Shown here piece by piece: positions 1 to 64,000 of a stretch of DNA of 64,000 nt. Made by a program: the position numbers and the translations under genes. Source of the stretch: Marsupella aquatica. Lineage: Eukaryota > Plantae > Marchantiophyta. Location: positions 20,650,857 through 20,714,856 of the forward strand of contig OZ316893.1 in assembly GCA_973895155.1 (NCBI GenBank). The letters are read 5' to 3'. The notes beneath the pieces are model-generated. The model ran no database searches, was not told the origin of the DNA, and worked only from the letters and a program-made list of their open reading frames with translations. Numbering within the stretch: position 1 is the stretch's first letter; the number at the start of each line of letters is the position of its first letter.

Positions 1-319
1 ATATTGGTAATGTTATTTTTCTCCTCAGATCTGATAGTCTGGGATCCTCCGGACTCTCGTGCGTGTGATACGCATCTTCGCGAAGATCAATAATTAAGCA
101 CAAAGCTAGAAATTTGTATCAATGCATACTTAGTCATTGACTCTTCGAGCTGATCAACACGGCACCAACCTAGACATTTTTTAACAATGAAGTAGCCATA
201 TATAGACTCATCGGGTACCGTTTGTACCTATATATCTATAAATGCCACATTGCCCAAGCTACGTCAAGCTTAGCTTATCAGATACTTTTATGCTTATCCT
301 TATGTCCTAATCACGCTTT

Positions 320-3300
320 CATCAGATTTGCGGAGCAGACGTTCCATCGATCGAGATATAAGATGACAAAATCAAATTGAAAATGATGAGCACATTCTTC
401 TGGAGAAAGCACTCCGAAAAAAGCACATCCAGTAAGCTTTCCTTCCGATTGTGCCCCACCTTAACTTCGTGGAATGAAGACGGACGTACAGCCAATACTA
501 CGATGGCCATCCATAAGCGAGTGATACAGCTCATTGATATGTAGTTCAAGCTTGAGCTGATCAATTTAGCAAGAACCTAAAACTTTCTACACAATGCATG
601 TCATTAGTTCATGCTTCGAGCTCATCAATACAGCATGACCCTAGATTTTTCTATACAATGAATTAGTACTACTGAAGTAATACGCATGAATTTACCTGCC
701 CAGGCCATGAAAGCTAAACTAACTGCATGGTACTGAAGAACGGCCTTTCAACCTTGCAGTAGAGCCCAGTTGTTAGAGCTCATGCGACACAAGCTCGATG
801 CAGACAACTCGTCACCTGTCTGCACCGGATCTTTGATATATATACCTCTGCATCAGTCTCTAGAGAGGTGTTTCCCCGACGTGTTCATGAAATTCCAAGT
901 AGAGGGACGGCTTCATTTCATTCGCGGTGAAAACTTTGTAGCTTTTCATGGTAGCCTCGTCGCATTTGCGAGTCTGTTACGTCCAACCTTGTTTCGTTTG
1001 TACATACATTCTTGTAAGTAAATATCTAATGTCCTAATCATGCTGTTTCATCAGATTTGCGGGAGTACACATTCCATCGAGATATAATAAGATGGAAACA
1101 TGAACTCTAAGATGGTGAACATGTTCTTCTTGTAGATAGCACTCTGAAAAAAGCAAATCCAATAAGTGGAAGAGTTCCGATTGGCCCCACCTTTGTGGCC
1201 GGGATGGAGATGGGAAGCCAATACGATGGCCACCCGAGACCTCGTCTACCAGACAAGGAGACAAAGGGCCAACATATGTGACGTCTATTTCAACACACTG
1301 TGCTCCCGGCTTTGATGTGGTACCGTGATCGATCACGCAATTGGAGTCAGTCGGGTGTATGTGGCTGCAGGACTTGCGGTACCTGTATCTTGCCGGAGAG
1401 GAGCCCGTGAGGTCGCCAAACGGGCAGCGAGAAGTCATACTGTTTCTCCAAAACGAGAAGTTTTCTGACGATCAATGACGTATCGGACCGTGGGCGACTA
1501 CGTCACGTCGCATCGATCCCCGTTGGTGCCCGGATACTTTGGAGGCACCATTGTGAACGGGAAGATACGGCCATTTCTGGACGATAACATGCTACCAGCT
1601 TCCACCTCTCGCTGGACAAGGAGAACATAACATGCATCCAAATTCCGTAAGAAAGTCTAGCTAGCTAGCTACCTATGACCAATGTTTCTTCCCGTTCATC
1701 AAAATGGTGTCAACGACAAATCATAACGTTAGCTAGCTTCCAGCAACGTTAGCTAGTTAACGTTCCAGCAACGTTAGCTAGCTTCCAGCAACGTTATGGA
1801 AGCTAGGCAAGGCGCTTTGTCCGCGGCCGGGTAACTGATGGATCGATCCTTCGTCAGAAACAACTTGTCTTGGAGAAATTGTATGATTTCACGTTCTTGT
1901 TTGACAACCGACGGGCTCCCCTCCGTCACTTCTACGGACGATATAAGGTCCCGTATATAAGTCCCGTATATAAGTCCAATTGTGTGATCGATCATGCTAC
2001 GAAGTAAAGCTGGCAGCGCAGCGTTTGGATAGATGTAATCCTTCGTTACATATATACGCTGGCCGTGTCTCCTTTTCTAGCAAACCAGCCCTCGGGATGG
2101 CCGGCCATCGTATTGGCTTTCCGTCTCCATTTCTTGAAGGTAGGGCACAATCCGAACCCCTCCGCTTAGTACTGGATTTGCTGTTTGCAGAGTCCTATCT
2201 ACAAGGAGAATGTGTTCTCCCGCTACGACTTTATTTTTCCATCTTACGTACGTGGGTGGCAGTTAATTGACTTTTGAGAGTCTGGCTCGGTATTCGCTAT
2301 CAGGATGGATAATGAGTCCTCTCTGTGTAAGTTTTCAATAGAAAGCTTAATTAGAAGTTCCGAAAGGGAAGATTAATATACACAAAAGAGCGGTGGCCAG
2401 TTGAACGACTAAGTAGGCCAGCTGAACGACTAACTAGGTGAACCCGATCAATTAGGGGCTATTAGGTAGAGTAACCGTAAGCAGGACAAGAGCCAGCTGC
2501 CTTTGTCAATGTGCACTAATGTGAACGGTAATCGGCTCACTAACTGAGTCATCAGCGAGATTTTTAAGGGAAAGACAAAACGGCGCACATTACAGATCCG
2601 TTTTGTCCTGATCTTCAACACTCTCCGGGCGTGTCTGTGATTGAAATTCAGGATCTCGACTGGAGAACTTAATGATGATGTTGTAAATCAGCAGCTTCAG
2701 TACGTCAAATGGAAGTTAGCGAAAGTCATGCGAGTTTGTCACCGTTGATCGACGTAAGTATGTAGTTCTGACTCTGATGATCATGAAAAGTATATTTTCT
2801 TTCCTTTCGAGCACGAGCTTGCACGCATATCATGTGCAATTGTCTTTCTTGGAATTTTCGGGGTCTGGCTGGGAATTCGCTATGAGCATAGATAATGAGT
2901 CCTCTTTAGGAGTGTCTGTGATTGAAATTAAGGGTGCATGTCGACAGGAGAACTTACTGGATGAGAACTTACTGGATGATATTGCAAGCAGCTTCAGTGA
3001 AAGTGGGAGTAAGGCAAGGTTATCCGAGTTTGTGTCAATTTGACTTATGTAGTCCTGACTTTTATGCGAACTGTTCTTTTCTTTCCAGGAGTAACTTGCT
3101 ATGTGCAACTGCCTTTCTTGGAATTCTCCGGGTTTGCAGGGGACTCTCTGGAACGATGAAATAATTATATGACAAAACCTCTGATCGTTCGTATGTGATG
3201 TACATAAACAGTGTACAAAGAGTGCTTACAAGGAATGATCGTATATTAGACGTCTTACTGAGGTGAATCTGAGACGAAGGCATCACAAGATAAAGATCAG

Positions 3301-3770
3301 TGGTTGAAATATATCTAGTCAAAGTTGAAACGATGTAGAAGCACCTATGCATCTATAAATGATCGTCCTCCTGGATCAGGTGCGCCAACATTCTCATCAG
3401 TAGTTTGCTGCTACTGTATCACATTGACGGGAATTGATACTTTTGCATTAAATACATCTTGTTAAGTTGATGTACAAGTCAAATCTGGCCGTATATATAT
3501 TAACTTTCGTAGGTCGAATCTCGGGTGCAATGGTCAAATGCAATAAGAAAAAAACTTTACCCTTTTGTGCTCGATTTAATGTCTCGCAAAGGATCCATAA
3601 GTACGGTACCACATCAAAGCCGGCAGCGCAGTGTGTTGAAATAGACGTCACATATGTTAGCCCTTTGTCTCCTTGTCTGGTAAACGAGGTCTCGGGTGGC
3701 CATCGTATTCGAAAAAACCTTTACCCTTTTGTGCTCGATTTAATGTCTCGCAAAGGATCCATAAGTACCT
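320..3770. repeat. Locally dispersed, degenerate repeat cluster in both orientations
   Basis: Related blocks lie at ~320-510 and ~1050-1325, with inverted copies at ~2000-2230 and ~3600-3710. For example, 1220-1325 is the reverse complement of 3602-3708. A second block type recurs at ~2280-2330, ~2620-2780 and ~2860-3060. Confidence 0.75.
1726..1806. repeat. Short tandem repeat (aacgttagctagcttccagc-like, ~20 bp unit)
   Basis: About four degenerate consecutive copies are visible. Confidence 0.8.
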
Positions 3771-5089
3771 GACAAATGAGAGTTGAACTGGGACATGGGC
3801 TGCAGGTGTCATTTCTCTGCGCAGCATTGGACAAGGTGCTCAAGGAACATGGCGCTGCAGAAGTATTGAAGCTGTGACTTTCATTCCTCCTGTCGTTCCA
3901 GATCTGTCAATTTCTTTGGGCATCAGTTCTATTCAAAGCGACCCCGAGTGTGGTATCCTTGGCATGTTTGATTACATATGGATACGTTTAAGCCCTCAAC
4001 TTTTCTATGGAATTGGCGTTGTATGCATATTTTCTTCACATTAATTAATTGATAATTAACATGGAGCAACCAAAGGTAGGCTACTGGTTCCTAATACTGT
4101 GACAGGACAATGTGATAGGCTAGGTCTAGCGTAGAGATGAGCAGTTTTCATTGCATGGAGGTTTACTTCGACATCACCTTCATGACTGTTTTTCTTATGA
4201 GGGTAACCATTCGTACTCGATCCATGGAGTACTTTTTCATCTACACGGTCAACTACTTGGCCATTCCTTAATTGCATTGGAGCTGATCCTTGACGATTCA
4301 TGATCGACCGGTTAGCAATGGATCTAGCTTGGAGATGTAGGACGTTCGGACTGCTTCAGCCCAAGCATGGGAGGCGCGCGGCCAATTCAAAGTCTTGATC
4401 TCTGAGCTCAATTCAGGATTGTGGGCTAAATTCAGGTTAATTTGTGGCTGCAGATATATCGGGGTTAGTTATCGTTTTTGAACCTTGGCTGTCGGAGAAA
4501 CCGTTCGTTATTAGTTTACAAAGTTCCGATACAAGTACTCCTCCCAGAGACAAAGGACAACAAAAGGCTTGAACGTGCAGGACATCGTTGCACGCCCTAA
4601 ACAATAAAACGTCTGTTCACCATATAATAACGATAGTGGCATTGGAAAAGTTGTGCACATCAATCATGACACAGCTCCTAGACTTTGCACTCATAATTAT
4701 ATTAATTTGACACCATTTCAGAAAGGCCCTTGATTGTGTTTGGTCACACTCAGTCTTAATTCCACACATTTGGAACGTTCCAAATGTGACTGGAACTTCA
4801 TAAAATCTGAATGAGTACTCGTATGATCCATATGCATCCCAGTTGCAAAAGTCCATCCCGTACATTTTGGCGACCATGGAGGTCCATCCCAGCTTCAAAA
4901 AGGGGCTGGCTAAGTATGCTTTTGGATAGAGTCCAAAAGAGAGGTTTCTGTCATAAAGTTGTTGACAACTTGACTACCCCGTGGAACAAGACGTCAAGCT
5001 AGTGTCCTTTTGAAAATGCCGTAAGTATGCAAAAAATTGCATTTTGAAAACACAGTTTGAATACAGAACCCCTCTCTAGAGCTATGTTA

Positions 5090-5790
5090 ACGTAATTGAT
5101 CAAGTATTACACATCCACAGGAACCCGTGTGGCGCTCAGCTACAGTATCTTCTATGAATTAATAACGTTTATCATGCATGTCTTGTACATACGACATCCG
5201 ATAACAGAGTACGTGAGGGGACGTGTCCATTATTTGCATCAATCTTGGGAGCCTACTTCCTTGCGGCGTGCCCGCTCACGGTGGTGAGATTAACAAGAAT
5301 ACTGCGTGCTGGCGAATGATTGTGAGCGCGTCCGGGTGTGATTTACAGGTGCGCACACAATTGGCAACATGCATTGCAATATGACCGATAGCTGTACAAT
5401 TTTCCACAGGTGCGGGGGGCGGGGATCGATTCAAAAGGTAGCTAGACCCCACCCACGCCGCTGAACTGAAAACTGAGTGCCGGCCCCTTCCGCGACGAGA
5501 GTCAACAATCATCGTGCAATTGACCCAACTCTCGGCAAGGACACTTTCAACAGTAATTAACTATCAAAGTAACGTGGTTGCCCATCGCGGCACCTTCATC
5601 TCCAGCGCCACACGCGAACAGCTCGGAATTCGTCGTCCAGGAGAGCTCCGGTCCACAGTCCCCGTTCTTGTAGGACTTCGCTCCATCCATGACCAGGATA
5701 TATATATGGCCACTTGCCCGTATCTCTGCCCTAGTCTGGAGGAAGACAAAGACCGCCAAACTGGTGTTTTGAACCCTCCAGATGATCCTT
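5090..5790 (+). pseudogene. Decayed class III peroxidase paralog fragment (end of intron 3 plus exon 4)
   Basis: 'tttacaggtgcgcacacaattggcaac' (acceptor plus GAHTIGN) at ~5342-5368 matches 12890-12916. Further matches are 'gagctccggtccacag' vs ~13187 and 'cgccaaactggtgttttgaac' vs ~13286. Many indels break the frame. Confidence 0.85.
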
Positions 5791-8449
5791 CGGGTGAGAG
5801 AGCTCCTGCACATTAGTTTACTGTAGTACACAAGGACAATTCATCACACAGCAGTGTTGGGGGAATTATTTTAAGAAGTTATGCAGTTTGCCTTCCGGTG
5901 CTTAAAACAGTAATTTGCATATCATCATACCCCCCAAAAACAAAAACAAAAAACAGAATATGCTCCATTTCGTGTGCAGACTACGGATTGCTGTGCTATG
6001 TCATACTCGGGAATATGCATTTGAATTCAAGAATTGTCGACGAATGAGCAGCTCACCGTGGCCTGCTCCGCTAAGGAAGCTACATCCCTCACAAGTTGGC
6101 AAATGAAGGACACTGTGGCCTACTCGATCCAATGAGGATGGGTACATCGACATGTCGGGAAATGAGGCTAGATTATTAACGCGCTAACACCTGTAAAATT
6201 CCCAGCGATCATCAAGAACGTGCCAGGTACTCGAATGCTTCAAATTCGTCACCATGCAACAGACCTGATCACATTCTGGATAACGTTTTGATGAGAATAT
6301 ATGGCAAAATTAAAAAATTAATGAGAAGAAAGATACAAAGCAGCCAGAAAGTGAACCGAGGGGAATACTATTTAGCAGAAAAAGGAGGAACTACATTATT
6401 TTGCGTACTTGAATCTAGGGATGAGCAAAGGCTCTCGCCTGCTAGCTAGCTGGCCCCGGCCCCTGATCAGGGCTTACGTGACACGACGTACGTACAGTCC
6501 CAAACCAAAGCCTTCGGCTGAATTGTAGCAGTTTTGTCAGATGTCCATTTATATATTTTACTTGCACCGATCGATCGTCTATATATATATATTTCCCCGG
6601 CCTTGAGTTGTAATGAAACTCCTGACTCTAAGATTAAACTTTGGAAATTCGAAACAGTACATATCACCGCCATAATCGGGCGAGGAATAGTTTAGTTTGA
6701 CAAATTGAGTAGTGCTGCGAAGGACTTCTATATGCTCTCCATTAATTTAAGGAAACATGGCAGTTTCGCATTTTCATTTGCTGCATTAGAGCCCCCCCCC
6801 CGGCCCACCCACCAAAAGACAAAACTAGTTGGCAGTCTTGCAGCAAATGGGAGCTAGAGGGGGAGGATGCCGAAGGGAGTTCATTCCCGTAGAAAGAGGC
6901 CGCATACGCATCAAGGTTAGGATACTAGGAAACCCTCGTTTTTTAGTGTTCCAGGAAGTAGGAAGTGCAGGGTGGACAAGAGCATCGGATCTCATGAAGC
7001 GAAGTAGCACAGTAGATCTTCCCCATATATGAAGAGCGATCGAAGGCATTCTACCTTTTATACTGCCATATACATATCCTGTGGATCGGCCAGTTGCAAA
7101 GATAAAGAGATTTGCATGATAACTCAAGCCCCTCGGTGGTAATCTCTGCCTTGTGAGAAACTCATGATAGTGTTCCAGGAGCGCCGCGCGCTGTCACTAT
7201 TTGTTCTACTGAAAACAAACGAACCACATTGCGATCTCGAGAGCCAACTGCTTGTCCGTTCGAGAATAAGACCCAAGCCATAACCTTGAACTTCCCTAGC
7301 TTGTACCTAACAATTCAAGCTGGCTACAACAAGATGTCCAGGACTGGGGCTAGAAATTTCCAGCCCCCACCTTAATTGACATATATTAAGAAACGGGGGA
7401 CAATGTAGTAGTATAAACAGAAACGTACTTAGCTTATACACCATGATCAATTCTTGGGATATAATCTTCTTCACGTACGTTAAGTAGGACAGTGTATCGA
7501 CTGTTCTCCCTGCGACGTACCCGGTGTATGGACAGATAACGTACAGCAACAACATATTTCTTGTCTAAGCCTTCTTTACGGTCTGGAACCATATATGGCT
7601 GCTTCTTGACATGAGGGAGCCCTCACTTCGCTCCGGAACCATGGTGACCTATTTCTTGACATGCCGAAGCACTCGCTAGGTCAGGGCTATTATGGAATGC
7701 AATCTTGATTTCAATCCCTGGCAAATATTTGTGTAACTATTGGTCTAGGACTCACCAAAAATGGAACTATATATCAATTAATTAGAGTTCAGTATGTGTA
7801 AATGGATTGGGGGTCCATTGAGTTTCTTCGCCTGTCGACACTGTACGGTCTGAAGCGGCTACATACATTTGGAAGGATCGTCTTGACTAACTGTCTTACA
7901 TACTCTGATAGTAAAGGTGAGATGGTTATCTCCATTGCTTTGGTATTCTCAAGTAAACCCTAAATCCCATCAGCTCGTTTCCAATTGCAACTCCTTGAGT
8001 TCATCAAAAGGAGGTTTCCAATTGCAAACTCATTCATCGAAAGTTTTAATAGAAGGTTGTGCTTTTATACCTATACCGTGTAGTCATTCAAATTTACAAT
8101 GCCCCCAAAATGATAAAGATGCCTCCAAAATGTAACAAAAATAAAATAAAAAGAACATTTAATTAGCTTGAATGACAATGGACTACACAGTTTCCAAGCA
8201 AGAAGGGATACAACATGACAAAGGAAATGGATTCCAAAAAAGAAGTGATCCTACAGGACAAAGGAAATTAACTCTCTCAAAGCACTAGGGTCAAATTTAA
8301 ATCATTGGATATTAACTTTCTTTTTTGAAAAAACTTAAAGTACAAATTAATAGAATATATTAAATACGTACTTATTTATTTAAAAATTAAAGAAAACAAA
8401 AAACATTTTTTTCTACATGATCCTGTTCTTATCATTTGGTTGCAGGTTT

Positions 8450-9450
8450 CGGACTCTATGATGTGGGTGGCCATTATCTCGCATCTAAAATTTTTGTGCA
8501 GTGCACACCAAGTTATTATCATCACCATAACAACTTTACACTACCTTGACATGGCTTTGTTCTCAATGTTTTTCCTCACATTGACATCTTTATTTCATCA
8601 TGACCATTTCTTCTCACCTCAACATTTTTTGGCATGCCACCGCACCTACTTTATCCTTCTTTGATATGTTTTCCTCACCTTTCCATTTTTTCTCACATTG
8701 ATATATTTATCTTATCACTAGTGACATGTTTTTGTTTAAGAGTATAGACGACAATCGCAACGGCAAACCCATGAACCATCCAACGTACAAGAGTTGACAT
8801 AGAGAGATACGTGGTTCACCTCCACATGAGGTTACGTCCACGGGAACACACACGAGCTTTATTACACTTAGGCCGACCGGCCATACCAAACATCCACAGC
8901 GCAAGCTCTCTCTATCTCTCAACTATCTCCATAACAATGAGCCTGAGTTCCCACTCTCCAAGCAAACATGGCTTGGTTATAGAGTGTGCACAACATGACT
9001 AACCTAACTAAGTAACAATGAGCCTGAGTTCCCACTCTCCAAGCAAACACCGCTTGGTTATAGAGTGTGCACAGCATGACTAACCTAACCAAGTCTGCGA
9101 CTAAGGTTAGCCTTAACTACGGTACAGTCGTAACTCTAGACCTAAGAGTAAATCCTAACATTTTTTAATCCTCAACACTTTTTCTTTTTAGCCTCGATAT
9201 TTTTTCTCACCCTGACATCTAAGTACATTTTCCTCACCAGTCCTTGACATTTGTATCTCACCACAATATCTTTCTTTCACTCTCTACATCTTTTACTCAT
9301 CTTTACATCTTTTCTTTGATCATCTTGATGTCTCCTTCTTTAGCTCATCTACATATTTTTTCTCACCTTGACATTTATTTCTTTCATTGACACATCTTTT
9401 TCCAGCTCAATATTTTTTGTCCAATGCACTGGCATCATTAGGCTCTTCTA
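8450..9450 (+). mobile_element. Non-autonomous Helitron-like element with internal pyrimidine-rich minisatellite, interrupted by a solo LTR
   Basis: It shares the 5' segment (gactctatg...atctcgcatct...tgtgca) and 'tttctcaccttgacat' units with the copies at 20010 and 55778. Its 3' end 'aatgcactggcat' resembles the Helitron subterminal motif. Confidence 0.6.
8733..9160 (+). mobile_element. Solo LTR, copy 1, with an internal ~80 bp tandem duplication
   Basis: It has TG...CA ends (tgtttaag...cctaaca) and imperfect T-rich flanks (gtttt/ttttt). It is homologous to 34620-34962 and 52701-53049. Confidence 0.8.
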
Positions 9451-10009
9451 ACCATAATTAACATAAAGAAAACCAAATAGGCTGAAATTGCCCCGCGCGA
9501 GCTGAAACCTAAATATGTGTAGCTCTTGAAATGGAACCCATGACCAGGATGAACATCAATGCCCTATGTTTGGTTTGCTTTTGCACCTACTGCATGCCTA
9601 GATGAACACAAAACGGTCAATACCGGCTGCCTGTAGAGACTACCTCAGTCTCATCCCATCCAGGTCTATCCTGACTGGTTGTTTTTATCCTCAAGAAAAT
9701 ATATAAAAACAATTAATGCTGAAGTACCAAAAAAACCAATGAGGGAGACATGGTCCCAATGGCAAAGCAACCCCCTGAGCAACCCATTAAAGGGAGGGAA
9801 AGGCAAGCAGAAAAGGTCCCAAGACACCCAAGAGGTCAAACAGGCCCAAGAATACCCCACAATAACTAAGGAGGAGGGGTGAGGAATTACCATGCAATTA
9901 AAGGAGCAAAGACATGGTAAAGAGAAATAAAGAGCTCTTACAAAATGGTGCCCCATAGAGGACTAACAGAAAGCCAAGCTCTGCTCAGGTCCGTCCTTTA
10001 ACAATGGTT

Positions 10010-10158
10010 CTTCCTTTAACAATCACGTAATCTCTACCAAGTTCATGGGCATTTTAAAATTAATTTTTGTATTTGATAAATAGAGATTTAACAGTGGTTC
10101 ATCCTTTAACAATCATGTAATCTCTACCAATTTCATGGGCATTTTTAAATTACTTTTT
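10010..10158. repeat. ~83 bp tandem duplication
   Basis: 'cctttaacaatca..taatctctaccaa..tttgtatttgataaatagagat' occurs twice. Confidence 0.85.
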
Positions 10159-10331
10159 GTATTTGATAAATAGAGATCATGAATAACAGTTGTTCCAAAC
10201 GCGTTTAGAGCTACGTGTGTACAGAACGCAATAGTAAAAAAGAAGCATTCATTTGGATCAGAAGCAAACAGTTATTGCTTTATCGATGGGAATAGAAATG
10301 TTCGGCAATCCGGCGGACAGCTTAAAGCACT

Positions 10332-10497
10332 GAGGACCATTTTGAGATCAGCAGTCCATTTCTCGCCTTTCCTAAGGCGATACCAGGACCATTACGCTTG
10401 TGAGATCAGCACCCATCGCTCGCCTTCCTAACTAAAGGCGATACGAGGACCATTCTGAGATCAGCACCAGTTCTCGCTTTCCTTAAGGCGATACGAT
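10332..10497 (+). repeat. Three degenerate ~55 bp tandem units just upstream of the peroxidase ATG
   Basis: 'aggaccatt...gagatcagca...ctcgc..tcct.aaggcgatac' occurs three times. Confidence 0.8.
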
Positions 10498-10562
10498 TCA
10501 CAGTGAGCTGCACTTCTCGCCGTCCCTACGCGATCGATACGATTCGTACTGAGTTGCTAAGA

Positions 10563-13867
<3,305 letters not shown>

Positions 13868-15139
13868 CCTCATCATCAGCCCGTCCAGTACTCTAAAGTT
13901 TGCAGCCCCGACACCAAGTCCAGAGCTAGCCACAACTCCAGTACGTTCCCATGATCGACAACTTCTCGTGTCCGGCTCCGGTTCCCCTGCAAAGTATGGA
14001 GACCATCAAGAGTATTCATACAACAGTCTTCTCCGTATCATATTGGCGCTGATTTAAGCCATCCAACCAGCCTAGTCCTCATGGCTTCCGCCCAACCCGG
14101 CGGGTTCCCTGGATCGGAGCCACCAATGCCACTTAATTCGGCAATCATCGATCCCTCCTGGCCAACTGGAAATCCGGCCCATGTTGCTAACCGTCCGCGC
14201 ATGGTTTCTGCCGCAAGCCCAGTGTTCCATGGTCGTGGAGTGATCATCAAATGTGAAGGACTTGAATAGAGTTTAAGTGACCTTCTTTCATAGCTAGCTG
14301 CTTGACAAAACTACTCGCTCGCTAGGTCCATCCCTGATCCACATGATGAGAGCAACGCCATGCTCATGCATTATTTTAGAAGGAGTCTAGTTCATTCAAA
14401 GTTAGAATGAATTAAGAGTAACTGCTCATATATAGGACATAGCTGGAAGACATGAGGAAGATTGATTGATTTATCGTCACAAGACATGAATAAAGTGTAC
14501 AGACTACTCTGTCTCAACCTTGGTCCGTGTATACTATGTGGATTACCCCTTCCAAGGGAATCGAATTCACAGACACTTTTAAGGGAGATGTCTTGACTCT
14601 CTCCAGATCGAACCATGTTCTCTGTTGCTCAGGAACCTTAGACAGATCTGCTTTGATTTTTTCGCTAGGGAACACTGCAAGTTATCAGAGCTAGTACAAT
14701 GAAGGTCCAGAGCTAACAAACACCAAACCCAGAAGCATGTGCAAATTAAAGGCAAAGAGCTTTGGATACTACCTAGTGCTTGGGGACACCATGCAACAAC
14801 GCAATGTACACCTTTGGCGCGGTATTTTATATGTCGAGTGAGTGGTAGGGTAGAACAACTGAAGCTTATTAAAGGGGCCGACACACTTGGTTGGGTTTAA
14901 AAAATCAAAGTTCGAGCTGCTCTCGTTCTTGTATTTTGTGCTTGGGGGAAACAAAACCAAAAAACAAATCAGTGTGAGATAGTGGGTAAAACTTCTAAAT
15001 GTGTTCTCTACACTATCAATGAAAAAAATCATTTGCACATGAGTGAACATGAGTGATAGTCGATAAACCTTGCATGTTTACTCTTGAAAATGCATGAGAT
15101 TGTGGGACTAATTAAGGTGGTGGGCGAAGGGCCTTTAGA

Positions 15140-15325
15140 AGGAGGCTTCAGAGTTACTGGCTGGAGACTGGAGGGCTATGGTGGCATGTAGGCCAGCTAG
15201 ATAGGTAAGGGCTAGCTGGAGGGCGGAGGGCTACGGGATGGAGGGGGGAGAGCAATGGATGGAGGGCGGAGGGCTATGGAATGGAGGGGTTATACAGTGC
15301 TATGGGATGGAGGCTGTAGGGCTAT
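15140..15325. repeat. G-rich degenerate tandem repeat (ggagggc..atgg)
   Basis: Repeated 'ggagggcggagggcta(c/t)gg' units are visible. Confidence 0.6.
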
Positions 15326-17719
15326 GCATGTCCTAGATGCAGGCAGGGTTGGTTAACCAATGCATGACAAATGGTAAGCATGGGGGAACAAGGGCGTCCC
15401 CCATAAAATTGCTTTAGACAATGGGCGCTAACTCTAACTAGCCCTAGGTTTCTGCCTATGGCAATTAGGTCGACTGACAAGTCTGAGATCGACCGAGGCT
15501 CTATAATTCGCACACCAATCTGGACTGAACAACTCTTGAACTTGAGACAACTGACGACAAGGGCCAAGGTTTCCGTTGCTCCCTTGATTAGAGTATAATT
15601 TAAGTTGCATGGCGATTCTAATGCATGTGTGTGTGCAAACCACTCGTGACTGAAAGTTCAGTCCATGGCTATTAGCTTTGGTGGAGCAATTAAGTATTGC
15701 TTTGTATGGGTCGCGAGCGGTGTGTGAGGGTATCTGAGGGCGATAGCCGGATCGAGTTCTCTCTTAATTATTCAAGTATTTGTGATAGTGCTCAGGTCAA
15801 GCTTCGGGGAGAGAGGATCAAGCTTGGAAAGGGCATGGGAGGCCCATGACTGAAACTTAATTAACAAACTGCAAACACAAATAATCCAATTTAATGCGAT
15901 TGTCAAAGTTCTGCTTCATTGGGACAATGTGGCACTTAATTCTGATCTCGCACTACCCCAGATGAGCTCTCAGTACGTACTACATGCTCTCCACTAGCTA
16001 GAAAATCTCCAGAATGTGTTCCCTGTGCACTTACCAGGGGCTGCCAATTGTAACCCACATATGCCAAAATCCAAGCCAAATTAACCACTGCTGTAGGAGC
16101 ATTACCTAAAATCTTCTTGGCCGCGCCTCCAACCTAAAAACCTCACTAAATGCTAGTTAAATAATGCACGCGGCGCGCACACCCCAATATGATTGGGTAT
16201 ACCAAACCCTGATCGAGTCTGGATTGATGGGGACCAGACCTAACGTGCACTTCCTGGACTGAATCCCTAAACACACAAAATTAGGCTATGTCCCCACTTC
16301 TACTCAGTCCCTCTCTTGTTTAAATACCCTCCCTCCCTCAGTATACCCTCTTTAGACAGAGTCCTCCCCCCTTGAGTCCTTCCCCCTTGAGTTGGATTGA
16401 CAAACTGACAGGCTCAGATGAGCACTGGAGCTAGCAACCTAGGGGCATTCCTAGTCACGGTTTGTCCAACCAACATCCGAGCTACTAGTTATGCCCTCAA
16501 TACCATCTGGTCTAGGTCTTCTAATCTATACACGCCCACCCCACCTCCGTACCTCAATCTTGCCTAGCTATAACAGGAGATGTGTGTATGTAGATTGAGT
16601 ACGTAAGTTTCTCGAATGGTCGTGATCGATCTGGCTCATGAGGTGGTGCTATGGAGTTTGTGTTCCCGGTATTTCAATTCATTTGTGAAAGTCTGCACAT
16701 GCTACAATCATACTAAATTTTAAGCTATATTTATAGCCTTTAAACACATGCTTGTCAACCGTCTCTGAACGTACAACCGTTTTCTGAGCTGTAACAGTCG
16801 CACAGAATCAATTCCTTCGATCAGTCGTCACAACAATTCAAGAGTAAAGTATTATGTCATTCTCCATGCATGGCATTTACCTTCCTCTATTATAAAATAC
16901 AATCTTCCTACCTTCGAGGTTAGGAAAATATGTGAATTGACGTAATTGTACTCACGGCATAATTGCCCGCTGTGTCGACTTTTTGTGATTCATATATCTG
17001 CCTATTCCACAACCTCAAGATTCATCAGTGTACAATGATTCCTAACAGCTTCTCGGACGTATAGCTTCCGTTCCTTCCTACACTCTTCTGTCATTCGCCA
17101 GTGTCCACCCATGAGGCATGACAGTTTCCCTTCCTTAATTCATAAGCTCTTCAGTCATTTCTTCAATATAACATGATTGTGAAAAGGGACAGTACGCCTC
17201 GAGCACAGTCAGTACAAGATCTCTACTGTCTCTTGAGCTTTTAGGCAGGCGCGCTCGAGCCGAACAATATTTCCGCAGGCACAACGGGCTGCAATGTCAA
17301 TCTGATCGACTACTGACATAGGATATGCATGCGATAAGGCACAATGTTTAGTTAGGCCTCAACTCAGCAATCAGTAACACTTTTAGTTTGTCGTCATCGA
17401 TCAGTAAGATATTAAAACAGCTTCAATTACCTACCACCTACAGTATATAAGGAACCTTGCCCCCCATCATTTCTCCACTCTCGCTGCGCTCTCTCTCGCT
17501 CTCCGGTAGCATACTCAGGACCGCGTTGCTTCAGTCATTCGATCTTCTCCTTGTTTGTTTATATCATTGAAAGTTAGTTCCCGTCCTACAGACATTATCC
17601 CCCTCAAGGACTTCATTTTTATCTAACCTTTTTTGGCAAACAATCGACATAGGAGGTCCATCTTGATCCGTCTTCGATAAGCAACTTGCAAGTTTCATTC
17701 CTTGAATTGTGTATTCGTT

Positions 17720-18832
17720 ATGGAATCTAAAGATGTCTTTTCATTGCTGGACGAACTTCTTCCCGGTCTTCCAAATGATGTGAGCTTGAGCCACATTGCG
17801 GCAAAGTTGCCGTGGGAAATGTTTTCAGTTTTATCTGCAGTAAGTACTGGTTGGCAAAAGGCAATTCGAAGTGGATTGGTATATGATACCAGAGTTCGGT
17901 CACAGTCAACGGAGACACTAGTTATTATTCCTCACCACCAGGATCAAGGGGAGAACTGCGTTTGTCTCTATTCCCCCATAGAGAAGACTTTCTGTGACCT
18001 TCTTCCGATCCCAGATTTCGAAACTGGACTACCAGGGTCGTGGCAAATCATTCCATTGGACGGAAAAATATATGCCGTGGGAGGACCTCGTGGACTTTCC
18101 GGCTGCAAGGTGACTCGCGGCAAAAGTTTCTATATGCTAGATCTGCGGGCTGGACAGAGGGAGTGGAAAAAGCTTGCAAATATGCTAGAAGGCAGACAAT
18201 CCTTTGGATGTGGTGTGATAAGTGGCAAGATTTATGTGTTTGGGGGCATTTCTGACGAAGGAATGCCTACATCTTCATCAGAGATGTACGATCCCAAGTA
18301 CAATACGTGGTCCCCAATAAAGGCCATGATTTATGGACAAGTTTTCAATGAGGTTTTTGAAATGGGAGAGGAGCTTCTATTGCATGGCGGAATTGGAGAA
18401 AGACCTTTCTCCTCTTGGCAGATATATCATCCGGCTACCGATACTTGGCGAGGTGTACAGCGACCTACTGACATAGAAATTGGAAGTGTGTTCACCTTCC
18501 AAGGGAATCTCTATTCCTTGAGTGTCCGTGGCGTCCATGTTTATGACATATACACCAATTCATGGAGACAACAACATTCAATGTCCTGGGTTGGCCTTGG
18601 AGAGCATCACTATATGGATGTGGAGGCAAATATTACCGTTCATGCAAATAATGAGCTTGTAGTAGCAGTAGAGTCGACTACTAACGCAATTTCCTACCGA
18701 TCAAGCATCATTCAAAGCAAAGGGTTTAGCAGTGAGAAAGAAGAGATTCTGTGGGAGGAGGTGCCATACGCAGGAGATTTCTTTGACAGGCTAAGCCCTT
18801 TCCAACCATTTATGGGTACTCTTCAGCTATGA
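17720..18832 (+). CDS. Intronless F-box/kelch-repeat protein
   Basis: It has an N-terminal LLPGLPNDVSLSHIAAKLP F-box motif and kelch repeats (GKIYAVGG, GKIYVFGG, SSEMYDPKYNTW). A TATA-like 'tatataa' sits near 17444. Confidence 0.92.
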   Translation: MESKDVFSLLDELLPGLPNDVSLSHIAAKLPWEMFSVLSAVSTGWQKAIRSGLVYDTRVRSQSTETLVIIPHHQDQGENCVCLYSPIEKTFCDLLPIPDFETGLPGSWQIIPLDGKIYAVGGPRGLSGCKVTRGKSFYMLDLRAGQREWKKLANMLEGRQSFGCGVISGKIYVFGGISDEGMPTSSSEMYDPKYNTWSPIKAMIYGQVFNEVFEMGEELLLHGGIGERPFSSWQIYHPATDTWRGVQRPTDIEIGSVFTFQGNLYSLSVRGVHVYDIYTNSWRQQHSMSWVGLGEHHYMDVEANITVHANNELVVAVESTTNAISYRSSIIQSKGFSSEKEEILWEEVPYAGDFFDRLSPFQPFMGTLQL

Positions 18833-19014
18833 CGTCTGGATATGGTGCATACTGCAAACCTAACGTTAATATCCTAGCAGGCCATCTTGTTGGCATTTAA
18901 CCCTGTAGCTAGCCTTATCATCTACGAGAGTCAAACAATATAGGTCATTAGGGGTACTAATTGCCAGCCCCTGTATTATGGGCGTTTAGGTCCACTAGTG
19001 CGGTACATGAGTGC

Positions 19015-19016
<2 letters not shown>

Positions 19017-19063
<47 letters not shown>
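19017..19063. repeat. (AT)n microsatellite
   Basis: A perfect AT dinucleotide run. Confidence 0.98.
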
Positions 19064-19067
<4 letters not shown>

Positions 19068-20009
19068 GCCTGTCACTATGTACATGTATGTTCATTTCGA
19101 AACATTGAATTTGTGCCATTTTACTTATGTTATATATTCGAGCAGTTCAAGTACATGGCTTTTATGACAATTACAGCAAATTGAGTTTGGTTTTTTCTAC
19201 GTCTAAGAACTTCACCAAGTACTTTTCTCTAAAGTGAAAGTATTTGTAAAAGTCATATTTGCTAGTGGGTCAATGAATTCTTTAAAACGTTGGATTCTGC
19301 TCCACAACTACTGGAATGGATACATATATATAGGAGCCAATCTACAACCATAATACACTAATCCTGCCAAAAGTTGTCAATAGTCTATTTACAAAATGAG
19401 ATTTGGTGGGAACACTTGCTTACCATTGGATTTATGTTATAATTAATTTATTCTCACCTTTGATCAGGTACAAATGAGTGTAACCAAACAAACAAGACAA
19501 TAAAGTAGCTAGGTGCTACCTAAGTGTTAATAATTGGGAGTGAACACCTAGCTAATACAAGTTAAAGAAGAGCATAGTTTTTTTGTCACATATGAATATT
19601 CAATAGTGTACTCAATCATTACATGCTACAACATTTGTATTATTGGAAGGAAGTAGATGTATAATTAGTAATACTCTCCAAATGGGTGATCTATAATTTT
19701 GAACAATATATTTATAAGTGGGAAGAGAATTTGTGCAGTTTTGTTTTCTCTTCTTTCTCAAAAAACTAAAAATTGATTTTCATTTTAAATGTATCTTTGA
19801 GGTAATGAAAGGGGGTAGGAGCGTCTCCCATATAATACCCTATCCCACCAAAACAATAAGATAGTTTTTTTCCAAACTCATAAAAAATGGGAATAGATCT
19901 TAGACCTTTATCAAAACGTTGTTATTCTACACCATCAGATTTAATGGGAATTGAATGTAATAAAATATAGAAAATTCTTATTTCTCTAAAAAGCATTTCC
20001 TCTCACTTG

Positions 20010-20980
20010 GTTAGACTCTATGATGCGACGTTGATCTCTATCTCATGTTTCCAGTTAATTTTTATGTGCAACACGAGTTACAGAACACTACCACAACAAC
20101 TGTATGGCCAGGATAGTGCACAACATACCTCAACAACTACATGGCAAAGCTCTTTTATATGCCTCACATTAGCATCTTTTCTCACCTTCACACATTTTTC
20201 TAATTTGTACATATTTATTGCTCTTTAACATCTTTCTCTTGCCTTGACATATTTTTCTCATTTTGCCATCTTTTTCTCACATTCACATCTTTACCTCACC
20301 ATGGCATTTTTCCTCACTTGATATCTGTTCTCCCCTCAACATCTTTTTCTTTCCTCAAGATCTTTTCTCGCCTTGACATTTTTTCCTCACTTCAACATTT
20401 TTTTTATATCGCCATATTTTTCTCACCTTGACATTTTTATCTCACCCCAACATCTTTCACTCACCCTGGACATTTGTTTCTCTTCTCAACATCTTTTTCT
20501 CACCTCAACTTTTTTTTCTCACCTCAACGTCTTTTTCTCTCATAACCATCTTTTTTCATCTTGATACCCTTTCCTCACCTCAACATCTTTTTCTCACCTT
20601 GATATCTTATCTTTTTCTTATATAATTGCCATAATTTTCTCACCTTGACATCTTTATCTCCCCATGATATCTTTCCCTCTGTCACCCACGTGCGCCATTT
20701 CTTTTCTCTCGGACTCAACATCTTTACATATTTTCCTCACCTTGCCATCGTTTCTCTCCCCAACATCTCTTTCTCACCTCAATTTCTTTTTCTCACCTTG
20801 ACATATTTTTCTCTCATTGACAACTTTTTACATCTTTTTCTCTCCTCAACATCTTTTTCCTCGCCTCAACTTCTTTTTCTCAATTGGCATCTTTTTCTCT
20901 CATCAATTTTTTTTCATCTCTACATCTTTTTCCTTGCCTCAACATATTTTGTGCAACGCACTGGCATTGGGCTAGCTAGT
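20010..20980 (+). mobile_element. Non-autonomous Helitron-like element with minisatellite
   Basis: It contains an array of 'tttctcaccttgacat' units and ends 'gtgcaacgcactggcattgggctagctag|t', resembling the plant Helitron 3' motif plus CTAG-T. Confidence 0.7.
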
Positions 20981-21904
20981 CTATGATAACAATGAATGTC
21001 TGATCTATCAATTTCAAAAAATGAACACAAACTGCTGGAGCAATATATCGAGAAATGTAGATAGTGGATATAGCATGTTCGTCCTAATACACACCTATTT
21101 TGTCTTATTGAATGCACATTTTACAACAGAAATAGAGTATGGTAACTGAGTATATTTAGGACTTAATTTGACCAGGGTGGGGATTGAAAGGAACGTTGGA
21201 GCACAAGTCAGACACATATAGAGACAGCGAGGGCAGAGGGGATCCAATGCAGTCATAGGCCGTCATGCTGTCATATGGGTATCGGATGCAGCAGAAGGGG
21301 TATCCTTGGGGTATCCAAGGCAGTAGTCCGGTATCCAAGGCAATAGATATGCAAAGCACCAATTTTCAAAAACGTACATTGGTAATGCAGGGCCCAGCAA
21401 CGTACATATCTATAGGGGCAGCAAGGACCACACGATCAAGTTGGAAGATTGAGTGGTGGGGATCGGATCAAGTTGGAAGATCGAGTGGTGGGGATCGAAG
21501 GTGCTTTGGGGTTACTGCAGCCAAACCCAAATCAGCTTCAATCATTGTTTTAGGCGGGGGCAGGCCTGTGCTCTCTCGCTTGTGCTCGCTGGGGCTTGGA
21601 GCTGCAAGTCTATTCTCCTCGATTTCTCTCAATGGATCGATGGTGGCTGTGCTCTCATGTCTCTCGTGCATTCTCGTTGTTGTGCTACTCGATCTCAATG
21701 TTGCTCAATCGATGCAGCTGCCTTGCCCTCTCGCGCGAGCTAGACACAGCTGATCTGATCTGATCTTTGCTCCCGGCTGAGTGTCTGCTTCTCGGCTGCT
21801 ATCGATGCTGCTGATCTCCTGCTCTCCTGTTGCCTTTGTTTGCTCTTGCGCTCGCTGTTGATGCTGCTGATGTGATCGATCATGCTTTCTCTAGGACTCT
21901 AGGC

Positions 21905-22275
21905 TCTCGATCGATCATCGATAGATTGAAGGTGGGCTTCAATCACATCTGCCTCTCCACATCGAGTTGCTACCATCGCTGGTCCTCCATACGCTGTACT
22001 TGGTTGCTACCATCGCTGCTGCGCTCGTTGTTGCTCTCGATGCTGCTGGACTCTGCTAGACCTCTCGATGCTGCTCGTTGTTGCTGAGTCCGAGGCCCTA
22101 CTGTCGGTGCTCGTAGCTGAACTCTGCTCGATCGATCATCGATAGATTGAAGGTGGGCTTCGATCACAGCTGCCTCTCCACATTGAGTTGCTACCATCGC
22201 TGGTCCTCCATACGCTGTACTCGGTTGTTACCATCGCTGCTGCGCTCGTTGTTGCTGGGTCCGAGGCCCTACTTA
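21905..22275. repeat. ~220 bp-period direct duplication in CT-rich sequence
   Basis: 'gatcgatcatcgatagattgaaggtgggcttc...gttgctaccatcgctggtcctccatacgctgtact' occurs at ~21909 and ~22130. Confidence 0.85.
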
Positions 22276-22688
22276 GCTGCAGCGCTGCTACTGTCTCCGT
22301 AGCTCGTAGCTGAACTCCGGCTCATTCGATCAGATGCTCGCGATCCTCTCGCCATGCTACATTAATTCTGTGTGGGATGTTTATGCATCTTTGCTATATA
22401 GGTCCTGCTCGGCTCTCCTTTGATCAAGCGAAGCTGATCACTTATGTACTTATTAGTTGGTTCAGTCTCGTGTACGGGCTCGTGTATGAGCTATCTACTC
22501 GAGCTAGCTGTGCATTCGTTTCGTGCTTGTCCCCGTTTTCATTGTCGAGTGGTGTGGTGATCGTGTGTCGTGCCCACCTCTTCATTGTCTGCCGCTCCTC
22601 GCTCGTTTTCATTGTATGCCGCTCCTCATCCAAAGTTGTTGGTGCTCCGCCTCTCTCTCTCTCTCTCCGTTGTGGCTAGACTCTGATC

Positions 22689-22975
22689 CTCGGGGGGTTG
22701 ACTATCAAAAATCTTAGGAACCACGTGCGATCCAAAATAGGTATTTTTGGCAGATTTTAACTAAATTTTTAAAAAGCGTAGGAGGCAAAAGAAGGTATTA
22801 TAAACTCATGTTTATAGAATATTCTTTAATATATACCCTTTATAAAGTAAAATAGGTTATTAATATTGAAAATATAAAATATTCTTGGAATATTTTCTTT
22901 ATAAAATAGGTCTATTTATATTAGGCTAGGATCGCACGTGGTATCCCAAAATATACATTTAGTTAACCCCCCGAG
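22689..22975. mobile_element. 287 bp MITE with TIRs and an 8 bp TSD
   Basis: The TIRs are ctcggggggttgacta / tagttaaccccccgag, with an inner IR accacgtgcgatcc / ggatcgcacgtggt. The TSD ctctgatc lies at 22681-22688 and 22976-22983. Confidence 0.9.
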
Positions 22976-23809
22976 CTCTGATCGTCGTTGCTGGGTCCGA
23001 GGCGCTACTGATCCGAGGCCCTCTATAGCCACATTCAATGATGCTCGCTTTGGTCTCTTCGATGTTGTGCTAATCAGATCAGACGATGATGGTGATAGTG
23101 GGAGGCGGAGGAGCTGGCTCTGGTGTGTTTGGCCTAACAGGAGTAGTGCTTTAGTAGGAGGTTTGGTTACTTCGTCATCATCCTAGTGACAGAAAGGAGG
23201 AGATGGTGGCGGTCTAGTATTCCCCTGTTCTCGTTTTCTCTCTCGTGTAGCAAGAGGGAATGGCCACTCGGTGGAGTAGTGAGAGAGACAGTGACAACAT
23301 CAGAAGGCTGGACTCGTTTACTGCTATCCGACCCAATCTGACTGTTGCCCCGCTCTTGTACACAAGCTGGAGACAATTTCCATGTATCTTGGAGATCATA
23401 TGAAAATATACAATACTGTTCACTTAGCATTTCACTTAGGTGATCGATGTTTTTTCTGGTCTCCAGGTTAAAGGTTTAGTTGAGTGACAACACAAACCTC
23501 AACCTTTAATCTAGGGGGGAGACAAAACCTGATCCCTGCTACTTAAGGGGACTCCATTGTATCAGTCCATTCAGTTCTTCAATCTTTGAGAAGCATTGCC
23601 TTGCCTTGCCTTCGCTCTCTCAGCTTTTGATCTTCTCTTGATCTTGTTCTCGCTCCAGTGTGTAATAGTGTTTGGTCGAGGTCTCTTCAGTCCCTTGTCA
23701 GATACTTGGGTCAGTGGAGGTGGTCTCTAACATTGTGTTGCGTTTTATAAGTCTTGGTTCTTGGTCATTGAGGACTTCTTGTTCTCTGTCTCACACCAGT
23801 CCTCAGGTG

Positions 23810-24136
23810 TCTACTAACAATCCGAGTGTTTGGGTTCTCTGTGTCACTAACAGTCCTGAGGTGTCTCTAACATTGAACATATCAAGGTCATTTACTAACA
23901 GAGTCTATCAAGGTTACTAACAGGTTTGAGTTTATCAAGATTACTAACATTTTGAGTCCATCCAGGATACTTACTAACAGTCCGAGTCTGTCAAGTGTAC
24001 TAACAGTCCGAGTCTGTCAAGAAAACTAACAATCCGAGGCTGTCAAGAGTACTAACAGTTTGAGTCTGTCAAGAGTACTAACAGTCCGAGTCTGTCAAGA
24101 GTACTAGTAGTCCGAGTCTGTCAAGAATACTAACAT
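23810..24136 (+). repeat. ~26 bp tandem array (actaacagtccgagtctgtcaagagt) upstream of the Replitron ORF
   Basis: About ten degenerate-to-perfect units are visible. Confidence 0.9.
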
Positions 24137-24230
24137 CCTATGAGTATTATTCACCCTAACATCAGCTAACTTGTGTTTGTCTTGTGTCCCTTGTGTTTGC
24201 TCTTTGTCCCTTGTGTTGCTAAGAAGAGGA

Positions 24231-25918
24231 ATGTCCAGCGAATCACAACTAGGAGCAGACATCACTATCATTCCTTACACACCTGAAGATTTAGTCCAAG
24301 TGATCCTTGAAAACATAGAGAAAGAGTCATCACATTGTGTTAGGGATATTGAATTTTGTTTTCTGGTGTGCAGGTTAGGTGACGAGAAGTTGCTTGCTGG
24401 ACCATTTCGGATTTTGCAGGCAACTGAGAATACAGGGGAGGACGAAACAGTGGTAGAGTCAAAAGAAAAGACTTTTTTTTAGTGAAAACAGTTGACACTT
24501 ATCCAACTTATCTTTTTGAACTGAATTCTTGTATTTTCAATACAGATTCACCGAAGCAGTTTCCAAAGTCTAGAAACCTCTGTGCGAAGTTAACATGGCT
24601 TTTTTAAAGCGAAAAGCAAGACTTTCTATGTAGGATAAGGAGGAAGCCTCTGGTTGACAGTGTTTTTTGAATTGAGTATCACTGCACGGGATACCTGGGT
24701 TCTGATGTTCATAAGGATGAAATTCACAAGCTCCATAGTCTCATGCTTGATCATTGTGTGGCAGGTGTGATTGGGCTTGAGAGGAGAGAACTGGAGAATC
24801 ATCACCATTTTCAGATGGTTGTGAGAGCCAGAACAAAATCCGCCAGGTCTTTTGGTTTTCTTGTGAGTAAGTATATGGGTTGGCATGGGGTCAAGAATAT
24901 GAATCATGTTGGTAAAGTTATGTGTAAATGTTTGACTAATAGACAATTACATACTTGGAAAGGAATGATTGGTTATTGTTTGAAAGATTTAGGAGCTACC
25001 CATTTTAAGCAAGCATTGTTTAACATTACTGATGAAGAAGTGATTGCAAAAAACAGTTACATTCTATTTTTGGCAGAGCAGATCTGAAATCGAGAGTAAC
25101 CCTCACAAACAAGAATGTAGCTGACAGAATGTATGTGTGGCACAAATACAGGTCATAGAGACCTCTGCATGCAACATTCATTTCAACATTAACAAAGATG
25201 GTGAAATCTAGGATCTTTATGCCTGCTGCAAGTTGGATTATTCCTTTAAATGGGCAAGGAATGGATAGGAAGAGAATGACTTGTCTTTGGAAATGTATTA
25301 TTGATCCTATCAATGTATGTAGAGCTGATGTTGAAGAAGTTTTTCTTAGAAAAGCTTGGAGTGGTGGTTGTGGCAGATATTATTCACTCAGAGTCAGCTG
25401 ATGATGATGTACCTGAACTGAGAGCAGTGATTGAGGGATCTCCAACAAAGAGTTCTCTCAATCTGAAGTCCAAGGTGGAATCAAAATCTGTTCGTTTTGA
25501 TGATATGTTTGCAGAAATCAAGGTGCCTGAGAAGGGAGTGACATTTGGTGATTCTTTGAGCGAATTTGTATCATTGGCAGACAGGCAGCCATTTCCTAAC
25601 TGTAATTATTTGGAGACTATTGATGCATTGGCTGCAGAGCATTCTTCAGGGTTTAAGAAAGGAAAGGAGAAGATGACAAATACAAACATAATTGTGTTAT
25701 CTGATGATGAAAAGATAGAACCTGCACAAGTGTATATTGATGCAGGAAAAAGGAGCAAATTTAAAGGTTGCACAACACTCTTAAGAAAGAGCCTTTTTAA
25801 TGTCAAGATTGAGAAAGAAGAGAGGGGGGAAGGGGGGTTACTCTGCCTGGAGGACTGCATACACATACAATGTGGGGTTCAATTCCCCACCAGAGTCCTT
25901 GGATTCATGAAACTATGA
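24231..25918 (+). pseudogene. Degenerate Replitron-type HUH endonuclease (Rep) transposase
   Basis: Reconstructed across frameshifts it reads FELSIT (motif I-like), CVAGVIGLERRELENHHHFQMVVR (HUH), LHTWKGMIGYCLKD (catalytic Tyr), then DLKSRVTLT..MPAASWIIPLNGQGMDRKRMTCLWK. It contains stops and frameshifts. Confidence 0.8.
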
Positions 25919-26140
25919 AGCATTTTGTGCATAACTCTGTGGATTCATAATGTGCATAGATTTTTAAAGCAAAATCATTATTTTGCAATTGCTCGAGTCT
26001 TCAAATTTACATACAATGTGGGGTTCAATTTCCCACCCGAGTCCTTGGATTCATGAAACTATGAAGCATTTTGTGGATAACTCTGGGGATTCATAATGTG
26101 CACAGATTTTTAAAGGAAAATCATTATTTTGCAGTTGCTG
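25862..26140. repeat. ~147 bp tandem duplication at the 3' end of the Replitron ORF
   Basis: 'acatacaatgtggggttcaatt..gagtccttggattcatgaaactatgaagcattttgtg..' occurs twice. Confidence 0.88.
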
Positions 26141-27819
26141 TCGTCAAATTTTTTTCCGACATTGTTTTTGGGTGGACATGCACGACACTATTGAGAAGTT
26201 TTGTACAGCAAATAGTCATTACTTTGGAATTGGCGTCTGCAAATTTTTTTCGGACATTGCTTATTCTAGGGTAAAATGCAATCTTAAATTTTTTTAGAGG
26301 GGAAAATTAAATTAAGATGACCAAGAATTTTTTGACTAGAGGGGTCCAAAAATACTCCAGAAGACATTCTTATGAGAAATGCCTTACTGTAAAAGCTAAT
26401 CAAAAATCTAATTTTGCCAGAAACAAATGGGAAAAAAAAAGGCAAACGTGCATTCACCATATAGCAATATAGCAATGTAGGCAAAAAATTAGCTAGGCTG
26501 ACAAGCCCTCCTGTCCGTACTAGACCAAAAAGCCTTGAAAGCCTGTTAAGATACGTTCAGTGAGGCCCGGTACTCTTTGTATGAATAGGCCCCTCCCCGG
26601 GTATCCAATATTAATATTGTACTTTCCTTAATTTTTTACATCTTAGTTTAGGTGAAATTTAAGTTAACTTTGATTGGATGACAGAAAAATAATGTGCGAA
26701 TTTATAAACATCTCAGAGTGTCACATAGAATTGGCTTCACTCTTTATAAAACCTTTCACTCTCAAGTCAGAGTACATGACAGACCCTAAAATCTAGACAG
26801 CCGCCGCAAAACCCAAGTCGAGGTCAGGCATATATAGTGTGAGGGACAGAAAAAGGTTTTCGAATGTAAGTTGCCTTCATCTAGCTATGACCTTCGTTCT
26901 GTACGTACCATGATGCCGGCAAGCAAGTCAAGCCCACTGAAAACCCGACTTGCCAAGAGAACCATCTTTAGCAATATCTGGAAAGGTCCACCAATTAAGC
27001 ACGTCACTAAATTGTTGAAATGGTGGCAACTAGAGTAGGCTAGCTTTCAAGAAACCCGGTTGCACTGCATGACAAATAAAATGATATCGGCGAGGTTCTT
27101 TTCTGCACCTAATTACAGAGACAACCTCCTGTCTCAGCTAGGTACCCTTAGTTTGCACAGATTTTTTGCAGTAAAATCTGACTCACAGCTTGCAGGCCGA
27201 TCGAGACCCCAGATCAGAGATTACCATCGAAACTCTGCAGGAGCAAAATCTATCTAGGACATGGCGACTTCAGTGCGGGTGTCAGTGCATGCAGGTCACG
27301 AATTGACAAATGAATGTGGTTGCACAGTAAAAGACTGAGGGGAGTACCACATCGTGTGAAGTACGTATTCTGGAGTCCTAATCCATGGACACCTAGGGAA
27401 TAACTGTGTAATTGGGCGCTTGAATTGGAAAATAATTTAGGATCGAAAGGTGTTCCGATGGCGCCGGAGGAGCTACTATGCCAGTGTTGAACGTAAACTG
27501 TCAAAGATGTGGCACTACTGCTGATCTGTAGGGCAGCAAATTGGAAGCATATATATGACACTTGTATTCCTGTGGGAAGTCTTTGGTGGATATAGTGGCA
27601 ATTGTATATATAGCATGTAATGTTCCCGTCTCGCCTCATATATTGGGGAGTAACTATATATAATGTAAAGCATCATGGTGTGAACAAGACTTTACTTTTG
27701 GGGGAGATTTCATAGCAAAGTTCAAGTCTACTCAAATAAAAAGAACTCCGAAGCTAGGTGGAGAATGCATCGTGAGCGACCTCAAGGAATGCCGTTAACT
27801 GATGAAATGAGGGAAAAAT

Positions 27820-29085
27820 TCAAGAGCAAGCCATGGATTCTGGACAGGAAAGGACTTAACCCCCAACCAGGCCTCTCCAGTATCTTGTGGACACAACTAT
27901 GGACTCAGGACTTGACCAGACCTTGACCAGACCCTTCAGACGGTTGGTCGTTAGACATCCTAAAAGCACATTAACTGCGCACCAGTCATCATTGAGTCCG
28001 CCTCTACTACACAGGGCACCACTACCAACTCGGGGTGCAGCAAAACCTACAAAATGTTAATTTTTAATAAAACTTATTTTCTGGATGTAGACTAAATGGA
28101 TCCGGTTTGAGCTGTGATTGCTTGGGGTGATCCTATCCGGGTGTGATGTGATTGCTTGGGGTGATCCTATCCGGGTGTGATGTCTAAAGTTCAAACTACC
28201 TGGCTACTGAAAAATGTTGGGAGGTTGTTGACACCTCCATGCCAACACTCAATCCTATATCTTGAAATGTCATTATTCTACAAACTGCAATCTACAATTG
28301 TGCACTTTTCTTTAAACCACACCCTCAAGCGAACCTGCCAGTATGAAAATCCCATTCACTCCCTCACTACTCCTCAATGAGTGTCTTATGGTGAATGTGT
28401 CTTATCATAAAAGGTGGAGCACTTGCCAATAAAACATTTTGCACTCACCACCTTTTGTGGAGCTCAAGCTAGCCTGACGGTTGTGAACTTAACTTGTGCA
28501 CTTTATAATGACAACTAAGGGTAATTAACCCGGCAGGTAAACCATAGCTCTTCATAGGCACAAGTGTACTGTGGTTTAAGTACCTAAAGGAAAGTTTGAA
28601 CCTTCTTCCAATAAGGTGACAGTTTTTGAATGAAAAGTAAAAGTATTATGCTTTTGCAAAACAAAAAACTTAATAAAAGCTCCCCATTGTAGATTTTTGA
28701 GAGTAAAAGATTGAGTGTTAGAAGAGTCCAGAAACTCCCATGGATCTTTGTGCAGTAAGTAGCTTCAACTTAAGAAATCACACCGAACTATTTTTAGCTC
28801 AAACTTGATCCATTTAGTCATCCAATAGAATATTGAGTTTTATTAAAAATTAATATTTTGTAGGTTTTGTGTTTCCCCGAGTCCTCCGTAGTGGCACCCT
28901 GTGTAGTAGAGGCAGACCCAACATGACTATTGCAGTAGAGGCAGACCCAACATGACTATTGCGCAGTTACTGTGCATTTTGGATTTCTAGTAGCCAACCA
29001 CGGTCTGGTAAAGTCCCAAGTTATCTTTGTGGTCCATCAAGTACACGAGATGCTAAATGGGCCTGGTTAAGTCCTTTTGTGTCAG
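27820..29085. mobile_element. Non-autonomous long-TIR (foldback/Mutator-like) element
   Basis: 28000-28080 (gcctctactacacagggcaccactac..aaaacctacaaaatgttaatttttaataaaact) is the reverse complement of ~28835-28915. The outer match is aaaggacttaac..accaggcc / ggcctggttaagtccttt. Confidence 0.75.
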
Positions 29086-30758
29086 ATGAAACTGTAGCAC
29101 TTTAGTTTTCTACTAATGGCCTCCTGAATATGGAAACCCACTGTTGAATAGGGAGAAGATCACGTCTATTGCTTGGTATGTAGTCTCGAGATGAGTGGTG
29201 GTACTGCGAGAGGACTCAACTTCTACTACCAAGCCATATTCTTGAAGACCTAGAGTGGACTCTGAGGAATCTTATTCTTTTCAAAAACTGCCTCCAGTTC
29301 TGGTTTTGTTGGCCATATCCCCTGAGTGTATTCACGGGAGCTTTGCAAATGTGAACCATGGATGCTGGCGACTAGAAGTGTCTTCGATTCACCCCGAGAA
29401 TCTTTTATATGATTCTTTGCATTAGAACCGTCTACAGAAACCACATATGGTTGGCGTAATTCGCCTGCCACTTTTCAAGTGTTTGGTGAGATCCACAGTA
29501 GTCTTTGAATGCAAATCCTTTACAATTAACCATTACAACCATCACATACAATCCAAATATTGAGATGGCTATCACTGTATTATCTCAAATGTGCACAAAG
29601 AAATTTCACAGATCATGATGTCCGTCGTTTGAATTACATTAAGACTGAATGAGTTGACAACACATATCTACTGAAATCTTCTGATTCCCTTTTCTACCAA
29701 AGGCTAGCCAGCTCTCCAACACATCCATTCGAGGAACAACCCGGGGAAAAACCACTCCAGCTATGGATACAAATTTGATAGATACACGCGACCCTTTGGA
29801 TTAACCATTCTCCTTGGTTCACATGCATTGAATGTTGGTCGGTCAATGCAAACCCTTGAAATGTATCCCGGAGGGCTTGCTTGTAATTCCGCAGACGGCC
29901 TCTGAGAACTGGACTGTTCTCAACAGGAGTTCCAGAACTTTAGTATGATCCGTACTAAATAATCTACATTACAGAGAATCTGATTGTAGTCCTTATTTAA
30001 AACTGTCCTCTACAATTAACCATTACAATCCAAATATCAGTGAACAGATGCATAATCAGTTCCTAAATCAATTACAATTTAGTCGCTGTTGCGTTAGCTG
30101 ACGCATGAAGTGAATTATTCCTACCCAAATCCGTGGTGCTATTTCTTCAGTGTGCTGGTTGTCGCAGCGTCATTGTAAAACATGAGTACCCACAACATCA
30201 TTTAGCTCGCGAACTTGTGCACTGGATAACTCTCAAATCCCAGATCAATCCTCACAAAGGACCAAGCACTTTCTGCTTGAAAACAACCTCAGCAAATTGA
30301 GCGGACGGCAGCGAGCCAAAGCAAGGTACTTTATTCGGGTCGAGAGTTTTCGAAAATAGTCCTGGGAAGTAAGAAATAAAACTTGATAAAATCCACTGCC
30401 TCACAGTCAGAAACTGTATTAACCTCTTCTGTAATCCCCTAAATTCCATTCAATGGAGTAAATTCTCTAAATCTCTCATTTCAAGGTTAGTAGTGCACCG
30501 ACCACTCCTCTTAAATGCAGCAGATATAGTTTGGATCAATCAGTGTGCATAGCTGAGACCAATCAGTATCGTCCACAAAACTGTCAAGATCTCAGGCAGC
30601 CGTCCGGGCCCATCTGTGAGACTCAAATAGACTCCCACAGTAAACTGAGGGCGTGAGACACTAAAAATCTGAATTTTCTCTTCTTTTGAATTACGCAACG
30701 ACCTTTCCGAAACGAAAGAATTGTTGCCCAAAATTCTCCAGTTTTAGAAAAGTTGATC

Positions 30759-33656
30759 TCAGTTCAGAGCTGCTCTCGAGACAATTCCAGGGAAAGATGG
30801 GCGGATAGAGATCAATGGATCTCCGTAGCCAACAGACTCTGCAAATATTCACATCAGATGCGTGAGAATAGACATGCACAGGTTGGTGACCCACAATGTG
30901 CATGCTAAGCAAGAAAACTCTCAAAGCATTGCAAAGAGTGCCTCACCTCCATCTTCCCACAACACTTGGACGACTTCTCCAGAAACTTGAGCCTACACAA
31001 TGCAAATCAGGCGGCAGATAACGCGAGTAAGAATTTCTTTCACAGTTCAATATGTTGTTTGCCATGTCATGACCTATTTCATGGCTTGATTTCTTCTAAG
31101 GCCTCTCAGTCACTGATCTCTTTCATTTCATACTAATGTCCCATACTAAGTCTACGAAGAAAGTAATGCCATCCAGGGCTGGCGGAACAAAATAGCCAAT
31201 CATCAAACGCTTTGGTCATTCCTAAAGTACGATGCTCTACAGTTATACCTCTACTGGTTGTTGTGTCCCAAGCTGTTCCAAGTAGCCAACAACCTGACCT
31301 TCCTTGATTACGGCACCCTGCACGTCAGGCAATTGATTATTTTCATATGCGATAGCCTTTCAGAATCTACTAGGAATACAGAGGATGATTGTGCATTGAC
31401 CTACTAACTTCCTGAAGACCAATCAGACGACGCTAAGCGAAGGACGCCGGATAAGTATCTACCTCGTCCACAAGGGGCTTGCCAATCTTTCCTTTCACAT
31501 TGCGTCCTCGTCTAAAAACTCCAACCTGTGAAGCCATGTCAAACGGTCCAAAGGTGAAGGACTAAACAGGTACTGTATGATAAGAGCATACATACAAATT
31601 GGTAAAAAAAAATGAATGCTAACAGGAGGCTTACTAGACAATAGCTTTCCCATGGAATACAATCAAGTGAAGAAAGAACGAGATAAGCATTCACAACTTT
31701 ACCTTGGGAGATGTCACAAAGCTAAGGCCCTGATCAGCAGCCGCTTCCAGAAGACCAAAGAGGGATGCCGTCTTTGAGACAGTTGCTGGAAGCAGTGAGC
31801 TCGCATGGTTGTTAGACTTCGCAGGTGGTGCAGGACTAGGCACAGGTGCTGGAGGGGTGATCACTACGGACGCACCAGGAGCAAGAGGCGCAGGTGCTGC
31901 CTTTGCTTTTCCAACGTCTCTCTTCATATGGAGTGAGAAAGCTCCTACCTGTCCACTTTTAAATCAGTTCGATGAGCACACAAATACCTCGGAGTTCTTC
32001 CAGAAAGAGAAACGCAACTTAAAAACATTCTCTTGGAAGCCATCCAACTCTGCCAAGCAAATAGTTGAGTCCATAGTTTCTAGGCAGAACAGTAAAATAC
32101 CATTCGATCACAAGGCAAGCAAAACTGTTGCAGGACAGAAATCAAGGCAAACGAAAAAATATCTCACCTTCAATTTCAGCTCAGCAATTTTGGTGTCATC
32201 ACAAATCTCCTCAAGCAGCGACTGAACCTGCTCTAGCCATTGGAAGAGGATAAGTATCAGCAGAAATTATATACTGTCTCAAGGAGTCTTCGAATCTACT
32301 GTTTTTGGCAGGGTACTGCCAATAATTCGCAAATGCTCATTGGGATGCCATTATCGAAATTGTATCCATACAGAGAAACAAGGTGATCACGATCAAGATA
32401 ATAGTGACGCAGGGTTCCATCAGTGGTTACTGTACGGAATACAGAGCCAAATTTTCGGGAAAACTGGGCACCTGAAGTGTAGATGGAGTGAGAAAACTGG
32501 TTTCTTCCTCTGTCACTCCTGAATCTTCCTTGTCAAGGACAATTGCTGCATCAGAAATTCATGCCAGCTTTGGGTTATTTAAAATATTTCGACAGAAAAC
32601 TGATTACTGAAAGGTTCCCCTGATATTGACCCTGCCCCGCCCTCAATTCTTTCACCAGGACTCCAGATAGTACTTACAAATATACTGCAAGCTAACTGTC
32701 ACGCACCTAAATCCAAGTATATTAAGAGCACATACATCTAAAGCCAGGAACGGAAGGCTGCTCCTGAGGGATCAATCAGTCGTACAACTTGGCTTTTCAT
32801 GATTTGGCTGCTATCATCTTCTTTTCGGACCCCACACTCTTCCAATAGTCTAGCTATTTGTAAATTCAACACTTACCATCTGATGCAAGGCTCTTGCAAT
32901 TGACATGGAACGATCGCTGTGGCCGTTGGGGTGCTCTTCTTAAACGCGTAGAAAATGCCCTCAGATGTGCTGCAGAAGGACTAGCAATTCCCAACCTTGC
33001 TGAGGAATTTTGTGCAATCTCTTGCTTTACATTGCAGGCCTTGATCTGTGTTACTCCAGCCACTGCACATCAACAATTAGTCCCTTCGATTGGTAAGCGC
33101 ACCGCATTGTCAAATCCTCAGTCGTTTATATAAATAAGGGAGGACAGGTTTGTGGAACGTTGCGAGATGGGATTGCGAAATTGTGGGGACCGGACTATGA
33201 TATGGACGAGAAAAACGAGACGGCCAACAAGCATTCAATAAGAAGCACACTAGGGAACCGGCAGGCGGTGACCACAGCTACTGGCTGACCGGCCAGAGGT
33301 AAATGAAGAACCTCTAAGGCTAAATGTCAGAACAACGAACAACTCCGCCACAAAGTGCCCAGCTCCCCAGAAGAGCAGCAATTGACTGAGCACTCCCTTG
33401 AAAGGAAGAGAAACGAAGGGAAGGACTCAGTGGCGCCGTCACCCCCAACCCAAGTTCGCTCCCCCACCCATCCCAACCCGCCCACATGCACCTGTGGAAC
33501 AAATGAAGCTACCCAGCACCTGGAATGGAAGTGTCCCCGGAGTCTACAGTAGCTCCAAGGAAAGGTTTGGAACAAAATGCATCAAATCAGAAACAAAATG
33601 GATGATGTTCAGGGTGTACCAGGGAGGACTGAAGCCAATGCCGATACGGAAGCCAT
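30759..33656 (-). CDS. BADC: BADC / BCCP-like (non-biotinylated) subunit of plastid acetyl-CoA carboxylase, multi-exon
   Basis: The spliced peptide starts with a transit peptide (MASVSALASVPP-VAGVTQ). It continues VQSLLEEICDDTKIAELKLKVGAFSLHMKR, FVTSPKVGVFRRGRNVKGK, VIKEGQVVGYLEQLGTQQPVE (no EAMK lysine) and VSGEVVQVLWEDG. It ends VGYGDPLISIRPSFPGI...*. Confidence 0.85.
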
Positions 33657-34619
33657 CTCCACCTTTCTGCCTGCCTTTTCTGCCTGCTCCGCGGCTGCGT
33701 TCCTCCACAGATGATCCGATCACAGGGGCAGCAGAGAGAGGGGGAGAGAACTCAATCAATCAACCACCGTCTTCCACACTCGCCGGCGAGACTATACAAC
33801 CCCTCGCGCTCCCTCTACCTCAACCAAACCACCGATTTCAGCAACCCTTCGCCACTCTGCTCAACTCTGAATAGCTCGGAGAATCTCTTCGTAGTTAATT
33901 TCGAAGCTGTTGATGGATCCTCCACGAAAGGAGCAGCATTGGGGTCTCCGTAATAACAGTAGGGGCAAACTGCCATCCGCCAATTGGCCTTCCTCCTCTC
34001 TAATATAATAACAAATTGGAGTCGCCTCCTTCTTGGAACACTGCTGAACAGTAAAAGCGAGCTTTGTCAAGGTCCAAACTACACGGAGGGAATCAATCTC
34101 CTCTCGGTATCAGGTGGAGCAGAGGATTTGGAATTTGTCTTGGAACTCTGTGGCATAATCAAAACCTCCTCCTCCTCTTCGTATCATGTGGAGTAGAGAC
34201 TTTGGGATTTGTCTCGCAACAATGCATCATACTTCAGTCTTTAGCATCTTTTCAGGTCACCTACACCATAATCATGTTAGAGCTTGTAAGTACTTCGCCC
34301 TCCTTGGCTTTCACCTCCTTCATAGGGTTGAGGCCATTGGTTTTAGGGTCTCCCGGCAGGTTCGGCTTTGGGACCCTCCTTTGGGGTTTACTCCAAAGCT
34401 CTACCAGGTTTTTCAATTCTCCGTTCAGTAGGGTGTACGGCTCCTTTGTAGGTTACTTTTTTGTCTTTGTTCCTTGGTCGGCTTTTGGTTGGGGACCCTT
34501 GGCTTGTTTTTCTTGGGGCCCTTTCCCTCTTTTCCTCCCCTTCCGTGGGTTGCTTTTCTTTTGGGATCTTGTTTCCCGGTTGGCTTAATTTTTTAATTTT
34601 TTGCCCTTGGGCACTGTGA

Positions 34620-34962
34620 TGTTGAGCATAGATGACACTCGTAACGGTAAGCACATGACACATCCAACGCGCAAGTAGTCGACACAAGAGATATGTGGTT
34701 CACCTCCTCGAGGCTACGTCCACGGGAACACACAAGAGAGCTTTACTGAACTTTAAGCCCGCCGGCCATACCAAGTCTCCACAGTGTAAGCTCTCCTCAT
34801 CTCTCAAGTGGCTCCATAACAATGAGCCTAAGTTCCACTTATCCAAGCAAACACCGCTTGGCATATAGTGTGCATCCTAGTTAACCTAACCATGTCTCCA
34901 ACTATGGTTAGCCTAACTACGATTACATGTCGTAACCCTAGACCATGAGTAAATACCTAACA
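34620..34962 (+). mobile_element. Solo LTR, copy 2 (343 bp)
   Basis: It runs tgttgagc...cctaaca with a perfect 5 bp TSD tgtga at 34615-34619 and 34963-34967. Confidence 0.92.
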
Positions 34963-35006
34963 TGTGATATATACTTTGACACGTATATTCTAATTGACAT
35001 TACAAC

Positions 35007-35130
35007 GTTTTTAAGTACTTTGCCACTGGTTGTACCCTTTGGACTCAAGATTGGATGTTTTCTAAGTATTTTGCCACTGGTTGTACCCTTTGGACTCAAG
35101 ATTGGACGTTTTCTAAGTACTTTGCCACTC
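35007..35130. repeat. 51 bp subterminal tandem repeat (~2.5 copies)
   Basis: Units read gttttctaagtactttgccactggttgtaccctttggactcaagattgga. Confidence 0.9.
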
Positions 35131-35298
35131 TTAACAAGAAGCCTTAAATGATGAGTAACAAGCCCATACTTTAGGAACTCTAGCCAAAAAATCAGAAAAA
35201 CAATGAAAAGTCAGAAAAAGTGCCAAAATTAGCACCTATTTTAGAACAAAAATATGGAGCGAACAAAATGTGACATAAACTAGCTATGTTTTGACAGC

Positions 35299-38200
35299 CT
35301 AAAAATGACCAAATTCATCTGAAAATACATTCCACCAATAAATGACCTCAAATACAACACTATTATCTACAATGGTCTCACAATTACACGAGCTGTCTCT
35401 TGAACCAATAACTAAATCACCTCCAAAAGCCATTGTCATTTCCTCTTCTTTTCGTAGTTTAAGACTTCTGGTAAGTACTTGGCTTTCCAAGGATCTGACC
35501 CGGTTTTTGCAGCATGCCATAAAACATAAATCATTTTTGGAAAGTTGAACTCGTCGCGCTGGTCAATTCTTTCCACCTTGGCCACCCAAAATGTTTCCGA
35601 TTCTTTCTCCAGCAACAGAAATATAAGTGTTGACTTCAAGATCCGAAAAGTCTCCTTCCATATTCTCCTTCTCTGCATCTATCTTTCCTTGATTCCGATA
35701 AGGACCCACGTATATATCTCTGGTAGGTCCGTATACTCTCTCTTCAATTTCCTCTTCATTGACAAGGACTCTGGGAACTTCAGCAGCAACAGCAATCTCC
35801 CCTTGGGAACGTGGCCATTGAAAAGGGAAAATCAATGGTCTTTGATCAAGGAGCAAGGATTTATTCAATTCCCGCTACTCTTCAAAAAACATTCTCCACC
35901 AGTTCACTTCCTCTTCTGAGAATAAAGTTTCAACCGCAAGTATTCCCTTTTGAATCTCATTTAACAAATCATCCATCTCCTTCAAAGTCATTCTTGAAGA
36001 ACTAGACATATTTGGTTGAGTCCTTGTAACGTTCTTATCCCCCTTTTTGAAAAGGGGTAATCCGGGAGCACAACCCATCACCTTTCCTGGCTCCTCTTCC
36101 CGGCCTCAAATTTCATGCCTCTGTCAGGTTTCCAAGTTGAGTCCGTGGAAAACTTCTTCCCCCATTGGGTTGGAACTTGATCTTCCAACTTGTCAAGTGC
36201 AAATTTGTATTGGTGGTGGAAGGTAACATTTCGAATCCTTTCAATGACTAAAGGTGGATCTGAGAAGGCATATTGACGGAAATCATATGTTTCCTTTAAA
36301 AGAGTGATATTTGGTTGGGGTTGATATGATTCGCAAATAATATCACATAGGCTTTCGTATGTGAAAGCCTTAGACCTTGCTAGTCGTTTACAAAATCGAC
36401 TGAACATTTGATCTATTTGGTCGTGTGTGTGTCCAACCAACAAGAATCCTAGTTTGATTTTCCGAAAAACCTTTCTTCGAATTAACATATGAAGATAGGC
36501 AAAGAGTAAATTATTTTTATTTTCTCTACTGGTATTATCAAGTTGAAGATAGAGAACAGGTGGCAAGCCACCAGGCTTTTCTTCCCATTCGTGAAACACA
36601 CTTTGCAAGATTGTGACTATCAAGTTTCCATCATTATGCAATACAGGATAATTAAGAAATACTCTTGAAAATAGTGCACCATTGAAAACCAGGCATCCGA
36701 CAACGTGCATTTGGATCAAACATGTTTCGTCCACCGATTTTGGGGGACGCAGCCAATGAGGCAACCTTGTCTTCTTTTGATCCATCCCATCAATGACAAC
36801 TCCCAAATATTTATCAGGATTTGAAAAACATTTCTTACGATGCTTCGAGAGTTTCTCACGTTCTTTGGATTGTTGGTCTCTATATTTTTGTAACATAATC
36901 TCCCCTCGCCCTGGAAAAACAACTTGTTAGTTTCTTACTAGAAATCATGTGCTAAGCCATATTCTTGAAACAAAAAACTTGTCAAACTTGTAAGTAACTT
37001 ACTCTTTTTGGTCTCCGAGACAACTTTGTCCCAAATTGATTTGAACTCCTCGCAATCCGCGCAAGCACTGAATCGATTGACTGGAGGAATCTTCACATGA
37101 CCAAATTCTTGAACCCAAACTTTCAAGAATTGTCGATAGGATATTTTTGATGATTCATCAATCTTGGCATAGTTGGAATCGTAGATCTTCCATACCTCCA
37201 ACTTTGAATAATTATCCGGTAAATGTGAAACTTCTTTATTTGGCAATGTTTCCACGTGTGTCTCAAAAAATGACCTAAGCCAACTGACCAAGACTAATCT
37301 TTTAACAGATGGAGGGCGTCCAACTGGTTTAGAATATCCTAAGTCTTGGTTGTCTAATTTCACAATTCTATTTAATCTCTGATTGCCAACGCAAAATATA
37401 AGCTTGAAAGCTTTCCGACAAATACTCTTTAATTTGACCAAACGTGTAAGATATAGTCTGCCTCCCTCCTTCATTTTCGTCTCGCTTTATAAGCCACTAC
37501 AAAGATAAAGATAGATCTTGAGATTTCTGCCTCAAAAATTTAGAACGCGCCTCACGAATTTCTTTTGGAGATAGACTTAGGAGACAATGACTCTGACAAC
37601 AGTACTTACTATTTGTTTTCTTGATATCCTCCCTTTCAACTTTGTTTCACACAAAGTGGCATTGCTCATATGTTTGTAACGACTAGATGCCACTAGAACA
37701 TCATCATCCTCCTCACTCTCCAAAGACTCGCTATCATTCGATGATGAAATGGTCACCAACATTTTCTTCTGAACATCCCGAGATTCCAGACCTGCAGCCT
37801 TCGGAGATGGAGGCTCTTCCTTCACTCTATGCAGCCTTGGAATACCTGAGCGTATTTCAGAAATCCCTCCATTACCGTGTAAGGACCCTTTCAATATTTT
37901 CCTAGGGGCCCTCTCCACCAGGTTGGTTTCCCTATTTGAGTTTCCGTGACTTGATCCGCTCCCTGCCCCAACACCATGACTCCCAGGTAAAAATGAGGAA
38001 CGCACATTAGAATTCCTTTCTGGAATACTTTTCAATAACACTGGTCGTCTAGTTTCTTCCCTCATTCCCCTGTGAAATGTTTCCGACGTTGGCTTACCAA
38101 AGGTTTTACTTTTTGGCATTTGCTTCAGCCGCTAAACACTTTGGAGACTGCAAAAATCTCCGTCATTTGGCCCACTTAGTGCCTTCTTCGTCTTTCCAAA

Positions 38201-38583
38201 TCCAGTCTTCATGAATTCATGAGACCGTTTCCTAGACATCCCAATAGACATTGAACCTTCCACATTACTACCCAAATTGTCCTTTGTTGGTGACAAAGGA
38301 GACACAACTTGATGTCCAGGGGGACCGATACTCTTGCTGATACTCTCCAAGGAGTCAGAGGAGCTCCCTGACCTCTCCTTACCACCGACCAATGATTTCT
38401 TCCCACTAATTGCAAGTCGTAAAGGAGTACGTTTTAACTTGCTCATAGGGGTGGGGGTGGCATATCTAAAATAGTAGTTATTCTAGGGATATCTGGGCCA
38501 ACCACTGTGCAGGGGCCATCCGACAATGAAACATCATCAGAAACTCCATCTGAATAATCATCTGATTCGTAACATGCCGCCAT
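35299..38583 (-). pseudogene. DUF7869 / Sola-like DDD transposase, interrupted by stops and frameshifts, with at least one intron (~36913-36996)
   Basis: Catalytic-like motifs are VIDGMDQKKT, LQLDNTSRENKN and FLLVGHTHDQIDQMFS. Upstream motifs are CCQSHCL, ICRKAFKLIFCVG, SHLP..SKLEVW, F..VW..EFGHVKIP and CADC. There is an in-frame TAG at 38132-38134. Confidence 0.85.
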
Positions 38584-38659
38584 TGGAAAAACTAGTGCAA
38601 ATTGACAAGAAACTCAAAAAATCAATAAAATCTAACAAATCTCCTCAAAATAATGACCA

Positions 38660-39200
38660 AGAGTCATGAATAAACGAGCCTATTTATAGTTTTTCACGGA
38701 TTGTTGAGACTTCTTAACTTAAAAAATATCAGATATTCATGAAATTTATGAACTTTTTCTCGTTAATACCCCCAAATATTCATGAATAATTGGCCCAAAA
38801 ACATTGATTTATCATGATTTTGTGTTAATTTTACTAAGTCACGCCTGATCCGTGATTAGTATGTATAACCAAGTAACAGGGGGCAGCCCATTCATTTTCA
38901 CTCGATGTCATTTGGATTTCCTTTGTAAAAGAGTGAAAAAAAATCTCGCTGTCCAATTTTGTGCCGTTTTCAGCACTCATCGGCGACGTGTCGCGAGTTG
39001 TAGTGGTCGCGCTTCATTTCGACCCTATTTTAGGTAGTAATTTAGACCTTGGGTGATTTCTTCACATCACCCTCCCTCCGAACCCCATTTTCAATACCCT
39101 TCTGTATCTCCGAGGTGTACATGCAAAGAGGGAAGAGACTCCCTTCATGAATTCATGAAGGTCGGTGCGAGAGGGAGACTCCCTTCATGAATTCATGATA
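38660..39200. promoter_or_regulatory. Divergent promoter region with a cluster of TCATGA palindromes
   Basis: TCATGA starts at 38664, 38737, 38780, 38812, 39145, 39153, 39185 and 39193. A perfect 18 bp palindrome cttcatgaattcatgaag lies at 39143-39160 and is nearly repeated at 39183-39200. Confidence 0.65.
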
Positions 39201-39364
39201 GGAGTCCTGAGGTGGACGAGAGCGTTGTTAGATCCGTAAGGACACGGCTTTAGTAGCCATTTGTTGGCACATTCTTTGGTTCTGTGGCACTTTGCCTCGT
39301 AGGTTGGGGTTGAAGTGGACTGATTTTGTGGTATGTTTTCAGGTTTTAAAGATCAGGCGGAAAC

Positions 39365-42300
39365 ATGACAATGTCGCAGGAAGAGCTGGTGGATGACATC
39401 TTTTTGCGCCATCCTTTGATGGACTTCCACAACTCATCCTGGACGATTTCCTTAGGGACGGAAACATGGAAGAATCCCTTCCTAATGTTGTGTGTATTTG
39501 AGGGGCTTCCATCGGGGGCATTAGGGTGGGTCAATTATGGCCGTATTGATGTATTTCGACGGGGCGACGAAGTTGTGAACATGTTGATCACAACAAAGGA
39601 AACGTCGACTTTGATTGTCGTGGATGTGGAGAGGTTTTCCGGAACGGCTGCCACCTGCTATCTCGATGAGGACATCGATAGCATCATTGAGACTGTCAAG
39701 TCTCTTTCGAGTGAGGAACGTTACCACGACATCGCGAGAAAGATTTCCGGTTTTGTGTTCGAATTTCACGCTAGCACTTTAAAGAGTGCAATCCGAAAAT
39801 CGCGAGAGATTCTCTGGAAAAGATCAGCAGAGAAGGGGGTAAGTCATCCACCCAAATCTGGGGCTTCCGGTGTTCCTTCTGGATCCAGGCCTAGCATTTT
39901 ACCCGATGACATTTTGACCGTGGTAGCGCCTACAACCTCCCGTGAAGCAGCAGCATCTGGAGGGGGATCTCAAGTTGGCAGATCATCCCAGGGAACGGCT
40001 TTGACTGGTGGGTTGGCACAAGGTACGACTGGAACTTGTACTTCTTCAAAGAAGCGACCTGCTATGACTCTTGAGCTTGCCAAGCCCAGTGCTCCAAAGT
40101 CAAAAAATAAGACTTTGGAGAAAATTCCGACGCATTTGGAGCAAAAGGCTCAATCAATGTCAATGGATGCACAGGTATTGTACCAGGAGGAGATTCTGGG
40201 AAGATGTGGTGTTCAAGAGGAGACCGTGACGGTTGACATTGGTCAACTTTACCCTCCAGTGAGAGAGAAGGCTATGGGCTTGCCCATTTACCAGGTTCGA
40301 CACATCCAACCATATTTCTTGACCCAATTGACCTTGCGGATGAAGACTGTAGGTGCCAGTCCACTTGCAGCTCCGTTTGTCCTCTTGGTGGATCCGAAGG
40401 AGTGTGCTAGTAGGCAAGACTTTGATTTTTCAAGGAAATCTGATTACCATTATTATTTGATTGGGGGCAACCATTCAGCCTGTGCCAAAGCAGACCTTGC
40501 TCTTCAGTTCCCTAACAACAAGGCATTTCAAAGAGTGCAATCTTGGATATTTGCGGGATTGAGTGTGCAAGAGGCAAGAAACTTGGCGTGGAGTCACAAT
40601 ATTGATTCTAAATTTTGACAACAAATGACGACAATCCAGAGAGTAAATTATATTCACATGAGATTTGTGGAGAATGGATTGTCGTCCAACCAGGATTTCA
40701 AGAAAGAGTGTGCTACTGAAATCAATCTCAAGGATTGGGGTGTGCGAAAGGATGTTGAGGTTCTTAATGCCAACGATAATTTATTTCAGTTGGCATTCCG
40801 ACAAGATCCTGTGTGGTCATTTGTGAGGCAGATTTGTGACAAGTGGGAGATGTGTGAGATCAAAGGTCAAAAAGGAGACAAGGGCAAGAAGAAAGTCTCT
40901 AAGTCTGGAGATGCCAAATTGCCTTATGAGGACATGAAATTAACAGAGTGGAGACACATGCAGGCCTTGAAAGATCCTGATATGATTTGCCAAGTGTTAC
41001 AAAGAGTTCTTACTAAAGAACTCTCTTTACAGGAAATGGGTCACGAATTTACTCAACACAAATTTCACATGCAGGTGCAGAAGGCCTTCCTCACGTGTTT
41101 ACACGAGGAGAGTTGGTCAGGTTGTAAAACCAAGTACCCTGAGCATTGCACAGAAAATGTGCTTAAGAATTTCGTACCTGTTTTCCAGACATGGGTAAGA
41201 TTTTGTCACCTTTCTTCGAATGATTGTTTGAATTCATTGAATATTTGGAATCCTTGTTTCTAATTGTAAGGTTCCCTTTTGTAGAAAGATACCACCTCCC
41301 GGAAAAAGAAGGGAGATGAGGAAGGCAAAGATCTCAAGTCATTCCCGGAAAAATTCAATGCGCATATTGTGCAAGCGCAAAATTGGCTATCCATGAAGAC
41401 TTCTAGTCGGCAAACCCAAGAGGGGGAACTTCATCCAAATTCTTTTGAGCATCCAGAGTTTGGTGATGTGCACTATGATATTTTTACTCATGATGCTCAG
41501 CGATTACACGAGGTGGTTCCGGGTCGGGCTTACACATTAGCTTTAGTGGATATCCCCTACGGGTTTGCCTTGCCTGGATGTCTTCATGAGGACACTACTG
41601 GATGGGGAATTGAGGAGATCACAAAAATGGTCCAATCTTTCAAGGTGGCTACTACTACAAAGTTGTGGCGTATTATCATTCACCACAGCCTTGACCAATA
41701 TGAGGCCATCAAGACTGTTTTGAAAGCGGAGTGTAATGGAGGGTTCCAGAATTGTGTGTGGTAAGAAATATTTGTTTTTGAAAAAAACAATTATTAGTTG
41801 TTCATGATTTCATGAACCATGTTTCTAAGTTTAAATGACTCCTTGACTTTTTGTGACTTTTCAGGGTTAAGGATAATGTGAAGAATGCTGGTGGGCCAAG
41901 ATTGAACAGCAACTTTGAGTGCTTTACAATTGGCTTTCACAGCCAAGATAGTAAACGGTCATTGGAGCACTTCAATTTTGACACAAATGAATCCAGGAAC
42001 AATGTGGTTGTATGCGCAGCTGTGACTAAGAAGCTGAAACACAACGGGGATAACAAGGCAGTGAATGTCTATCAGAAACCACGTGCATTGTTAGATTGGG
42101 AAGTGAGTCATTTTAGTCAGGTTGGAGACTGGGTTTTGGATATTTGTTTAGGATCAGGGACTGGGACAACCTCCTCCTTGGCCATGGGGAGACATTGCGT
42201 TGCCATTGAGATTGACGAGCGACAGAGCAGTGTGTTGAAAGGGAGGATTCTTAACCTTGCAGATAACATTGAAGAGGAAGACGGACAGGGGGAGACGGAT

Positions 42301-42426
42301 GAGGATAGTGAGGAAGACATTCCTCAGGCCGGAGAGGATAGCGTGGTTGACGATGCCACAATTGTTCCAGAATTGACGGCAGGGACTTCCGGAACCGAGG
42401 AAGGGGAAGCGGTCCATTTGGATTAG
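39365..42426 (+). CDS. ParB/Srx-like domain fused to a beta-class N6-adenine/N4-cytosine DNA methyltransferase. Exons 39365-41194, 41285-41760, 41865-42426, with one in-frame TGA at 40616-40618
   Basis: The ParB-like motifs are PFVLLVDP...YYLIGGNHSACAK...IFAGLSVQEARNLAWSHN. MTase motifs occur in beta order: LALVDIPYG (IV), CVWVKD, QKPRALL (X), VLDICLGSGT (I), GRHCVAIEID (II). Both GT-AG introns join the ORFs in frame. Confidence 0.85.
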
Positions 42427-44758
42427 ACTAGGTAAATAGAGGGACTTGTAGCATTTGAAACCACTTGGGGTTAAGTTGGGTTATATTCTGTAAAACTTTG
42501 AGTTTGACTTAAACTCTGATGGATGAGTTTGATTTTGACTACTTTTATAAAGTGCATATTTCAAGGTTTATACAATTGTGAGAATATCATATAAGATATG
42601 CTTAGATTTTGGTGGTAAGATTCTCTTGAGTCTAGTTTGGAAAATACATACCATTTTTTGGTGGTTTTTTGGTACACATTTTTGAATATCAGGAAGATTT
42701 TGAAAAGAGAAATAAGGCTTTGGACTCATCCCTTAAGGCTTCTTGTTTCTTTGGACCCTTTTTTTTTACTAGCACTTTAAACAAAAGTGGAAAACAAACT
42801 ATTCTGGAAAAGTGGCAAGAGTTGGTGTTTCTGTGATCACGTTCAACAAAATTAGTGTTAGTAACTAATTCTCACATAACACTAATTATGGTGTACAGAG
42901 TAGTAGTGAAAACTTTGAAGATGCACAGCATTTACAATGCTTGGCTAAGCCAATGTAGAGCCCATCTTTCAAGGAACAATATCTGTGCAAGCATGTGAAG
43001 GTGGTGCACTTGCAAAACTCATTCACTATTTATGCCACATACAAGCAATTTTGAGTCATTTTGAGATCAATTGTTTATGGACAATTGAAACTCATTGCAA
43101 CGTTGGGGGACATTACGGTCCTTGTAAGCCACTACTCCAAGGAAACAGGAAAAGACAAGTAAAGAGATATCAATCAGGAATAGATTTGATAATAAGACCC
43201 AGATTGGAGGGCTGAGATTTCCAAGTCATTTTGACCAAGTGCATGGAATGACATGGCTGATAAAGCATGAGTTGACATAGGTGCTTGCTTGAATGGACCA
43301 CGATGGTTGGTGTCATGTCGACTCTGATGGAACCAGTACTTCAAACTCAAAAATAATGACCAAGGTACAAAGGAAAAGTGCTATTTGAGTAAACAGCATT
43401 AATTCAAAGTAGTCTATGCCAGTTCCAATAGTCCATCCAAGCAAACTTTGTGATCTATTGGAGCTTCAATTTCGAATTTAAAGCTCTCATTTTCAAACTG
43501 ATACCTTTCTATAACTAGTGGAAAATTTACAAACACTCAAAAATTACGCTTTGCAGATATCTACAGGTTCTGTAATTTCCTACTTTGTGGATTTTTGATA
43601 AGTCCGTGGTTGAGTTGAATGGGTGAACCCATGGAAAAGCATATTGAGTTAAAATAATCTTTAACTAGTATGATTAAGACTTTGAAAGGCTGTCAACCAA
43701 AGTAGAGTGAAAAGTTTTGGGGGCAGAAAAAAACGGATCAAAAGATCTCATGTTAGTTTGCATGAAGTGGACAGTTGCTGTCCAAATCACGCACACCTAC
43801 AGATAAGTAACCGGAATTGAACTCAGTCATCTTTGAAAACTTAGTTGACTAAATGACTAGTTAAATTTGAAATAATTTCTTATTGTGTTGCAACCCCGTC
43901 AATTATCAGTAGCTGATATTGTACATCAGTTGCTCACATCAATTGTTTGCATGTGTAACCTTCCTACTCAGTGAGGCAGCCAAGGGCTGCCAAGCAGAAA
44001 AGTCTTGAGAAGGTTAAGCCAAATGGATTTCCCCATAAATTTTCACTCAACAAGGTTGAGCAAAAAAGTGACTCAGTGAGATCAGCTGGGTGTAAAGTAG
44101 TTTCCACTGGGGAGGCTGCCAAGACAAACAAGCCCATGCCAAAATGGTGTAAGTTAGAGTTTGGGGAGGGTCCCCAGCTTCAGTGGTGTGGATGATTGGT
44201 ATGGGTGATTAATAATTGATGGGTTAAGAGCCTCTGGTTTTGAAAAGAAACGAGTGAACTCACAAAAACCAATGAATCTTAATAATACATTGCAAACAGA
44301 AGCTAGAGTTGGGGTCTAGGCTGCTAGAGTAGGCTTCTAGAGTGCAACCTCTAGACCTTGAGCTCTATGGCCCCAGGGCCCCACCATATGAATGGAAAGA
44401 ATCATGGATAGATTTACTGTCAAATGATGATAATGCAAAAAAAATTGTCATCCTTTCTCTTGGGATTCAAAGAATGGGCATTGAGTCTTGTTTAGAGTAA
44501 TGAAAAGGCAATGGAGAAATGTGACTTGGCAAGGGCTGCAACATTCTGGGTTCCCAGAGACACATCTTTTCGAGAGGTTCCTCATTGGTCAGCACGGCTG
44601 GGAAATGCCTCCTGAGTGGGTCCTTCTGGATCACCTCAACGAACTGAGCCATGTATCGTACCAGCATCAGGAAACTCAGGAATCAGAGTATGACGACTGG
44701 ATTTGGCCCAATCCATGGAATTCAGTCCACTGTAGATGAGAGCAGAGATACAACAGCT

Positions 44759-47700
44759 ATGGCTTCTTCAGCCGCAATGGCAAGTTTGAGCTACGCAACT
44801 CCGATTGCAATTGCTGGACGCATTTCTTCTTGTCACCCATCAGGAATCCCAGAGCCTCGCAAGCTGCTCCTCGCACTCCCACTCCCACTTCCGTCGTGTC
44901 CGATCATCAACCATCTGGGTGGCACCAACCGGGATCTTCTGCTGCCTGTTAGAAGAAGGATAATCGCTGCTGCACAGAGCAGTAGCAGCAATGCGCAAAG
45001 CCAGACTTCTGTGGATGCTGCAGGAGAAGACGAAGAAGAAGAAGAAGAGCGAACTAGACAGTGTCTGCAGGATCTGGCGGTACGATCAATTGCATCTGTT
45101 TTGTTCCCCATGTTGCAATATCAATCCCTGTTCTCGCCACGGACAATGTTTCAAATTGTGGACAAAGTTCAACAGGGCAGTTCATGTGGTCAACCACTTG
45201 ACAACTGTGCAATTCAAGAATTTTGCTCATTTAACGAAGAGATTGGACGTCACACTGTTCCCGCTAAGTTTCCGAAGGCTTGACAATGTCATGGAAAGGT
45301 TCTAAACAGATTTGGAACGACAAGAGTCCTCGTTGACAATTTGTCGCAGAATGCCTGTCATGTTAAATACATTTTTATTATCATCTGAACCTTTGATCGT
45401 CGGCATTCTGCTGAATCAATATCCACCGTGGATTTAGTTGACACTCTTGGGACCAGATGTCAACATAATTAGAGAAATAGAGGTACCTGGCTACAGAATA
45501 TAGAAAATTTACATTGGAAATGATGACTTCATCTTACAGCAATTTCCTGTGGTCTTCTGAATCCGGGTACACTGCATCTCCAATCCTGTACAATAACATT
45601 CAGATTCAGTTTCCTCGTGGAAACTATGGAGAGAAGATGAAAGTTTCTAATCCTCGAGCGTTATTTTTGGAAGTACAAATTACTGAAGTACATTCTCATA
45701 ACGACGTGCGATTGCCAGAGTCCCAGCAACGATATGATACTTATACTGGGTTGCCCTTAGTTCTAGAATAGCATCGTTGAAATATTGCCTTTCCATAAAT
45801 GATTGAATTGTCTTGATTCTGTGTTAGTGCAGGAGACTTTGATCCTACCCCCAGATTTTCTGTCGAAGCTCCCCGACGGTCTCAAAGTTGATGTGAGTAA
45901 AACACTAAGAGCAGAATTTGTTGCTGGTTTGCCATAGATTGGTTATTAGGAATTGATGCATTAGTGCTTCAGATTGTTATAACCGGAATTTGTTCGTGGA
46001 TGGCATGCGTGATCAAAGGGACATTCAATGATTAATATCCGCTTTGCATTTTCCTCACTGAGCTTCTTCCTCAGCAGTAGATAAGGTGGTGATGTAGTTT
46101 GTCGAGAATGAGTGCACCTGTTGTACAGGGCAATAATTTATGACCCTTCTGTTATCATCAGGTGAACGATGCTGCATTTGCCCTGTCTAGTGGACCACTT
46201 AACCAAGAGGTTAGTGCCCTCAATCAGTACATCAGGAGCGACCTTGTTGGAACCTTCCAAGCAGACAGCTGTTTCGCTCGGTTGCTCAGTTTTTGTTAGT
46301 CTATGGTAGTAGCTTCCCTGCAAACGATTTTCTCTCCACTGTCATTTTTTGTAGCATGCTTAGTGATCCGCTTCTCTATAAGTTCCTTGTAGTAGGTTTT
46401 GAGGGATTGATAGTAATGAAAGATCTGGGAAGGTGCTCAGTGTGGGGAGACAGTGGGAGCATTGGTGATGGGACTGTCAAGAGCTTTAGAGCAGGCAGAC
46501 ACACAAACCACAGCGACTCTGGCTGTGGAAGTGCCTTCTATACAAGAGAATTTACCGAGTGACTCTGCCTCAAATGTTGGTGAGTTGATTACCTGGAAAT
46601 GTTGTTTCTTGTTGTCTTCTTTAGGGTCTCAGATCTTAATTTGGATTCCGTTACATTTCACTGTGTTGTTTTTCTCTAGTTCCTTCCATTTTGTGGAGCA
46701 TCATAGTTATGCCCCCAGGAGTGATGCGCACATACCCTGTTTAGTTTACGAGTGAGTGAAAGCGGATATTATGACTTTCTGTGGGTCGTACTAACGTGAG
46801 AGATTGAGTCAGAAATTTCCAAGAAATTATGGAAGGGGACAGCCGGTGACATTGGCTAGAGTGTATGTGCAGCTCTCGGAAAACGGCTGCAAGCTGCGGG
46901 AAGATTCTTGGCATCCACAGGTCAATATGGTAATGGAGAGCTTCTAAAGGTTGGTCAGCCATGACATCTTGAATCTCTGAATCTGCACAGTTGTGGAACG
47001 TATAACCACCTCTTCCGGCTCAAGTGCAGGTGGCAAACCTTATTACTGTCCTCTGTCAGTCTTAAGGTTTGTCCATACCTATTCAGAGTGTAGGTTCAAC
47101 TCTTTTGGCGATAGTTTGTGTGCCGGCTTTCGATTCTGAGGTTGTTACTAGTTTGTCAACTATCGTGGCCTGCCAAGTTTTCTGGAGTGCCGGATTTCTT
47201 TGGCTGCTTGTGTACTGAAACTCAGTGCTGATTTTCCCACTAGTTTGTCGAACAGTTTGATTTTTCCAGTTTCCTGTAGGTGCCTGTTTGCTTGCACTCG
47301 TCGGAGGCTGTTACAAGATAAACTCGTGGAAAAGCCTGATTGTTGCCTGCTGTGTAGTTGTCGAAGGCTTTGTTAGCTGCAGGGGAAGCACTCTCACTGA
47401 GCAATCCTAACCCGGCAGATACAGCTCCTCCAAAAGAAACTTCTCGGATGTTCAAGGTATTCCTACAGTCGCCGATGCCGATTCTTTGTGTCAAATTCGA
47501 TTAAATTCAGTAAATACTAATTCTCCACTATAGAATCATGAATTTGGAAATACTTCCCCACATCCAGAAAATTTGCAACGTGCTTCCTCAACGAATTGTT
47601 GAAGCGCTCAGATAACTTTTGCATGTGAGGGTCACAATATTTCATATTAAAATAATCGGGAAGTACAAGCTGAAGAAAAGGGCTTTTACAGAGTATTTGA

Positions 47701-48484
47701 GCTACCTGCACTCATAAACTTGGAATCTCATCGTGTTCGGAGGGAAATTGGGTTCCTCTCTTAGTCCAGTACCGTGAATTGTTCCGGACAATTGATTTTG
47801 AAGACACGTTCGAATCATTGTCTTGGCCATTTTGCAGTTCGGAGATTTACAAGTGAAGCTAACAGCACAGAGGGCCTACGCGGGCGTGGCTATAGCATCT
47901 GTGTTCGGGTATTACCCTTGTATCTGACACATAACTTGGATGTAAAGACTAGGAGCTTGATGTGTGAAGTCAAGGCTCCGAATCAGATTCCCTTAAGCAA
48001 ATTGGTTCAGGTTGATATTACATAACGTCTGTTTGCTAGCTGGCGAGATTAGTTGAAGAGAAAATAACTGCTGTGCGGGTCCAGTTCCTGATTATGCATT
48101 TCAGTTGACAGGGGTCACGAATGAAAAAAATCTGTATTGTTCTGGACCAGGATATTGTGTTGGAACTTCGCATCAGGACTGGCGAACACTTCAGTAGATC
48201 CATCACAATATGCCAATAACAGCGCTTTCAACGTTGCCTCGGTAATTTGGTCCATCCTAGTGCCACCCCCTGCTTTTCCGTCTTTTAGAAAATTTCCACG
48301 TCTTCTTAATCGTATGTCAACAATAACATTCAGTAGGAAACTGACAGCATTCCCTGTGTTCATGCTGCAGTCACTGAGAGGAGCATTTTTAGCTGGAGGC
48401 TATGCTTGCTCAGCTCTATCTGCCATGTCCATGGTAGGCCTTTTTGCTCTTGCATCTCAGCTGGGCCCAGAGGATCGTTCCTGA
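44759..48484 (+). CDS. Conserved plastid-targeted membrane protein of unknown function (resembles my recollection of Arabidopsis AT4G24090), multi-exon
   Basis: A transit peptide is followed by exon peptides LILPPDFLSKLPDGLKVD, VNDAAFALSSGPLNQE, CGETVGALVMGLSRALEQADT, MGQYG, FGDLQVKLT, SQYANNSAF and SLRGAFLAGGY...QLGPEDRS*. Confidence 0.75.
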
Positions 48485-48848
48485 ACGAAATTTTATAACC
48501 TTTAAATGTACAGCAATTTCTGGTAGGCCAGTGCCTGAACATGAGGTGATTAACTCGGCACTGTCTTCCAGATAACCGCACATAGTAATGGCTCTAACAT
48601 CCCCTCCTGGACACAACATGTCTCTGCTGAGTATAAAAAGACACCATCCATGCCTGGTCGTAGAAGGCTTTGTCACTTCAAAGCATTCTATCTACTATTT
48701 GCAAAATTCAGCCCAGTGATGGCAAATCCAATTGTTTTGAGTGCTCTCTTGAATTCAAATACAGAAATGGTAACTTTCAAGAGATTTCGAACACTCTAGT
48801 CACTGGTTGTTGGTGTCCATTGTTGATCTAGACATGAATCAACAGGCA

Positions 48849-51800
48849 TCAGTCATCTTCAAGTGGACTGATAGTGTGTATTTCAACATCGTCCATGTCA
48901 TTTGCCCGTACTGTATATTGGAAGGTCCACCCATTGCAAGCCCCAGCATGCTTTCCTTTGCGATTGACTGCAAACACAGCACCCACAAAGCTGGGATACT
49001 TTCGCTTTATACGCTCCATTGCATCCTTCGTCGCAGACTTTGGGCTTTCTCCCCGTCTCATACTCTCCACGACCTGATAGCTACTCACCCAACCACAAAC
49101 CACCAGCAAAGAAAACATTAGGGATTGGTCGACGTCCTCAAAATGCATATGGTTTACTGATTTTGAAAATGCATCATGTGATCAAATAATATCTCGGTGG
49201 CCAGCACAAAAAACAGGCACTTCCGTATATACACGACAAAGAGGAGAAGACCACAACCTAAGGGAACTTAAACTTGAAGAGCACTACACAGAGATAGACC
49301 AAGTTCCGTTTTGTTCCTCCACGACCAATTCAGCAAGAGAGAAAATAAAGTCACGTTTTTTAAGAGGTCGATAAGCTACTTGGAAATTCAGGAAGCACGT
49401 CAACGAGATCGAAGTAACACTGAAATAAACTCAGCATTGTGATGAATACGCATTATGACCGCAGATGGTTGACCTTGCTCTGTACCAAATTCGTATAGGT
49501 TCCACGTATAAATTCAAAGTGAAGGGAGATTTGCACACAAATTTCAAATGTCATCAATCACTCAAAGAGTAATTGACACAAAACTTTGGGGACTGCCCTA
49601 ATATACACCAGGATAAACTAATACCATGGTACGAATCGCATCATGATGTCGCCATCACCAGTGGCGCCACAAGCACCAACATCATCATCAGCATAGGCAG
49701 ACGCTCCTACAATCGGGCCGTCACCCACTCTGTATCACCAAGCAAGCCGTTACATATGTTGCTGTGGCGTATTCAAAGAAGAATAGTAAGCTCTTCGACC
49801 TCAGCATTGCTCCCTTAGCTCAGTGGCCCACAACAACCCTGACAAAGATGAATGAATTACAATATATTCAAAACGAATGTGCTGAAGACGATACCTGCCA
49901 GGAATTTTGTGTGATGCTCCGTTTGTTGATGTTCCAACCGCTATCTTTCTTCCCTTGAATTAATTCAAAACAAGATGGAGAAAATGACAGTTAGACCAGC
50001 GCCAACTTGGCATCAGATATTGTAGATTTAAGTTCTGCTCCAAATGAAGAATGGTTTCGGCTATCAAGAGTTCCCTGTTCAAAGTCGTAAAGGCCCTATT
50101 GTAAACTTCAAATGCACAGGAAAACAAGTCATTATTTCGCTCAGTTATAAACTTAATTCTCAATGTACCAAAATGAAATACAAGACTAATTTCGATGAGC
50201 AGTGCACTTGTATCTGAATCCTCTCATTCTTCTACTAGCCACGGACAGTCAGTGAGACCTTACTCTGTCAATGACAGCCATGGATATTGTGTCATGGTTG
50301 GAAAATCCCAAGCCATCACGCGTTCTTGATTTCAAGGCTTCCCGATTTGTATCACTGCAACCTTCTGGCGTGAATAGGAGACTTGCCTTGAATTGACTGT
50401 CAGGATCATCAGATTGGAGTCGGTATGGACCACAAGAAACTCTGGAATCAGGAATGACATTCTTCCTGAAATTGGGTTGACATTGCCAATCATGCCAAGT
50501 TGACCACTGGTGCAACGAATCATCCGTACTCAAATTGGATGGCCCGGGAATCCCTAGCGACAGTGCAAAGGCAGATGCCTGATCACCAACCAGAAACGAG
50601 TGTTCACTATGATCAAGAACAAGCTTGGCTGCTCTGATGGCATGTTTAACTGAACGCAATGCTCCAACAGCTCCAACATCCATGGTTGTCTGGCCATCCC
50701 TTTGCAATAACATCAAAGTAGCCAAATAATTGATTAAAACATTGGATCGACGAGTCTGTCTAGTGTGAATATTCAAAGCAATTCACTGAGTTGGACAAAG
50801 GACATACTTATGGTCGGTAGAAATTCAAAGGACATGCCAGTCAGCCTGAGAAAAACTTTACAATATATGCTTATCAATGGAAGAAGTCCTTCTCTGCGAA
50901 CATCACGTTCAAGAGGGTCCCAAAGTTATGGAGTCCACTAAAATGAAGTTGTGTTTGAAGTGTTTGTCACCACGAAGATAAATGCATGCTATGTACCGCC
51001 AGCCAAATAGCATGAATAGCATCAGAGTTCCATCATCTTTCCAGGAGGGAGAGATACACTTACACCATCCATGACCATTGCGTCCAGTGTTGTCTCCCCA
51101 GCTTCGTCAGGACTACCACCGTATCCAACTGCAACGGAGACCAAGGATTGCCGCAAAATGCTCAGTTCAGATTACACTTTACACCCTGCAGAAACAGGCT
51201 AAAATGTGAACAAGAGATAATCACAAAACTTCACTGACTAATTGCAAGGCCCGAGCCAATGTACGAGAAAGAGAAGAGGCCCCTACATTTACTTTCTCAA
51301 CATATAAAGTTAAGAGACGGAAACTGTTTTGAGGCAAGAAATACTTAAATAATGTCCTATCAATGCTGCGTAGAGACAGCCTAACAAGGCACGCTATACT
51401 GCAGCTCTAGCCTTGGGATTGAAACAAGGACACAGTTGGCCAGCGGCTTCATATGTGAGAAATGGGGAAAGCAATCACCACTATTTATGGGAATGACGGG
51501 AAGTCTCATCAGGTTCGAAGAACAAAGAATTGCACTGCAGTGCAGTGAATTATATAATTCTATGTAAAATAACCCACAACACTGCACCGAAAATATATGG
51601 TTGGATGTATTGCGGCTCATCATCCATCACGACCTAGAGCTGAACAATGTATCTATTTACGCACCAGAAAGGTCACAACGAAGCTCTTCGCAGGTGCTGC
51701 ACCCCTCCACGACAGCATCCACAGAGGATCCACCCTGGTCCACCACCGTCCATGCCGCTCTTACTGCCTCCACAAATCCCCACGTACTTATCACTAAAGG

Positions 51801-52293
51801 AAATCGGCTGTCCCCATCCTCACCATCCCTTGCCTGCACTGCTGTTAGCTTCTGCACAGAATCGAATCTATGTGAAAACCTTCTCGTAACAGTGAGCTCC
51901 TTTGCATATGAAGATAAACGAGGGTCGACATAGAAGGTGGGCCTTGCTTCAATTGCTTTCAAAACAAGAAAGATTTATCTTATCACTCCTATTTCGTTGA
52001 AGGAAAATCAAAGGAAACAATCCCCATCGCCGACTTCACTGAAGGGACATGGATGTCGCTAGAGTCATCGTTGTCGCCATCTTATCACTCCTATTTCGTT
52101 GAAGGAAAATCAAAGGAAACAATCCCCATCGCCGACTTCACTGAAGGGACATGGATGTCGCTAGAGTCATCGTTGAAACCATTGCGACAAGAAAGAAAGG
52201 CCTCACCTCAGGAGGAGAGGAGCATTGATGAGAGGTCGAAGCCAATGCCAAGAAATACAACACAATGATCATCCACTGCCAGAACGCCATCAT
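48849..52293 (-). CDS. AGA: Glycosylasparaginase / N4-(beta-N-acetylglucosaminyl)-L-asparaginase (Ntn-hydrolase), multi-exon
   Basis: It has a signal-peptide exon ([19 protein letters not shown]), then PLVISTWGF and [22 protein letters not shown]. The [10 protein letters not shown] autocleavage site supplies the nucleophile Thr. It continues [23 protein letters not shown] and GKHAGAC. Confidence 0.92.
51977..52175. repeat. Near-perfect ~100 bp tandem duplication in AGA intron 1
   Basis: atcttatcactcctatttcgttgaagg...gctagagtcatcgttg occurs twice. Confidence 0.92.
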
Positions 52294-52700
52294 TCTTCTC
52301 TCCACTTCTACAAATCACTCTCCTCCTGGCCTTCGCACCCCGATTCGAGCTTCAGTATTTTCTCCCAGTTCAATATCCAATCAAGTACTACTGTATAGTG
52401 AGACCTTGGTGAGTGCAACCTTGATAAGTGAAATCGTGTGTTTTGTGTAGCACAAATGTTAACATGGTGTAACTTCCCTCGACACCTGAAACAGTTCAAA
52501 AACGTTTCGTGAATAAGACTGTAATTTGAACACGACAGCAATTCTCAATAAGTGCAAAACCTCATTAATAAGACTGCAATTACCAGTAAGCTCAAATAAT
52601 AGTTAGAAACAGCTTTTAAGTAGTTTGTCACTAAAAATGTAGAGATGTTCTAATTGATAATAGTGCCAAGGTTTTTTTTGGTATTTATGCAATTCCAGGT

Positions 52701-53049
52701 TGTTAGTATTTACTCTTAGGTCTAGAGTTGCGATTGTATCGTAGTTAAGGTTAACTTTAGTCGCAGACTTGATTAGATTAATCATGTTGTGCACACTCTA
52801 TAACCAAGCGGTGTTTATTTGGAGAGTGGGAACTCAGGCTCATTGTTACGTAGCTAGTTGAGAGATAGAGAGAGTTGCCTTGCGTTGTGGATGCTTGGTA
52901 TGGCCGGTCGGCCTAATGTGCAGTAAAGCTCATGTGTGTTCCCGTGGACGTAGCCTCATGTGGAGGTGAACCACGGATCTCTCTGTGTCGACTCTTGTGT
53001 GTTGGATGGTTCATGGGCTTGTCGTTGCGATTGTCGTCTATGCTCAACA
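52701..53049 (-). mobile_element. Solo LTR, copy 3 (inverted)
   Basis: It runs tgttagtattt...gctcaaca, is the reverse-complement homolog of 34620-34962, and has an imperfect TSD caggt/caagt. Confidence 0.88.
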
Positions 53050-54764
53050 CAAGTTTCGTATATGGATGACAGGTTCTCCAACTGAGTCCAGGTTTCGTAT
53101 ATCGATGACAAGTTCTCCAAGGTAACTAGGGGAGCCATATACAGAAACCATGACATCTTTGTAAATACAATAAAAAACCGTGGCAATATTGTAAATTCAA
53201 ACATGTTTAGTGACAATATACTTAAAAACTGTACTTAGAAATTGCAGTTACCAGGTATTGCAACCATTTGTAGTGCAATGTCCTTATACACCATTTTTCC
53301 AAGATGGTTAGGAGACAAGGGATCCTATTGGTGGGGGTTTGTTTGCTATAACAGATTTTCATGCTCTCCAAGCCTCCTTGGCTGTGTTTCCCAGTTGCAT
53401 GTTTTGTCCATTGCTGCATATATACCCATGTTGTGGTGAGTGTTGTGGCATCCAGGTGGTGTTGGAGGATGCATACATCCACTTGGTTGAACAACTTGCT
53501 CCCCTTGCTCTCCTTAGCGTATCTGCTTAGCTAGCTTGTGAATTGTGGGATCTGGTCTCTGCCTTTTCTACCGGGCTCTTTGCCCCTCCCCTCTGTATCC
53601 GCATTAGACTGAGGGCATGTAGGTCTTGGGAGTTCTTTTTGTAGAGGGGGCCTTTGTTTTTATGTTTTGCATGGTGTATTATCTCAGAACGTTCTGCATA
53701 TTGTCCAATTGGTGACTCTCACAGACATCCAGATTTAGTTAGTCAAGTATAAATTTTAGTAACTCTACATTTTGTGTGCAGCCCAGATGACACTATGACA
53801 ATAATTGTCTTTCCCAATGATTTTTTAATTAGTTGAGTACTGCCAAAATCTTCCCATGGCAAAGATCTTGTCATCATGGGAGTCCCTAATAAACATTGAA
53901 GGACACAATGTGGTACAGCCAGGGGAGCCCACGAGAGGGGATATAAACTAAGCTGAAGTGGAAGCAGACACATAGAATACCTTAGAGGCAGGCACCAAAG
54001 AGGGCAGCCTGTTTATTGGCAAAGGGCGAGCCAGGACTTGACCATCTCACAAAGTCCTTTTGTATGGAATCCTTTAGCTAAAAAAAATACCCCTGGCAAT
54101 ATTTTGCCCCAAGTTATGCAAAGGCAGGACACAAATTACTGTAGAGACAATCAGGATCACACATGCCTTAGAGTAGCACAAAGGTGTAGACGGTTTCTGT
54201 AGGTTACAGATTTTACTTTGAAAATTTTAATAATCCTTAAATATGCAATGTCAATTTTTCACAAGTTTGGTAGGGCATCTCTTGGCTTCATATTTGTGGA
54301 TGATGGCTTTTGGCCACAAACAAATGGCCATAGTTTTTCATAGGGTTATGTAAATTTCCTTATCTTTCACTAGACCCTACATTGACTTTGGTCATGGCCT
54401 GTGACCAATCTTGATGGCAAAAAATTATGTATTATGTTTGGTAGTCCATAACTCTATCTTTCTGTGACCCTAGCTAGTAATTAGGGGTCACAAAATTTTG
54501 AGCTTTGTGACCCCTACTAATTAGTGTAGTAATTGTAATGTAACCTTAGTTACTAAGTTAAGGTCCATCAAATTTTGAGGTTTGAGACCCCTACCAATTA
54601 GGACTCTAAGTGTACTCGGGAGTGTACTGTAGTCTTAGCTACTAAGTTAAGGTCCATCAATTAATAAGGATAATGATCTTAGCTACTAAGTTATTTAAGG
54701 TCCATCAAAAAATAAGAATAAAGTCATGGGCTGTCTCCCTGGTCCTCACTTCTTTTCTTCCTAC

Positions 54765-55305
54765 CCATCATGCGCGAATAAGTATAGGGTTTTTATTGGG
54801 TTTAGTGAAATACTTTTAAATTTTGTTGAAGAACATTAGGGTTATTTTAATCCAATTTTGAGAATTCTAAGAATCATAGGGTGTTTTAAAATCAAATTTG
54901 GGAATATTCTTAGAATATTCCCTTAAGTTAGGGGTAAAAATATTCCTAAAAAAAACTTTATTGACTTAACTTTTAGGGTGTTTATTCCCCAAAAACTCCG
55001 CGTGTGATATGGGACACCCCTTGGATTGAGGCCCCCTCGGGGGTCTCACTACATGGGGACCTCCCCATCACCTGCGACGTTTTTAGGCCTTGGACCCCCT
55101 AAAATGTAAGAAAAAATATTATTTTTTAACCCCTATATTCTTGGAATATTCTTGGAATATTCCAAAAATTGGATTAAAAAGGCCCTAATGTTCTTATAAG
55201 TCTCAAAATTGAATTTAAAAGACCCTATTGTTCTTCTACAAAAATTCTTAAGTCTTCCCTTACAACCAATAAAATGACCCTATCCTTCGTCGCACGTGAT
55301 ATGCC
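54765..55305. mobile_element. Foldback MITE-like element (~200 bp inverted arms)
   Basis: 54784-54945 matches the reverse complement of ~55115-55283 (gaacattaggg/ccctaatgttc, taatccaatttt/aaaattggatta, gaatattc repeats). Confidence 0.75.
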
Positions 55306-55777
55306 ATTTTTGTGGAAGTGAAACCCCTAAGGAGGCCCCCAAGGGCTGTCTAAACAGCAATCGATAACTCCCACGATAACTATTACTGATGTACGTGAAC
55401 GTCTTCCTAGAGGGGCAGACGGTGACTGCCACGCCCTACTTTTGCAATGCCCTAATTGTCCTATAACCTACCTAGCTAATAAGTTAACCTATCTAGCTAC
55501 TAGGTTATACTAGTAAAGGTAACCTACCTAGCTACCAAGTTATCCTAAGTTAAGGTAGATCAAATTATGGGGAGGGGTTGGAGACCCCTAATAATAGGAT
55601 GGTACTTATACGGGAATCTGGGAAATTGCACCAATATGCAAAAACATCCACCAATTTGAAGATTTCCTCCCTTTATTGGGTTGCTTTGCCTTTGGGATAA
55701 TGTCTCCTAGTTTGGTCTTTTTTATTCCATTGGGATCTTGTCTCCAGGTTGGGCATTTTTGTTCCTTGTTATTATTA

Positions 55778-57065
55778 TACTACATCAATGCCCGTGCGTT
55801 ACACAAAAGATGTTGTGAAGAAAAAATATGTCGCGTCGCCCAAGATGTCCGATTAAGAAAAAAAATGTCGTTAAGAAAAAAAATGGTGTCGCCTAAGATG
55901 TCGTTACGAAAAAAGATGTTGTTAAGAAAAAAAGATTTGGTGCTGCCCAAGATGTCATTCAGAAAAATAATGTCATGTCACCCAAGGTGTCATTGGGAAA
56001 AAAGATCGTGTCACCCAAGATGTCGTTAAGAAAAAGATGTTGTGGCACCCAGGATGTCCTTAAGAAAAAAGATATCATGTCACCCAAGATGCCGTCAAGG
56101 AAAAAGATGTCATGACACCCAAGATGTCTTTAAGAAAAGTGATGTCATGTCGCGCAAGATGTCATGAAAAAAAGGTGTCATGTGGCCCAAGATGCCATTA
56201 AATTAAGTTAAAAATGTCGTTAAGACAAAAATTGCACAAAACATGGTGTGGTGAGAAAAACATGGTGAGGTGAGATATCAAGGTGAGAAAAGAAGTTGAA
56301 GTTAGTGAGAAAAAGACGTCGAGGTGAGGAGAAGATGTCAAGGTGAACAAAGATGATGATGAGAAAAAGAGATGTCAAGCTAAGAAAAAAATATGTCAAG
56401 GAGAGAAAAGATGGCGAGATGAGAAAAATATGTGACGATGAGGAAAAGATGTTGAGGAGAGAAAAGATGTCGAGGGTGAGGGAAACTTGATGTTGTGGTG
56501 AGATGAAAACGTGAAAGTGAGAAAAAGGTCAGATTTCTAGATGAAAAAAATGTCAATGAGAAACAGATTGTTCGGGTGAGGAAAAGAAGCTGAGGTGAGA
56601 AAAAATGTCAAGGAGAGAAACAGATGTGAAGATGAGGAAAAGATGTCGAAAAGAGAAAATATGTTGAGGGTGAGGGAAAGATGTTGCAATGAGATAAAAA
56701 TGTTAAGGTGAGAAAAAGATAACATGTCGAGGTGAGAAAATATGTGGAGGTGATTAAAAGATGTCAAGTCAGGTGAGAAAACATGTCAAGGAGAGAGATG
56801 TCAAGTCAGGTGAGAAAACATGTCAAGGAGAGAGATGTCAAGTCAGGTGAGACATGTCAAGGAGAAAAACAAATGCCAAGGACAGGAGAGATATTGAGGA
56901 TGAAAAAATGGCTGTGATGAGATAAAGATATCAATGTGAAGAAAATGGGGAGATGAGGAAAATATATGAAGGCAAGGTAAAGTTTTATGGTGGTGTTCAA
57001 CAACACGTGCATTGCACATAGAAATTGGAGATGCGAGATAACGGTCACCATTGCATAGAGCCTAA
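55778..57065 (-). mobile_element. Non-autonomous Helitron-like element with minisatellite (inverted copy)
   Basis: Its reverse complement ends 'gtaacgcacgggcattgatgtag'. It has internal gagaaaaagatgtc/cccaagatgtc arrays, and its 5' segment matches the copies at 8450 and 20010. Confidence 0.7.
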
Positions 57066-57556
57066 GCACAGCCTAGTGATAGAAAAAATATGGTTTTTTC
57101 AATTTTAATTTTTTAGAGGAGTCAATATTTTATATATTTTATTTATATCAACTGTTTTCAAAACTTTAAAGCTAGGACTACAGAAAGAAACTGGTACTTT
57201 TGGGTCAGGGCTTTTTTTCCGGACCTAAAGGGACTAGACTCTCTAATGTGCTGCCCCTTTCCTCTGTTCTCTTGCTTTTTACGTGGAGAACATCATAATG
57301 TTTCCGTTTGATTGTTGGCAGTTCGAAATATTACCAATGATTTGCCAAGGGAAGCTACTTTTAAACCCTATGGTCTAGAGCGAAGCCTCTAGACCTTCAC
57401 TTTTAACAAAGACAAAAGTGACAATGACTGTTATTAAGGATTAAGGACAGCACACATGAAGGTGGACAAAAAACAGGGGCTGATGAACAACCGTGACATT
57501 GACTCTACATAAAGACAAAAATGAAACAAGGGTGGACAAAAAACAAGGATAAGACG

Positions 57557-57822
57557 AAGGGGAAATAGTATAGAATCTTTCTATTTCAATATTTTTTTGT
57601 GTAAAAAACACAAGGATGGAGCAAAGATAAAGGGAAAATAGTATAGAATCTTTCTATTTCAATATTTTTTTGTGTAAAAAAACAAGAATGGAGCAAAGAT
57701 GAAGGGAAAATAGTATAGAATCTTTCTATTTCAATATTTTTTTGGTGTAAAAAACACAAAGATGGAGCAAAGATGAAGGGAAAATAGTATAGAATCTTTC
57801 TATTTCAATATTTTTTTGTGTT
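57557..57822. repeat. ~71 bp tandem repeat (~4 copies)
   Basis: Units read aagggaaaatagtatagaatctttctatttcaatatttttt..gtaaaaaac..gatggagcaaagat. Confidence 0.93.
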
Positions 57823-58019
57823 CTCATGTCTATTTTCAAGGAATGGGTGATCCGGCTAGTCTAATTCTAATCCACATGCATCACCCAATGTGCTGCCCCT
57901 TTCCGAGGACCGAGCCATGATTGCATAGAGATACGAGGATCACGAACCAGATAACGAAGAGCTCTTCGTTCCTGTCCGGAATCATGAATTGAATGAGATC
58001 AGACAGCTGTTCATGAGAG

Positions 58020-61000
58020 CACAGTCGACAAGGTGCCATCAGAGCTCCGAATTTCAGAAACCCACCCTCGTATCTCACTATACCTGTACCCTTCGGATTT
58101 GCAGTTACTAGAAAATCCACCGGCGAGGTTTTGTTCAATAGCACTCCCAGCTACTCGACTGATGGATTCCCTCTGTTCAATAGTATGGTTTTCAAGGACC
58201 AGTATTTGGAAATCTCGACCCAGCTTCAAAAGAATTCGGTTTTGTTTGGGTTAGGGGAGAGTACCCGACCTGAGGGCCTGCGTTTGGTGGAAGACAAAAC
58301 TTATACACTCTGGGCCACGGATATTGGCTCCAATATTCCAGACGTTGATTTATACGGAGCTTATCCATTCTACATGGAGGTGAAGAATGGTGTTGCCCAT
58401 GGCGTGCTGCTTCTAAATAGTAACGGAATGGACATTCTTTACACAGCTGATCACCTCACGTACCGTGTGATAGGTGGAATTTTCGACTTCTACTTTTTTG
58501 CGGGCACGACTCCTCTGGCAGTGGTAGACCAGTACACTGAGCTGACAGGCAGGCCTGCTGCAATGCCTTATTGGGCCCTCGGTATCTATTCGTTTCCTTC
58601 CCTGTGCTAACTAAATGTGGGAAGCGTTTACTTAATGCTAAGGCCTGGTCGATTGGGTTGCCTTAAACTTTAAATTGCCTCATCGTCCATCTCTTTCACA
58701 TCTGAATTTCGTCAACTTTTAAAGCTCACTCTAATATTAGTTTTTGGTATAGTCTGATCAAAATCAACTTGTCCTTTAGTAGAGCTACAGACTATATACT
58801 CTCCAGTTAGCCTCCTATATTGGGGCCAGCTTTCTTGATTTTTGGCTGCCTGAATCTTGGCAGGTCTTGTACATTTTTGTTTCGAGGCCCAAATTGGGTC
58901 CCCGAGTTGCCCTGATTTCCTCGGGTGCTTAAGATTCCATTCATCTTTGCATCCGCTTTGGACTCTCATTCTCTCGCTTTCTCGTTCAAAGTGTGAGAAG
59001 GATCTTTCAAGAGTTCAAATGAAGGAATTTCTGCCCAAGGGAACCCAAGGGAACCCAATGGACCCGAAACAGAACACGATATCACTAAAATATGCCAATA
59101 GATGTAGAGAAAGCCGGTAGCAAGTACAAAATGAGTGAATGAAGAGAATAACTAACCTCGGAGACCGCTAGATAGGGACCGAGATGAATTGATTTTGCTT
59201 ATCGAGTCAGAAGCAAAAAAAGGAACCAGCGTTCAGGAAGAGAACGAAAATATAAACTGATTATATCAATTGAGGTACAGTAAGCACATATAGATTAACA
59301 GTAAACACAAAACATCTGCCAAGATTTTGTAGCAAACGAGCTGTCGAACGATCTATTGAATAAGAACGGAGAACGAGTGCTTCTGCGTATTTAGACGTAA
59401 CATGTACCTTTTGTTGTCTGTTTTGCAAAAGCGCGTCTTTGAAAGTAATATGATTCGTTTCAATCTGGCTGATTGTTCTTACAGTGGCCGTTGATAGTAT
59501 AAATGGTTTTTGATTGATTGATTGTTGGTGTTGGTTACCAGGGTTCCATCAATGCAGATGGGGGTACAAAAACGTTGAAGATTTAGAAGGTGTTGTGGCT
59601 GGTTATGCACAGGCCAATATTCCCCTTGAGGTCATGTGGTCCGACATAGACTACATGGATAACTTCAAGGACTTCACCCTGGACCTTGTGAACTACCCAG
59701 AGGAGAAGTTTCGAGAATTTGTGGACAATCTACACGGAAACGACCAAAAATACGTACTCATAGTTGACCCCGGTGAGTTCCCCTGATCGTCTCCATGTCA
59801 TCCTTTTGCTTTCAGGTGTCTACTGTGAGCTCAGAGACAAGTACAGGGGGACAATTTGATAAACAGTGAAGTAGTGATTTTGAAGATGTCTTCTTGGTCT
59901 GTTCCAGCGTTCCTTCAGGGATGATTGACCGATTTCCTCTTAAGTTTCACCCCTTTCCACTGGTGCAGATATGATCTAAACCTAAATTTTTTTCGGGTTT
60001 ACTTTGCTTCTTTCAGAAAGATTTGCAAGATAAAACAGTTGATGCTGCCCTTGCCATGCGAAATGATTAGATTCTATGGATAAGCGTCGTCAGAGGATTT
60101 CAAGGCGTTCATGTGATTGACCATAGCGGTCTAGCGGTCTAGCGGTCAATCCAAAAGGTTTACTAAGGGAACAAGTATAGCCAGGTGGACTGTCAATCCA
60201 GAGATTCTAAGTGCTGTAGGCCTCTAAATGCAACCACCGCACTACAGAAAGGAGCTGTTTTTGAATTTGTGATAGTTTCTCTTCACACATTCACATTCAC
60301 AGTCGCACTTGCAGCATGTGGCTTGAGCATCACGCTTTTCATCTACTATGTATGTTAAGTCTTAGGGTCACGGATCCTTCCGTCCTCAAAGATGCACCTC
60401 TTGATACCTTGCACGATTTCAACGTTATGAAACTAATTTTCGGGCTTCCGAATTCATTTCAGCCAGAGAGGGGAAGGAACTTGCAATTGCTGTGACTGAA
60501 TATGCCAGTCTGATCGAATATTTGTCAATGTTGCAGGCATTAAAGTTACTTCGAATTACACCCCATATCAGCGTCTGGTTGATATGGATGTGTATGTGAA
60601 GAACCAGTATGGCGATCCATTTCTTGCGCAGGTGTGGCCTGGACCTGTGTACTTTCCAGACTTTTTACATCCAGATATTCAAGAGTATTGGGGAGGTGAA
60701 ATCAAACCATTTCACAAGAAAATTCCATTTGACGGAATCTGGTGTGACATGAACGAGGCTTCCAATTTTTGCATAGGACCAAGTTGCTATGTGGATCCCC
60801 ACAGCACATGCCCCTTGGAAGATTTCACCATCTGCTGCCTTGTTTGCAACAATACCCTGCCACTGTCTCCTTGGGACGACCCACCTTATAAAATCAACTG
60901 CTCTTATGGGGCAATCTATGGGAAGACAATTGCTTTGAGTGCCAAGCATTTCGGTGAAGTGAGGGAGTACGATGCTCACAACCTCTACGGACTCTCAGAA

Positions 61001-62191
61001 GTCATCGTCACCAGTGAAACCATGACCAATTTGAGCGGGAGGCGACCATTCATTCTCTCCCGATCGACTTTTGTTGGATCAGGAGCATATGCAGCACACT
61101 GGACCGGTGATAACCAGGCCACCTGGCCAGATTTGGCCTATTCCATCGTGAGCGTTCTCAACTCGGGCATAGTTGGAGTGCCAATGGTAGGAGCTGATAT
61201 TTGTGGGTTCCAGTCCGACACATGGGAGGAGCTTTGCAATCGCTGGATTCAAGTGGGTGCATTCTACCCATTTGCAAGGGACCATTCCGAGAGGACCACC
61301 ATTCGTCAGGAGCTGTATATCTGGGACTCCGTGGCCCAGAACGCCAGAGACTACCTTGGTGTTCGCTACCAGCTCCTTCCTTACTACTACACCTTACTCT
61401 TTGAAGCACATTCCATGGGCGCACCAGTAATTCGGCCCCTCTTCTTCGAGTTCACAGACGACCCGGTGACCCTTAACATCAATGCCCAGTTCCTCGTGGG
61501 AAGCTCCATCTTGGTGTCTCCGGTGCTGGCAGGTGGTGAAACCACCGTCAAAGCCTACTTTCCAAAGGGAGCTTGGTATAACCTCCTCAACATGGCTCAA
61601 GTGATCAAAGTGATGAGCGTGGGGGAATTCCATGTCCTGCCTGCACCAATAGATGTCATCAACATCCATCTCCGTGAGGGGTCCATCATCCCCATGCAGG
61701 AGAAGGCCCTGACCACTACAGCTGCGAGGAAGTCTCCCTTCACTCTGATTGTTGCTTTCTCGCCAGAAGATTGCTTCACAAGCCATGCAACAGGGCAACT
61801 GTTCTTGGATGATGGGGAAAGCATAGCGATGAAGGCCCAAGCAGAGCAAGGTACTCTGATTGAGTTCTCAGCCTTCAAGTCCCCAGCAGGGACTGGTCAT
61901 CTACGTGCATCAGTCAGTGCCGGAGAATTTGCTCTGAGGGGAAAGCATATGCTCCAGAAAGTCAAAATACTGGGGCTTGGGGTAGTGATATCGTCTGTGA
62001 AAATCAATGGAGTTTCCTTGCATCCGTCTTTGCTCCACATCTATGCCACACGACATTTTGTTGAGTTGTCTTCCCTCAGCCTTCCTCTCGGGAAGAGTTT
62101 TGAGCTGTCGTGGGAATGCAGTCGAGCTGCCTGCTCTTTGCCCAACTCGAATGTTACTTCAATTCCTTCGCTTGACCTTAGGTTAGCTTAG
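58020..62191 (+). CDS. GH31 alpha-glucosidase/alpha-xylosidase. Exons ~58020-58581, 59542-59772, 60537-62191, with the 5' part not found
   Basis: Motifs are [46 protein letters not shown] (nucleophile Asp), HWTGDN (acid/base Asp), GADICGF and [10 protein letters not shown]. The GT-AG junctions are in frame. Confidence 0.93.
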
Positions 62192-64000
62192 GGGTTCTTC
62201 CACAGTCATCGAAAGCTTGGTTGAATTCAGCCATCAGGCTATCTAGTTGCGTTCGAGGTCCAGCGCTACGTCATTTTGTTTAATATCATACAAAGTGTAA
62301 TCATATAAGGCAACCTATCGTCTTTCGACGTCAAGCTTTCGTTCTAAAATGACATTGACCAATGGAAGCAATCTTCCTCAGACACTTGTTCAGAAGAGTG
62401 AGACAGGCGTCCTAGTTTTTTTGTTCCAAAGCCGATCCACTGGATTGAGGTCGAGTATTCGTCCACTAGCTCATTAATTTGAAGAAATACAGGGAATCCA
62501 AAACTCTGACCCGCTCTAGATCTCTCTCTAGTCTGTGTAAGAGATGCTTGTCCAAACAAGAATATCCAGTCCTTTGTCATCCATACTGACCCTTTCAATC
62601 CTTTATGTTGTACACTTGAGAATCCAGTGCTGGTTGCACACGTCACTTAAATTCCATTTCTGTGAACAAGATATGGTATTGAAGTAACAGAATAAGAACA
62701 TTTTATTCTAGTGAATGGACATTATAATCAAACTATGTCCATTCTATCACATGAGTCCTTGAAAATGCATGTTTGGGTTTCATTCGTCCACACTTGCTCT
62801 CTGTGATGTTTGCTTTTTGTTTACCATCGGCAAGACCTGGAATCTGACGACATGGGAATCAGACACCAAAAGTATCCTGATTTGCACTGCAGGGATGTTT
62901 CGTTTCGAAGCTTGCTGGGAGCCTTCGAACTAGTTGATAGTGTGCGTCTGCAGTTCACTGGAAACCGTAGAATTGCAGTCTTTCTGCTTTGTTTCCCACC
63001 TTTCTCCAAGCCATTCTTGTTAACTTTAGAACTTGAGGCCGAGGGTGTTTCACTATAAATAGTATCCGTTCCTGAATTTGTGGAGCAATATGGAACCGGA
63101 AAGGAGAAGAATGAGAATGCAGTGCAGTGAAAAAGGGAGAAGGCTTGGACACTTCCTCCATTTATATGGTTAGTGGCGGTTTAAAGTATGATTGCTGTAT
63201 CGCTATGACCTGAATGTAAGACCTCGCTTTGTGGCTGTGAAAGTTTTGGATCCAGTAATCTAGATCACATCGGCCTCGTCCAATTAACGGTAACGGGTAC
63301 GTCGACCCTCAGGACCTGCTGCGTAACCGTAATCGATGACGGACAGTGCAATACCTAACGCTCCGCCAGCCAACCCAGACCAAGGCTCATGTGCCTAAAT
63401 TGGAAGAGTGCTCCTCTAATTTCGACTTGGAATCTGCTGCAAACGCTCCTCTAAACGTCGACTGGACAAATGCCGTTTGACAATTGCGTGAGACCATAGG
63501 CCGTGTACTGTAAGACAATTTAAAGAGGGACAGATTCGCGTCTGGTTGTCGGTTGCCAAATTAGCCTGAGTGGCGACAATGATTGCATGCTGTTGTCTTG
63601 GAAGAAAGATAGACAACTGATCCAAATAGTTCATTTGCCCTGGACGACTGATCTCAGAAGTTCATTGCCTACCACTAGCCTGATTACTCGTTCCTTGAAC
63701 GGATATAGAGATGAGATGAGGAGAGGAGACAAATAAACCTTGTAAAAAAAAAGATGCCCCCTTATTTCCTGTTCATCTTTGTCCCATCCATGTTTTTTGT
63801 CTGCACCCTCACATTTTTGACCCCATCCCTGTTCACTAGAGTTCCGGTCTAGAGGCTTGGTCTAGAGGCTTCACTCTAGATAGTAGTAGGCCCTGTTCAC
63901 TTAGAGTAGTTCCGGTCTAGAGGCTTCACTCTAGATAGTAGTAGGCCCAGGAAGTAGCTGTCATGTTGTCATATTCTGAGCGAGATGGACAATGGGCTCT

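Follow-up and report, generated by a model that had tools for sequence, protein, structure and literature searches.

A decayed, probably Sola1-type transposon of a land plant with a ParB–methyltransferase cargo gene and a candidate parS-like palindrome

The window analysed here, the whole stretch of 64,000 nucleotides from Marsupella aquatica (contig OZ316893.1, positions 20,650,857 to 20,714,856), contains what is almost certainly one degraded member of a multi-copy family of Sola1-type land-plant transposons, with a ParB–methylase gene as its cargo. It adds a land-plant case of such a cargo, relatives in Chara, Riccia, Adiantum and probably Ginkgo, and a candidate palindrome that is kept in position. 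We tentatively favour a reading, which as a whole falls slightly short of an even chance, in which a dimer of the protein from intact copies binds the palindromes, writes N6-methyladenine (6mA) locally and regulates the element. The element comprises the following features, among which L001 and L002 denote two relatives.

35133..42747, no strand: whole transposon copy, Sola1-type, decayed, 7,615 bp (from terminal inverted repeats, target-site duplication and depth)
35129..35132, plus strand: left target-site duplication (TSD), TCTT, 4 bp
42748..42751, plus strand: right TSD, TCTT, 4 bp
35133..35164, plus strand: left terminal inverted repeat (TIR), 32 bp, first bases AACAAG
42716..42747, minus strand: right TIR, 32 bp
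35436..38583, minus strand: transposase pseudogene (DUF7869; from Pfam match, homolog alignment and gene model)
38209..38222, no strand: palindrome TCATG-N4-CATGA, within the 5′ portion of the transposase gene
38664..38817, no strand: four TCATGA half-sites upstream of the transposase, around a TATA-like box
39137..39206, no strand: two palindromes, at 39145 and 39185, preceding the methylase ATG and probably within a predicted 5′-UTR intron
39365..41194, plus strand: cargo exon 1, with an unassigned N-terminal domain, a low-complexity linker, the ParB/Noc-fold region (40199–41194) and the in-frame stop
41285..41760, plus strand: cargo exon 2, with methyltransferase motif IV (DIPY)
41802..41815, no strand: palindrome in the last cargo intron; L001 and L002 have it at the same place
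41865..42426, plus strand: cargo exon 3, with QKP, motif I and an acidic tail

An earlier note on this DNA had drawn the element from 34963 to 42880 and enclosed both genes in one pair of subterminal inverted repeats. A single pair does enclose them, and no inner ends separating the two genes were found within it, but the repeats are terminal and are flanked on both sides by TCTT, which places the true boundaries at 35133 and 42747. The two TIRs are 84% identical over 32 bp, with the outer 15 bp perfect, and the background identity of 4-mers at the spacing of the TCTT duplication is 0.0047. At the left end, two contigs (one in run X2 and one in run X4) carry differing letters before 35131; at the right end, single-copy contigs start at 42719 (run X4) and 42722 (run X3), and no empty-site joint occurs among the contigs listed from the runs. 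Position 34963 was rejected as the element start: it belongs to a solo LTR (34620–34962), whose 5-bp duplication occupies 34963–34967. The TA-flanked repeats CACCATAAT..ATTATGGTG (34264–42893) were also considered as element ends; because the TCTT duplication was found, they are now read as an outer host repeat.

The DUF7869/Sola-like transposase proposed for the minus strand is borne out by the Pfam match of the open reading frame 36081–36926 to DUF7869 (E value of 3.2e-51). Its D-D-D triad lies at about 36791, 36539 and 36413, and the three aspartates are kept in 85 of 91, 117 of 120 and 104 of 111 ungapped rows, respectively. Sola1 elements are marked by a DDD transposase that groups with reference Sola1 transposases, and the element probably belongs to them. 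One intron is predicted at 37002–36911, and the gene is broken by frame changes near 38452, 37632, 37429, 36100 and 35604 and by stops at 38134, 37499 and 35877. The part upstream of 37393 is presumed, since homolog support begins only at that position.

Head-to-head with the transposase (predicted divergent ATGs at 38583 for the transposase and 39365 for the methylase), the cargo gene indeed has three exons on the plus strand. Spliced from 39365–41194, 41285–41760 and 41865–42426 across GT..AG introns of 90 and 104 nt, it comprises 955 codons, with a further intron predicted in its 5′-UTR (39034–39342). Its protein carries GGNHS at residue 367, DIPY at 699, WVK at 769, QKP at 839, VLDICLGSGT at 859 and GRHCVAIEID at 877. 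The frame holds a single in-frame TGA (codon 418, 40616–40618), and the SAM-binding motif I has a leucine in the window copy, compared with a serine in the deep contigs of the family. In the window copy, both genes are pseudogenes.

The claim of a beta-class amino-methyltransferase (MTase) holds. Exon 3 matches N6_N4_Mtase with an E value of 1.2e-8 and 35.6 bits, above the Pfam cut-off of 26.7, and the MTase profile matches PDB entry 5hek (M1.HpyAVI; 6.5e-13) and CcrM (2.7e-12). By structure comparison, the model of a full-length homolog matches CcrM at 4.2e-14. Motif IV precedes motif I, together with the N6_N4_Mtase profile and a CcrM-like fold, and WVK and QKP are present; motif IV, canonically (D/N/S)PP(Y/F), departs from that form with DIPY in the window, L001 and L002 and reads DPPY in the distant homolog P0169. 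When the ParB and MTase parts are compared with those of L001 and L002, synonymous sites are near saturation (pS of 0.67–0.80), and pN is 0.13–0.29 in all six comparisons. Judged from these proportions, purifying selection acts on the methylase gene in the family.

The ParB fold was revealed by structure alone: none of the ten pieces scanned with Pfam matched ParBc, and the ParB signal was likewise absent by PHROGs and by PDB sequence profile. The predicted model of this part (pLDDT of 91.3) has Noc and ParB as its best Foldseek matches (E value of 2e-6). In VIA comparisons it aligns with Caulobacter crescentus ParB (Z of 10.3, rmsd of 2.5, 98 residues) and with KorB (Z of 9.6, rmsd of 4.6, 203 residues spanning both domains), while the isolated Noc DNA-binding domain reaches a Z of only 4.9 against the cargo protein. 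The ParB/Srx-like core read from the letters is thus upheld, and the predicted model supports a ParB/Srx fold of the ParB/Noc-like kind; the earlier note had expected ParBc and N6_N4_Mtase from a profile search of the spliced gene, of which the Pfam scan gave the latter. At the position of the GxxR arginine, 31 of 51 rows have a serine and arginine is outside the six commonest residues, in a register taken from the GxxR motif and from a profile alignment with two phage proteins that is weak (probability 7%). As a lead only, fungal DUF3723 is a neighbour of the ParB part in the ESM Atlas (0.96); a literature search for DUF3723 together with ParB returned nothing.

We may wonder whether such a protein methylates at all. 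KorB is among the closest folds, and motif IV drifts among the relatives (DIPY, DFPY, DAPY, DIPH, DFPC), as might be seen if the cargo were a KorB-like, binding-only regulator that represses or licenses the transposase and uses a weak MTase for dimerisation or nucleic-acid binding. We consider this unlikely: motif IV opens with an aspartate in 18 of the 18 aligned rows that cover it, QKP and the motif-I glycines are retained in close relatives, and conservation along the gene is highest in exon 3, with 69–77% identity at near-saturated synonymous sites. Catalytic activity of the MTase in intact copies is predicted and seems likely to us. The mark would be 6mA rather than N4-methylcytosine (4mC). 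N4CMT and PvuII are found among the structural matches, beta-class folds serve both bases and 4mC is the product of some enzymes with an Asp-type motif, yet an active enzyme that writes 4mC, for example in CATG, appears quite improbable given that a Ser-type motif IV is found in none of the 18 rows and that adenine enzymes are the best matches in both sequence and fold.

Judged from its sequence and placement, TCATG-N4-CATGA is a candidate parS-like site. The palindromes are located in promoters and introns and not in the TIRs; the half-sites upstream of the transposase surround a TATA-like box, TATAAATA, on the minus strand near 38681–38688. Three palindromes are found in L001 (0 of 200 shuffles) and one in L002 (3 of 200), at positions as in the window, in non-coding DNA that has otherwise diverged, and L001 also has the upstream pair, 42 bp apart. 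Sixteen viral matches to the pattern were taken as chance, since neither protein is encoded there.

Of the four full sites, three fall within predicted cargo-gene introns; the centres of the palindromes and their arms vary by family yet remain self-complementary (AATT, CTAG, ATAT), and the upstream palindromes of L001 are perfect over 32 bp with outer arms that differ from those of the window. Such features would fit pre-mRNA hairpins, or single-stranded DNA extruded as cruciforms, bound or methylated by the protein to steer the splicing or expression of its own gene. This reading is distinctly improbable: the half-sites upstream of the transposase TATA-like box are probably untranscribed, the bases TTCATG are themselves conserved, and at one site of the window the centre is non-complementary. 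The palindromes that ParB/Noc proteins read are double-stranded, and binding of the palindrome by a cargo dimer is what we predict as probable.

The family is multi-copy and dispersed. Contig depth, which is not equal to copy number, is 9,600–24,800 when summed in every bin across both genes in run X1, compared with 80–140 in unique flank bins (about 100-fold over the flanks), and in run X2 it is 1,253–1,304 for the transposase and 1,692–1,761 for the methylase, compared with 35–42 for single-copy contigs; in run X3 the depth of the methylase contigs reaches at most about twice that of the transposase contigs. Both genes are covered by near-identical deep contigs in all four runs. Among the contigs listed from these runs, neither a second complete copy nor a contig bridging the transposase and the methylase was seen, and in small-sample lists of named homologs no methylase locus tag adjoins a transposase tag (six methylase by ten transposase tags in Riccia, the nearest pair 31 apart; four by three in Chara; six by one in Gb). 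The latter two absences would fit a methylase gene that rides along as a passenger, or that is a repeat of its own lying inside this one copy by chance, but this is very improbable, as both genes lie within one TIR pair and one TSD without inner ends, their depth is of similar order, the palindrome of the cargo also marks the transposase promoter and the pairing is known from Ectocarpus too (PMC12477816, in its available text). The single mobile two-gene element first proposed is therefore retained, with one TIR pair and a TSD, both genes deep and both folds supported. No relatives of either gene were found in viral or prokaryotic genome contigs, and no RNA source was listed as carrying the sequence, a result that has no bearing on its expression; the quick tree was built without a prokaryotic outgroup, so that the donor lineage cannot be read from it.

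In the reading that we favour, a cargo dimer from intact copies would bind the element's own TCATG-N4-CATGA palindromes, its MTase would methylate adenine near them and the local 6mA would tune both the transposase and the cargo promoters. The outcome could be self-activation or protection against 5mC silencing, or else repression. In a broader scheme, which is rather improbable, a ParB clamp adapted to eukaryotes would be a long-standing cargo of streptophyte transposons, from Chara to ferns and Ginkgo. It would load at parS-like palindromes in introns, spread along the element and write 6mA over its length, forming an epigenetic system encoded by the transposon that opposes host 5mC silencing in land plants, with site and protein co-evolving in each family (centres AATT, CTAG, ATAT). 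Marks of 6mA and 4mC in plant genomes are disputed. Should enzymes of this type prove active, they would supply these genomes with sequence-specific 6mA or 4mC and represent a novel form of anti-silencing cargo. Transposon-borne ParB-methylases have so far been described from sequence alone, in algae, with self-modification proposed as an idea; as the compact land-plant family supplies a position-conserved candidate site, binding, base specificity and the effect on the transposase become directly testable.

The pairing of transposase and MTase, thought to be possibly novel, is already in print. According to the available text on Sola1-1_Ec32 of Ectocarpus (PMC12477816), this element has an accessory gene of 1104 aa, ParB-like with an N4C/N6A methyltransferase, on the strand opposite the transposase, and the idea of self-binding and self-modification by methylation is stated there; its best match listed is the moss element Sola1-1_PPa. 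By description, the two elements share a 4-bp TSD, ends that open with AAC (AACCG there, AACAAG here) and a ParB-methylase gene (955 aa here) opposite the transposase strand. They differ in host (brown alga versus land plant) as well as in length (21.5 kb there, 7.6 kb here) and in their TIRs (282 bp there, 32 bp here), and the available description of Sola1-1_Ec32 names no binding site. A literature search, with Repbase and most subscription papers outside its scope, returned no description of a land-plant ParB-methylase transposon; Sola1-1_PPa may therefore already carry such a gene. In Bostrychia, the available text on the Plavaka (EnSpm) genes PAG2 and PAG3 (bioRxiv 10.1101/2025.02.11.637652) describes a transposon-borne PF01555 methylase and ParB-like domains, with inverted-repeat arrays beside the ParB-like PAG3 proposed as its site, but the superfamily is another one and the genes are separate, as methylase–SET and ParB–2OG oxygenase fusions.

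The cargo also resembles the phage ParB–methyltransferase fusions (PMC4738411, in its available text) in having an N-terminal ParB-like domain and a beta-class MTase. The fusions compared, ORF20 of Gardnerella phage AB1 and that of Streptococcus phage Javan93, lie at terminase loci; they are about 415 aa long, with DPPY, a retained GHxR arginine and no introns, and their match to the cargo is limited to the MTase part (24–26% identity). With the CTPase clamps ParB, Noc and KorB, the cargo shares the fold of the nucleotide-binding domain, probably the next, helical DNA-binding domain, and a palindromic candidate site. Unlike them, it has a serine in place of the GxxR arginine, lacks ParA, is only 9–19% identical and carries an MTase where the clamps have their C-terminal dimerisation domain. 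Finally, Marchantia DN4MT1 and bdelloid N4CMT are likewise eukaryotic beta-class amino-MTases of prokaryotic type, but they are 4mC-making host enzymes with a TSPPY/SPPY motif IV, whereas the cargo has DIPY, a ParB fusion and a transposon as its carrier; with an aspartate in all 18 motif IV rows, compared with the serine of these enzymes, neither is the closest comparison.

The element is real and is another instance of a published type, with corrected ends. An earlier note had placed them at 34963 and 42880, wrongly, as 34963 is the first base of the TGTGA duplication of a solo LTR. The pair of inverted repeats that it described around both genes is present; these repeats are not subterminal, since the 32 bp copies at 35133–35164 and 42716–42747 (outer 15 bp perfect) are the ends themselves, with TCTT adjoining them on either side (4-mer background identity 0.0047). 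Single-copy contigs start at 42719 (run X4) and 42722 (run X3), which is where they should begin if 31-letter words cease to be shared at about 42750, and letters differ before 35131 in one X2 contig and one X4 contig. Given the inverted ends, the TCTT flanks, the contig starts and the foreign left flanks, the element spans 35133–42747. The features are as follows.

34264–42893 (34264–35132 and 42752–42893): older host repeat, about 660 bp, short inverted ends CACCATAAT, TA flanks
34620–34962: solo LTR, TG..CA ends, 5 bp duplication TGTGA, two further copies in the window
35133–42747: element, 7,615 bp
36081–36926, minus strand: ORF matching DUF7869 (E 3.2e-51)
39365–41194, 41285–41760, 41865–42426, plus strand: three exons of the cargo gene, 955 codons when spliced

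The older repeat, which is probably MITE-like, is the insertion site of both the element and the solo LTR.

Both genes lie where the earlier note put them, as borne out by the DUF7869 match, by splicing and by the match of cargo exon 3 to N6_N4_Mtase (E 1.2e-8); the ParBc match also expected from Pfam was found in none of the ten pieces scanned. The two predicted introns are supported by the diverged metagenome loci L001 and L002, in which coding similarity is interrupted at the same two places. An apparent extra intron in the N-terminal domain of L001 (636–1100) is absent from the window copy. Among named relatives, the transposase is closest to those of Riccia sorocarpa (47–59% identity), with other proteins ranking ahead at up to 81%. 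Together with the peroxidase, FKB95-type kelch and GH31 genes in the window, this points to a land-plant host, probably a bryophyte.

The window copy is dead. Its transposase appears, on our reading of the sequence, to carry five frame changes and three stops, and other copies differ from it at six of these eight lesions (35604, 35877, 37429, 37499, 37632 and 38452). The spliced cargo ORF is interrupted once, by a TGA at codon 418 in place of the Arg of close homologs, and its motif I has Leu where the deep contigs of three of the four runs have Ser. In X1, summed depth was 9,600–24,800 in every 400 bp bin inside the element, compared with 80–140 in unique flank bins, a contrast in contig depth that is not a copy number. 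Both genes are covered by single deep contigs at 98% identity in all four runs, at tens of times single-copy depth; none of the contigs listed bridges the two genes.

The ParB-like core noticed earlier holds at the level of fold. A model of cargo residues 279–610 from a 51-row alignment (pLDDT 91.3) has Noc and ParB as its best structural matches (E 2e-6), with 13 matches at E ≤0.001. VIA comparisons with Caulobacter crescentus ParB (Z 10.3, rmsd 2.5, 98 residues) and KorB (Z 9.6, rmsd 4.6, 203 residues) suggest that the similarity is not confined to the nucleotide domain and includes the helical part; against the Noc DNA-binding domain taken by itself, only Z 4.9 was reached. GGNHS aligns, in a weak profile alignment, with GHxR of two phage ParB-methylases. 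Ser occupies the place of the GHxR arginine in 31 of the 51 rows, and 32 of 35 ungapped rows retain the YQVR arginine. As modelled, this part resembles a working ParB scaffold, yet in one feature it departs from the ParB CTPases; a ParB survey shows that divergent members of the fold use CTP, ATP or GTP as ligand. In the ESM Atlas, residues 320–654 of the homolog P0002 (its ParB part) adjoin fungal DUF3723 clusters (0.95–0.96), which suggests that DUF3723 is a relative of the ParB fold.

The KorB match would also suit a rival explanation, a KorB-like regulator that only binds. The motifs of the methyltransferase part are all present in the spliced product in β-class order, as the earlier note had read them. 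Its profile matches are 5hek (M1.HpyAVI; 6.5e-13), CcrM (2.7e-12), N4CMT (3.3e-5) and PvuII (0.06), and CcrM is also matched (4.2e-14) by the structure modelled for P0049, a full-length homolog. A 4mC writer is the second rival. Motif IV begins with Asp in all 18 covering rows (of 22), unlike the Marchantia (TSPPY) and rotifer (SPPY) enzymes, as given in a preprint and in the rotifer-enzyme paper, respectively; this Asp-type motif leans towards 6mA. The gene model of the Chara homolog P0045 (CBR_g41648, 1825 aa) has two methyltransferase-like regions and may represent a tandem of two cargo genes.

The palindrome TCATG-N4-CATGA, a candidate binding site, is present four times in 64 kb (0.18 expected), each time inside the element, a count that is partly circular because the pattern was derived from the same window. 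Counts in L001 (three; reached in 0/200 shuffles) and L002 (one; reached in 3/200) are an independent test. In these relatives the palindromes occupy two kinds of place, upstream of the gene as a pair with a spacing of about 40 bp and in the last intron as a single site, in non-coding DNA that has diverged from the window, and a loose end in X5 has a half-site at the same last-intron position. Of 35 TCATGA half-sites in the window, 14 are inside the element and eight in the 779 bp spacer, four of these surrounding the TATA-like box of the transposase; this tally is post hoc and counts each full site twice. Palindrome centres vary by family and are mostly self-complementary, and the upstream pair of L001 is perfect over 32 bp, features that recognition of a hairpin, a third rival, would share.

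The last rival is a passenger gene. As to selection, pS is 0.67–0.80 and pN 0.13–0.29 in six ParB and methyltransferase comparisons of the cargo with L001 and L002. The N-terminal domain (39365–39780, about 140 aa), with no Pfam match, has pN 0.42; it is conserved in close relatives, with 39% identity to L001.

Beyond the observed anatomy, folds, selection and site conservation, we infer palindrome binding, catalysis, target base and direction of effect. In intact copies the divergent promoter would most likely drive the cargo gene, and the protein would dimerise, as β-class enzymes do according to the rotifer-enzyme paper. The dimer would bind the palindromes through its ParB-type helical domain and methylate adenine at or near them, and methylation would set expression of the cargo gene and transposase.

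The pairing of transposase and ParB-methylase, which the earlier note thought possibly new, is already published. As described in PMC12477816, the 21.5 kb Sola1-1_Ec32 of Ectocarpus has, on the strand opposite its transposase, an accessory gene with ParB-like and N4C/N6A methyltransferase domains; such proteins are proposed to bind and modify their own transposon, and the supplement gives termini AACCG-CGGTT, a 4 bp TSD and Sola1-1_PPa as best match. The Bostrychia preprint (10.1101/2025.02.11.637652) describes related cargo carried by Plavaka elements, where inverted-repeat arrays adjoin the ParB gene. Iyer et al. (PMC4738411) report methylases linked to ParB from phages and from chlorophytes, and state that such enzymes are few in land plants. 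A Physcomitrella Sola1 appears in a review table, and our literature search for a land-plant case of such cargo found none. The main value here is the extension of the published type to land plants and the naming of a testable site.

Among 1.84 billion representatives, the cargo had 227 matches (E ≤0.001), and N6_N4_Mtase was also found in nine of 39 longer relatives scanned. The 20 sources looked up were Riccia (six), Chara (four), Adiantum (two), Ptychodera (two), Clastostelium (one) and five without a name; a further search gave Gb_ identifiers, presumably Ginkgo, on six of 11 matches. Phage and plasmid matches were limited to the methyltransferase part (24–46% identity over parts). In a quick 44-row tree, rooted at the midpoint, the window clusters with environmental rows in a 32-row set that holds all named streptophyte rows, apart from animal and amoebozoan rows, a pattern more in keeping with long-standing residence in streptophytes than with recent transfer. 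No methylase locus tag adjoined a listed transposase tag in small samples (Riccia 6 × 10, Chara 4 × 3, Gb 6 × 1), which counts against linkage outside the window; relatives of the cargo may ride other transposases.

Elsewhere in the window, the solo-LTR family recurs at 52701–53049 and 8740–9161, with extremely high depth in the read sets. The older repeat contains 2.5 copies of a 51 bp unit, and 55663–55752 and 9743–9773 partly resemble it. Degenerate 19 bp tandem arrays at 20163–20956 and 55805–56879 are oppositely oriented, 67% alike over 726 bp, strongly skewed in base composition and possibly ends of another transposon family; smaller ones lie at 8466–8713 and 9183–9402. The window also carries peroxidase, FKB95-type kelch and GH31 genes, with peroxidase pieces at 5236–5695, 10404–10859 and 12784–13864, in at least two similar copies.
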